The notes under the pieces are model-generated. The model was not told where the DNA came from. It saw only the letters and a program-made list of their open reading frames with translations, and made no database searches. This document shows, piece after piece, positions 1 through 64,000 of a stretch of DNA of 64,000 bases; positions within the stretch are counted from its first letter, which is position 1; every line of letters starts with the position of its first letter. The DNA is from Pseudomonadota bacterium (GTDB taxonomy: Bacteria; Pseudomonadota; Gammaproteobacteria; UBA12402), in the NCBI GenBank assembly GCA_039190005.1, contig JBCCYM010000001.1, forward strand, positions 36,024 to 100,023. The letters run 5' to 3'. The position numbers were made by a program, and so were the translations under genes.

Positions 1-1342
1 TGATGAAGTCACTGGACTGGTTGAATATCCACAAGCCTTATTAGGCAAAATAGACGCTAATTTTTTAAATTTACCGCGTGAAGTATTAATCAGTGTGTTG
101 CAGAAACATCAGAAATGTTTCGCGATTAGTAATCCTCAAGGTGACTTATTGCCATATTTTATTACGATCAGCAATATTGAAAGCACTGATCCGCGACAAG
201 TGATTCATGGCAACCAACGTGTGGTACGCGCTCGTCTTGCCGACGCGGAATTTTTCTGGCAACAAGACAAACAACACCGCTTAGCTGATCGTGTTGACGC
301 GCTTAAATCCGTTTTATTCCAAAAGCAGTTGGGTAGTCTTTATGATAAAACCGAACGTCTGATGGCGCTCAGTCAAGCTGTTGCCGAACAAATTGGCGCC
401 GACATGGCGCAAACTGAACGCGCGGCGCGTTTAGCAAAAACGGATCTAGTCACGGCAATGGTCGGTGAATTTCCGGAATTACAAGGCATTATGGGTTGTT
501 ATTATGCCAGACACGACGGTGAAGCCGAGCAAGTCGCTATGGCTTTAGATGAACAATATCAACCACGTTATGCCGATGATCAACTCCCTGATACCGCTGT
601 TGGTCAAGCACTGTCTATTGCTGATCGCGTCGATACCTTAGTGGGTATTATTGGCATTGGTAAACAACCCAGTGGTAGTAGCGATCCCTACGCGCTGCGT
701 CGCGCGGCTTTGGGTATCTTAAGAATGATTGTTGAAAAGCAATTAAGCGTAGATTTATCATCGCTGCTGCTTAAATCGATACAACTTTATGGCGCCCATC
801 TTAAAAATAGTAATGTTGCCGATGCTGTGACTGATTTTATTCATGAACGCTATAAACAATTCTGTTTGCGCCGTGATTTTTCTGCTGATATGTTTGCCGC
901 CGTAAATGCCGGTAATTATATGGATTACCTTGATTTTGAAAAACGATTGCAGGCGGTTAAACATTTTTATGGCTTACCGCAAGCGGCTGATCTGGCGGAG
1001 ATAAATAAACGGGTAAAAAATATTCTTAATAAAAACCATATTGATGGTAAAAACTATACGATTAATATCGATTTATTTGAACAGGCTGTCGAAAAACAAT
1101 TATTGGAACGGATAGAAGAAAAAGCATTATTGTTTAAGCACAAACACGATAAACAATTTGATTATACTACCGCATTGCAATCTTTAGCCGATCTGCATGG
1201 CGTCACTGATCAATTTTTTACCGATGTCATGGTCATGGTTGACGATCAAGCCTTGCAAGACAATCGCCTTGCCTTGCTTATGCAACTGCGCCAGCTATTT
1301 TTACAAGTGGCCGATATCGCGTTGTTGCAGGAACACACATGA
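1..1342 (+). CDS. glyS: Glycyl-tRNA synthetase beta subunit; 5' end lies outside the window, C-terminal part present
   Basis: Open frame runs from the window start. The translation (LADAEFFWQQDK...LGILRMIVEKQL) is typical of the GlyS anticodon-binding/C-terminal region. The stop overlaps the gmhB start in an ATGA. Confidence 0.85.
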   Translation, partial: DEVTGLVEYPQALLGKIDANFLNLPREVLISVLQKHQKCFAISNPQGDLLPYFITISNIESTDPRQVIHGNQRVVRARLADAEFFWQQDKQHRLADRVDALKSVLFQKQLGSLYDKTERLMALSQAVAEQIGADMAQTERAARLAKTDLVTAMVGEFPELQGIMGCYYARHDGEAEQVAMALDEQYQPRYADDQLPDTAVGQALSIADRVDTLVGIIGIGKQPSGSSDPYALRRAALGILRMIVEKQLSVDLSSLLLKSIQLYGAHLKNSNVADAVTDFIHERYKQFCLRRDFSADMFAAVNAGNYMDYLDFEKRLQAVKHFYGLPQAADLAEINKRVKNILNKNHIDGKNYTINIDLFEQAVEKQLLERIEEKALLFKHKHDKQFDYTTALQSLADLHGVTDQFFTDVMVMVDDQALQDNRLALLMQLRQLFLQVADIALLQEHT

Positions 1343-1872
1343 AGCTGGTCATCCTCGACCGTGACGGGGTGATAAATTGTGATCGCCCCGATCATGTTAA
1401 ATCACCGGAAGAATGGATAGCCGAGCCTGGCGCTCTTGAGGCCATCGCGCGTTTGAACCGAGCGGGTTGGCGGGTTGTCATTGCTACCAATCAATCAGGT
1501 ATCGGACGCGGTTTATATGACCACAAAACACTAGCAGTGATACATGACAAAATGCTGGCAGAATTAGCGGTTCATGGTGGACATATCGATAAAATCTATT
1601 ATTGTCCGCACCATCCAGATGATAATTGCCATTGCCGTAAACCGAAACCGGGCATGCTGGCGCAGATTATCAATGACTTTTCGCTTAATCCCGATGACAT
1701 TTATTTTATCGGTGATGCCTATCGCGATATTCAAGCCGCCAGAGCCGCGGGTTGTAAAGCGATTTTAGTAGCAACCGGTAAAGGCAAACAGACTTGGCAT
1801 AAATACGCAGATCTACTAAAAGATGTTAAAAAATGCGCTAATTTATCCGCAGCAGTGGATAAGTTGTTGTAA
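1339..1872 (+). CDS. gmhB: D,D-heptose 1,7-bisphosphate phosphatase, HAD family
   Basis: DRDGVIN motif near the N-terminus. Zn-binding CPHHPDDNCHCRKP motif. About 177 aa. glyS-gmhB adjacency is as in Pseudomonas and Legionellales. Confidence 0.85.
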   Translation: MKLVILDRDGVINCDRPDHVKSPEEWIAEPGALEAIARLNRAGWRVVIATNQSGIGRGLYDHKTLAVIHDKMLAELAVHGGHIDKIYYCPHHPDDNCHCRKPKPGMLAQIINDFSLNPDDIYFIGDAYRDIQAARAAGCKAILVATGKGKQTWHKYADLLKDVKKCANLSAAVDKLL

Positions 1873-1874
1873 TG

Positions 1875-2243
1875 TTATTTATCTTCAGGCGCTTTATATT
1901 TGAATGTACACTTTTGTAGAAGACTGGTCGTACAGTCATAATTATCGAAGCCATTTTCCTTGGTCCAATCATTTTGTAGATTAGTTTGAGAAGGTGCACA
2001 GCTGTCAAAAACAATCATATTGTCCGTTTCTGTATCATAGTGGCAAGCAACATCTTCTTCCGGTAAGCCTTTTTGAGAAGGAAGATAATACACAGCGGTT
2101 AAAGGCTGTCCATTAAATTTTTCAGGACATATGATAGAAAAGTGTGTTTTGACTGGTTTGCAAGTATAATCATATTCTTTGGCAAAGCATGTTGAAAACA
2201 ACATCATCAAAAAAATAGGGAAAGAGCGCAATATTTTTTTCAT
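1875..2243 (-). CDS. Small secreted cysteine-rich hypothetical protein with signal peptide
   Basis: N-terminal hydrophobic signal MKKILRSFPIFLMMLFSTCFA. Eight Cys in 122 aa. No recognisable family. Confidence 0.45.
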   Translation of the reverse strand: MKKILRSFPIFLMMLFSTCFAKEYDYTCKPVKTHFSIICPEKFNGQPLTAVYYLPSQKGLPEEDVACHYDTETDNMIVFDSCAPSQTNLQNDWTKENGFDNYDCTTSLLQKCTFKYKAPEDK

Positions 2244-2505
2244 TTTTATTATCCTAATACTCTATTATTTTTACATTCATTATTATTAACTTATAGAAGA
2301 TATTATATCAGATTCTTAATTTCTAAGCAAGGCGTAGAGCATGCGCGACAGATGTTACAAATCTTACTTGACAATACTTAAATTAATTAATAGATTGCTT
2401 ATAGCCTTTAAGCTAAAAACCGCAGTTGATCGACCGATAGTTGATGCCTTCTGTTATGTTGTCATATTGCGACTGAGCTATTGAAAAATTTGGAGATGTT
2501 ACCCC

Positions 2506-2970
2506 ATGAAAAAACTTGCGCTATTATTGTTATTAACCGGCATATTCTCACAACTCAGTGCTACTGTCTCAGCAAGGGTTCACACAAACACTATTGATTT
2601 GTCAGGAAAATATCTATGTAGCATAGAAGTATTTGATATACACAAAAATGAGCAACATTCTAATATGGAATTAACGCTGGATCGGGTATCGACAACAGAT
2701 ACAACACAGATTTATAAAAATAAAGCCACTTTTATTGATGGTACCCATAATGTGCCCATGGAAAATGCTTCTGTTTCTATTTTGAGTCATGGCGTTTTAT
2801 CGTCGGGTTATAATTTTAAACAACCCGGCACTGATGCGGTCACTTACCAAGGTACCAGAACCTGTCGTGTGCATAAGCTCGCCGATATATGGTTTTTAAA
2901 TTGTATTTGGGCTAGCCACCGTGCCGGAACCATGGCTTGTGTTCAGGAAAAACCATTGACAATTGGTTAA
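2506..2970 (+). CDS. Secreted hypothetical protein with signal peptide
   Basis: Signal peptide MKKLALLLLLTGIFSQLSA. 154 aa. Divergent from the upstream small Cys-rich gene. Confidence 0.45.
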   Translation: MKKLALLLLLTGIFSQLSATVSARVHTNTIDLSGKYLCSIEVFDIHKNEQHSNMELTLDRVSTTDTTQIYKNKATFIDGTHNVPMENASVSILSHGVLSSGYNFKQPGTDAVTYQGTRTCRVHKLADIWFLNCIWASHRAGTMACVQEKPLTIG

Positions 2971-3089
2971 GGACTATAATATAATAAACGCTGGTTTATG
3001 GTTTTCATTTATCTTTAATCGATAGATACGCTTTCCAACAAGTAAGTGAAATAATAAATTAAAATAATTAAAATACCTGAATTTTCTTT

Positions 3090-4076
3090 ATGATAGCAAA
3101 TATACAAGCCTTGCGTCAGCGTATTGACGAGCAGGGTTGTTTTAAACAAAATAACCTTAGATCATTTTTAAAACTTGTCACAATAATAGCCACCTGTGTT
3201 ATCGGCTATACTGCTCTGTTAAAATTACCATTCATTTTTGATCTACTGTTAATCTTGCCTTTTTCGATTATCTTGATGATCGTGTTTTTTCTTGGACATG
3301 AAGCCGGGCATCAAGCATTGTTTAGCAAACGATCTATCAATAAATGGGCGTTTTTAATTATATTTTCCTTGATCGGTGGCGTGAGCGCCACCTATTGGAA
3401 ATACAAACATAATGACAAGCATCATCGCGCGCCTAATGTTGTTGGTGAAGATAATGATATTGAATTATGGCCATTAGCGTTATACAAAGATCAAATTAAT
3501 CATTCCAGCCCGATAACAAAATTTTTTCGCAAACATTGTCAACATTGGGCGTTTTGGTTTTTATTTCCTTTATTGTTTTTCAGCATGCGTTTTGATGGGC
3601 TTATTTATCTTTTTAAACAACGTAAATCGCTTAAAAATGCCACCGCTGACATTACGCTGTTTTCACTGCACTATTTACTCTGGCTAGTATTGCCGGCACT
3701 CTTTTTCCCAATTGCTAAGGTTATTATCTTATACGTCGCTGTATTGATGATTGCTGGATTTTTTTCATCCATTGTGTTTATTGTCGGCCATACCGGACTG
3801 CCTATACTTAAATCTTCAGATAATTACTGGCTTACGGTGCTCACCACCACACAGAATATCAAATTACCGCCTTTGTTATCTTGGTGTTGTACTGGCATGG
3901 ATTATCAAATTGAACATCATTTTTTTCCTAAACTAAATCACTTCACGATCAAAAAAGTGAGCGCCAGTGTTAAGCAATGGGCGCTTGAAAATAATTTACC
4001 TTATCACGAAACCAATTTGTTTCAAGCGATGAAAAATGTCTATTTGACCTTGAAACATCCAAAAACAGTCAGTTAA
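3090..4076 (+). CDS. Membrane fatty-acid desaturase family protein (three His boxes)
   Basis: His boxes HEAGH, HNDKHH and QIEHHFFP in a multi-TM protein. This is the classic di-iron membrane desaturase arrangement. Confidence 0.7.
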   Translation: MIANIQALRQRIDEQGCFKQNNLRSFLKLVTIIATCVIGYTALLKLPFIFDLLLILPFSIILMIVFFLGHEAGHQALFSKRSINKWAFLIIFSLIGGVSATYWKYKHNDKHHRAPNVVGEDNDIELWPLALYKDQINHSSPITKFFRKHCQHWAFWFLFPLLFFSMRFDGLIYLFKQRKSLKNATADITLFSLHYLLWLVLPALFFPIAKVIILYVAVLMIAGFFSSIVFIVGHTGLPILKSSDNYWLTVLTTTQNIKLPPLLSWCCTGMDYQIEHHFFPKLNHFTIKKVSASVKQWALENNLPYHETNLFQAMKNVYLTLKHPKTVS

Positions 4077-4111
4077 ATTTTAGACTTAAAAAAACACGGT
4101 TGTCGGCAAGA

Positions 4112-4340
4112 TGCGATTCCTTCGACCCTTCGACCCTTCGACAGGCTCAGGGCAAGCAGGCCCAGTGTATAAGATGGCTGAGCTTGTCGAAGCCAAGGAA
4201 TGCGCTCGAAAAGCTTGTTATGCCCTTCGGCCCCGACCCTTCGACCCTTCGACGAGCTCAGGGCAAGCAAGCTCAGGGCAAGCAAGTTCAGGGACCACCC
4301 TTCGGCAGGCTCAGGGACCACGAGATCAGGGATTACCGCG
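4112..4340. repeat. Dispersed modular intergenic repeat, copy 1 (modules CGACCCTTCGACAGGCTCAGGGCAAGCAGG + GTGTATAAGATGGCTGAGCTTGTCGAAGCCAAGG)
   Basis: Direct sub-repeats (cgacccttcga x2, gctcagggcaagcaag x2). Homologous to copies at 6880-7006 (inverted), 15112-15425, 60251-60273 and 61093-61205. Lies between convergent genes. Confidence 0.8.
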
Positions 4341-5555
4341 GTTTTTAGGATTAAGCAGCAGCAAACCAAAAAAACCAATGAGTAACAGCAACATCATAAA
4401 TAGACCTAAACCATATACCGGATGCATATGGACAAACGTTAAAGCGACAAGCGGCGCCGCGCCGCTTAGTCCGTTGCCGATACTATAAGAAAAAGCGCAT
4501 CCGGTTGTTTGCCAATCGCTTTCAAAGACTTCAGCGAATAAAGGTGAGATCGCGCCTTGAATCATGGTCATAAAAATAGTCATGATTAACATGGAGACAA
4601 ACATCCAAAGTGGGTTTTCAGTGTAAATCAGGTAAACCAAGGGAATAGCAAGTATAAAAAATGACCAGCCTGCCGTATAAAAAACACGTCTCACCCCTAT
4701 TTTATCAGCGAACTGACCAAAGAATGGATACAAAAGACAAGCAATAAAAAGTACTAAGCTGTTGATCAAAAACGCGGTTTGTTTATGAACACCCAGCTCA
4801 CTAATTTGATAACTCACCAAATAGGTAAATACCGTGTAATATAATGATGCCGCCATGGTTGTGAGGCAAACAACAGTTACTATCGCTTTATATTGTCTGA
4901 GCAATGACATGAATACATTGGCTTTTTGTTTTTCTTGCCTGAAAAACGGATAACGTTCATTGCGATTAAAATAAAGGTATAATAAAAATAAACACCCGCT
5001 GAGCGCGAAGGGAACACGCCAGATAAGCTGTGTGCTGTGATCAGAAAAATAACTTGATGATATAAAGCCTACAATGGACGCCAACAAAAAACCTAAGGAT
5101 GAAATTGAAAAAACAAGTCCAACCGCGAAACCTTTGCTACCGTAATAGTCTTTTACCGAAAGTGAAATAAGTCCGGGAAACTGTCCGCCGACCGACAAGC
5201 CTTGAATAATTCGAAGTATCACCAGCAGAATGGGTGCCCAAAAGCCAAGCATATGATAATCCGGCAGCAAGGCGACCATAAATGTTGAGACACCCATGGT
5301 AATCACACAAAGATTGATCATGGTTTTAGGATGATAGCGATCGCTAAGCCAGCCAACAAGCAAACCACCTAGTGGGCGTACAATAGAGCCTAAAAAAAAT
5401 GTCGCGAAGGTTAAAAGAAGGCTGATATAACGGTCATGATGGGGAAAAAAATCTTTGGCAATAAAAACGGCGAAGTAGATATACAAGGAAAAATCGTACC
5501 ATTCAATGATATTTCCAAATGAAAGTCGAGCGAAACTGGTAATATTTTTCTGCAT
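4326..5555 (-). CDS. MFS transporter
   Basis: About 12 predicted TM segments; MFS-like loop motifs. 409 aa. Confidence 0.7.
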   Translation of the reverse strand: MQKNITSFARLSFGNIIEWYDFSLYIYFAVFIAKDFFPHHDRYISLLLTFATFFLGSIVRPLGGLLVGWLSDRYHPKTMINLCVITMGVSTFMVALLPDYHMLGFWAPILLVILRIIQGLSVGGQFPGLISLSVKDYYGSKGFAVGLVFSISSLGFLLASIVGFISSSYFSDHSTQLIWRVPFALSGCLFLLYLYFNRNERYPFFRQEKQKANVFMSLLRQYKAIVTVVCLTTMAASLYYTVFTYLVSYQISELGVHKQTAFLINSLVLFIACLLYPFFGQFADKIGVRRVFYTAGWSFFILAIPLVYLIYTENPLWMFVSMLIMTIFMTMIQGAISPLFAEVFESDWQTTGCAFSYSIGNGLSGAAPLVALTFVHMHPVYGLGLFMMLLLLIGFFGLLLLNPKNRGNP

Positions 5556-5642
5556 GACATTAGAAGATACCGGATTACATCAGCGATGCCAAGGATTAAA
5601 TTAATATTATAAAAATTTAGGGGGAGAGAGACTAAAGTATCC

Positions 5643-5672
5643 AAAAAAAAGCGGCAGATAATTATCTGCCGC
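5643..5672 (-). terminator. Rho-independent terminator downstream of the cupin gene
   Basis: Perfect hairpin gcggcagataa/ttatctgccgc followed on the minus strand by a T8 run (A8 on plus at 5643-5650). Confidence 0.7.
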
Positions 5673-5691
5673 TTTTGTTGGTGTTTTACTA

Positions 5692-6282
5692 TTATTTATG
5701 GTCGTGTTGCGCGTCGTATTTATCTTCTTCAGCGCGTGTTTTAAATGCCATCGTTGGTTGTTTCGTATCCCATTTACTGTAGACACTCAAAATCTTTAAC
5801 GGCTGTGTTGTGCTCGCGTTTTTAATATAGTGAGACGTGTAAGCCGGTACTAAAATCCAGCTGCCGGCAGGGACATCTTGAGCCGCGCCTTCCTTAAAAG
5901 AAACTTTCGCGTTACCTGACAGGATATAAATGAATTGATCAAAATCATGGATTTCATCAGGCACATCATTACTTTCTTTATTCGTTTCAGGACTGATTGT
6001 CATCATAACCATTTGCGCTTGATCACCTGAATAAAGCGATTCACGCCAATTGTTATTATTATTGTAAAAAGCTGGGTTAGTCGGGCTATTTTTTCCCGTA
6101 AGAATGGTCGGTTGCGGTTGATAACCAGGTAATTTGTAGTTTCCCTTAACAACATTTGCTTTGCCGCCGGGATTATTTGCTGACATTTCTTGATCTGAAG
6201 TATTGCTGGTCGATTGTGCCGCGAATGCTACAGATAAAATCGATGCCATGGTAAAAATAAATAATAATGATACACGTTTCAT
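5692..6282 (-). CDS. Secreted cupin-domain protein
   Basis: Signal peptide MKRVSLLFIFTMASILSVAFA. C-terminal cupin-like beta-barrel region (GSWILVPAYTSHYIKN). Confidence 0.55.
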   Translation of the reverse strand: MKRVSLLFIFTMASILSVAFAAQSTSNTSDQEMSANNPGGKANVVKGNYKLPGYQPQPTILTGKNSPTNPAFYNNNNNWRESLYSGDQAQMVMMTISPETNKESNDVPDEIHDFDQFIYILSGNAKVSFKEGAAQDVPAGSWILVPAYTSHYIKNASTTQPLKILSVYSKWDTKQPTMAFKTRAEEDKYDAQHDHK

Positions 6283-6380
6283 AAGCGTTTCCCCATTTTA
6301 TAATTAAACTAGTCTTGTGACCGTAACATGAAACACTCGCGCGTACAAGCGCGCGAGGTCAAAGTATTGTAACATTACCG

Positions 6381-6803
6381 TTACTTTATTAAGCCAATGG
6401 CTTCAAATAAGATGTATTTATTCCAAATCACCCAGGTTTCGACAATTTTATCATGATCAAAACGATCAATTTCCACGCCTCGCCAAGTCACAGGTTTGCC
6501 TGTTGCTGTGGCGCCCATATAGGTGCCGGAGTGTGTCGCGGTAATCTCCCATTGGGTGGTAACAAAATTATCCTCAGCAATCTGATTTATAATTTTTACA
6601 CTGGCATTAGAAAAGGCATTGTGGAAATTTGCCAAAAGCTGTTTCCACTCTTTGAAATTATAAACAGCGACACCACCTTCCGGTACTGGATCGGGTTCCT
6701 GGTGATTTTTATAAGTCTTGGCAAAAATTTCTTCCGCCTTGAGTGTGTTATCACTCGCGAACATACCTATAGCGCGCCGCGACACCGTTTTATTATCTGA
6801 CAT
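6381..6803 (-). CDS. SnoaL-like / NTF2-fold ester-cyclase family protein
   Basis: 140 aa with the pattern typical of the predicted ester cyclase family (WVIWNKYILFEAIG, FDHDKIVETW). Confidence 0.5.
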   Translation of the reverse strand: MSDNKTVSRRAIGMFASDNTLKAEEIFAKTYKNHQEPDPVPEGGVAVYNFKEWKQLLANFHNAFSNASVKIINQIAEDNFVTTQWEITATHSGTYMGATATGKPVTWRGVEIDRFDHDKIVETWVIWNKYILFEAIGLIK

Positions 6804-6879
6804 AAAACCTCCCAGGTTAATGTGTTAAAACATACACTAATTTATACAACATTTTTTTATCTCTTGCCAGATGAAAAAC

Positions 6880-7006
6880 TGGTTCCTGAGCCTGCCGAAG
6901 GGTCGAAGGGCATCATAAGTTTTTTGAGTGTGAGCTTTGGCTTCGACAAGCTCAGCCATCTTATACACAGCCTGCTTGCCCTGAGCCTGTCGAAGGGTCG
7001 AAGGAT
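6880..7006. repeat. Dispersed modular intergenic repeat, copy 2 (inverted relative to copy 1)
   Basis: cctgagcctgccgaagggtcgaaggg ... cttcgacaagctcagccatcttatacac ... ccctgagcctgtcgaagggtcgaagg is the reverse complement of the copy-1 modules. Confidence 0.8.
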
Positions 7007-7127
7007 TGAAAAACAACAATAAACTGGCTGCAAATTTTTGACTTTGTTCCTGGTTCGTCATACTATAATTGGTGAAGTTACACGAACAAACCATCTCGGT
7101 CGCAAGCGACCGAATTGTGGAAAAATC

Positions 7128-8504
7128 ATGGGTAAACGCAACAAAAATTCATTCAAGGTCATTAAAGATCCCGTGCATGGATCAATGCAGTTTTCGCATG
7201 AGGAAATAGCATGGATTATGCCTTTTATTGACAGTGATAATTTTCAACGTCTACGCCACATCAAACAAGCTGGTCTGTGTGATTGGTTTTTTATCGGCGC
7301 GGTACACACACGCTTTAATCATTGTCTCGGTTGTTGTTATGTGGCCAGCCAGATTGCCAAGAAATTAGACTTATCAGACAGAGACAGACAAGCTGTGATG
7401 CTTGCCGCGTTATTACACGATATTGGTCATGGTCCTTTGTCACATACCTTTGAACCAATTTTTCATGAGACATGTATCAATCATGAGATGTGGACGCCCT
7501 ACTTTATTCAAGAATTTAATCAAGCCGATTTCCTGGAAAAATTGAAAAAAGGTTCGTCAACATTGTCGGTGTCATCGGCAACCTTAAAATTGGTTGAGCG
7601 TCTTATTATGCATCAAGAAAAAGAAAAGTCATTGCTCGCGGATATTGTCTCCTCGCAACTTGACGCCGATCGTTTGGATTATTTGCTGCGTGACAGTCAT
7701 TTTTGTGGCGTCGATTATGGTGAGTATGATTTTCCTTGGTTGTTAAACTGTCTGAGTGTTGTGAACTATAAAGGCAAGAATCGACTGGGTATTTTTGAAA
7801 ACGGTATTGGCGGCGTTGAACATTATCTGTTGGCGCGGCGTTTGATGACGCGTAATGTCTACCAGCATCAGAAAAAACACAGTGCCGAAAATTTATTGGT
7901 ACATTTTCTTAAATATTTATCACATGGCCTTGAACGCGATCAGCGTTTTGCCGAAATTAAACGCAAAACTTTGGCACAATTCATTATGCGCGTTAACGCC
8001 TTTAATGACGCGGTCAAAAAATCAAGCCATAAAACAAAAATCATCAAAGCGTTTTTGCGTGATAATTTCCAACACTATAAACAGCTTTATGATTATGATA
8101 TTTTTTCAATGATTCGTCATTGCGCCAATCTGGAGGGAGATCACCCGGCCGCCGAAATCGCCAGGCGTTTACAGCAACGTCAGTTGCCGAAAACATTTCG
8201 CATAGACGCCAAACATTACACACAAATGAAAAATACCATCGCTGAGCTTAAACAAAAAAATAACAAGATTAAGGATTGGCAAATTCAAATTCTCAATTTA
8301 CCCAGCAGTTCTTATTCCGGCAATCGTGATCCAATTTTAATCAACAGCAGTAACAACAAGGTTAAAAAACTACACGATCAGTCGCTTATTATCAACGCAC
8401 TGTCCAATCAATGGGAACATATCAGTTTGGTGGCTATTGATCAGCTTTTGCTTGATCAGCCAGCGATTATTAAACTCAGACGTAAGTTAGAAAAAATCAG
8501 CTAA
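7128..8504 (+). CDS. HD-domain dNTP triphosphohydrolase (SAMHD1/Dgt-like)
   Basis: KVIKDPVHGSMQF...FQRLRHIKQAG...HTRFNHCLG...LLHDIGHGPLSH matches the SAMHD1-type HD signature. Start moved to the ATG at 7128 (MGKRNK...) instead of the upstream ORF extension. Confidence 0.7.
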   Translation: MGKRNKNSFKVIKDPVHGSMQFSHEEIAWIMPFIDSDNFQRLRHIKQAGLCDWFFIGAVHTRFNHCLGCCYVASQIAKKLDLSDRDRQAVMLAALLHDIGHGPLSHTFEPIFHETCINHEMWTPYFIQEFNQADFLEKLKKGSSTLSVSSATLKLVERLIMHQEKEKSLLADIVSSQLDADRLDYLLRDSHFCGVDYGEYDFPWLLNCLSVVNYKGKNRLGIFENGIGGVEHYLLARRLMTRNVYQHQKKHSAENLLVHFLKYLSHGLERDQRFAEIKRKTLAQFIMRVNAFNDAVKKSSHKTKIIKAFLRDNFQHYKQLYDYDIFSMIRHCANLEGDHPAAEIARRLQQRQLPKTFRIDAKHYTQMKNTIAELKQKNNKIKDWQIQILNLPSSSYSGNRDPILINSSNNKVKKLHDQSLIINALSNQWEHISLVAIDQLLLDQPAIIKLRRKLEKIS

Positions 8505-8518
8505 ACCAGGAGAACACT

Positions 8519-17563: not shown

Positions 17564-18739
17564 ATGTTTGAACTAGTAGACACATATCCACAAAGCGCGG
17601 TAATCAAAGTAATTGGTGTTGGTGGCGGTGGTGGTAATGCCATACAACATATGGTGGAACAAACTATTGAAGGGGTAGAGTTTATTTGCGCTAATTCCGA
17701 CGCGCAAGCCCTGAAAAACTCTATGAGTAAGATCAATTTGCAAATTGGGGGGGAATTAACCAAAGGATTGGGCGCCGGTGCCAATCCTCGTATTGGTCGA
17801 CAGTCCGCTGAAGAAGATTATGAGCGTATTCGCGAAGTGCTTGATGGTGCCGATATGGTATTTATTACCGCGGGCATGGGCGGTGGCACGGGCACAGGGG
17901 CCGCGCCGGTTGTCGCTGAAATTGCCAAGAATTTAGGGATATTGACGGTGGCCGTAGTCACAAGACCTTTTTCTTTTGAAGGGCGCGTGCGGGCTGAATT
18001 GGCCGAGAACGGTATTCAGGAATTAGCAAAATATGTCGATTCATTAATTACCATCCCCAATGATAAGCTTTTGACGGTTTTTGGTAAGCAAATTTCACTT
18101 TTAGACGCTTTCAAAGCGGCAAATAGCATACTATCCGGCGCGGTTCAGGGGATTGCTGAACTGATTACCCGCCCCGGCCTCATCAATGTTGACTTTGCTG
18201 ATGTGCGCACTGTCATGTCCGAGATGGGGATGGCGATGATGGGTACCGGTGAAGCGGTTGGCGATGATCGCGCGAAAGTGTCCGCGGAAGCGGCGATTTC
18301 AAGTCCGCTTCTGGAAGACATCAATTTAACTGGCGCTCAAGGCGTGTTAGTCAATATTACCGCTGGTTTAAATATGTCGATAGGGGAATTTGAACAAGTG
18401 GGCGATGTGATCAAGAGCTTTATTTCTGATGATGCGACGGTGGTTGTCGGTACTGTTATCGATCCGAGTTTGGAAGAAAGTATGCGGGTGACAGTGGTAG
18501 TCACTGGTTTGGCGCAAACCATGCAGGGCCAGCATTTTAGTAATACTATTAGCAAGTCAAAGTCCGTGCATGTTGATGGTTCCGTCGATTATGAGGCATT
18601 GGAAAAACCCACTATTTTAAGAAAACAGAAGGTCGAGCCGCCGCAACCCGTGGTTGCCGCGGTAGAGGATAATGGGCCGGTTGTGCAGGAACAAGAACTC
18701 GAATATTTGGATCTTCCGGCATTTTTACGTAAGAAATAG
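17564..18739 (+). CDS. ftsZ: Cell division GTPase FtsZ
   Basis: Tubulin signature GGGTGTG in VIGVGGGGGNAI ... TAGMGGGTGTGAAPV. Conserved C-terminal peptide DLPAFLRKK. Confidence 0.95.
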   Translation: MFELVDTYPQSAVIKVIGVGGGGGNAIQHMVEQTIEGVEFICANSDAQALKNSMSKINLQIGGELTKGLGAGANPRIGRQSAEEDYERIREVLDGADMVFITAGMGGGTGTGAAPVVAEIAKNLGILTVAVVTRPFSFEGRVRAELAENGIQELAKYVDSLITIPNDKLLTVFGKQISLLDAFKAANSILSGAVQGIAELITRPGLINVDFADVRTVMSEMGMAMMGTGEAVGDDRAKVSAEAAISSPLLEDINLTGAQGVLVNITAGLNMSIGEFEQVGDVIKSFISDDATVVVGTVIDPSLEESMRVTVVVTGLAQTMQGQHFSNTISKSKSVHVDGSVDYEALEKPTILRKQKVEPPQPVVAAVEDNGPVVQEQELEYLDLPAFLRKK

Positions 18740-18954
18740 CCACATAACTTGCACTTCGGTTGATTTTTGCGTATTATGCCACCCAATTGTCTTGATTTAG
18801 GTCAAGATAACGATAGAAAGAGGTGTGACTCTGTGTCTTTATGGCATTGCTATATGGGCTGTAGGACGCTTATATGAGAGCGCGCTTGATTTTTCAACGC
18901 TGAATCGGTCGAGATACTGTGTTGGCTGTTTTTGCGTGATTGTAGAGACAAAAA

Positions 18955-19872
18955 ATGGTAAAGCAACGAACTTTAAAGAACGTTATTAAGGCGGTAGGCG
19001 TAACGGTTCATAGTGGCGAACGCGCGGAAGTAACATTTTGTCCGGCGCCACCCAACACAGGCATTGTTTTTGAGCGGGTTGATTTAGAGCAACCGGTTGA
19101 AATTCCCGCCAATCATGAATTCATAAATAACACGGTATTAAATACAACCCTAATCAAGGATGGGGTTAAAATTTCGACGGTTGAACATTTAATGTCGGCT
19201 TTGGCGGGTCTGGGAATTGATAATGTGCGTGTGCAGGTCAATACCAGTGAATTGCCCATTATGGATGGCAGTGCCGGGCCTTTTGTATTTTTATTACAGT
19301 CTGCCGGTATTGTTGAGCAGAATGTCGCTAAAAAATTTATTCGCATTAAAAAGCCCATCGTTTTCCGCGATGACAACAAATTCATCAAACTGAAACCTCA
19401 CAATGGTTTTAAAATATCGTTTAGACTCGAATATGACCATCCCGTTTTTCAGAACTCACCACAAATTGCCGAAATTGACTTTTCTAAAACCAGTTATATT
19501 AAAGAAGTCAGTCGCGCGCGTACCTTTGGTTTTCTTGCCGATTATGAAAAAATTCGCCTTATGGGGCTCAGTAAAGGCGCAAGTCTTGATAACACCTTGG
19601 TTATTGGCGATTATCGGGTATTAAATCAGGATGGCCTGCGTTATGAAGATGAGTTTGTCAGACATAAGATTTTGGACGCGATTGGTGATTTGTATTTGTG
19701 CGGCAGTCCCATCATCGGTTCGCTTGAATGTTGCAAATCCGGACACGCGATGAATAATCAGTTAGTACAAAAATTGATTAATACAACAGGTGCCTGGGAA
19801 TATGTCACCTATGAAGAAAAAGAAAGCGCGCCAGTCTCATTTCTGCATCCGGTGTTAACGCCTGCCAGTTAA
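18955..19872 (+). CDS. lpxC: UDP-3-O-acyl-GlcNAc deacetylase
   Basis: MVKQRTLKN...VGVTVHSGE...TVEHLMSALAGLGIDN...HKILDAIGDLYL is the typical LpxC sequence. 305 aa. Confidence 0.92.
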   Translation: MVKQRTLKNVIKAVGVTVHSGERAEVTFCPAPPNTGIVFERVDLEQPVEIPANHEFINNTVLNTTLIKDGVKISTVEHLMSALAGLGIDNVRVQVNTSELPIMDGSAGPFVFLLQSAGIVEQNVAKKFIRIKKPIVFRDDNKFIKLKPHNGFKISFRLEYDHPVFQNSPQIAEIDFSKTSYIKEVSRARTFGFLADYEKIRLMGLSKGASLDNTLVIGDYRVLNQDGLRYEDEFVRHKILDAIGDLYLCGSPIIGSLECCKSGHAMNNQLVQKLINTTGAWEYVTYEEKESAPVSFLHPVLTPAS

Positions 19873-19940
19873 GTCTAAATAAGCCTGCTTATCATCTCTG
19901 TTGTGAATCAATGAGGGATAAATAAAAGAGTTGGGGTAAA

Positions 19941-20750
19941 ATGAAATCTATTCAAAAACGGCTAATCGCATTTTTTTTCTATAATGTGATTGCTTTGATC
20001 GCAATGATTGCCTTTATAAGGCCGGCATCGGCTTTTTCGCTATGGGCGGATTATGGCATCGGTGGTATCAGTGGATTTCAACAAATTCCAAGAGGCGGTC
20101 AGCCGGGATCGAGCAGTCCCAATCGACCAACGTTTTCTGAATTGGGAGTGAAAAATCCAGGACTGCTTGAAGCTGGGGCGAGTGGCGGTTTTCTGTTGTT
20201 TAGATTGGACGCGATTTATCAACGGCTTTTCTTGAATGGCTCAGCGACTTTGAGTCAATCATTAGTCACGCATGGTATTCCTTTCGAAGCTGGAACACAT
20301 GTTAAGACCAATTCCTATTACGCTTTAACGCACTTGATCGCTAGTGTAACGGCATTACACGGCCAAAAATTTTCACTTCGACCGGGTGTTGGTTTGGAGC
20401 TGATGAATTTTAATTACAAGATCAGTTCGGATACGCAAAGCACTTCCAGGGGGTTTAGCCATTTAGCGCCTGAATTAAAAGTAAACTTTGATTATAACTT
20501 ATCCGCCTACCTGCAATGGCGTAGCGCCGTACACGTTACCGTGCCGGGTTTGACACGTTTAGATAACTATGAAGCCAATACCGGTATCGCTTATTTCCCG
20601 GTGACTAAAAGTTTCCCCGGCATTCAGCCGGCAATTTATATTAAGACCGGTTATCTGTATTTGAATTTCAAAGACAAACAAACCATGCCTAATCATATGC
20701 GTATTACTTACGCGCCATTTGTGGCGGGTGGTTTAGCTTTGTATTTTTAG
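19941..20750 (+). CDS. Putative outer-membrane beta-barrel protein
   Basis: Signal/TM N-terminus. Alternating-hydrophobic beta-strand pattern. C-terminal ...GGLALYF ending in an aromatic residue. Confidence 0.45.
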   Translation: MKSIQKRLIAFFFYNVIALIAMIAFIRPASAFSLWADYGIGGISGFQQIPRGGQPGSSSPNRPTFSELGVKNPGLLEAGASGGFLLFRLDAIYQRLFLNGSATLSQSLVTHGIPFEAGTHVKTNSYYALTHLIASVTALHGQKFSLRPGVGLELMNFNYKISSDTQSTSRGFSHLAPELKVNFDYNLSAYLQWRSAVHVTVPGLTRLDNYEANTGIAYFPVTKSFPGIQPAIYIKTGYLYLNFKDKQTMPNHMRITYAPFVAGGLALYF

Positions 20751-21635
20751 TTTGCTTTTTAGAAATTTGCTCAAATAATTCCAATGGAATACATGCCGAG
20801 GCATGGTCTTTATCGCTAAATAGTACCATTTTCGCGCTGCTTTATAATGACCAGCTTTGTATTCATTTCTAAAAAAAGCAAGACAAAGACGGCTTTTATA
20901 TTCTTTTTTATAAGGCATTAACGTTTCCGGAATAATCTCGGGATCAAACAGTTTATCGGCAATCACAAGGTCATAACCGCCTTTTTCACCTAGTTTATAA
21001 CGAAAACTATCGTCATGCATCATTCTTTTAACAATAGGGTTATCCAACATAACTGCCGGGTAGCAGGCCAATACTTGCGCCACAAAAACAGTATCCTCTC
21101 GTCCAACAATATCCGTGTAATACTGTATTTTGTCAAACACTTCTCGTCGCACAATACTTGTGCCACAGGGAATGGATACCTGCTTGCGTATAAAAGCAAT
21201 AAAATTAGCCTCTTTATTATCAGAAAGTTTGGGTTGTTGTTTGGTTTTTACCCGACCATCTTGCCATACTGAAAAATGATTTCCGGCAATAAGGTCTTTG
21301 TCCGGATAAGTTTCTATGGCTTGACGTAAAACATGTAAAGCTGATGGTGTAAGACAATCGTCAGCGTCAAGCGCGAAAATAAACGCGCCCTTAGCTTTGC
21401 TAACAGCAAAATTCCTGGCGGCGGCAGGGCCTTGATTGACCTGTTTATAATAGCTGATGATATCATTATACCGATTAAGGTAATCACGCATGACTTCATC
21501 TGTATTATCGGTTGAACCATCATTGACGACAATGATTTCGTAGTCGTCACCTTGTTGTTTTAAAATAGAATCAAGTGTTTTAGGCAGATAATCGGCGTAA
21601 TTATAGGCGGGGATAACAAAACTGAATGTGATCAT
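20733..21635 (-). CDS. Family 2 glycosyltransferase
   Basis: N-terminal FSFVIPAYNYADYLPKTLDSIL...EIIVVNDGSTDNT and DAD-type motif (ALDADD). Confidence 0.75.
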   Translation of the reverse strand: MITFSFVIPAYNYADYLPKTLDSILKQQGDDYEIIVVNDGSTDNTDEVMRDYLNRYNDIISYYKQVNQGPAAARNFAVSKAKGAFIFALDADDCLTPSALHVLRQAIETYPDKDLIAGNHFSVWQDGRVKTKQQPKLSDNKEANFIAFIRKQVSIPCGTSIVRREVFDKIQYYTDIVGREDTVFVAQVLACYPAVMLDNPIVKRMMHDDSFRYKLGEKGGYDLVIADKLFDPEIIPETLMPYKKEYKSRLCLAFFRNEYKAGHYKAARKWYYLAIKTMPRHVFHWNYLSKFLKSKLKIQS

Positions 21636-21695
21636 AATATTTTAAGGATAACTGTCGCGAATAAATATTAACTGTAGCAAATACCTATTAAGCGC

Positions 21696-22184
21696 TCAAG
21701 CGCCAATACCGCTTTTGCGATGTTGGCTGGCTGTTGCGACAAAATCCGATAAGGCTTTCTTCAATTGAGGATTGCTCACACTTTTTGCCAGCTGTGTCAA
21801 CGCTGAAATATTTTCCAAAGAGAGAGGCGATAACGCGCGAGATGGTGATGCTATGTCTGCGATGCTGTCCTTGAAAGGTGTCGCTGTGACCATGACATCA
21901 ATGCCACTAAGTGCTGGATTGATTTGCTGTCGCCATTGCGCCAATAAATCGGAGCTTTGGTAGTGTAGTTTGCTTGCCCATGCCGGACTGTCTACGGCAA
22001 TCACCAACCGATTGTTTTGCTGTGATACCGGTCGCGTGTGCGCGATTAACTGTTCATTATTGACGATGGATTGCCATTGCTTATTCAGGTGGTCGAGTGT
22101 TTTAAGTTGATCCAATAGCGCTGTTAAGGCGCTGTTTTTATGCGGATGTTTAATTTGGTGAAATTTTTTGTAAGGTTTTGTCAT
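21696..22184 (-). CDS. DUF721 (DciA-like) family protein, divergent from secA
   Basis: 162 aa. The LIAHTRPVS...RLVIAVDSPAWASKLHYQSSDLLAQW pattern resembles DUF721. It sits in the conserved position between lpxC and secA. Confidence 0.45.
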   Translation of the reverse strand: MTKPYKKFHQIKHPHKNSALTALLDQLKTLDHLNKQWQSIVNNEQLIAHTRPVSQQNNRLVIAVDSPAWASKLHYQSSDLLAQWRQQINPALSGIDVMVTATPFKDSIADIASPSRALSPLSLENISALTQLAKSVSNPQLKKALSDFVATASQHRKSGIGA

Positions 22185-22255
22185 ATTGCTAAGGATGGCA
22201 TTGCTATTAACATCAATAATGTGGATAATAGCATAATTGAATAAAAGGTTTAATT

Positions 22256-24970
22256 ATGTTTCAGACAATATTTAAGAAGATTTTTGGCAGTCGTAATCAA
22301 CGATTGATCAAAAAAATGAAAAAGACGGTCATCAAGATTAATCATCTTGAAGCGGAATTGACAAAACTCGATGATACAGCTTTAAAAGCCAAAACTGATG
22401 CATTTCGTCAGCGCTATCAGCAGGGGAGCTCGCTTGATGAGTTATTAATTGAAACGTTTGCCGTTGTACGTGAAGTCAGTAAGCGCACTTTGGGTTTGCG
22501 GCATTTTGATGTCCAACTGATTGGTGGTATGGTGCTGCACCAGGGTAAAATTGATGAAATGCGTACCGGTGAAGGTAAAACGCTGATGGCGACACTGGCG
22601 GCCTATCTCAACGCCATTGCCGGTGAAGGGGTGCATATTGTTACAGTTAATGATTATTTAGCCCAGCGTGACGCGGAGTGGATGCGTCCTATTTATGAAT
22701 TTTTAGGTTTGACGGTTGGTGTCAACTTGCCGAATATGAGTGCCGAAGACAAGCGCGAAGCGTATGCCGCTGATATTACCTATGGTACCAATAATGAATT
22801 CGGCTTTGATTATTTGCGCGATAATATGGCATTTAGCTTAGCTGATAAAGTACAACGGACATTGAATTTTGCCATAGTCGATGAAGTGGACTCTATTTTA
22901 ATTGATGAAGCGCGTACACCGTTAATTATTTCCGGTCCCAGCGATGATAGCTCGGATATGTATATTAAAATTAACGGTATCATTCCACAATTGACCAAAC
23001 GGGAAGAAGAAGATGGCGACGGGGATTATTATCTCGAAGAAAAAAACCGCCAAGCGTTTTTAACGGAATCTGGTCACGCGCGCGTTGAGGAACTGTTACG
23101 CAAAATTGGTTTATTAAGTGAGCATGGCAGTTTGTATGATTCGGAACATGTGACCCTGAATCATTATCTCAACGCTTCTTTACGAGCGCATACACTTTAC
23201 CATCGTGATGTCGAGTATATTGTTAAGGATGGTGAGATTGTGATTGTTGATGAACATACTGGTCGTACAATGCCCGGTCGTCGCTGGTCTGAAGGCTTGC
23301 ATCAGGCGGTTGAAGCCAAAGAAGGTGTGCCGATTAAGCAGGAAAATCAGACGCTGGCGAGTATTACTTTCCAGAATTATTTCCGTTTATACCAAAAACT
23401 CTCAGGCATGACCGGTACTGCCGATACGGAGGCGTTTGAATTTCAGCAAATTTATGGTTTAGAAGTGGTGGTGATTCCCACCAATAAACCGATGATCCGT
23501 AAAGATCACCCCGATAAAATTTATTTAACCATGAAAGGCAAATTCGACGCGGTGATCGAGGATATCAAAGCCTGCCGTGAACGCGGTCAACCGGTGCTAG
23601 TGGGTACCGCGGCGATTGAGACGTCAGAATATTTATCGGCATTGCTGAAAAAAGAAAAAATCGATCACCAGGTATTGAATGCCAAGTTTCATCAAAAAGA
23701 AGCGAAAATTATTGCCGAAGCTGGTCGTCCGGGCGCGATTACCATAGCCACCAATATGGCCGGACGTGGTACCGATATTGTGCTTGGCGGTAATCTGGAA
23801 TCGGAAATCGCGGCTTTGGGCAAAACACCTGATCCGGCAAAAGTGGAGGCGATCAAAACGGCATGGCAAGCACGGCATCAACAGGTGCTCGATGCCGGTG
23901 GTTTGGCGGTGGTTTGTAGTGAACGGCATGAGTCACGGCGGATTGATAATCAATTGCGTGGTCGTTCCGGACGTCAGGGGGATCCGGGCAGTTCGCGTTT
24001 TTATCTGTCTCTCGAAGATAATCTGATGCGTATTTTTGCCTCACCACGGGTGGCGGGTTTAATGCAGAAATTGGGTATGAAAGAAAATGAAGCCATTGAA
24101 CACAGTTGGTTAAACAAAGCCATTGAAAACGCGCAGCGTAAAGTCGAAGGGCATAATTTTGATATTCGTAAACAATTACTTGAATACGATGATATTGCCA
24201 ATGAGCAACGGCAGGTGATTTATCAGCAACGTAATAATCTCTTGGCTGAAGAGAGTATTGCCGATGATGTGAAAGACACCCGCGCGGAAGTTGTTGGCGG
24301 CTTGGTCAATAGTTATATTCCGTCTGGCAGCATTGAAGAACAATGGGATGTGAAAGGCTTGCAAGATAATTTGACCAATGAATTTGGTTTACCAATCAAT
24401 TTAGTTGAACGTGTCCATGCCGATAAGTCATTAAACCATGAAGACATTGAACAATTGATACGTACTGAACTGGAAACAATTTATGCCGAGAAAGAAACCA
24501 AGGTTGGTGAAACGGGCATGCGACAGTTTGAGAAAGCAATCGCCTTACAAACGGTTGACAGTCATTGGCGTGATCATCTCAGTGCCATGGATCATCTGCG
24601 TCAAGGTATCCATTTCCGTGGTTACGCGCAAAAAAATCCCAAGCAGGAATATAAGCGTGAAGCGTATCAACTGTTTATAGCGATGCTGGAAGAGATCAAG
24701 TATGAAATGATCAAACTGCTCAGTATTGTGCAGATTCAACAGCAACAGGATGTTGATGCCATGGAAAATCAGCGCCGCGCCGCCACACCGTTGAATGTGA
24801 CTTATGAACACGCTGAATTTGCCGAACAAGCCGCGGTTGCCGAACCAGATGAAGCAAACGCGCCGGAAAAACCACAAACATTTCGTCGTGACATGCCGAA
24901 AGTCGGGCGCAACGATCCTTGTCCTTGTGGTTCGGGTAAAAAATATAAGCAGTGTCACGGTAAAGTATAA
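22256..24970 (+). CDS. secA: Preprotein translocase ATPase SecA
   Basis: 904 aa. Walker [10 protein letters not shown]-terminal Zn-finger [14 protein letters not shown]. Confidence 0.95.
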
Positions 24971-25001
24971 GTGCTTTTTGTCATTGAGTGGGCGTTTTGA
25001 G

Positions 25002-25403
25002 ATGAAAGAAACCGTCTCAGCCTTGCAAGTGGTAATCGGCATTCTTATAAACGCTGAGCGTCAGGTGCTAATCGCGCGACGTCCTGAGCACAAGCCTTTC
25101 AGTGGTCTGTGGGAATTTCCCGGTGGTAAAATTGAAACAGGCGAGACAGCATTGCAGGCGCTAAAGCGTGAACTTGATGAAGAGATTGGCATTAGTGTTA
25201 TCCAAGCGTCACCATTGCTTCAGGTTTCCCATCGTTACGCGAAAAGAGATGTGCTGCTTGATGTTTGGCAAGTCGATCAATACCGTGGTGACGTGACAGG
25301 CGCTGAAGGACAGGCTATACAGTGGTGCGCTATTGAAAAGCTGCGTGATTACAATTATCCTGAAGCCAGCGAAACAATTATTGATTATTTGCAATCGAAT
25401 TGA
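25002..25403 (+). CDS. mutT: NUDIX hydrolase (8-oxo-dGTP diphosphatase-like)
   Basis: Nudix box GLWEFPGGKIETGETALQALKRELDEEIGI. Start moved to the ATG at 25002 (MKETVSAL), immediately after the secA stop. The upstream extension overlaps secA. Confidence 0.8.
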   Translation: MKETVSALQVVIGILINAERQVLIARRPEHKPFSGLWEFPGGKIETGETALQALKRELDEEIGISVIQASPLLQVSHRYAKRDVLLDVWQVDQYRGDVTGAEGQAIQWCAIEKLRDYNYPEASETIIDYLQSN

Positions 25404-25828
25404 GTGACTTTATATGGTTAGGGCTTACAAACATATTTTTCTTTTCTAGCTTCATAGTTCAGTAATAATTTTCAGTCCTGAGTTTAATCAATCTAGCAAG
25501 CGCTTTGTCTTCTTTCTCAACACATTGCATTGGCTAAAATTTCTGATTTTAAGCTTTCAACGGTTTTTTCACCGCTGACAACCTTATCAAGGTTTCTACA
25601 AAATTCCTTATCAGGTTTCATCCCCGCAAAATCACAAATAGCTAATGCTTCCTGTATCCGTTCATGAAGTACTGGATTAAAATTCTTACTAGTAACAGTA
25701 TGATTTGACATAATAATTTACTTTTAATAACCTAATCAAATTATAGCAAAAAAGCGATTATTAGCTATAGAACATTTAAGGGCCTCTTTATCTATTTTCG
25801 CCTGTTTTTTCTGGTATTTAAGCAATAG

Positions 25829-26074
25829 TTTTTCCGTCCGGAGATTAATAAGTTTGGCAAAATTTACACCTCTATTAAGCTGTTACAGCGAGATGTGAAG
25901 CAGTGGCTGGCGCGGTATAATCATTGTCGCGCTCATTCTGGAAAACATTGTTATGGTAAACTCTCTATACAAACTTTTATTGATAGCAAACCGCTTGCCA
26001 TTGATAAAAACTATGGTAATGTTGTCATAGCGTCCGATAACAATGAATCAACTGATTTAGCCGTTGTCAGATAA
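25829..26074 (+). pseudogene. C-terminal fragment of an IS-family (rve integrase) transposase
   Basis: The frame translates to ...DVKQWLARYNHCRAHSGKHCYGKLSIQTFIDSKP..., the conserved C-terminal end of DDE/rve transposases (YN-x-R-x-HS). Only about 80 codons are open; there is an upstream stop and no start or catalytic core. Confidence 0.6.
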
Positions 26075-26087
26075 CTAAACTGTCAGA

Positions 26088-28370
26088 TTGGGTTTTAACT
26101 ATTATATGAACCTTAGTGTCTATCTACTCATAGGTTTGTTATTGGCCTTGCCACTTGCTTGGCGGTCAAATAAAATTATCATCGCTTTTTTATTCGCCTA
26201 TTGGTTGCTCATTTTTTTATGGGCGATACAAGTGATTCATCCTTTTTCTTACTCGCCAATCATCTGGTCAGCTCAATTAGGAATTCAATTCGATTATCAT
26301 ATCGACGGACTGGCACGATTGTTCAGCTTACTTATCAGTGGTATTGGCGTGCTTGTTTTTATGTACGCGGTAATTTATACCCAGGGCGACGCGGGTAAAC
26401 GAACAAAATTATTATATCTCTTGCAGTTATTCGCGATCAGCATGTTAGCGATTGTGCTGACGAATAACACCATTGTCTTGTTTTTAGCCTGGGAACTTAC
26501 CACCATTACCTCGTTTTTGTTAATTCAATTTGACGTCACCGATCCCAAAGCCAATCAAGCCGCTTTTAACGGTATGTTTATTTCCGTGTTAGGTGGTTTG
26601 GCAATGTTGGCGGGTTTTATTCTTTTGCGACAGCAGGTCGGCAGTTGGTCGATTCAGTCGGCATTACACGCTTTACAACAGGGGCCTCATTCCTTGACAG
26701 CGATATTTTGTTTATTGGTATTAGGCGCGGTCACTAAATCGGCGCAGTTCCCGTTTTATTTCTGGTTGCCCGGGGCGATGAAAGCGCCAACACCGGTCAG
26801 CGCTTATCTGCATTCTGCCACCATGGTCAATGCCGGTATTTATCTGTTAGCGCGTTTTCATCCATTGTTTGGCACGCTGAGTTATTGGTATCCGACTTTA
26901 GCTTTTTTTGGCATGAGTACCATGTTGATCGCAGGGGTATTAAGTTTATTTCAGTATGATCTGAAAGCGCTGTTGGCGTATACCACCTTGTTTGCTTTGG
27001 GGTCTATGGTTTATTTGCTAGGCAGTGATCAATGGCTGGCGGCGGAAGCGATGGCGATGTTTTTATTATTTCACGGTTTATATAAGGCCGCGGCGTTTAT
27101 GTGGGTGGGGACAATTGATAAAACTTATGGCAGTCGCGATCTTTTGGCGCTACGAGGATTGGGGCGACGATGGCTGCCGGCTTCACTGGTCGCTATTGTC
27201 AGTTTGGCGGCGATGGCGGGTTTGCCGCCTTTCTTTGGTTTTGTCGTTAAAGAAATGTTATATGAAGCGAAGCTGGCATCGGGTTCGGTATCTTATGTGA
27301 TGATGGCCATCAGTATCTTCAGCAGTATGTTGATTGCCGCCAGCAGTTTTAAATGTTTGTATTATTGGTTTGTGGGACGAACAACGCTTACGAAACAGAA
27401 AACCTTAACCTTTGGCTTACTGTGTCCTTTGATTCTGGTGGTATTCATTATCTGCCTGAATAGTTTGGAATCCTATTTAAGGCCATTTATCAGTGCCGCT
27501 GCCGACAGTATTATATGGCATCCAGTGAATTTTGAATCGGCTTATTCCGGTTTAAGCGTTGCTTTAAGTTTAACCACAGTGCTGGGTGGTGTGCTGCTAT
27601 TTTTTGTATTTCACTTTTTTTATAACAAGGCTATTCATTGGCCATCCGTATTAAACCCATTAGTGTTGTTTGAAAAAGGTTTGGCAAAATTTTTATATTT
27701 TGGTCGTTGGTTTACTTACATCACGCAACGACAGGCGCTCAGCACACAATTGATGTTGATGTTTGCGGCACTGTTAATCTGGCTGGGTTTCGCTTTGGTG
27801 ACAAACTGGTCACAGTGGTGGATGCTAAATTGGCAAGCGTCATCATGGGCGCTTAGTGTGTTAAGTTTGTTATTGATTGTATCCGCTATCAGTTTGTTAT
27901 TGAGTCAGAGGTTTTTAATCAATATGGTCAGTTTAGCGTTATTGGGATTAATCATGAGCGCTATTTTTGTCTTACAAGGCGCGCCGGATGTGGCAATGAC
28001 ACAACTGCTTGTTGAAATCTTAACCGTTATTATTTTGTTGGTCGCCTTGCATAAAGCGCGATTTCCGGTGATGACATTAACCGTCAAACAGCGTGGCGTA
28101 CACGCGGTGATCGCCACATGTGTTGGCATTGCCGTAACCCTGCTATTATTTGCTGTGGTAAACAAATCTTTCCCGACACATTTAAGCGACTATTTTATCC
28201 AAAACAGTTTGCCTTTGGCGTATGGCAGAAATGTGGTCAATGTTATTTTGGTGGATTTTCGTGCCTTTGATACCTTTGGTGAAGCCATTGTCATTCTTGC
28301 CACCGCCTTGGCAATTTGGTTGCTGATTGATAAAAGCGCGTCAAACAAAACAAGACAACGGGAGTCATAG
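26088..28370 (+). CDS. mrpA: Na+/H+ antiporter Mrp/Mnh subunit A (with C-terminal MrpB-like domain)
   Basis: 760-aa polytopic protein of the NuoL/MrpA type. First gene of a 7-gene overlapping operon. Confidence 0.8.
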   Translation: MGFNYYMNLSVYLLIGLLLALPLAWRSNKIIIAFLFAYWLLIFLWAIQVIHPFSYSPIIWSAQLGIQFDYHIDGLARLFSLLISGIGVLVFMYAVIYTQGDAGKRTKLLYLLQLFAISMLAIVLTNNTIVLFLAWELTTITSFLLIQFDVTDPKANQAAFNGMFISVLGGLAMLAGFILLRQQVGSWSIQSALHALQQGPHSLTAIFCLLVLGAVTKSAQFPFYFWLPGAMKAPTPVSAYLHSATMVNAGIYLLARFHPLFGTLSYWYPTLAFFGMSTMLIAGVLSLFQYDLKALLAYTTLFALGSMVYLLGSDQWLAAEAMAMFLLFHGLYKAAAFMWVGTIDKTYGSRDLLALRGLGRRWLPASLVAIVSLAAMAGLPPFFGFVVKEMLYEAKLASGSVSYVMMAISIFSSMLIAASSFKCLYYWFVGRTTLTKQKTLTFGLLCPLILVVFIICLNSLESYLRPFISAAADSIIWHPVNFESAYSGLSVALSLTTVLGGVLLFFVFHFFYNKAIHWPSVLNPLVLFEKGLAKFLYFGRWFTYITQRQALSTQLMLMFAALLIWLGFALVTNWSQWWMLNWQASSWALSVLSLLLIVSAISLLLSQRFLINMVSLALLGLIMSAIFVLQGAPDVAMTQLLVEILTVIILLVALHKARFPVMTLTVKQRGVHAVIATCVGIAVTLLLFAVVNKSFPTHLSDYFIQNSLPLAYGRNVVNVILVDFRAFDTFGEAIVILATALAIWLLIDKSASNKTRQRES

Positions 28371-28372
28371 TA

Positions 28373-28780
28373 ATGTCTGTCTTGCTGCAAACCGCCACAC
28401 GTTTTTTGGTGCAAATCATGTTGTTGCTATCCATTTTGTTGGTGTTGCGCGGTCATAACTTTCCCGGCGGTGGTTTTATCGGCGCCTTGGTGGCGACTTC
28501 CGCCATTGGCTTGTATACCTTGGCATTTGGATTAAAAGCGACAGGCTTTGATCGTTGGTCGCCACGGATTATTGCTTTGGGCTTGTTATTATTATTGATC
28601 AGCATTGCTTGCGCTTTGTTTTCTGGACAAGCCATGTTAACCGGACTGTGGCTGAATGTCGCGTTCTTGGGTAACGCGGTTAAATTGGGCACGCCACTGA
28701 TTTTTGATTTTGGCATTTATTTTTTAATTGTCGGCAGTTTATCCTGGCTGATTGCTGAATTGGAGGATGAGTCGTCATGA
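28373..28780 (+). CDS. mrpB: Mrp antiporter subunit B
   Basis: 135-aa membrane protein. 2-nt gap to mrpA. Overlaps mrpC. Confidence 0.7.
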   Translation: MSVLLQTATRFLVQIMLLLSILLVLRGHNFPGGGFIGALVATSAIGLYTLAFGLKATGFDRWSPRIIALGLLLLLISIACALFSGQAMLTGLWLNVAFLGNAVKLGTPLIFDFGIYFLIVGSLSWLIAELEDESS

Positions 28781-29070
28781 TTATTTTGGCTTGCGGCATT
28801 TTGATTGGCATCAGTATTTTTTTATTATTAGAACCCAGCATTACCCGGCGCGTGTTTGGTTTGGTGTTGTTAGGCAGCACCATCAACATCATTCTGTTAA
28901 TTTGTGGCCGTTTGTATTCAATTCATCCGGTATTTATTAATGGCAAAGCCATCAAGATGGCCAATCCATTACCACAGGCCTTGATTTTAACCGCGATTGT
29001 GATTGGTTTTGGTCTGCTCGCTTTTTTATGCGCCTTGCTGAAAAAAATATTAACTAAAAACGGATCGTGA
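28777..29070 (+). CDS. mrpC: Mrp antiporter subunit C (NuoK-like)
   Basis: 97 aa, 3 TM. Overlapping ATGA junction. Confidence 0.7.
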   Translation: MIILACGILIGISIFLLLEPSITRRVFGLVLLGSTINIILLICGRLYSIHPVFINGKAIKMANPLPQALILTAIVIGFGLLAFLCALLKKILTKNGS

Positions 29071-29074
29071 GTTT

Positions 29075-30562
29075 ATGAGTGTTTCCGCCTTGTTGCTCAG
29101 TTGCGTTTTTCTCTGGTCAATCTTTGCCTTGATTGTCCATATCGCCTTGCCGCAAACCGCTGATAAAATCCGTCGCGCGGCGCAAACCAGTTTAATCTTG
29201 GTGTGGTTAGTATTGATTGTGAGTTTGCTGGTGATCAATCGGCAAACCATTGTCATCATGTTAGGCGGGTGGGTCGCGCCGTTTGGTATCGCTTTGGTCA
29301 CCGATCAATTAAGCCAAGTGATGATGGTGGTGTTTGCCCTGGTGGCAATGTGTGTCAGTTTTTACAGTTATTGGGATCAAGCGATTGTGAATCGGCAAAA
29401 AGGATTTTATGCCGGTTTTTGGTTATTGTTGCTCGGTGTCTCCGGCGCGGTTTTTACCGCTGATATTTTTAATCTGTATGTGTGGTTTGAGGTGATATTA
29501 GTGAGCGCGTTTATCTTGCTTGCCAGTGGTGATCAATCAAAACCGCACGCGATGATGCACTATGCTTTAATGAATATTACCGGTACCTTATTGATGCTGC
29601 TGGCAATCGCTTTGCTTTACGGTGCTTTTGGTAGTTTAAGTTACGCTGAAATCGCCAATCAGTTAATCCAGGTTCAGCATCCATCCATTTTACCCATTTT
29701 ATGCTTGTTGTTATTCGCTATTGGTTTGAAAGGCGCGGTTTTCCCACTTTATTTTTGGTTACCTAAAGCCTATCCCAAACCGAGTCATTCATCAATGATG
29801 TTACTGTCCAGTTTGGTAACTAAAACGGTGATGGTGGTGTTATTGCGTTTAGTTTGGTTGTGGTCGCCACTGCGTGGTCCATTTTTTACCCATAGTCTGG
29901 TATTCGTGGCCTTAGCTACGATGTTTTTTGGCGTGTTGGGCGCTGCCAGTCAATTCCGCTTTAAAGATATTCTCGCTTTTCATATCGTCAGCCAGCTCGG
30001 TTATATTGTATTAGCGATTGTGTTGCCCTCGGCTTTAGCGATTATTGCCGCGGTTTATTTTATCATTCATAATGTGTTTGTTAAAACCAATCTGTTGATG
30101 GTGGCTAGTATTATCGAACAACATCATGGCAGTGATGGTTTTAAAAAACTGGGGCAGATGTTAAAACAGCATAACTACTTAAGTGTGGTTTTCTTTTTAG
30201 CGGCCATGTCACTGGCGGGTTTTCCACCATTATCCGGTTTTTGGGGAAAATTATTTATTATTAAATCAGCGTTGGACACCCATTTTTATATCAGCGCCGC
30301 TGTCGCCATTATTGTCAGTTTATTTACCTTATATTCGATGATTAAGATTTGGCGTTATGTTTTTTGCGAAAAAGGGCAAACAAGTTGTGGTAAACCATTG
30401 ATGCTGTCGATCTATGTCATTATCGCTATCGCGCCTTTGCTGTTGCTACCTATTTTAATGGGCTTATGGCCGGATGGTATTCTTACATGCTTAAAACCGA
30501 TCTCGGTTCAATTACAACATCCTGAACATTATATTCACTTGGTTTTGCGAGGGCGGTCATGA
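29075..30562 (+). CDS. mrpD: Mrp antiporter subunit D (NuoN/NuoM-like)
   Basis: 495-aa polytopic proton-pumping subunit fold. Confidence 0.8.
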   Translation: MSVSALLLSCVFLWSIFALIVHIALPQTADKIRRAAQTSLILVWLVLIVSLLVINRQTIVIMLGGWVAPFGIALVTDQLSQVMMVVFALVAMCVSFYSYWDQAIVNRQKGFYAGFWLLLLGVSGAVFTADIFNLYVWFEVILVSAFILLASGDQSKPHAMMHYALMNITGTLLMLLAIALLYGAFGSLSYAEIANQLIQVQHPSILPILCLLLFAIGLKGAVFPLYFWLPKAYPKPSHSSMMLLSSLVTKTVMVVLLRLVWLWSPLRGPFFTHSLVFVALATMFFGVLGAASQFRFKDILAFHIVSQLGYIVLAIVLPSALAIIAAVYFIIHNVFVKTNLLMVASIIEQHHGSDGFKKLGQMLKQHNYLSVVFFLAAMSLAGFPPLSGFWGKLFIIKSALDTHFYISAAVAIIVSLFTLYSMIKIWRYVFCEKGQTSCGKPLMLSIYVIIAIAPLLLLPILMGLWPDGILTCLKPISVQLQHPEHYIHLVLRGRS

Positions 30563-31047
30563 GGCTTTGGTGGAAACTTATTTTTTTAGTGTTGATTTGG
30601 TGTGGTTTCAGCAATAACTTTGGGCTTGCCAATATTGGTCTTGGCGTGATTGTGTCATTGGTTTGCGTGTCTATTCTACCAAGCAAACAGCATGATCGCC
30701 CTTATAAGTTTAAGCTATTGCCTTTGATTTCTTTATTAGGCATTATTGCTGTGGAACTGATTGAATCAAGTTTGCTGGTGGCCTGGGATGTGATTACGCC
30801 TAAACATTTAAGCGAACCGAAATTTATTTTGATTGATTTAGCCTGCCGTAATGATGTTGAACGTACCTTGCTCGCTAATATTGTTTCATTAACGCCAGGG
30901 ACTTTATCCGTTGATTTGACTGATGATAAATCAAAATTAAAAGTGCATGTCATGTTCGCGCAACAGCAACAGACAGTGATCGCTTTTATCAAACAGAAAA
31001 TAGAACCGCGAGTGATGAGGATTTTTAATTATGCTGATGATAAATAA
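30559..31047 (+). CDS. mrpE: Mrp antiporter subunit E
   Basis: 162 aa. Overlapping start. Confidence 0.7.
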   Translation: MRLWWKLIFLVLIWCGFSNNFGLANIGLGVIVSLVCVSILPSKQHDRPYKFKLLPLISLLGIIAVELIESSLLVAWDVITPKHLSEPKFILIDLACRNDVERTLLANIVSLTPGTLSVDLTDDKSKLKVHVMFAQQQQTVIAFIKQKIEPRVMRIFNYADDK

Positions 31048-31312
31048 TATATTACAAGTGTCAGCCATTTTATGTGTATTGATGGCGGTACTGTTAACCT
31101 TACTTGCTGTGTGGCGTTTTGCTGATATTTTAGTCAAGTTGGTCGCGCTCGAAGTCCTGGTGAATTTGTTTATTTGTGGTGTGGGTATTTGGGCACTGCA
31201 TATCCATTTTTCGGCATTGTTAGATATATGCATCGCGTTGTCATTGATTATGTTTCTCAGCACGGTGGCTTATTTGCAGTTTTTAGTTAAAAGGAAACCC
31301 GACAATGCTTGA
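31031..31312 (+). CDS. mrpF: Mrp antiporter subunit F
   Basis: 93 aa, 3 TM. Confidence 0.65.
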   Translation: MLMINNILQVSAILCVLMAVLLTLLAVWRFADILVKLVALEVLVNLFICGVGIWALHIHFSALLDICIALSLIMFLSTVAYLQFLVKRKPDNA

Positions 31313-31586
31313 TGTATTCGGCAACCTGTTACTTTTTATCGGCGCGCTATTTGCGTTGATTGCCGCTATTGGTTTGTATCGTTTGCCCGGACTCTATTTG
31401 AAAATGCACGCTGCCACAAAAGCCGGCACATTAGGCACTGGATTGATTTTGCTGGGTGTCGCCATACAACTTCGCAATTTGCATACCTTAACGGAGGTGA
31501 TATTATTAGTGTTATTTATCAGTATTACCAATCCGATCAGTGCGCATTTAATTGCTAAAGTGAATTTGGCGATTAAGAAGGCTTAG
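31305..31586 (+). CDS. mrpG: Mrp antiporter subunit G
   Basis: 93 aa. Last gene of the operon. Confidence 0.65.
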   Translation: MLDVFGNLLLFIGALFALIAAIGLYRLPGLYLKMHAATKAGTLGTGLILLGVAIQLRNLHTLTEVILLVLFISITNPISAHLIAKVNLAIKKA

Positions 31587-31628
31587 ATTGAATGATGAAT
31601 AATCATAAACATTAAGCATTTAAAAACA

Positions 31629-32894
31629 ATGACTTTGCCTAAAAAAAATACAACACCAAATTTAACCACCAAGATTTTAATCGGCATGATCGCCGGCGTG
31701 ATTGTCGGATTATTATTACGACTATTGCCTCAAACCAGTATGTTGCATGTCGTGTTAGTCAATCATATCTTCGACACCATTGGCAGTATTTTTATCAAGC
31801 TGATGAAAATGTTAGTTGTACCCTTGGTATTTGTTTCACTGGTTTGCGGGGTGACCACCTTAAATAGCGGTAAAACCTTGGGGCGGATAGGTCTGAAAGC
31901 TATTTCACTGTATATTTTTACTACAGCAGTGGCCATTTCAATGGCATTACTTGTTGCGACACTCTTGCACATCGGCAGCGATGTCACCCTGACATCCAGC
32001 AGTCATGTTTATGCGATGCACAATGAGCATCCCACACTTAAAACCATGCTCTTGAGTTTGATTCCAGAAAATCCGGTGGCGGCACTGGTGAAAGGCGATA
32101 TGATACAGATTATTGTCTTTGCCTTATTATTTGGTATCGCTTTATCCATATTAGGGCAAAGCGGGAAAAAATTGGTCGATATTTTTCAGGTCGCCAATGA
32201 GGTGTTTATTAAACTCATTCTGCTGATCATGTCGATCGCGCCGTATGCGGTATTTTGTCTAATTGCCAAAGTATTCGCGCAGATCGGTTTTGATCTGATT
32301 GTTCAGCTTTTGGTGTATTTCATCACCATTATTGCCGTACTGTGCTTGCAATTGATATTGACATACGGTTTATTGCTGGCAGCTTTTGCCCGCTATAATA
32401 TCTTTGCCTTTGTCAAAAAAATTCTGCCAGCCATGTTATTCGCCTTCAGTACTTCAAGCAGCAACGCGACGATTCCAGTGACCTTGGAGACTATGGTGGA
32501 TCGTTTGCGGGTTAAAAATAGTATAGCCGCGTTTACTGTGCCACTGGGCGCGACCATTAATATGGATGGTACCGCGATTATGCAGGGCGTCGCGACGGTG
32601 TTTATTGCTAATATTTATCACATTCCACTAAATATTTGGCAATTGATGGCCGTGGTGTTAACCGCGACACTCGCGTCTATCGGCGCTGCTGGTGTGCCTG
32701 GCACCGGCATGTTCACACTGATTATGGTATTAAAACAAGCAGGATTGCCAACTGAGGGGATTGCCTTAATTATTGGTGTCGACCGCCTGTTGGATATGAC
32801 TCGCTCCGCGATTAATGTCAGCGGTGATTGTGTGATCACTTATATTATTGCTAAAAGTGAAAAAGCAATAGCGGCACTGTCAAATACTAAATGA
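31629..32894 (+). CDS. Dicarboxylate/amino acid:cation symporter (GltP/DctA family)
   Basis: 421 aa. Characteristic reentrant-loop segments ([14 protein letters not shown]...[16 protein letters not shown]). Confidence 0.8.
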
Positions 32895-33266
32895 CGAACC
32901 ACAACCACAGGTGGTTTTGGCATTGGGGTTATTGATGATAAACTGCGAGCCCTGTAAATCTTCTTTGTAATCAATGGTGGCGCCAATGAGATAAGCAAAG
33001 CTCATCGAATCGATTAATAGCAATACTTCTTGTTTATTTTCGCCATCACCAACGGTTTTTTTAATGACAACATCGTCGGCATTTTGATCTTCATCAAAGG
33101 TAAAGCCGTATTGAAAACCGGAACAACCGCCACCGGTGATAAATACCCGTAGTTTTAGCTTGGGATTGTTTTCTTCGTTAATTAATTCAGCTGTTTTGTT
33201 GGCAGCCGCTTCAGAAAAAGTGATGGGATCTTTAGCAACGCCGCCTTGTTGTGTACCTTGGTGCAT
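32880..33266 (-). CDS. erpA: Fe-S cluster insertion protein (A-type carrier, ErpA/IscA family)
   Basis: HesB-fold with conserved Cys: GGGCSGFQY ... C-terminal CGCGSSF. 128 aa. Confidence 0.8.
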
Positions 33267-33446
33267 AATGGTTTCTCTGTTTTTGTAATATTGTACTATT
33301 TACATGCGGCAAAAACAAGGTAGTGTTCACATTTGAGAAATGCCATTAGGTAGAGAGACTTAAACACTTTAAGGAAAGTGATGCTTGCATTTAACACATG
33401 TACGAAACATTTTCCTGAACGCAGAGAGTCCTCTTATTTGGTCCTG

Positions 33447-36400
33447 CTAACTCTCTGATTGTTCTAATAATGCACCGGTTCCAAAACATGTCCAGATGAT
33501 TACTATTAATGATAATAAATAGTCAGAAGCCACCTCTGGATCTTCTGCGTCTGAAATAAAAGGTGTATAAGAAGTGAACTGCCCGGTGATCTTCGCCATG
33601 GTAAAAAGGAGATCAGATACAGATGGATTAGATTTATTACAGAATGAGATGATGTTTAGCACAATTTGTATCGATTCACGGCAAATATTCCATTGCTGTA
33701 AAAAACTCAATGTTGTCTCTAAATCATCCATTGTTGCAAAAATACGTATTGTTTTATTCATAACATCACTCCAATGAAGAAATAACGAATAATCATATAA
33801 TAGGCTATTTAGATTTAAATTTTCATATGTTTGAATAAATTCAACAGTAACACGAACCCATTTAATCATGATTCTTAAAACTGCCAAAATTTTGTAAGAT
33901 TTTCTAAATGCCCAAGTTGTATTTTCAATCGTGCGACACCCGTAAATGATCAATTCTATCATAATGTCATCATTGCATGCGCTACCCGATTGAGCCAGTG
34001 ATGACGTTTTTTTTGAAGATGACAATTGATCATTGGAATAATTTGGTAAAGTACATTGATTTGTACACTTGCCATTTTCAATTAAATAAGCAACACAGTA
34101 GAATGTCGCAGCCAAAAAACTCGCTAAATCTATAACTGGAGGACCTTTTGGTAATAAATCGACTTTTCCATTGGTGACCTTTTTGATAAATTCAAATGTT
34201 AACACAAGTGGTATAGGCAGTACTGCCAGCAAAGCTGGTAATTCTAACACATTGCTTATAAATGAAGACAATTCATCGGCGGCAATCGTGCCAAATTGAC
34301 GCACGGCATCAGCACTGTTACTTAATATAATGTCAACACTATTTTGCATACCCTGAAAAACACTAATTAATATATCAGGAAAGTTGGGAATATTAATAAT
34401 TGTATTAACAAGTGTATTGACAATATTTTCACTCTCTTGAGTAAGTGTATTCGTTATATCATCACTAATATTTGTCATCGCAGTGGTAACAGATGTTGGC
34501 ACATCAAAAGTAGCATTCAGTCCTTCAGCCACTAGCTTTTCGATCAACGATAAAATTTTATTAACTAGATGAAATAAAAAAGAAACCATATGAGATAAAA
34601 AACCATTACCATTAAATAAGTTAACACTCGCCGGTGGCGAAGTGGTTTTTTCAAGGTTGTTAATTAATGATTGTACACTGTTATCAAATTTGCTTTGAAT
34701 GCTTGTTATACCACTCGCAACTACATCTGCCTCGTTAACTAGACCGTTCTGTATGGCACTTGTAGTGAAATAACTCTTAAAGATAGGTTTCATCTGATTA
34801 GCAACCTCGGCAATATCAACAAAAAATTGCGCTAGTTCAATCAACAGTAAAACCTCAACAACAATTAAAATTTCAGGAAACACAATCAGTAAGACAGCCT
34901 TTAAACAAAAATCAATGGCATGTTCTAAGAATGGGCATGATTGCAATCCAGGTATTTCCAGACTATCACTTAACATAAAATGTAAGATTTCTGGTGCAAC
35001 ACTGTGTGATATCTTATGAATAAGATCACCCAGACGGTGAAACAAGCCACAGCCAGTGCTCCCTAAGAGTTGGTTGCTCATTTGTGTACTTTGATTACTA
35101 GAAAGCATGGTCGTAATCTGTTTTTGGCTGGGATCAAAGCTCCAGGTATAGTTTTCATACGGATTAAAACCATCAGGATATTTTGTTGTCGTTGGCTTAG
35201 CTGGTATGAGTGACGCGGCATAATTTAACGGATCAATACTATTACTGGTAGTTGCATTATTAACACCCTGGATATCAAACTGTGTTGGTTGTTCCTGAGT
35301 TTTAGTAGCTGCATTTCTAATGAATCGGCTCATCGCTGTATCACCAGCACTTGGATTACTAGTATCATTGGTATTAACATATTTGGAATTATAGTTAAAT
35401 CCCTGTTGATGAACAGCTGAGGTATTGGTGTAAGTAAATGTGCCACTTGAGTCCTGATAAGTTGAACGTTGTTGAGCACCCAATGATAAAGGAGAGACTG
35501 CCCATTGGGTTACTGCGCCATTATTTGTGGTGCTATCATCGTCTGCTGCACTACTGTTAAATTTCTGCAAAAATGCCTGTTCTGCTTTGTTGATTAAGAA
35601 TTGCTTTACATCGATGATTCTCAAAAACAAACTACAATGTAGTCGACCTCGGGCAGGCACTCTTAACACTAATTTACCGGAGTACTGATTTACTGGTAAT
35701 AACGCCGATGTGGTGCGATTAATTAAATGATACGAACGCGTGTGATCGCAAAGAATCTTCAATGCAGTGGCTGAGCGTATCTCAATTAATTGGGTGGAAC
35801 TCAGCTGTACCGGATTGCCATACACATTTGTCGGGGTAATCTCAGTATGGTAAAAACACTCATCCGCCACCACAACATTTGATACGTTAGTCTGCGATGA
35901 CCAAATCACTGTATTAGTTTTATCCCTGATGGCTAGACCACCATCATCGGATGCTTGGAGATAAAAAAGAGAGTTAGGAGAGGGCGTGAAACTACTATCA
36001 TCGTCGGATGGTGTCCAAATATCAGTACCATCATCGTCACGGAGTACTAAATTACCATCAGCTTGAAAATATAGCTTTCGTGCAAGCGCATCTGTTGATG
36101 AACTACATGTGGAAGTCTTACTATCCCATACATTAGTCCAATCACTACTGCCTACTTTTTTCTGCCATACTAGCTTGCCTAGATTACTAGTATCACTTTC
36201 CGATGTTATTATCAATAGTCGATAATAAGTATCATTCTCCCCTGGCACTATAATACTTTTACCATCACTTAATAGCAGTTGTTCTGTGCTATTATCCGGG
36301 CTTGAACCACTAAAACACCGCGCATTTTCAAAACCATCCATTTGGATGACAAACTGTTCTTCTTGCCAACTCGACTCCATCATTTTGTTATAACAAATAC

Positions 36401-38804
36401 TTGCACATATTTTATTGGTCTGAGTATTTTTATTAATATAAATGTATTCAGAATCATGCGAAAAGCGATTTAATGCATAAAAAGCTAAATAATCATCACC
36501 TAAAGATGAAGCATCATAATAATTACCTTGTGGTTTTGGTTTGCCACCTTCACCTGTTCCTACGCTCCAAGTTGTTTCATTAAGGTTCGTGTCCCAAATA
36601 ATAAGATTTCCTGATGATTGCAAATAAAATACATTAGTAGATTCACCATCATTACCATTTGACCAAACGGCTTTTCCTGAGCTGTTATACACTACCAAAC
36701 TTCCATTACTATGAAACATTAGTTTGACACCACCTTTGTTTGCAATATTAGCAGACCAAATTACTGTCCCATAATTAGAAGATTCACCAGTATGGTTATA
36801 TAACACCAGATTCTCATCACTTTCCTGTAAAATCAACAGGTAGGAATTGCCATTAGTAGTGTTTTTGGTCAAGATACTTTGACCAGAGGTTAGCACTGTA
36901 CTATTAGGCTTAAACTCTAGCGAACCATCGCCAGGTGCCTGATAAGAAAATGCCGGTACAGCAATACCATAACCTGACAATGTCGTTGTTATTGGTGTGC
37001 CGTATTTACTCTCATTAGAATTTTGAATTTGTTGACGCAATACACACAAATTTCCTTTGGAGTCTGAACAGTAAAAACGAAATAATCGCTGTATGCCAGT
37101 ATTAGAAAAATAACGCCCATATTTACTGCAACCACCATATAAGGTACTTTTTTTAAGTGGATTATCTTCATTTACCTCAACAGGAAAAGCAAAATCTTGT
37201 TTAGCAATATACCATCCGCCATCAATCTTACCTTGTGAATTAGTATTGGTAAGAATAGCTAATATACCACTGTGTAAAACAGTCATTAATGCAACTTTAC
37301 CTGCGTCACTACTAATTTGATATACTTTCACTAAATCAGCAATCGCATTATTAATTTGAACATAGTTCGTAATATTACTGCTGTTAATATGTAAAGTTTG
37401 CTTTCCATTTAAATAGTAAGCGACGCCTTGTGATGACGTTTTTTTTGAGACAGTATTACTAGAAATAGTCAACTTACCTGAGCGCTTGCTGTTGTTACAA
37501 ATAACAGCTAAATCCAGTGCCACACTTTGAAAAGGCTGCGAGCTAGTGAGATCAAATCCACTTATATTTAATAAATTAATACCCGAAGTGTAGGTCGCCG
37601 TATCAGTGGCATAAATAACTTCAATGGGTACAATATGAACACTACCTTGTAAGTCGGTATAAATTAAAAAATGCGGAGCAAGAGGGGTATTACCATTTTG
37701 GGTCTTAACAGAACAATTTATAAGGAACAATCCTTGCCCATTGATATCGTAATAGGTTCTTACATCGATTTTTAAGTTAGGTTGATTAGATATTTGTTGA
37801 GCAAATATATCATAAAGGGGTAAAATTTTCCAATCGCCTATGGTGGATTGCTTCTCAGCTGATAAAGAATCCTGTAATTCCAGTGATACCTCGGCACTAC
37901 AGGTCTTCACTAATAGGTAATACTGCTTCGATGATGCGCCAGCAACAAAAACTGACCAAGCACCATAGATGGATAATCCAGTGTCATTATTACTATCAGA
38001 CTGAACTTGATTGGTTTGCGAATGAGTAATGGCTTCTATACAGGGGACATTCGTGTCTTGGAAAGTCAGGCCATATTTAAACGTATAACCATTACTCGCA
38101 TTAATCAATAACTCTTGGAAACCTTGCGTTACTGAATCACCTTTCTCTGCTCGAGAAGTTTGTTGTTGGTGACGAAAATAAGTCAAACCATTTAAATCCG
38201 ACTGATCATTCGGATTCAACTGCATAAAATGAGAAAACTGGATAAATTCAATCGGACCATAGTGATAGCCAATATCAGCAAAAGTATTTTCCAAAGGTGT
38301 ACTATCCTCCTCATCAACACCAATCAACTGACTTTGTATCTTAGGTAGTGGTTGAAATCCTTCTAACACCGCGTGCAAATTTTGGTAATTGCCACTCGTT
38401 TCTACTGGGCCAGTAATCGCCGGCACAGCATTGTGAGTGACATCACGAAACAGTTCACCATTAAGTGTTAAGCCACCAGGCGTTTGCAAGCTAGCCATGC
38501 TTTGAGCGGTCAAACCCACCTCTTTAGGATCCACATGCAACGCTTTATCCACCTGTCCCCAAGCAGTGGGGATTAATCCGCTTTTTACCAAACCGGCAAA
38601 CAGACCAACTTTGGCGGAGCCTTTTAAAAACTGACGTCGAGAGACTAATAAATCGAAGGCTTTTAATTCTTTTTCGCGAATGTTGTCATCTTCGATGACA
38701 TGTTTGAGCCGTTGGGATAATTTTTCACGCACCTGTTTGAATGAACGGATTTTTTTCTTTTTTTGTTGGTAAGCGTTCGATTTTGATTTTTTATCAGATA
38801 CCAT
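33447..38804 (-). CDS. Giant (1785 aa) Tat-signal secreted protein with two bulb-type (B-) lectin domains and a hydrophobic helical C-terminal region
   Basis: Strong RBS (AAAGGGGGACTC-ATG). Twin-arginine motif SRRQFLKGSAKVGLFAGL after a 54-aa basic n-region. Two MMBL lectin domains with Q-x-D-x-N-x-V-x-Y repeats (QESDENLVLYN / HSNGSLVVYN / QSSGNLIIWD and QADGNLVLRD / QASDDGGLAIRD). A long S/T/N/Q-rich linker. A C-terminal region of about 550 aa rich in amphipathic/hydrophobic helices. Starts 18 nt after tatC. Confidence 0.75.
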   Translation of the reverse strand: MVSDKKSKSNAYQQKKKKIRSFKQVREKLSQRLKHVIEDDNIREKELKAFDLLVSRRQFLKGSAKVGLFAGLVKSGLIPTAWGQVDKALHVDPKEVGLTAQSMASLQTPGGLTLNGELFRDVTHNAVPAITGPVETSGNYQNLHAVLEGFQPLPKIQSQLIGVDEEDSTPLENTFADIGYHYGPIEFIQFSHFMQLNPNDQSDLNGLTYFRHQQQTSRAEKGDSVTQGFQELLINASNGYTFKYGLTFQDTNVPCIEAITHSQTNQVQSDSNNDTGLSIYGAWSVFVAGASSKQYYLLVKTCSAEVSLELQDSLSAEKQSTIGDWKILPLYDIFAQQISNQPNLKIDVRTYYDINGQGLFLINCSVKTQNGNTPLAPHFLIYTDLQGSVHIVPIEVIYATDTATYTSGINLLNISGFDLTSSQPFQSVALDLAVICNNSKRSGKLTISSNTVSKKTSSQGVAYYLNGKQTLHINSSNITNYVQINNAIADLVKVYQISSDAGKVALMTVLHSGILAILTNTNSQGKIDGGWYIAKQDFAFPVEVNEDNPLKKSTLYGGCSKYGRYFSNTGIQRLFRFYCSDSKGNLCVLRQQIQNSNESKYGTPITTTLSGYGIAVPAFSYQAPGDGSLEFKPNSTVLTSGQSILTKNTTNGNSYLLILQESDENLVLYNHTGESSNYGTVIWSANIANKGGVKLMFHSNGSLVVYNSSGKAVWSNGNDGESTNVFYLQSSGNLIIWDTNLNETTWSVGTGEGGKPKPQGNYYDASSLGDDYLAFYALNRFSHDSEYIYINKNTQTNKICASICYNKMMESSWQEEQFVIQMDGFENARCFSGSSPDNSTEQLLLSDGKSIIVPGENDTYYRLLIITSESDTSNLGKLVWQKKVGSSDWTNVWDSKTSTCSSSTDALARKLYFQADGNLVLRDDDGTDIWTPSDDDSSFTPSPNSLFYLQASDDGGLAIRDKTNTVIWSSQTNVSNVVVADECFYHTEITPTNVYGNPVQLSSTQLIEIRSATALKILCDHTRSYHLINRTTSALLPVNQYSGKLVLRVPARGRLHCSLFLRIIDVKQFLINKAEQAFLQKFNSSAADDDSTTNNGAVTQWAVSPLSLGAQQRSTYQDSSGTFTYTNTSAVHQQGFNYNSKYVNTNDTSNPSAGDTAMSRFIRNAATKTQEQPTQFDIQGVNNATTSNSIDPLNYAASLIPAKPTTTKYPDGFNPYENYTWSFDPSQKQITTMLSSNQSTQMSNQLLGSTGCGLFHRLGDLIHKISHSVAPEILHFMLSDSLEIPGLQSCPFLEHAIDFCLKAVLLIVFPEILIVVEVLLLIELAQFFVDIAEVANQMKPIFKSYFTTSAIQNGLVNEADVVASGITSIQSKFDNSVQSLINNLEKTTSPPASVNLFNGNGFLSHMVSFLFHLVNKILSLIEKLVAEGLNATFDVPTSVTTAMTNISDDITNTLTQESENIVNTLVNTIINIPNFPDILISVFQGMQNSVDIILSNSADAVRQFGTIAADELSSFISNVLELPALLAVLPIPLVLTFEFIKKVTNGKVDLLPKGPPVIDLASFLAATFYCVAYLIENGKCTNQCTLPNYSNDQLSSSKKTSSLAQSGSACNDDIMIELIIYGCRTIENTTWAFRKSYKILAVLRIMIKWVRVTVEFIQTYENLNLNSLLYDYSLFLHWSDVMNKTIRIFATMDDLETTLSFLQQWNICRESIQIVLNIISFCNKSNPSVSDLLFTMAKITGQFTSYTPFISDAEDPEVASDYLLSLIVIIWTCFGTGALLEQSES

Positions 38805-38822
38805 GAGTCCCCCTTTATAAGA

Positions 38823-39581
38823 TTAAACCTCATCACCTACTTCATTGATGATGTTTTTTGGTTTCTCTGCCAATAATCTTGCCAGTAATAAACCGATCTC
38901 GAATAAGAGATACATTGGCAATGCCACTAAGGTTTGGCAAACCACTTCGGGTGGGGCGACAAACATGGCGACAATAAAACAGCCGACAAACATATAACGT
39001 CGTTTCTCAGCCAATTGTTTGCGGCTGACAATGCCCAGGCTGACAATTAATAAGACGATCACCGGCATTTCAAATACCAAACCTACCGCGACAGACAGCG
39101 TTAACAGGAAATTGACGTAGTGATGAATGTCAGTCATGAATTCAACACCCGGCGGTGTTTTGGCAATAAAGAAATGAAATGTCATGGGGCATAAGACAAA
39201 GTAGGTGACGGTCATGCCTAAATAAAATAAAACGGTACTAAAAAAAGCGACCACGCCAAATAGAATGCGCTCGCGACGATAAAGTGCCGGGGCGATAAAT
39301 CCCCACACCTGAAAAATCATAAAAGGCAGGCAAATTAACAGTGATAACACAAAAATGAGTTTGAGCGGTGCGGTGAAAGGCGACATGATGGTTGTCGCAA
39401 TCATGTGGCTGCCTTTGGGCATTACTTTTAATAAAGGCAATGCCATGTAGTGGTAGATCGTTGAAGCGAAAGGGTAGAAGCCGATAAACGCAATCGCTAA
39501 GAACAGCAGTATCCAGATAACCCGCCGTCGAATTTCGGCAAGATGGTCAGTAAGCGCTAATGTGTTAGCATGGGCTGACAT
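38823..39581 (-). CDS. tatC: Sec-independent translocase subunit TatC
   Basis: 252 aa with 6 TM. N-terminal LTDHLAEIRRRVI is TatC-typical. Confidence 0.9.
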   Translation of the reverse strand: MSAHANTLALTDHLAEIRRRVIWILLFLAIAFIGFYPFASTIYHYMALPLLKVMPKGSHMIATTIMSPFTAPLKLIFVLSLLICLPFMIFQVWGFIAPALYRRERILFGVVAFFSTVLFYLGMTVTYFVLCPMTFHFFIAKTPPGVEFMTDIHHYVNFLLTLSVAVGLVFEMPVIVLLIVSLGIVSRKQLAEKRRYMFVGCFIVAMFVAPPEVVCQTLVALPMYLLFEIGLLLARLLAEKPKNIINEVGDEV

Positions 39582-39602
39582 TGTGTCATAATCACTTATA
39601 AA

Positions 39603-39797
39603 TTACTTATGAGTAACTTTTGCGAGCTCGCCATGTAAACCTAGATCTCTTTCAAGACCTTGGCGCACATCGGTCATGAACGCTTTAGTTCGATTGACAT
39701 ATAACATGATTTGACGTAATACGCCAGGTAGTTTGTTAGGTCCCAGTACTAATAAAGCCAATAAACATACCATTAAAATTTCGCCACTACTAAACAT
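39603..39797 (-). CDS. tatB: TatB-like (short TatA/B family) subunit
   Basis: 64 aa. N-terminal TM helix + hinge LVLGPNKLP + amphipathic helix. Positioned between tatA and tatC. Confidence 0.6.
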   Translation of the reverse strand: MFSSGEILMVCLLALLVLGPNKLPGVLRQIMLYVNRTKAFMTDVRQGLERDLGLHGELAKVTHK

Positions 39798-39850
39798 TTA
39801 ATTTGCCCTCGTAAAAATGTTGAATGTCTTACTGTTGATTATATCCATTT

Positions 39851-50565: not shown

Positions 50566-51960
50566 ATGCGTAGGATCACAAAAAAATTAATTATTGTGGT
50601 AGGTACTTTGTTTGCAATTGCTAATGCTTCTAATGTGTTGGCAGAATATTATCCCTATACTACATATTTTGCTGTCGCTTGTGTTGCTGACTATGAAACA
50701 GTAGACACCTATGACGATAAAAATAATTATATAGCTGCTGCAGCTGCTTGTGAAGGTGGTGCTTCTACAGAAAGTCAAGACCAAGCAAATCAAAATGCCA
50801 TTAATAATGCAAACGCAAGTTGTGATACACTAATGGCTAAAAATAGTACAGGATATTTATCGGGTTGTGACCTTTCTCTGGATAGCTACGTGCATATTAC
50901 AATTGACGCTTACAATAATGATACATGTGTAGGTGCAGGTGCAGCTGTAGAAGATAATACAGGCACTACAGTAGTAGCTAAAGGGAACTTCGATGATGTT
51001 GATTCAACTATTGGTGATTCCATCAATGAATATAAACAACATCAATATGTCGAAATTATTTGTCCTCATACTACTAATGCTAATACTACCCCTATTTATT
51101 TTGCTATCGCTTGTGTTGCTGAATATACAAGTGAGGGTAAGGATGGGATGGGTGTTGCAGCGGTTTGTGAAGGTGGTGCTTCTACAGAAAGTCAAGACCA
51201 AGCAAATCAGAATGCACTTAATAATGCAAATGCGAGTTGTGATAAGCTAATTTCTCAAGGTACTGGTGGAGAGACACAGAGTTGTGGCCTGAATTCGAAG
51301 AACTATACCTATATTACTGCTGATGCTTACAATAATAATATATGTGTAGGTGCAGGCGCAGCTTTCGAAGAAGAAGGCAATAAAGGTGCCGCAGTCGTGG
51401 CCAAAGGAAGCTTATCTGATATTAGTTCAACTATTAATAATGGCCTTGGTGGTATAAATACACTCCATCAAGATGTGGAAGTTATTTGTCCCCACAATAA
51501 TACGGCAACAACAACTTATAACATGTCAAAAAATTTAAGTAAGTCATATACATTCTCGCATGATGTCAAAGGCAAAGATATAGTCTCGCTTAATGTCTAT
51601 CCGACAATGCAAAACACCTCGCTTTATATATCAGCAGGCGATGCGGCAACTAAAGATGTTGATGTTGTTGTAAGTAGTGTGATGACTGCTTATGTAGATA
51701 CTGATAAAAGCACTTGTTTAGCCAATATGCGTAAAGAGAAGAATGGTGATCTTATCGGCCATCCTGATAAATTACCTTGTACACTTGAACTAAAACCAAA
51801 AAATATTACTTCGAGTGATGTGGGTTATATTACGGTTAATCCATCAGTAAAGGGTAATGCGACACACTGGAATACAGAAAGTCGAATATTGCCGGTGAAT
51901 TTGTACAGTAATTATAACGATTATTTATTGTATCACGCTAATGAATCTGAATCGAAATAA
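50566..51960 (+). CDS. Secreted protein with a large internal tandem duplication (two ~140-aa Cys-containing repeats)
   Basis: Signal peptide. Repeats YFAVACVADYE...AAACEGGASTESQDQANQNAINNANASCD...DAYNNDTCVGAGAA...VEIICPH and YFAIACVAEYT...AAVCEGGASTESQDQANQNALNNANASCD...DAYNNNICVGAGAA...VEVICPH are near-identical at nucleotide level. Confidence 0.6.
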   Translation: MRRITKKLIIVVGTLFAIANASNVLAEYYPYTTYFAVACVADYETVDTYDDKNNYIAAAAACEGGASTESQDQANQNAINNANASCDTLMAKNSTGYLSGCDLSLDSYVHITIDAYNNDTCVGAGAAVEDNTGTTVVAKGNFDDVDSTIGDSINEYKQHQYVEIICPHTTNANTTPIYFAIACVAEYTSEGKDGMGVAAVCEGGASTESQDQANQNALNNANASCDKLISQGTGGETQSCGLNSKNYTYITADAYNNNICVGAGAAFEEEGNKGAAVVAKGSLSDISSTINNGLGGINTLHQDVEVICPHNNTATTTYNMSKNLSKSYTFSHDVKGKDIVSLNVYPTMQNTSLYISAGDAATKDVDVVVSSVMTAYVDTDKSTCLANMRKEKNGDLIGHPDKLPCTLELKPKNITSSDVGYITVNPSVKGNATHWNTESRILPVNLYSNYNDYLLYHANESESK

Positions 51961-51991
51961 AGATTGATACACGGGTAGGTTTTTTTGGATG

Positions 51992-52040
51992 CCGACATCA
52001 GTATAAAAGGACAACTCCTGATGTCGGGGTTTCTTTACTT
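51992..52040 (+). terminator. Hairpin terminator module (copy A)
   Basis: ccgacatcag-N16-ctgatgtcgg followed by a T-rich tail. Near-identical to the module at 53841-53890. Confidence 0.55.
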
Positions 52041-52150
52041 GCTTATTGATGTGTTGACTTACAAAACCTATCCAGTATGAGATGTTGGCTTTCTATAGCA
52101 ATGCAGGATCGCTTCCAAATACGCTTTTCTTGCATTTTGACCCATGGCGA

Positions 52151-52167
52151 CCCCCCCTTTTTTTTTT
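52151..52167. repeat. Homopolymeric C7-T10 tract in the upstream region of the 52400 gene
   Basis: cccccccttttttttttattttt lies about 235 bp upstream of the start codon. It is a candidate slipped-strand site. Confidence 0.6.
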
Positions 52168-52399
52168 ATTTTTCTTCTTCGGTTACTTTTTTTATGAGGA
52201 AATTCGTGTCGCGTATTTAATTAAAAAAACATCGAATAATTGTAGGGATTGTTGCAATTTGGCAAATTCGTCGTTTCCGCGGAGGCGGGAATCCAGTTAT
52301 TTCAAGCAGTTATACTGCTTGAAATCATAAAATAATTCAGATTGCAACAGTCTCTTGTACTATAATTAGATCGAATTATTAAGTTTAAGAGGCGTCGTT

Positions 52400-53821
52400 A
52401 TGAACAAGAAATTATTTTTAGTGTCAACAACTTTTGTTACGCTTATGCTGAGTTCTGGTGCATATGCACAAGATAGTTTGTTTCTTCCTAAAGATGGGTT
52501 TAGTGATTTGCAAAGTGTTAAAGCAACCGTCGATTTGAGCCCAGATATTATGCACCCGGGCAAGGTGGGACGTTTGACAGTTAAACTACCTACCAATGCT
52601 AGCGAAGACAGAACTTTTACATTTACAACTGATTCTAATTTACATTTTTTCCCTCATAATTCTTGTACAATTTCTACTGGTGATAAAACGTGTAGCGTAT
52701 TTGTATCTGCGGGGTTTAAGAATATTGTTGGCGAGCATACGATTAAAGTTACCACAGCTGAAGGTTCAATCACAAACCCTGAGCTTAAACTTACTGTTAA
52801 TGCAAATGTGGCTACGAAACTTTATTTAGGTAGCATTGACCAGAACACTTCACCTATCTTGGAGTGTAATATATCAGATAACGGTCCACAACTTAGTTCA
52901 TGTAACGCATTGGACCTCAGTTCTATAGTAGGAAATAATAATCAAACGGCACTAACAGGTGGAGCTCTTCTTACTGCTTCGAACGAAACGACGTATCTTT
53001 ATCTTTCTGGAGTAAGTGGGGAAAATGGGCGTCAAATGGTGAGATGCCAAATCACAGCACATGGTGTAACTGCTGATACATGTAAAATATTAAACATAAC
53101 GGATGTGGATAAGCCTATGCACATAGCGTTTAATACATTTACAACAAGTAGTAGTTCAACTACATATGCCTATATTTCTAATGATAGCAAATACATATAC
53201 CAATGTACTGTAGATGAACAAGGTGAAATAAATAACTGTACGATCCAAGCTGATGGTGAATTTGTAAATGCAGCTGGCCTTGATACAAAAACACTTGCCG
53301 GTACTACATATATTTATGTAGGTAATGGTAGTAATAGTGTCAATTATATTACTAGATGTACTTTAAACAGTGGAACTGGCGAATTGAGTGATTGTACTCA
53401 TCTTGATGGCGGCGGTAAAATTTTTATAAGTCCTGGACATCTTACAGTAAATCATATTTCTGAAAACCTTTACGTTGCAAATGTTGATGAGCAAAACGCA
53501 GGAAATAATAATATAGTAGCTTGTAGTCTCAATAATAATGGAGAGCTAACTGATTGTACAGTTGTAAGCGGTTTAGCTGTTGTTTATCCGGGTAATATCG
53601 TGCCAACTAATGTTAATATCGACGGAAATGATTCTGTATTTTTGTACGTGGGTAATCAGTCATCTCAAAAATCATCAGCGGACATGGGAACTATTAGAGG
53701 TTGTCAGTTGTTGAGTGATAAATTACTATCTTGTAATAGTTATGGTGATACTGTAGATATAAAAATTAGCGATCTTGACAGTAGTTTTACAGGTGGCGTT
53801 GATGGTATAATAGCGTATTAA
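52400..53821 (+). CDS. Secreted protein with iterated Cys-bracketed repeats (beta-propeller-like)
   Basis: Signal peptide MNKKLFLVSTTFVTLMLSSGAYAQ. About 7 iterations of a [YLYV/YIYV]-x-N...C-x-[LI]-x(3-5)-G-x-[LI]-x-[DS]-C-[TN/K] pattern (LSSCN, TADTCK, INNCT, LSDCT, LTDCT, LLSCN). Confidence 0.55.
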   Translation: MNKKLFLVSTTFVTLMLSSGAYAQDSLFLPKDGFSDLQSVKATVDLSPDIMHPGKVGRLTVKLPTNASEDRTFTFTTDSNLHFFPHNSCTISTGDKTCSVFVSAGFKNIVGEHTIKVTTAEGSITNPELKLTVNANVATKLYLGSIDQNTSPILECNISDNGPQLSSCNALDLSSIVGNNNQTALTGGALLTASNETTYLYLSGVSGENGRQMVRCQITAHGVTADTCKILNITDVDKPMHIAFNTFTTSSSSTTYAYISNDSKYIYQCTVDEQGEINNCTIQADGEFVNAAGLDTKTLAGTTYIYVGNGSNSVNYITRCTLNSGTGELSDCTHLDGGGKIFISPGHLTVNHISENLYVANVDEQNAGNNNIVACSLNNNGELTDCTVVSGLAVVYPGNIVPTNVNIDGNDSVFLYVGNQSSQKSSADMGTIRGCQLLSDKLLSCNSYGDTVDIKISDLDSSFTGGVDGIIAY

Positions 53822-53840
53822 TTCTTTTTTCTAATATATA

Positions 53841-53890
53841 CCGACATCAGGATAAAAGGACAACTCCTGGTGTCGGAATTTTTTTATTTG
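53841..53890. terminator. Bidirectional hairpin terminator module (copy B) between convergent genes
   Basis: ccgacatcagg-N16-cctggtgtcgg followed by aattttttta. It lies between the + strand gene ending at 53821 and the - strand fba ending at 53895. Confidence 0.65.
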
Positions 53891-53894
53891 CTTA

Positions 53895-54932
53895 TCAATA
53901 CTGCCGACTCATTTCTTCCACAGAAAAAACACGCTTGATTTTCGACGCTTGACCGGCTGAGCCGAAAGCTTCAAAGCGGGCTTTGCAGATTTCTTTCATC
54001 GCTTCTTTGGCGGCACCAAGGTATTTGCGTGGATCGAATTCTTTTGGATGCTCAGCAAAGTAACGACGCGTCGCGCCTGTCGCGGCTAAACGCAGATCCG
54101 TATCAATATTCACTTTACGCACACCGTGTTTAATGCCTTCTTGGATTTCTTCAACCGGTACACCATAGGTTTCACCAATGGCGCCACCATATTGATCGAC
54201 TATTTTTAACCAATCTTGTGGCACCGAAGAAGAGCCGTGCATGACTAAATGGGTATTGGGAATTTTTGCATGTATGGCTTTGATGCGATCAATTGCCAGA
54301 ATGTCACCAGTAGGTGGACGGGTAAATTTATAGGCGCCGTGACTGGTGCCGATGGCAATGGCTAAGGCGTCCACTTGCGTTTGTTCAACAAAATCATGCG
54401 CTTGTTGCGGATCAGTCAATAATTGTTCACGATCAAGCTCACCCTCAGCGCCTGAGCCGTCTTCTTTGCCCGCTTTCATTGTTTCCAAAGAACCTAAACA
54501 GCCTAACTCACCTTCTACCGATACGCCACAAGCATGGGCCATACGCACCGCGAGCGCGGTGGTTTCAGCATTGTATTCATAACTTGCCGGTGTTTTAGCG
54601 TCTTCATGTAAGGAGCCATCCATCATCACCGATGTAAACCCTAATTGTATCGAGCGCTGACAAATTGCTGGCGAAGCGCCGTGATCTTGATGCATACAGA
54701 TGGGAATATGTGGCCATTCCGTGCTGGCGGCGACAATTAAATGTTTGATAAACGCTGAGCCGGCATATTTTCGCGCGCCGGCTGACGCTTGAATAATTAC
54801 CGGGCTATCCACTTCATCGGCCGCTTCCATAATGGCGCGTACTTGTTCTAAATTATTCGCGTTAAACGCGGGCATACCAAAATGTTGCTCGGCGGCATGA
54901 TCTAACAATTGTCTTAATGTAATTAAAGCCAT
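53895..54932 (-). CDS. fba: Class II fructose-bisphosphate aldolase
   Basis: Conserved Zn/active-site regions ([25 protein letters not shown]). 345 aa. Confidence 0.92.
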
Positions 54933-54949
54933 TTCAATTCCTCACTTAG

Positions 54950-56422
54950 TTATGATTGATTTTCATCTTGACCAACACGATAAATTTTAACCAAATTCGT
55001 TGTGCCAGCCCCTTGATCGCCTTTGGTAATTAACACTAAATCACCATGGTGTAAAATATCGCGATCCGTCAGTATTCGGACCGCTTCTTTGTTGATGTGA
55101 TCGCGAGATACCGCGTTCATATCAAAATAAAATGGATACACGCCGCGATAAAGACAAACGCGCCGCGCGGTTTCTTCATGATGCGTTAGGGCGAAAATCG
55201 GTGTGCCACTGCGGATGCGTGACATCCACAACGGCGTTGAGCCGGTTTCAGTCAAGGAGACAATGGCTTTAATATCGAGATGGTTGGCAATATAGACAGC
55301 CGACATGGCAATGGCTTCATCAATGCGGTTGAAATGCGCGTCCATCCGGTGGGTTGATATTTTTGTTTCCGGCTGTTTTTCTGTGCCTAAACAGATGTCC
55401 GACATCGCTTTTACCACTAAAGCCGGGTGTTTGCCAGTCGCTGTTTCCGCGGAGAGCATGACCGCGTCGGTCGCGTCAAGCACGGCATTGGCGACATCAA
55501 ACACTTCAGCCCGTGTTGGAATAGTGTTTTCTATCATGGTTTCCATCATTTGCGTGGCCGTAATCACGGGTTTATTCAGCAAGCGTGCCTGGTGAATAAT
55601 CCGCTTTTGTACCGCCGGTAATTCAGTGTCGCCAATTTCAACCCCTAAATCACCGCGCGCTACCATGACCGCGTCGGATACCTCAATAATTTCATCAATA
55701 ACCGGCACGGCTTCCGCGCGTTCAATTTTGGCAATGACACCGGCTTTACCGCCAGCTTCTTTGATCAGCTGTTTAGCGTATGTCATATCTTCAGCGCTGC
55801 GCGGAAAGGAAATAGCAATGTAATCAACATGTAAGGCAACCGCGGTTTTTAAATCTGTTTTATCTTTTTCAGTCAGCGCTTCGGCGGTTAAACCACCACC
55901 TTGGCGGTTGATGCCTTTATGGTCGGAAAGTTTGCCGCCGACAATGACAGTGCAGATAATTTCACTGTCTTTAACTGCTGTTACTTTAAACACAAGACGA
56001 CCATCATCCAGCAACAAGGTGTCACCAGTACGAACATCATCAATGAGTTTTTTATAGGTAATGCCCACCCGTTGTTGATCGCCGGCATGATCATCGAGCT
56101 TGGCGTCGAGAATAAATTCCGCGCCTACTTCGAGATGAATGGTGCCATCTTTAAACGCGGCGATACGGATTTTGGGACCTTGTAGATCAGCAAAAACAGC
56201 CACATGGCGATTCAGTTTCTTGGCAATTTCTCTAACAGCTTCAATGCGTTTTTGATGATCTTCAGCCGTGCCATGCGAGAAATTGGCGCGAAATACATTG
56301 GCACCAGCGGCAATGGTTTTCTCAAGTACGCCAGGGTCATCCAAAGATGGTCCCATGGTCACCACAATTTTGGTGCGGCGCCAGGTATTGGTTGTCATAT
56401 TGGTATTTGCCATTTCAGTCAT
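54950..56422 (-). CDS. pyk: Pyruvate kinase
   Basis: RRTKIVVTMGPS, FRANFSHG, MVARGDLGVEI. Start trimmed to MTEMANT to avoid overlap with pgk. Confidence 0.9.
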   Translation of the reverse strand: MTEMANTNMTTNTWRRTKIVVTMGPSLDDPGVLEKTIAAGANVFRANFSHGTAEDHQKRIEAVREIAKKLNRHVAVFADLQGPKIRIAAFKDGTIHLEVGAEFILDAKLDDHAGDQQRVGITYKKLIDDVRTGDTLLLDDGRLVFKVTAVKDSEIICTVIVGGKLSDHKGINRQGGGLTAEALTEKDKTDLKTAVALHVDYIAISFPRSAEDMTYAKQLIKEAGGKAGVIAKIERAEAVPVIDEIIEVSDAVMVARGDLGVEIGDTELPAVQKRIIHQARLLNKPVITATQMMETMIENTIPTRAEVFDVANAVLDATDAVMLSAETATGKHPALVVKAMSDICLGTEKQPETKISTHRMDAHFNRIDEAIAMSAVYIANHLDIKAIVSLTETGSTPLWMSRIRSGTPIFALTHHEETARRVCLYRGVYPFYFDMNAVSRDHINKEAVRILTDRDILHHGDLVLITKGDQGAGTTNLVKIYRVGQDENQS

Positions 56423-56435
56423 GGTGTTCTGCCTC

Positions 56436-57614
56436 TTAGTTTGCTTGTTTTTGTTGCAATGCTTCGATGGCTGGTAATGTTTCACCTTGTAGACAAGCTA
56501 AAAACGCGCCACCACCGGTTGAAATATAAGATACTTTATCAGCGATATTATATTTTTCAATGGCCGCTAGTGTATCACCGCCACCGGCGATTGAAAAGGC
56601 TTTGCTTTCGGCAATGGCCGCGGCAATGGCTTTGGTGCCGCCGCCGAATTGATCGATTTCAAAAACACCTACCGGTCCATTCCATAAAATAGTACCAGCG
56701 TTTTTAATGATTTTGGCAAATTCTTTTCGTGTTTTCTCACCGATGTCTAATATTTTTTCATCATCGGCAATATTGCTGATAGGTTGATCGTAAGCTTCAG
56801 CATTGGCTGAGCAGTCTCTGGCGACGATCACGTCACTCGGCAGTGGAATAGATTTGCCGGTTTGTTTTGCCAGGGCGACCAGGCGCTCCGCTTCGTCAAT
56901 AAAATCTTCTTCACAAAGTGAGCCACCAACATGATGACCTTCAGCTAAGATAAACGTATTGGCAATACCACCGCCGACAATCAGGGTATCCACTTTTTCA
57001 ATTAATGCATTCAGCACTTTTAATTTTGTCGATACTTTTGAGCCAGCAACAATTGCGACGACAGGTTTTTTAGGTGATTTAAGCGCTTTATCAATCGCGG
57101 TGATTTCCCGTTCTAAAAGTGGACCGGCACAAGCTTGAGGCGCGAATTGAGCGACACCATAAGTGGATGCTTCTTTACGATGCGCTGTCGCGAAAGCGTC
57201 CATCACATAAACATCACAAAGCGCGGCCATTTTTTTGGCGAGCGCTTCATCATTTGCTTTTTCGCCGACATTAAAACGCACATTTTCGCACAGCACCACA
57301 TCACCCTCATCAACGGTGACACCATCAAGCCAATTTTCAATTAAGGGAACGTCTTTACCCAGTAATTCAGACAGCCGTTTGGCCACCGGCGCCAGCGAAA
57401 AATCCTCATTATAATCGCCTTCCTGTGGTCGCCCCAAATGTGACATAATCATGACCTTGGCTTTGGCTGACAGTAATGTCTTAATGGTTGGTAGTGCTGC
57501 TTGAATACGGGTATCACTGGTGATTACCCCTTTTTTCATGGGTACATTCAAGTCCTCGCGTATCAGCACGCGTTTTCCTTTAAGATTCAGTTCATTCATT
57601 GTCATAATCTTCAT
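56436..57614 (-). CDS. pgk: Phosphoglycerate kinase
   Basis: N-terminal [13 protein letters not shown] and the hinge/ATP-binding motifs. 392 aa. Confidence 0.92.
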
Positions 57615-57635
57615 AAGTTAACCCCCTAAATATAG

Positions 57636-58940
57636 TCATTTTCGATCAGTATTGTTACGATAACTCGGTTGATATTGGAGTGCAAGAAAAAACCACACCA
57701 CCAGCATCATAATGCCACTGATCGCCAGCGGCATCACAATATCATAACTGGCAACAATACTGCCGATAATCGAAATTGGAATACTGGCAAAAGCATATAT
57801 CGAGGCTAAAATGCCAAATACATGCCCTTCATTAGCGGGTGTTGTCTCGTTGGCAACTACAGCATTAAAACAGGGCATAAAAATAATAATAGCTAGCATA
57901 TAGACAAGTCGGAATAGATACACTTGCCACTCGGTTCTTGATAAGCCCAGTAATAATAAAAATATTGCCGCGACTATCAAACTTGGTTTAATGAGGCGTT
58001 CCGCGCGTATTGAACTGACTAATGGAAAAACCACAGTAATTTGCAATACCGCGTACATAATCCCTACAACAACGTATAAATGACCAATTTGTACTTCAGA
58101 AAAATTGACACTCCCTCTTAGGAAAGCGTTAAAAAACTGTATATAAAAAGCAAAACCAATGGAGAAGAGTGCCCACATTAAAAATAAAAAACGCACCTCA
58201 GCCATATAAAAAGCCTGTATGATATTATTAATACCTATCATCCAAGTCAGTTTATTTTCTTGACGCGTCTGATTCATATTGCGTTGAAAGCGATAGGTTT
58301 GTAACTGCGTTTCAGAAACTGTCTCGCGGAAAAGCGCCATCAATAGTATGACAATAATAAGATTGACAATGGATAAAATATAAAAAGGGGTGCTATATGA
58401 AAACCAGCCCACCAGTTTGGCATCGATGAGATGAGAACCGAGCATGGGGCCGATAATTGAACCAGCACCAATGCCGATTTCCAATAAATTAAAGTGAACG
58501 GTTCTCGATTTATTTTGACTAATATCGGCAAAACTAGCTTGCGCAATCGATAGATTGGCGGCAAATAAACCGGTGATCAAGCGGCTGATAAATAGCAGGG
58601 CTAAAGAGCCAGCGTTAATCGCGACACCGCTCAAAAAAATGCCGCAAAATGTGCCGGAAGTGGTAATAATTAAGCCTTTGCGTCGTCCCCACTGATCAGA
58701 AAATTTACCGAGAACAGGTGCGGCAAGAAATTGTCCGGCATAGGTTATAGCAAACAACAAACCTAGTATAATAAAACGTTCGTGGCGGTTATAGATGCTG
58801 ATAAAACTGTGCTTTGAGTCGACAAACAAAAACAGAATAGAGGTATAAACCACACCTATCGCTGAGTAATCGAGCGTTACAACGGCTACTAACAGTAATT
58901 TGTTAACAAAATAATTTTTTGCTTGCGCCGGTGATTTCAC
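57636..58940 (-). CDS. MFS transporter inserted within the glycolytic gene cluster
   Basis: 12 TM. MFS signature GKFSDQWGRRKG between TM2 and TM3. Confidence 0.75.
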   Translation of the reverse strand: MKSPAQAKNYFVNKLLLVAVVTLDYSAIGVVYTSILFLFVDSKHSFISIYNRHERFIILGLLFAITYAGQFLAAPVLGKFSDQWGRRKGLIITTSGTFCGIFLSGVAINAGSLALLFISRLITGLFAANLSIAQASFADISQNKSRTVHFNLLEIGIGAGSIIGPMLGSHLIDAKLVGWFSYSTPFYILSIVNLIIVILLMALFRETVSETQLQTYRFQRNMNQTRQENKLTWMIGINNIIQAFYMAEVRFLFLMWALFSIGFAFYIQFFNAFLRGSVNFSEVQIGHLYVVVGIMYAVLQITVVFPLVSSIRAERLIKPSLIVAAIFLLLLGLSRTEWQVYLFRLVYMLAIIIFMPCFNAVVANETTPANEGHVFGILASIYAFASIPISIIGSIVASYDIVMPLAISGIMMLVVWFFLALQYQPSYRNNTDRK

Positions 58941-59012
58941 TTCGCTGTGCCTGTGTAATCAATGCTGGTAAAGGTAAACACGCATCACGGTCGACAATAA
59001 CTTATACACTAA

Positions 59013-60020
59013 TTAGCTTGCCGACATCATTGCCAAACCAACATCAATCATGCGATTAGAAAAACCCCACTCATTATCATACCAAGACGATACTTTAACC
59101 ATGTTATCAATTACCCGTGTTAATTGACTGTCAACGGTTGAGGACATCGGCACATGATTAAAATCTATGGATACTAAGGCTTCATCAGTAAATCCTAATA
59201 CCCCTTTTAATTCATCATCAGCCGCGGCTTTTAAAATGCTGTTAACTTCTTCTACTGAAGTAGGACGAGCCGCTTCAAACGTTAAATCGACAAATGACAC
59301 ATTGGCGGTTGGTACGCGCACGGCAAAGCCATCTAAACGACCATTGAGCTCTGGTAAAACCAAACCGACCGCGGCGGCGGCACCGGTTTTGGTTGGAATC
59401 ATTGAGAGGCCAGCGGCACGCGCGCGACGAATATCTTTGTGAGGCGCGTCTTGGGTATTTTGATCATTGGTGTAAGCGTGAATTGTTGTCATCAGGCCTT
59501 TAACAATACCAAGTTTGTCCTGTAAAGGTTTTGCCAATGGCGCTAAACAGTTTGTCGTACAGGAAGCGTTGGAGACAATATTATCTGAGGCTTTGAGAAT
59601 GTGATGATTAACACCATATACCACCGTGGCATCAACATTTTTACCCGGCGCGGAAATAAGCACTTTTTTAGCGCCGGCATCCAAGTGTGCTGCCGCGTTG
59701 TGACCATCGGTGAAATGTCCGGTGCATTCATAAACCACATCAACGCCCATTTCTTGCCAAGGTAGATTTTTAGGATCACGTTCGCAGAGTACTCGAATCA
59801 AATCACCATTGATCAATAAACCATCATTTGTTGTTTCAACCTCGCCATGAAAGCGTCCATGAATTGAATCATATTGGAACAAATGCGCCAGTGTTTGCAC
59901 ATCAGTCATATCATTAACAGCAACAATTTCCATTTCTGAATGTCGATTGTATTCATATAAGGCTCTCAACACATTACGACCAATGCGACCAAAACCGTTA
60001 ATTGCTACTTTAATTGTCAT
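59013..60020 (-). CDS. gap: Glyceraldehyde-3-phosphate dehydrogenase
   Basis: [15 protein letters not shown]ossmann start with AGGAG RBS 8 nt upstream. SCTTNC active site. The track ORF is a spurious upstream extension. Confidence 0.92.
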
Positions 60021-60250
60021 TTGATTTTCTCCTGTTGTTTTAAATTTTACACTATTATAATCATGATACCATAAATAAATCAATGTTATAAATAAAAGAA
60101 CAAGATTTGCTTTAATATTTCACTCGCAAGCTTCAACAAAGAGGAAAATGTATGTCTGGTTTGATGAATAACTGGGGAATCATCCTGAGTTATATAGCAC
60201 TTTCCTAAGCTGTTGATACATTAATGACATCATAATTATTGTCCTTCGCG

Positions 60251-60273
60251 TGTTCCTGAGCTTGTCGAAAGGT
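60251..60273. repeat. Solo unit of the TCCTGAGC(C/T)TGTCGAA(A/G)GG repeat
   Basis: tgttcctgagcttgtcgaaaggt lies immediately 3' of the SDR gene. Confidence 0.6.
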
Positions 60274-60274
60274 A

Positions 60275-61069
60275 TTACTGTTTCTTCACATAATGACGCA
60301 AAATACGATACATCAATTGTGGAAATAATGCCTGCAAGCAGGACACCCATTTTAATTTTGCTGGAATAAAAAGATTTTGCCGTGAACTACCTAAGGCGGC
60401 AACAATTTTCTTGGCCACAGTGGCGGCATCCGATGTTGCTGGGCTGGGTTTAACAACAGCTGTTTTTTTATGGCTGCTGCCTAATGAGTTTTTTCGCAAA
60501 TGAGTGCCGCTCATCCAGCCCGGGAAAACCTGTAGCACGTTGATTTCTGGGACATCCAATCGCAAGGTATTGAAAAATCCCGTAGCCGCGTGTTTGCTGG
60601 CAACATAAGCGCTATGATTCGGTACGGCAATAAGCCCCTGAATTGAAGAGATTAATACGACCTGACCTTGAGATTTTTTTAGATACGCAAGCGCGTTGAG
60701 TGTGCAGTGGACTGGCGCGAAATAGTTGATTTGCATCAGTTCGTTAATCATTTGTTCATCAATGGTTTCGACATTCTGCCACATGCTCACGCCAGCATTG
60801 TTGATAAGCATGTCAATTTTACCGAATTGTTCAACGGCTGTGTTAATGAGCGTCGCGCAATGTTGGGATTGTTTCAAGTCACCAACATGGACGTGGATTT
60901 TTGATAAGCTGCTATGGCACTGCTCAACAGTTTGTCGCAGGCGTTCGGCATCACGACCATGGAGCAGTAATTTAACCGGATAACGGCTGAGTTTAATGGC
61001 TAATTCACGCCCTAAACCACTGGAAGCGCCAGTAATAATGATGACTTTGTCGTTTAAATGTTTATTCAT
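60275..61069 (-). CDS. Classical short-chain dehydrogenase/reductase (candidate acyl/alkyl-DHAP reductase)
   Basis: TGASSGLGRELA cofactor motif. NNAG. Catalytic Y-x3-K (YVASK). 264 aa. Flanked by CCTGAGCCTGTCGAAGGG repeat units on both sides. Confidence 0.75.
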   Translation of the reverse strand: MNKHLNDKVIIITGASSGLGRELAIKLSRYPVKLLLHGRDAERLRQTVEQCHSSLSKIHVHVGDLKQSQHCATLINTAVEQFGKIDMLINNAGVSMWQNVETIDEQMINELMQINYFAPVHCTLNALAYLKKSQGQVVLISSIQGLIAVPNHSAYVASKHAATGFFNTLRLDVPEINVLQVFPGWMSGTHLRKNSLGSSHKKTAVVKPSPATSDAATVAKKIVAALGSSRQNLFIPAKLKWVSCLQALFPQLMYRILRHYVKKQ

Positions 61070-61092
61070 ACCGATTGTGTTTCAAGATAGTA

Positions 61093-61205
61093 CCCTGAGC
61101 CTGTTGAAGGGCGGTTCCTGAGATCGTCGAAGGGTGGTTCCTGAGCCTGTCGAAGGACGGTCCCTGAGTTTATCGAAGGGTAGTCCCTGAGCTTGTCGAA
61201 GGGTT
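61093..61205. repeat. Five tandem ~21-bp units of the CCTGAGCCTGTCGAAGGGNGG repeat
   Basis: ccctgagcctgttgaagggcgg / ttcctgagatcgtcgaagggtgg / ttcctgagcctgtcgaaggacgg / tccctgagtttatcgaagggtag / tccctgagcttgtcgaagggtt. Confidence 0.85.
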
Positions 61206-61226
61206 TATTATTTATCATAATTATTA

Positions 61227-62924
61227 TTATAATTTAGTATAGTTATCATGCTGCGAGCGAATGTATTTGCCCGGATTCATGATATTATTGGGATCAAGTT
61301 TTTGTTTTAAGGTATCAACGATATCAACACCGGTATTGCCGATGTCATCGGCAATCCACGGTGCATGCTCATAACCAACAGCATGATGATGTGATAAGGT
61401 CGCACCACCGTCAATGAAAGACTGTTCAGCTGCTTGTTTGACCTGCCAGTATTGTTCGATAACTTTGTCTTGATGTTTAGGTAAAAAACCAAAGGTAAAA
61501 TATAAACTGGCACCGCTGTGATAACTGTGACTCAGATGACAACCAACCCAAGGTTCGCAGTCCAATTTTTGAATCGCTTGACGGATATTATCCATGGTTT
61601 GATGATAAAGCGGTAAAACATTATTCCATACGGTTGCGGTTTCGCTGACATCGACGACGATGCCGTAATCCATTAAATGGTCGCGCGTGTAAGGAAAGTC
61701 GTATTTGCTTTTAGCAAAAGAACGTCCCGGCGAGGCACCGAGCGCTATGGCGTGATGCTGTTTAAATAGCTTTGCGACCTTGTTATATTGTCGAGCAAAG
61801 GTTTTTTTATCCTGGGCTTCACAGCCGATGAGCATTAAACAGCATGTGTCGAGATCTATTTTTTTTATTTTTTTCAAATACCATTTTGTCACGCGCGACA
61901 GTAAACGCTGCGTAAATTTGCCACGTTTTTTAAACACAAACGAAAGTTGTGTTTTTTTAGCGTCGCTAAGACGCATCATGGTGGGTTTAACGCCTTTTTT
62001 TATCACGTGATTAACGGCTTCTACGCCGGAAGTGAAATCATGAAACAGAAAGCCGTAGTAAGCTTTATATTTCGGCAGAGGGTGTACCATCATGGTAATC
62101 TCAGTGATAATACCCAATACGCCTTCTGAACCGATACACAGTTGTTTAATATCAATGCCATTTGATGCTTTTGGAACTTCACGGGTGATAATTTCGCCAC
62201 TGGGGGTAATCATAGTGAGCGCGAACACCATGTCTTCAATTTTGCCGTAATGATCAGAGAGCATCCCGGCAGAGCGGGTAGCTACCCAGCCACCGAGACT
62301 GGAATATTCAAATGAATCAGGGAAGTGTCCCAGTGTGACATGTTCAGCGTTTAGTTTTTTTTCTAAGGCCGGACCGAGAATGCCGGCGCCGATTTTGGCC
62401 GTCATATTGTCGTGATTGACGATGACTTCATCAATCGCGCGCAAACTGACCACCACAATCATCCGCTGTTCTGATGCCAGTGATTCAACACCGCCAACAA
62501 TATTGGTGCCGCCACCGAATGGAATAATGACCACATTGTGTTGATGTGCTAAGCGGAGTATGTTGCTGACATCTTGATTGGAATAAGGATAAACAACGCA
62601 GTCCGGCGCGCGTTTGATATCGCTGTTACGGATGCGCCAGAGATCGCGAAAACTTTTACCATACGTATGTGCTAAACGTGTCTGGTCATCGCTTTTAATC
62701 TGTTCCGCTTGCAGTGTTTCGGTCAAACTGTTGATAAAAGCGGCATTTTCTTTGGCTTTAGGCAAGATAATGGTTTCTTTATTAACAACCCTGATTTTTT
62801 CCGGCAATTCCTTTAGTTTAATTTCTTTCATCAGGTACGGCCATAATGCCGGCCGGCTGTCAATATCAAATTCGATATTGGCATCACCCCAGCCCCACCA
62901 TTTCATGGATTTAATTGTTTTCAT
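61227..62924 (-). CDS. FAD-linked oxidase of the alkyl-dihydroxyacetonephosphate synthase (AGPS) type
   Basis: N-terminal MKWWGWGD... resembles the AGPS-specific LKWNGWGY box. It is followed by an FAD-binding PCMH domain (VVYPYSNQDVSNILRLAHQHNVVIIPFGGGTNIVGGV). The whole sequence is collinear with eukaryotic and myxobacterial AGPS. 565 aa. Confidence 0.7.
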   Translation of the reverse strand: MKTIKSMKWWGWGDANIEFDIDSRPALWPYLMKEIKLKELPEKIRVVNKETIILPKAKENAAFINSLTETLQAEQIKSDDQTRLAHTYGKSFRDLWRIRNSDIKRAPDCVVYPYSNQDVSNILRLAHQHNVVIIPFGGGTNIVGGVESLASEQRMIVVVSLRAIDEVIVNHDNMTAKIGAGILGPALEKKLNAEHVTLGHFPDSFEYSSLGGWVATRSAGMLSDHYGKIEDMVFALTMITPSGEIITREVPKASNGIDIKQLCIGSEGVLGIITEITMMVHPLPKYKAYYGFLFHDFTSGVEAVNHVIKKGVKPTMMRLSDAKKTQLSFVFKKRGKFTQRLLSRVTKWYLKKIKKIDLDTCCLMLIGCEAQDKKTFARQYNKVAKLFKQHHAIALGASPGRSFAKSKYDFPYTRDHLMDYGIVVDVSETATVWNNVLPLYHQTMDNIRQAIQKLDCEPWVGCHLSHSYHSGASLYFTFGFLPKHQDKVIEQYWQVKQAAEQSFIDGGATLSHHHAVGYEHAPWIADDIGNTGVDIVDTLKQKLDPNNIMNPGKYIRSQHDNYTKL

Positions 62925-63561
62925 GGTCGTTCTCTTTTAAATCAATCACCAGTTGTTGCAGTTGCCGTGATAATTCAGTAATTTGCTTTGAACTGTTATG
63001 CTTGTCAAGTGTAATCGTCAGTGGTTGACCGAACTTGACAGTAATGGGTGTTGGTCTGGGCCAGAGCTTACCCTTAGGAAGGCTGTCAAATGTGCCGTTG
63101 ATATAAGCGGGCACAATTGGAATATTTAACTTATGGGCTAACCAAATCGAACCACGTTTAAATGATCCGACTTTGCCGGTTTTTGTGCGCGTGCCTTCCG
63201 GGTACATAATAAATGTCGTTGGGTGTTTAGCGGATATTTTTTTGCATTGTTTCATCACATTTTTCATTTCTGATAACTTGGCTTCGCGACTGACACGTAC
63301 AAGACACATCAGTGACTGTAGCAGCAATGATTTAAACCAATGGTTAAAAAAATAATCCTGGGCGGCCAACATGGCAAAACGATGCAAGGAGAGCCCACTG
63401 GCTATCACCAGTGCCGCGGTATCGGCATGACTTGAGTGGTTACTGCAGATTAAAAAACTGCCTTCAGGCAGGTGGTGCTTGCCATAAGCTTTAAGCGGGC
63501 AATAAAAGCGAAAAAAAAAGCGACAAAAATACCAAAACAGGTGCCGGGTTATTCGGTACAT
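62911..63561 (-). CDS. Lysophospholipid/glycerol-phosphate acyltransferase family protein (LPLAT; candidate DHAP acyltransferase)
   Basis: HxxxxD motif NHSSHADT and motif III FPEGTRTKTG. 216 aa. Overlaps the AGPS-like gene by 14 nt (translational coupling). Confidence 0.75.
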   Translation of the reverse strand: MYRITRHLFWYFCRFFFRFYCPLKAYGKHHLPEGSFLICSNHSSHADTAALVIASGLSLHRFAMLAAQDYFFNHWFKSLLLQSLMCLVRVSREAKLSEMKNVMKQCKKISAKHPTTFIMYPEGTRTKTGKVGSFKRGSIWLAHKLNIPIVPAYINGTFDSLPKGKLWPRPTPITVKFGQPLTITLDKHNSSKQITELSRQLQQLVIDLKENDHENN

Positions 63562-64000
63562 TATTTACGCCCATATTGCTTATGTGCTTCAGTAAATTCG
63601 TTGCTAGCTACAGCGGCACCAAGTGAAATTTCCAAAGCTAAGACACAGCCAGCAAGAATTTGGCAGAATTTTTTAGTCGAATGTTCACCGGTACAGCCGA
63701 GCATGTCCAGATGATGACGCTGTTGTTTAAGACGTGTGGCGCCGCCAACTGTCCCGACAGTTAGAGAGGGCAAGGTGGCGGTGACAACTAAGTCATCGCC
63801 GGTAATTTCATAGCGTATAATACTGTTTGAGTTTTCTGTCGCGCAAGCGGCGTCTTGTCCGGTAGCGAGATAGATCGCGGTTAGCGCGTTGGCAGTATGC
63901 ATATTAGAACCACTAACACCCGCCAGCAGCGACGCGTCTTGTTTAACATAATAAGCGGAGGTTATTTCCTGTTTGCTAACATGCATAACTCGTTTGAGTA
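63561..64000 (-). CDS. HMG-CoA reductase, C-terminal part (gene continues beyond window end)
   Basis: ALTAIYLATGQDAACATENS and ATLPSLTVGTVGG regions match the HMGR catalytic domain. The stop overlaps the start of the acyltransferase by 1 nt. Confidence 0.7.
   Translation of the reverse strand, partial: LKRVMHVSKQEITSAYYVKQDASLLAGVSGSNMHTANALTAIYLATGQDAACATENSNSIIRYEITGDDLVVTATLPSLTVGTVGGATRLKQQRHHLDMLGCTGEHSTKKFCQILAGCVLALEISLGAAVASNEFTEAHKQYGRK

Follow-up and report, generated by a model that had tools for sequence, protein, structure and literature searches.

Short repeats recur at five loci in the 64-kb window, by which we mean the whole stretch of DNA analysed here, and in two places they bracket genes. 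The locus therefore raises the question of what these repeats are and whether they move the genes that lie between them. The initial annotation suggested that they may be elements of MITE, REP or BIME type, or else terminators or RNA elements, and regarded two of the bracketed segments as resembling mobilisable cassettes.

Repeat modules and composite elements in the window

The core CCTGAGCCTGTCGAAGGG, with up to three mismatches allowed, has 13 matches in the window against 0.01 expected. These lie at 4134, 4245 and 4298 (-), at 6885 and 6980 (+), at 15119 and 15394 (-), and on the plus strand at 60255 and, as five copies, at 61094-61203. A centre module, GATGGCTGAGCTTGTCGAAGCCAAGG, occurs five times with none expected, at 4173 (+), 6935 (-) and 15158, 15244 and 15329 (+). 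A relaxed scan of the window brought the total to 18 modules of about 21 nt, all at the five loci originally reported and none elsewhere. Each module has a short stem of covarying pairs that closes on a near-invariant 11-nt apex, GAGCYTGTCGA, and every copy is intergenic, between well-supported genes. We confirmed that the repeats are real non-coding hairpin modules and form a modular, dispersed family like REPs and BIMEs.

At three loci the modules are assembled into a mosaic of about 130 nt that is specific to this lineage, in which a left (L), an inverted centre and a right (R) module are laid out as L(-)/centre(+)/R(-) with a conserved linker, the orientations alternating. Composite element A (4112..4340, +), where the FA-desaturase (ends 4076) and MFS (stop 4326) genes converge, consists of one full mosaic (L, inverted centre, linker) and a partial second copy with reiterated half-units. 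Its hairpin module gccctGAGCCTGTCGAagggt (4133..4153, -) has the stem CCCT/AGGG. On the strand of this module, orphan right halves come next, and on the plus strand they read as three copies of the 8-nt repeat CCTTCGAC (4119-4142). The centre module tggctGAGCTTGTCGAagcca (4175..4195, +) carries the same apex as the other modules on a different, compensated stem (TGGCT/AGCCA). Two further hairpin modules complete the element: gccctGAGCTCGTCGAagggt (4244..4264, -), which has one apex mismatch and owns 15-nt left-half repeats at 4255-4293, and the R-type tccctGAGCCTGCCGAagggt (4297..4317, -).

Composite element B (6878..7010, -) is the minimal complete mosaic, at 133 nt, and is inverted relative to A and C; the opposite orientation of the copies at 4112 and 6880 had been correctly noted at the outset. 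It is situated in the divergent region between the SnoaL gene (start 6803) and an HD gene (true start 7128), and contains ttcctGAGCCTGCCGAagggt (6883..6903, +), a second copy of tggctGAGCTTGTCGAagcca (6938..6958, -) and a second copy of gccctGAGCCTGTCGAagggt (6978..6998, +), after which comes an orphan right half, TCGAAGG. Composite element C (15104..15415, +) fills part of the gap between traT (ends 15056) and ftsQ (starts 15527). Between its L module gtcctGAGCCTGTCGAagggt (15118..15138, -) and its R module, another tccctGAGCCTGCCGAagggt (15393..15413, -), are three centre modules (15160..15180, 15246..15266 and 15331..15351, all +), the third of which has the stem TGGCT/AGTCA with a G.T pair kept.

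The two remaining loci hold units in direct orientation, also as first described. A solitary, partly decayed module, ttcctGAGCTTGTCGAaaggt (60253..60273, +), lies in the gap that begins at 60083 and reaches the SDR stop at 60275. A tandem array of five 23-nt modules (61092..61204, +) lies in the 157 nt that separate the end of the AGPS-like gene (61227) from the start of the SDR gene (61069). Tandem iteration of the units is real, with corrected lengths: the centre-plus-linker unit of element C is 85 nt, not 83, and is repeated 2.7 times (15156-15384), and the unit at 61093-61204 is 23 nt, not 21, and is repeated 4.9 times.

Stem, apex and folding

Two stem pairs are fixed by the query used to collect the modules. 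Of 126 instances, 83% form the first pair beyond these and 79% the second, compared with 25-47% in shifted controls, and at one stem position all four canonical pairs were found (CG 55, GC 21, AU 10, UA 5). The covariation score was 0.378, a value reached by none of 500 shuffles, for which the score was 0.148. Compensatory substitutions separate orthologous phage loci (for example GCCCT..AGGGC versus GTCCT..AGGAC), which also differ by an indel of one unit. At stem positions 3-5 on the GAGC strand there are 43 G.T pairs versus 18 A.C mismatches, an excess that fits the folding of a single strand.

Predicted as DNA, the folds of single modules from the window are weak (-1.7 to -3.7 kcal/mol), the mosaics are no more stable than their shuffles (z -0.3 to -1.8), and the tandem array has a z of about 0. 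Since thermodynamic support is weak, the structural case rests on covariation. The module is best modelled as a stem of 4-5 bp, free in sequence but complementary, closed by T-A around the structured apex GAGCYTGTCGA. The fold we propose for the apex would contain two sheared G.A pairs, a G-C pair, a bulged T, a C-G pair and a loop of 2-3 nt. The C-G pair of this model swaps to G-C in apex variants; the G-C and sheared G.A pairs, being invariant, have no covariation support.

A sigma-54 promoter, the tRNA T-loop, the hammerhead core and lambda boxB were also compared with the module and rejected, as spacing or core residues misfit and the stems vary.

Distribution of the module

An exact 18-mer occurs in more than 120 IMG/VR contigs with GC contents of 0.36-0.72, and an exact 22-mer of the centre module in at least 106 GTDB genome stretches from 8 phyla. 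Exact 18- to 22-mers recur across eight or more phyla as well as on plasmids and phage contigs, so that the module belongs to no single lineage. Modules are present in hundreds of unrelated contigs, and the prospect of local duplications confined to this region, raised in the initial annotation as the observation that would count against it, did not hold. A BLAST search of plasmids with the whole mosaic gave no match. A 37-nt idealised full-length hairpin, composed from common flanks, was needed as query; it matched plasmids of Moraxella, Sphingobium, Comamonas and others, always in unannotated sequence. Modules are enriched roughly 6-fold in intergenic DNA.

Neither the sequence nor the spurious peptides could be traced in the literature, and REP surveys, supplements included, do not contain the core. 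At gathering and relaxed thresholds, Rfam returned no family in the window, only noise.

Association with a GIY-YIG nuclease gene

Among 148 hairpin-adjacent genes, GIY-YIG nucleases (3 members) were enriched and were one of the 25 most frequent families returned. GIY-YIG genes were searched for with phmmer and jackhmmer from an approximate YhbQ-like seed, and the matches were confirmed by Pfam. Five such genes from different phyla, with 61-72% identity to the reference, all have hairpins beside them, four of them on both sides and the fifth (L217) at its sole end inside the contig. We then used 80 metagenome nuclease loci picked by protein alone, independently of hairpins. A module lies within 300-400 nt of the nuclease gene at 66 of the 80, and on both sides at 36 of 73; at the other 14 of the 80 no recognisable module is present. 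Within 100 nt of the gene there are 6-7 modules per kb, a density that falls to at most 0.2 per kb farther than 600 nt away. In 21 of 37 cases the two innermost modules form an inverted pair (+ upstream, - downstream), at about -30 to -60 and +33 to +60.

The associated gene encodes a conserved single-domain GIY-YIG protein of about 90 aa, of the UPF0213/COG2827 type, and the association is specific to its clade. Distant GIY-YIG relatives (n=13, 39-48% identical) have no modules within about 2.2 kb. Apex type tracks nuclease subclade, the nearest neighbour having the same type in 49 of 66 cases, a value reached by none of 2000 permutations. Loci selected by their NTS repeats contain SsnA-type genes only, and loci selected by GAGC modules contain the UPF0213-like clade only. 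This clade is 35% identical to the NTS-flanked SsnA-type proteins (E 3e-15; hhalign probability 98.5%) and is closer to the UPF0213 structures 1ZG2 and 1YWL (E 6e-20 against 1e-7). NCBIfam has no model for either clade, and neither has a gene in the 64-kb window.

On this evidence we favor, as the somewhat better than even explanation, that the repeats of the window are non-autonomous copies of a pan-bacterial hairpin module linked to a GIY-YIG nuclease, and are candidate target or mobile sites. Because elsewhere the hairpins bracket a small uncharacterised nuclease gene, they are probably the target or mobile sites of that enzyme and not the borders of gene cassettes. In other genomes, hairpins as inverted ends around the GIY-YIG gene would make up a tiny IS-like hairpin-gene-hairpin unit. 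By analogy with Ssn/NTS, the nuclease would most likely recognise the folded hairpin in ssDNA and nick nearby, which would lead to the spread of hairpin-only copies into intergenic gaps; incoming ssDNA that bears hairpins may possibly be cut as well. The nested half-units suggest GAGCYTG^TCGA as a possible position of the cut. In the present lineage, three modules and a private linker build the BIME-like mosaic of about 130 nt, with units also multiplying locally as tandem or nested half-units. Cleavage of ssDNA and mobilisation in trans are inferred, as is any function in this genome. The association could also have other causes, the hairpins regulating the nuclease gene or the gene being a favoured insertion target.

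There is, in our estimate, an even chance of a broader proposition: that a second, uncharacterised, UPF0213-like clade of single-domain GIY-YIG proteins uses the GAGCYTGTCGA hairpin as its recognition element, and that hairpin and gene together constitute minimal hairpin-gene-hairpin mobile units from which hairpin-only repeats have been seeded across eight or more phyla. If true, this would give the UPF0213-like structural-genomics proteins their first functional context. It would also provide new specificities for ssDNA site-specific nucleases, with determinants in a structured apex and not in a tagged stem. The predicted family of structure- and sequence-specific ssDNA nucleases would be of interest as a source of ssDNA tools, and a very widespread intergenic sequence now has a candidate partner enzyme.

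Comparison with known repeats and alternative roles

Ssn enzymes are ssDNA-specific GIY-YIG nucleases flanked by hairpin repeats, the NTS (Chenal et al. 2025, Nat Commun, PMC11893778). The module family as a whole, as distinct from the window, resembles this system in having a single-domain GIY-YIG gene of about 90-100 aa with inverted hairpins on both sides, in an IS-like arrangement. In both, hairpin-only copies are scattered intergenically, sometimes around genes, the distribution crosses phyla, and nuclease and hairpin co-diversify. The architecture differs: NTS are tagged with CGTC and have a 4-nt loop on an ATTCCC..GGGAAT stem, whereas the modules have a structured apex of 11-12 nt, GAGCYTGTCGA, on a short free stem. 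The nucleases differ too, the module-linked one being UPF0213-like and only 35% identical to the SsnA type, with an activity that is predicted. The recently discovered Ssn/NTS paradigm would then also cover another hairpin architecture and another GIY-YIG clade.

No module among the 18 fits the SRM consensus HGTCWYN(0-2)YYVSBRHN(0-5)WNVSBRGN(0-2)RNCYNB, which has a single chance site in the vicinity of the 80 nuclease genes. Its only matches in the window, at 44309-44336, 46985-47012 and 47098-47125, belong to a second repeat family. Genuine NTS/SRM repeats do occur in the window, and CGTC-tagged REPs coexist with the modules there, at 44253-44336, 46985-47125 and 52268-52296. The CGTC-tagged REPs/dRS3 were described as a cross-phylum superfamily, then without a known transposase, that forms head-to-head dimers (Di Nocera et al. 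2013, PMC3733652). Their stem is 8-9 bp long, their loop measures 4-5 nt and they carry a CCA tail; in sequence and in architecture they differ from the GAGC modules.

It is possible, if rather unlikely, that the repeats act mainly as RNA, as intercistronic stabilising or attenuating hairpins or as parts of sRNAs, their spread being incidental; such a role would be compatible with the nuclease-linked explanation. The tolerance of G.T pairs agrees with it, as do a preference for convergent over divergent gaps (40 vs 23) and, in a Mu-like phage contig, the doublets found after the capsid gene. In addition, the consensus of Rfam RF02901 (AaHKsRNA41, Aggregatibacter sRNA 41) includes CUGAgCUUGcCGAAG ... 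UUCGgCAAGcUCAg, an inverted doublet of the module core. RF02901 is a species-level sRNA model of 187 nt, unlike the module family; its best match was the phage doublet, at 30.9 bits against a gathering score of 97, and it has no match in the window. Against an RNA role, module orientation is unbiased with respect to transcription (69 vs 62), the transcript of the AGPS-SDR operon carries the complement of the GAGC strand, the predicted folds are weak, no Rfam family reaches threshold, and the characterised SsnA is inactive on RNA (PMC11893778). The repeats lack T-tract terminators, and the suggestion that they serve as intrinsic terminators fails in the window, where no terminator-like site coincides with any repeat.

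Classical REPs or BIMEs mobilised by a RAYT or an IS200/IS605-type Y1 transposase share many features with these repeats. As in the REPIN-RAYT systems of Enterobacteria and Pseudomonas, the modules are short intergenic palindromes that cluster, alternate in mosaics with linkers and prefer gene 3' ends; their doublets are able to pair into a longer hairpin, and the partner gene is flanked by its own repeats. The REP/BIME assignment is accordingly apt as regards intergenic, multi-copy, alternating palindromes, but not as regards tag or transposase partner. Neither a GTAG nor a CGTC tag stands beside the stem in the module consensus, and the core is missing from the REP surveys. The GAGC apex is conserved across phyla, whereas RAYT-linked REPs are usually species-specific, and the candidate partner is a GIY-YIG nuclease and not an HUH/Y1 transposase. 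A search for an IS200/IS605-type partner had been advised, and among the 25 most frequent families returned for the 148 hairpin-adjacent genes, in which GIY-YIG was enriched, none was of transposase type. We therefore consider mobilisation by such a transposase very improbable.

Bracketed genes and spurious reading frames

The geometry of the window originally suggested mobilisable cassettes or composite transposons, with the inverted copies at 4112 and 6880 moving a 2.5-kb MFS-cupin-SnoaL block and the direct units moving the SDR gene. Apart from this geometry, the precedent in favor is Neisseria, where NTS repeats also surround genes (PMC11893778). The SDR gene is not cargo. In relatives the acyltransferase, AGPS and SDR genes are contiguous and repeat-free, and the stop codon of AGPS overlaps the start codon of SDR, in place of the array-bearing spacer of the window; SDR is thus native to a conserved operon, since it directly follows AGPS in identical gene order. 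As for the MFS-cupin-SnoaL block, its GC content is the window average, with no compositional anomaly, and terminator-like hairpins occur after MFS (5647-5676) and just downstream of SnoaL (6336-6357). The flanking copies are unlike, A being about 230 nt with extra units and B 133 nt. No target-site duplication is visible, no direct repeats flank B or C, and the annotated window genes include no transposase. The lack of a target-site duplication also argues against MITEs, as does the nature of the units, which are hairpin modules and not IS ends. In the Mu-like phage contig hairpins bracket ordinary structural genes, which follows from their occupation of intergenic gaps alone. Taken together, this leaves cassette movement hardly credible. 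The HD protein beside the block has no close relative in the databases, the nearest being 57% identical and without synteny.

That the repeats are coding (peptides such as PFDPSTGSGQAG) or local duplications can be dismissed: open reading frames do cross them, but all five loci lie between well-supported genes, the copies occur in both orientations and several frames with units of 23 and 85 nt that are not multiples of three, and the same composite element is found on an unrelated contig (L170), as modules are on hundreds of others. Five spurious ORFs run through the repeats, at 4073-4378 (-), 4100-4348 (+), 4111-4488 (+), 6837-7094 (-) and 15019-15324 (-), in agreement with the initial annotation. 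In genome annotation, the repeats should be treated as insertions at intergenic junctions of housekeeping operons and ORFs across them discarded. The hairpin sequence commonly gives rise to spurious "hypothetical proteins" and interrupts short-read assemblies. In a short-read assembly from the same organism, breaks occur within A, B and C, as expected of a multi-copy repeat.

Repeat modules in the window

We identified 18 modules, hairpin units of about 21 nt with the apex GAGCYTGTCGA, in a relaxed scan of the window. They are confined to five loci, and no module occurs in the window outside these: the composite elements A (4112-4340), B (6878-7010) and C (15104-15415), and two further loci at 60253-60273 and 61092-61204. 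With up to three mismatches, the core CCTGAGCCTGTCGAAGGG is present 13 times in the window against 0.01 expected, and the module GATGGCTGAGCTTGTCGAAGCCAAGG five times against 0 expected. The initial annotation had described a dispersed, tandemly iterated, REP- or BIME-like family that generates spurious ORFs, and all of this is supported. Tandem Repeats Finder reported an 85-nt unit repeated 2.7 times at 15156-15384, a 23-nt unit repeated 4.9 times at 61093-61204, and half-unit repeats of 8 and 15 nt in element A. All five loci are intergenic, and the several ORFs of 82-125 aa that cross the repeats are artefacts, because both strands are used and the unit lengths are not multiples of three. 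The Logan assembly of short reads from the same organism (SRR22824305) breaks within A, B and C, which indicates that the source genome holds many copies. The same composite, without common coding sequence, is present in L170, a 3.2-kb contig of a Pseudomonadota MAG with a GC content of 0.40.

Alignment of the copies revealed a mosaic of about 130 nt, composed of an L module, a short spacer, an inverted centre module, a private linker of about 35 nt, and an R module. Element B is the minimal complete mosaic, element A a mosaic with a partial second copy, and element C a mosaic with the centre-plus-linker unit triplicated; the modules at 61092-61204 form a tandem array only. The 11-nt heart of the centre module is identical to that of the other modules and reversed in orientation, and its stem differs from theirs, being complementary in both cases (tggct-GAGCTTGTCGA-agcca in the centre versus gccct-GAGCCTGTCGA-agggt).

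RNA folds of the mosaics bring the L core and the inverted centre core together in a duplex of about 16 bp, but mosaic stability was not much above that of shuffled sequence (z -0.3 to -1.8) and that of the tandem array at 61092-61204 did not exceed shuffled sequence at all. As DNA, single modules fold weakly (-1.7 to -3.7 kcal/mol); an idealised 37-nt full-length hairpin, composed from common flanks, gave -15.5 kcal/mol (z -6).

Selection on the hairpin and local growth

Our covariation scan fixed only two stem pairs in the query (CTGAGCTTGTCGAAG) and yielded 126 instances. The next two stem pairs form in 83% and 79% of these, compared with 25-47% in shifted controls, and vary in type (CG 55, GC 21, AU 10 and UA 5 at one; CG 40, UA 24 and GC 13 at the next). 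Covariation scored 0.378, versus 0.148 in shuffles; 0 of 500 shuffles reached this value, and slid partners gave at most 0.175. Related phage contigs show compensatory double changes at orthologous positions, as well as the gain or loss of exactly one unit. Judged from the sequences, the hairpin structure is under selection. On the GAGC strand, stem positions 3-5 show 43 G.T pairs versus 18 A.C mismatches, an excess that points to folding of one strand and is absent farther out.

Variation in the apex falls mostly at positions 5-8, and in variants beside nuclease genes position 4 and position 7/8 change together (GAGC..G versus GAGG..C). These patterns suggest a fold with two sheared G.A pairs, a G-C pair, a bulged T, a C-G or G-C pair, and a loop of 2-3 nt; the G.A and G-C pairs do not vary and are therefore only inferred.

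Orphan half-units in the fetched loci stand in nested L..L R..R order 49 times and in the opposite order 14 times. Right halves lie on the 3' side of the module in 32 cases versus 8 on the 5' side, and left halves on the 5' side in 17 versus 6 on the 3' side. Tandem arrays and nested patterns are visible local growth by duplication of units and half-units, and the nested halves hint that a fixed point of the apex, near GAGCYTG^TCGA, is the site of insertion or of fold-back copying. Examples of nesting are found at 4119-4165 and 4234-4293 in the window and in the fetched loci L089 and L170.

A GIY-YIG gene as candidate partner of the module

The 25 most frequent Pfam families returned for 148 module-adjacent genes in GTDB loci include no transposase type, and the IS200/IS605-type partner proposed initially is therefore not supported; GIY-YIG had three matches among these genes. 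Five GIY-YIG genes with single-domain products of about 90 aa emerged from profile searches; they come from five organisms of three phyla, and the proteins are 61-72% identical to the reference. Modules lie near both ends of four of the five, and the fifth (L217), which runs off its contig, has arrays at its sole visible end.

As an independent test, we used metagenome contigs fetched by protein pattern alone (the best 80 of 576 relatives). In these contigs, exact apexes reach a density of 2-2.4 per kb up to 200 nt from the nuclease gene and of about 0 beyond 600 nt. With the generalised apex TGAG[CG]N2-4[GCT]TCGAA, a module lies within 300-400 nt of the gene in 66 of the 80 loci and modules lie at both sides in 36 of 73, the density falling from 6-7 per kb over the first 100 nt to at most 0.2 per kb beyond 600 nt. 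In 21 of 37 cases the two modules closest to the gene are + on its upstream side (about -30 to -60) and - on its downstream side (about +33 to +60); L390, for instance, has terminal inverted repeats of about 28 nt that are perfect. Apex types go with nuclease subclades: the nearest protein neighbour shares the type in 49 of 66 cases, a value reached by 0 of 2000 permutations. Viral contigs with 13 distant relatives of the GIY-YIG protein (39-48% identical) have no module within about 2.2 kb of the gene, and the 64-kb window has no GIY-YIG gene.

Comparison with Ssn nucleases and other known repeats

Ssn proteins (cd10448) have 94 aa and a single GIY-YIG domain, and they cleave ssDNA, not dsDNA or RNA, beside a hairpin repeat; the repeat is called NTS and its degenerate form SRM (Chenal et al. 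2025, PMC11893778). The ssn genes are IS-like, with the repeat on their flanks, Neisseria has hundreds of NTS copies around genes, and SsnA lowers transformation by DNA with NTS (PMC11893778). The module family resembles Ssn/NTS in having hairpin repeats that flank a single-domain GIY-YIG gene, but differs in both the hairpin and the nuclease clade. The published SRM expression matches none of the 18 modules and has essentially no matches near the 80 nuclease genes. Selection of viral loci by NTS gave six SsnA-type genes with dRS3-like repeats on their flanks, and selection of loci by the module gave only the module-associated clade. The clades are homologous to each other (35% identity, E 3e-15, hhalign probability 98.5%), but the module-associated clade has by far the greater similarity to the UPF0213 structural-genomics proteins 1ZG2 and 1YWL (E 6e-20, versus E 1e-7 for the SsnA type). 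We found no literature linking UPF0213-type proteins to repeats, and the module core is absent from REP surveys.

The feature is an Ssn-like hairpin-nuclease system that departs from Ssn/NTS in its hairpin and its nuclease clade. By analogy with Ssn/NTS, the best-supported reading is that the window copies would be hairpin-only derivatives of a hairpin/GIY-YIG/hairpin unit, which a putative nuclease would recognise as folded ssDNA. Nuclease activity, mobilisation in trans and any role in this genome are likewise putative.

In Rfam, the module core occurs only inside the species-level sRNA model RF02901 (Aggregatibacter sRNA 41); since the core is part of the consensus, the "sRNA" in question probably represents a repeat copy that is transcribed. 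Inverted module doublets in the Mu-like phage contig L324 (1175-1278 and 6241-6375) match RF02901 weakly.

A second repeat family in the window, CGTCATTCCCGCGCAGGCGGGAATCCAG, comprises two head-to-head dimers (44253-44336 and 46985-47125) and one degenerate single copy (52268-52296). It is of the CGTC-1/dRS3 REP type (Di Nocera et al. 2013), and its exact motif is found in more than 120 IMG/VR contigs among the matches listed. Three copies fit the SRM consensus exactly (44309-44336, 46985-47012 and 47098-47125), and these are the only matches to the SRM expression in the window. Two hairpin-repeat systems therefore coexist in the source genome. Adjoining the degenerate NTS copy is a further short hairpin repeat, TTTCAAGCAGTTATACTGCTTGAAA plus flank (52297-52352), that is 95% identical to L170:2477-2515 on an unrelated contig.

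Distribution and placement

The exact 18-mer is found in more than 120 IMG/VR contigs among the matches listed (GC 0.36-0.72), in which the sequence beyond the core is unrelated, yet often self-complementary. For an exact 22-mer of the centre module, GTDB species genomes gave at least 106 stretches, which belong to Chloroflexota, Bacteroidota (including Ignavibacteria), KSB1, Calditrichota, Armatimonadota, Cyanobacteriota, Campylobacterota and Pseudomonadota. The idealised 37-mer has matches on complete plasmids from Moraxella, Sphingobium, Novosphingobium, Comamonas, Polaromonas and Methylotuvimicrobium, with no annotated feature at any of these matches; plasmids of Nitratireductor, Microbacterium and Phyllobacterium gave shorter matches of 20-22 nt with weak E-values (0.03-0.4). 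By these matches, the module is pan-bacterial.

We called genes crudely across the 2.96 Mb of loci fetched: modules are enriched about 6-fold in intergenic sequence, prefer convergent to divergent gaps (40 versus 23), and favour neither orientation where the flanking genes are co-directional (69 versus 62). The repeats may have a side effect on the flanking operons at the RNA level, but the data give no sign of one. The proposal that the repeats act as terminators was not borne out, as none of the window's repeat loci coincides with an intrinsic-terminator-like site.

Neighbouring genes

The repeats had also been read as borders of mobilisable cassettes, one holding the SDR gene and the other the MFS-cupin-SnoaL block. 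The window is housekeeping chromosome (glyS, glmU, glmS, ddl, ftsQAZ, lpxC, secA, tatC, topA, yidC, mnmE, fba-pyk-pgk-gap), and SDR belongs to an ether-lipid operon (60275-63561; acyltransferase, AGPS-like FAD oxidase, then SDR). Relatives with AGPS about 52% identical have the three genes in the same order, with AGPS and SDR overlapping (TAATG) and no modules in the operon. By this comparison, the 23-nt array is an insertion into the operon junction and SDR is native, not cargo, so that the first cassette is not supported. The relatives' operon (L545-L548) also has HMG-CoA reductase and a fatty-acid desaturase; the window's desaturase (3090-4076) is far from the operon and adjoins element A.

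The second cassette is not supported either: the block has the GC content of the window average and no visible target-site duplication, and there is no transposase among the annotated window genes. Module doublets bracket structural genes likewise in a Mu-like phage contig, because they occupy intergenic gaps. There are terminator-like hairpins after MFS (5647-5676) and shortly downstream of SnoaL (6336-6357). For the adjoining HD protein, the nearest relative is only 57% identical and not syntenic. The probable start of the HD-domain gene (7038-8504) is 7128, which gives the 458 aa of the NCBI record, and not the TTG at 7038, so that element B is 118 nt upstream of it.

Element C comes after a TraT-like lipoprotein gene (E 3.5e-74) that stands between an 804-aa ORF and ftsQ, an unusual insertion in the dcw cluster; the ORF, within the region 11723-15056, has two D-Ala-D-Ala ligase units. 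At 51989-52046 and 53838-53895 lies a direct repeat of 58 nt (88% identical) that contains a GC-rich hairpin and a T-run, one copy after each of the neighbouring ORFs 50566-51960 and 52400-53821. These ORFs have no Pfam match and are probably paralogues sharing a terminator; the former (464 aa) has an internal 224-nt direct repeat, 77% identical, at 50731-50954 and 51148-51371. The 1785-aa ORF at 33447-38804 has a B_lectin domain as its sole Pfam match.

Follow-up and report, generated by a model that had tools for sequence, protein, structure and literature searches.

A candidate FcrA-acyltransferase-AGPS-SDR gene cassette for synthesis of an ether-lipid precursor

Four minus-strand genes in the 64-kb stretch of DNA analysed here (the window) probably form an operon-like cassette that would encode every step needed to convert acyl-CoA and DHAP into 1-O-alkyl-sn-glycerol-3-phosphate, from which ether (plasmanyl) phospholipids are made; we put the probability of this reading at roughly 0.75. 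In the proposed pathway, the reductase FcrA would use NADPH to convert a long-chain acyl-CoA to a fatty alcohol, a PlsC-like acyltransferase (AT) would acylate DHAP to 1-acyl-DHAP, the alkyl-DHAP synthase AGPS, EC 2.5.1.26, would replace the acyl group with the fatty alcohol to give the ether bond, and a classical SDR would reduce the keto group of alkyl-DHAP. The reading builds on family membership, active-site conservation and a compact, conserved linkage. Among the substrate assignments, all of which we infer, that of AGPS is the best founded, followed by that of FcrA.

The first-pass annotation had listed four genes as HMGR-family, AT, AGPS homologue and SDR, and the open reading frame list and Pfam agree that all four are real, at 60275-64000 (Table 1). 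Reading the sequence also bore out the overlaps reported at the first two junctions, where the HMGR-family stop and the AT start have one base in common (TAATG) and AT and AGPS share 14 nt (ATGAAAACAATTAA). Both motifs given in that annotation were found too, HxxxxD as HSSHAD in the AT and MKWWGWGD in the AGPS homologue. An alternative AGPS start, M7, lies 4 nt past the AT stop. The third junction, between AGPS and SDR, is a 157-nt spacer occupied by an array of a 23-nt repeat, whose family occurs 12 times in the window where none would be expected. This array is an insertion that lies outside the pathway; because it separates the SDR from AGPS, co-transcription of the two genes at this locus is not certain. 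Across 37 complete cassettes from the genome scan, the median AGPS-to-SDR stop-to-stop distance is 801 nt, approximately the length of one SDR gene.

Table 1 Features of the candidate ether-lipid cassette in the window
Feature	Position	Strand	Evidence or remark
HMGR-family gene, 3' part, read as fcrA	63561..64000	(-)	PF00368 profile positions 225-368
PlsC/LPLAT-type acyltransferase (AT), 216 aa	62911..63561	(-)	PF01553 1.4e-19, HSSHAD and PEGTR
AGPS homologue, 565 aa, predicted FAD-dependent	61227..62924	(-)	FAD_binding_4 and FAD-oxidase_C
Tandem array, 4.9 copies of 23-nt repeat	61093..61204	.	AGPS-SDR spacer
Classical SDR, 264 aa	60275..61069	(-)	adh_short, about 1e-47 to 7e-47; PRK06181

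The 565-aa protein matches Dictyostelium AGPS (2uuu) at 418 bits (E 5e-124) and guinea-pig AGPS (4bby) at 269 bits, whereas the best match outside AGPS is LctD at 97 bits, with LDHD and glycolate oxidase at or below that value; the GlcD model scores 161 bits against a cut-off of 568. Guinea-pig R419, Y578 and H615-617 correspond to R318, Y475 and H512-514 here, residues that do not vary across a 14-sequence alignment (A1). We take guinea-pig Arg419, Tyr578 and the His615-His617 loop to be the AGPS active site, and the roles of the active-site residues were reportedly described by Nenci et al. in 2012. The comparison with GlcD and D-lactate dehydrogenase, which the first-pass annotation had left as a check, thus falls to AGPS (418 versus at most 97 bits, active-site residues kept), and judged by its sequence the protein is a true AGPS homologue and neither of the other two enzymes.

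The window holds the C-terminal ~146 aa of the HMGR-family protein, the start of its gene lying beyond the window end; the gene is complete, at 386 aa, in another assembly of this sequence (L001 8204-9364; P0121). [quoted passage not shown] 2025, ISME J, PMC11948995), and its family converts acyl-CoA of C14 or longer to the alcohol, leaves HMG-CoA unreduced and is insensitive to statins (PMC11948995). Its hallmarks are Ser684 to Glu, Leu862 to a bulky residue and Lys735 (printed as Lys795) to a small residue (PMC11948995). The window protein retains R590 and the class-I catalytic tetrad E559/K691/D767/H866, the latter invariant in 164 of 164 relatives. Ser684, present in human, Arabidopsis and archaeal HMGRs, is Glu in the window protein and all 164 relatives, Phe replaces Leu862 in the window protein and 163 of the 164, and the window protein has Asn for Lys692. 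Metagenome relatives agree, with Glu at 684 in 28/29 linked and 48/51 unlinked sequences and F or W at 862 in every one that has a residue in that column. Position 735 of the window protein depends on the alignment (K in the family alignment, V in the pairwise alignment to 6hr7, a gap in the metagenome alignment), and the family column reads K72/C43/L17/I10/A9/M6. With the HMGR equivalog model TIGR00533 the protein reaches 248.8 bits, below the 441.8-bit cut-off. A canonical HMG-CoA reductase was rejected as a candidate on this missed cut-off and on E/N/F at Ser684/Lys692/Leu862. From its hallmark residues and profile score, the gene most likely is FcrA-like and not a mevalonate gene, and most likely provides fatty alcohol synthesis, the fourth activity, which AGPS needs.

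By sequence, the AT and the SDR are generic, and their substrates are assigned from context only. The AT has PF01553 as its single domain, with HX4D and EGTR blocks, and its sole solved relative is Thermotoga maritima PlsC (5kym). Over 204 aa it shares 38.7% identity with the AT domain (residues 503-706) of a FAR-AT fusion located beside AGPS in the Coxiellaceae locus L024, compared with 29% for a second, non-cassette acyltransferase of L020. The AT appears orthologous to the AT domain of FAR-AT fusions that partner AGPS, a comparison made with L024. In 67 of the 80 closest loci its gene is the immediate upstream neighbour of AGPS, and from this constant position we propose that it is the DHAP acyltransferase making 1-acyl-DHAP. 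The SDR has the motifs TGASSGLG, NNAG and S-YxxxK and exceeds the 215-bit cut-off of NCBIfam PRK06181 (241 bits). Its PDB matches are generic, at ~84-95 bits (3-hydroxyacyl-CoA dehydrogenase, 3-hydroxybutyrate dehydrogenase and 11beta-HSD1), and it is 36-41% identical to the SDRs following AGPS in other cassettes, including a FAR-type Coxiellaceae one. Because it follows AGPS in FcrA-type and FAR-type cassettes alike, we propose that it is an acyl/alkyl-DHAP reductase.

AGPS homologues had been described as rare in bacteria and known mainly from myxobacteria. This does not hold, as AGPS is encoded in at least 556 species genomes and more than 7800 protein clusters match it; published MAG surveys are likewise consistent with bacterial AGPS not being rare (PMC11868695). 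Species-representative genomes supplied the 80 closest AGPS loci, among which cassettes were counted. The order FcrA-AT-AGPS-SDR recurs in 37 of these, from six or more phylum-level groups (Planctomycetota, Verrucomicrobiota, Ignavibacteria, Bacteroidota, Gemmatimonadales and Caldithrix), so the four-gene linkage is far beyond chance; other orders, such as AT-AGPS-FcrA, retain the same gene set. Metagenome HMGR-like proteins that reach 450 bits or more with the cassette FcrA profile are 40-48% identical to the window FcrA, have an AT after them wherever the contig permits (27/27) and are followed by AGPS in all 25 cases whose contigs extend that far. More distant HMGR-like proteins from metagenomes, with long N-termini, are never linked to AT or AGPS. 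In two Coxiellaceae loci a classical FAR (PF07993) accompanies AGPS and SDR without FcrA, fused to the AT in L024 and as a separate gene beside AT, AGPS and SDR in L019. The four genes are not an obligate set, since Acidobacteriota have AT-AGPS or a lone AGPS, with no FcrA or SDR nearby. Some relatives' clusters add a desaturase-like gene, a cNMP-binding/Rce1-like gene or a second acyltransferase. The earlier suggestion of AT, AGPS and SDR as one unit stands: the unit is conserved and would map onto the acyl-DHAP, alkyl-DHAP and 1-alkyl-G3P steps.

The linkage to an isoprenoid (mevalonate) gene, which had been singled out as unusual, disappears once the gene is recognised by its FcrA signature and as a constant cassette member. 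That a true mevalonate HMG-CoA reductase stands beside a three-gene ether-lipid module, by chance or through coupling (for example, isoprenoid alcohols as AGPS substrates), is extremely unlikely, even though Pfam PF00368 and public annotations call the gene HMG-CoA reductase and the protein keeps the catalytic residues, R590 and possibly K735. The protein falls short of the equivalog cut-off (249 versus 442 bits), and S684E, K692N and L862F change the HMG pocket as in FcrA, which does not reduce HMG-CoA (PMC11948995). Furthermore, the gene accompanies AT-AGPS across phyla and in several gene orders, FAR takes the equivalent place in the Coxiellaceae relatives, and the 64-kb window and 8 kb beyond it (72 kb in total) contain no other mevalonate gene.

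The experimentally established role of FcrA, in haloarchaea, is to supply fatty alcohol for wax esters (PMC11948995), which would favour FcrA and AT serving neutral lipids (wax ester or alkyl-acyl-glycerol storage) instead of membrane ether phospholipids, with the link to AGPS secondary. We consider this very unlikely: no wax synthase (WS/DGAT) was found in the 64-kb window or the next 8 kb, linkage of the short FcrA subclade to AT-AGPS is seen wherever the contig extends far enough, and the AT is of PlsC type, related to the AT domain of the AGPS-adjoining FAR-AT fusion. Somewhat less improbable, though still unlikely, is an ether product other than a bulk membrane lipid (a signalling or host-directed alkyl-lipid) or the use of non-standard substrates, such as acyl-ACP for acyl-CoA or another keto-phosphate acceptor. 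Sequence does not define the substrates of AT and SDR, the additional desaturase-like, cNMP-binding/Rce1-like and second acyltransferase genes of relatives suggest downstream tailoring, and host ether lipids are important for Legionella vacuoles (PMC12042894). Against this, the AGPS active site matches that of the DHAP-using enzymes in full, and the canonical pathway is the simplest mapping, with one use for each gene.

The eukaryotic peroxisomal ether-lipid pathway comprises FAR1/2, GNPAT, AGPS and DHRS7B/PexRAP. The window cassette has the same four proposed activities, including an AGPS that resembles the Dictyostelium enzyme (418 bits) with its active site conserved, but differs in being clustered, in having FcrA for FAR and a minimal 216-aa PlsC-like AT, and in having no peroxisomal targeting context. 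The window yielded no PEDS1/CarF-type desaturase. Other bacterial routes to alkyl or alkenyl glycerolipids are ElbD and the elb cluster of myxobacteria and PlsA/PlsR or Ger of anaerobes. These yield the same end-product class as that proposed for the cassette with unrelated enzymes, elb acting without AGPS and PlsAR/Ger reducing an existing ester bond, and no elb, PlsA/PlsR or Ger genes were seen in the window.

A closer parallel is the Myxococcus xanthus AGPS operon (MXAN_1674-1676), which has an acyltransferase and a gene of an NAD-dependent reductase family (bioRxiv 10.1101/2025.10.10.681575); as related there, Lorenzen et al. 2014 genetically implicated Myxococcus AGPS in ether-lipid synthesis. 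Both systems combine AGPS, a PlsC/GNPAT-type AT, a fatty-alcohol-forming reductase and an NAD(P)-dependent reductase, following eukaryotic peroxisomal chemical logic. As far as the description of the Myxococcus genes allows comparison, its FAR (PF07993) domain is fused to the AT and its final reductase is an extended SDR of the epimerase/dehydratase family, whereas the window has a separate HMGR-derived FcrA gene and a classical SDR (adh_short); tblastn of two Coxiellaceae FAR sequences against the 64-kb window detected no FAR. The window cassette is, on this gene-by-gene comparison, a variant of the Myxococcus operon and partly anticipated in print, so the ether-lipid route proposed in the first-pass annotation stands as a candidate without being wholly uncharacterised.

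Like the FcrA of Grossi et al., the window protein has the HMGR fold, the catalytic Glu/Lys/Asp/His set, Ser684 to Glu and a bulky aromatic residue at 862 (PMC11948995). Characterised FcrAs carry an N-terminal lipid-carrier (Lad) domain and Trp at 862, whereas the 386-aa window FcrA lacks Lad and has Phe. An ether-lipid role was suggested for some FcrAs, a PlsC-like gene adjoins fcrA in Coxiella burnetii, and an AGPS gene lies nine genes from fcrA in Ca. Promineifilum (PMC11948995). The window subgroup is joined directly to AT-AGPS(-SDR); neither it nor the tight four-gene cassette appears in that study (PMC11948995). We advance, as an evenly balanced proposal, that this short FcrA subfamily, which has no lipid-carrier domain, may be dedicated to supplying fatty alcohol within a self-contained FcrA-AT-AGPS-SDR cassette spread over Planctomycetota, Verrucomicrobiota, Ignavibacteria/Bacteroidota, Gemmatimonadales, Caldithrix and some Gammaproteobacteria. 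The cassette may be a major oxygen-independent, AGPS-based source of environmental non-isoprenoid alkyl glycerol ethers, and its reductase slot may have been filled on two independent occasions, once by FAR and once by an HMGR derivative.

The desaturase at 3090-4076, once speculated to act on the cassette lipids, has no significant pairwise similarity to the desaturase-like gene in some relatives' clusters and appears unrelated. A Legionellales-like host was not confirmed, the best named MnmE matches being to Oceanospirillales and Vibrio at 60-65% identity.

The four consecutive minus-strand genes described by the first-pass annotation are borne out by the ORF listing and by the junctions read directly from the sequence, with domains assigned to all four by Pfam and NCBIfam searches. 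The HMG-CoA reductase (HMGR)-family and acyltransferase (AT) genes overlap by 1 nt (TAATG), the acyltransferase and alkyl-DHAP synthase (AGPS) homologue by 14 nt, and a 157-nt spacer separates AGPS from the SDR. The HMGR-family gene is complete in a second assembly of the sequence (L001, 386 aa), where a 121-nt gap separates it from a preceding GH15 glucoamylase gene, indicating that it opens the unit. Since the SDR abuts AGPS in other cassettes, the AGPS-SDR spacer is an insertion; 4.9 tandem copies of a 23-nt repeat occupy it, and a further copy lies directly after the SDR stop. These belong to an interspersed 20-23-nt family (core CCTTCGACAAGCTCAGGRAC or its complement) that matches the window at 12 sites, all of them intergenic, where 0 would be expected; an 85-nt tandem repeat elsewhere also contains the core. 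No terminator-like sites were found inside the spacer, promoter and terminator scans of the window gave background levels only, and an Rfam scan of the window returned no matches. The genes from gapA to fba lie directly downstream of the cassette, and DHAP, the fba product, is its proposed acceptor substrate. This neighbourhood is probably coincidental, because the flanks differ in the relative loci whose neighbours were inspected.

Features of the window with their positions, strand and supporting detail
Feature	Position	Strand	Basis or detail
HMGR-family gene (FcrA-type), last ~146 codons	63561-64000	minus	ORF listing, PF00368
Acyltransferase, 216 aa	62911-63561	minus	ORF listing, PF01553
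FAD-linked oxidase (AGPS homologue), 565 aa	61227-62924	minus	ORF listing, PF01565 + PF02913
SDR, 264 aa	60275-61069	minus	ORF listing, PF00106
gapA, MFS transporter, pgk, pyk, class-II fba	53895-60083	minus	
Repeat family, array in AGPS-SDR spacer	61093-61204		
Repeat family, copy after SDR stop	60252-71		
Repeat family, other sites	4135-4318, 6882-6996, 15120-15414		
85-nt tandem repeat	15156-15384		2.7 copies
Desaturase	3090-4076		PF00487, weak DesA-like match
ddl ORF, 804 aa	11723-14137		
TraT-family gene	14304-15056		
1785-aa protein	33447-38804		sole Pfam match B_lectin
Two adjacent ~470-aa proteins	50566-51960, 52400-53821		no Pfam match

Searched against all PDB sequences, the 565-aa protein matched Dictyostelium alkyl-DHAP synthase with 418 bits (E 5e-124) and guinea-pig AGPS with 269 bits, as against at most 97 bits, confined to the FAD domain, for LctD, D-lactate dehydrogenase, glycolate oxidase and D-2-hydroxyglutarate dehydrogenase. 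Pairwise alignment placed guinea-pig R419, Y578 and H615-H617, which have functional roles according to the structural literature, at R318, Y475 and H512-514, and none of these five residues varies among 14 aligned bacterial homologues. On these sequence comparisons the protein is an AGPS homologue, as originally suggested, and both the scores and the five retained residues argue against the alternative of a GlcD- or LDH-type oxidase that has lost the AGPS active site. A recent transfer from an amoeba was rejected, as bacterial homologues score 650-680 bits compared with 418 bits for Dictyostelium and the cassette is similar in GC content to the rest of the window. The best match in a species-representative genome collection, which does not contain the window's own species, is 53% identical. 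The assumption that AGPS is rare in bacteria did not hold: an AGPS alignment scan of one genome per species found a relative in at least 556 bacterial species, and published MAG surveys agree that such homologues are common in bacterial genomes (PMC11868695).

The first gene had been taken as a link to the mevalonate pathway. All relative loci of the first inspection contain an HMG-CoA_red gene linked with the acyltransferase and AGPS, in varying order: HMGR-AT-AGPS-SDR (window, L005), desaturase-like-AT-AGPS-HMGR (L002, L003) and AT-AGPS-HMGR (L004). On the NADPH-HMGR equivalog model, with its cut-off of 441.8 bits, the proteins from the window and these loci reach 249-271 bits. A large clade of 'class-I HMGR' homologues has been shown to be fatty acyl-CoA reductases, named FcrA (Grossi et al. 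2025, PMC11948995). The enzyme of Ca. Promineifilum breve uses NADPH to convert acyl-CoA of C14 or longer to the alcohol, fails to reduce HMG-CoA and is insensitive to simvastatin; the clade retains Glu559/Lys691/Asp767/His866, replaces Ser684 with Glu and Leu862 with a bulky residue, and has lost the carboxylate-binding lysine (PMC11948995). An alignment was made of 164 relatives and three true HMGRs (human, Arabidopsis and archaeal), with the sequences of the latter taken from PDB alignments. The catalytic residues are invariant in the relatives, which have Glu at 684 in all 164 cases, Phe at 862 in 163 and Asn at 692 in 161; the true HMGRs have Ser (all three), Leu and Lys there, respectively. 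The Lys735 column is unconserved and alignment-dependent, the window protein having K, V or a gap in three alignments. A mevalonate role was rejected as very unlikely on the signature residues, the sub-threshold HMGR score and the synteny with the acyltransferase and AGPS. Every source name given for cassette FcrA-type proteins P0121-P0240 in NCBI and JGI records is 'hydroxymethylglutaryl-CoA reductase (NADPH)'; these genes look to be systematically mis-annotated, with a label that wrongly implies mevalonate metabolism in bacteria probably lacking it.

Profiles built from the window and first-hit proteins were run on six-frame ORFs of the best 80 AGPS loci. The order FcrA-AT-AGPS-SDR, with genes abutting or overlapping, was present in 37 of these, FcrA-AT-AGPS in three and AT-AGPS-FcrA in one, a Legionellales MAG. 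The remainder comprised AT-AGPS only (25/80, mostly Acidobacteriota), AGPS alone (11/80) and other arrangements (AT-AGPS-SDR, AT-SDR-AGPS or AGPS-SDR; 3/80). Among the best 80 loci, the complete cassette was seen in Planctomycetota, Verrucomicrobiota, Ignavibacteria, Bacteroidota, Gemmatimonadales, Caldithrix and sponge-associated lineages. From locus to locus, the pairwise identities of the four proteins are correlated (Spearman 0.52-0.79). Inheritance or transfer of the whole cassette as one block would give this signal, and so would shared species phylogeny. An additional and more divergent subgroup of AGPS (profile score about 350 vs about 900; metagenome contigs L097-L112 and L116) also stands in FcrA-AT-AGPS-SDR order, so that the cassette covers deep AGPS diversity.

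In some loci the SDR is followed by a fifth gene (L020 10540-11208), which encodes another PlsC-like acyltransferase, distinct from that of the window (about 29% identity) and plausibly the sn-2 acyltransferase for 1-alkyl-G3P. These loci (L020, L007, L011, L021, L033, L037, L039, L043, L046, L051 and L061) are labelled Verrucomicrobiota or relatives in their records. A protein combining cyclic-nucleotide-binding and Rce1-like (CPBP) membrane protease domains recurs beside AGPS cassettes in a metagenome contig (L002 55-1224) and two Coxiellaceae MAGs (L019 1049-2212, L024 6743-7963); no copy was found in the window.

Linkage was also tested reciprocally by scanning metagenome contigs with an alignment of HMGR-like proteins, groups being split at 450 bits on the cassette FcrA profile. 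The 29 matches at or above this value are 40-48% identical to the window protein, which falls in the same short, AGPS-linked group; the acyltransferase is next in 27/27 where the contig continues, and AGPS next in all 25 with a contig long enough. None of the 51 more distant matches (36-42% identity; L117-L167) is linked to AGPS. These mostly have Trp at 862 and about 120 extra N-terminal residues, two being about 1000 aa long, and look like the published wax-ester-type FcrA with an N-terminal lipid-carrier domain. Glu at position 684 is common to both groups. The linked group appears to be a short FcrA subgroup dedicated to the AGPS cassette, for which family membership, active-site residues and linkage are direct observations.

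FAR, the classical fatty acyl reductase, and FcrA both convert a thioester to an alcohol in one and the same four-electron reduction. In two Coxiellaceae MAGs, the acyltransferase, AGPS and SDR set of the cassette occurs without FcrA. A separate FAR gene immediately precedes the acyltransferase in L019, and L024 encodes a 708-aa protein in which a FAR domain (PF07993, 'male sterility') is fused to the acyltransferase, an architecture (FARAT) reported from Myxococcus and most eukaryotes (bioRxiv 10.1101/2025.10.10.681575). Along its entire length, the window acyltransferase shares 38.7% identity with the acyltransferase part of the L024 fusion; the window SDR shares 41% with the SDR downstream of that fusion. 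The strongest argument for FcrA as the supplier of the alcohol for AGPS is this mutually exclusive occurrence of FAR and FcrA beside a common set of partners.

In the proposed pathway, with substrates that we infer for all cassette enzymes, FcrA would reduce acyl-CoA to fatty alcohol and the acyltransferase would convert DHAP and acyl-CoA to 1-acyl-DHAP; AGPS would form 1-O-alkyl-DHAP with release of the fatty acid, and the SDR would yield 1-O-alkyl-G3P, to be carried onward by general phospholipid enzymes. The acyltransferase is generic by sequence, its sole solved relative being Thermotoga PlsC, and so is the SDR, whose unspecific PDB matches are too generic for assignment through solved structures. 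A wax-ester role was rejected on the lack of WS/DGAT in the window, where no FAR, mevalonate or CarF-type gene was found either; other scanned genes are mostly housekeeping (glyS, glmU/S, ddl, ftsQAZ, lpxC, secA, mrp, tatC, topA, yidC and mnmE). The window desaturase, once imagined to act on the ether lipids, was likewise discarded, lying 57 kb away and not being significantly similar, in pairwise comparison, to the desaturase-like gene of the L002 and L019 clusters, of which tblastn found no copy in the window. The latter gene (PF00487 on record; L002 2787-3674, L003 209-1096, L019 125-1006; L002/L019 71% identical) immediately precedes the acyltransferase in L002 and L003, and lies about 3 kb upstream on the opposite strand in L019. 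Its action as a tailoring desaturase on the ether lipid is speculative.

Among described systems, the Myxococcus xanthus MXAN_1674-1676 operon comes closest, and FcrA is the closest described enzyme for the first gene. Grossi et al. speculate briefly that FcrA may feed ether-lipid synthesis, and report that fcrA has a PlsC-like neighbour in Coxiella burnetii and lies nine genes from an AGPS gene in Ca. Promineifilum (PMC11948995). An incomplete literature search found no description of the compact cassette, the short FcrA subgroup or the FAR/FcrA exchange, no follow-up to the original FcrA paper, and nothing useful on lipids of cultured cassette carriers. The cassette is present in many public genomes, and its proposed function, predicted from sequence, would add a second role, with far clearer genomic definition, to the wax-ester role that experiments have so far linked to FcrA. 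The finding is moderately interesting and would not astonish a lipid specialist. Its four compact genes make bacterial AGPS-dependent ether-lipid synthesis directly testable, a route for which the present basis is one Myxococcus mutant. Which organisms make the bacterial alkyl glycerol ethers has long been uncertain, and a four-gene cluster marker would be more specific for such producers than agps homology alone.

If the cassette works as proposed, this free-standing gammaproteobacterial MAG would make its own ether lipids, a point of some interest given that Legionella relies on GNPAT/AGPS of its host (PMC12042894). The suggested Legionellales affiliation was not confirmed, MnmE taxonomy resolving to Gammaproteobacteria only. 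Elsewhere in the window, the two adjacent ~470-aa proteins lie in a lower-GC stretch (0.36), and the ddl ORF contains two D-Ala-D-Ala ligase stretches. The TraT-family (complement-resistance lipoprotein) gene is located between ddl and ftsQ in the cell-division cluster.
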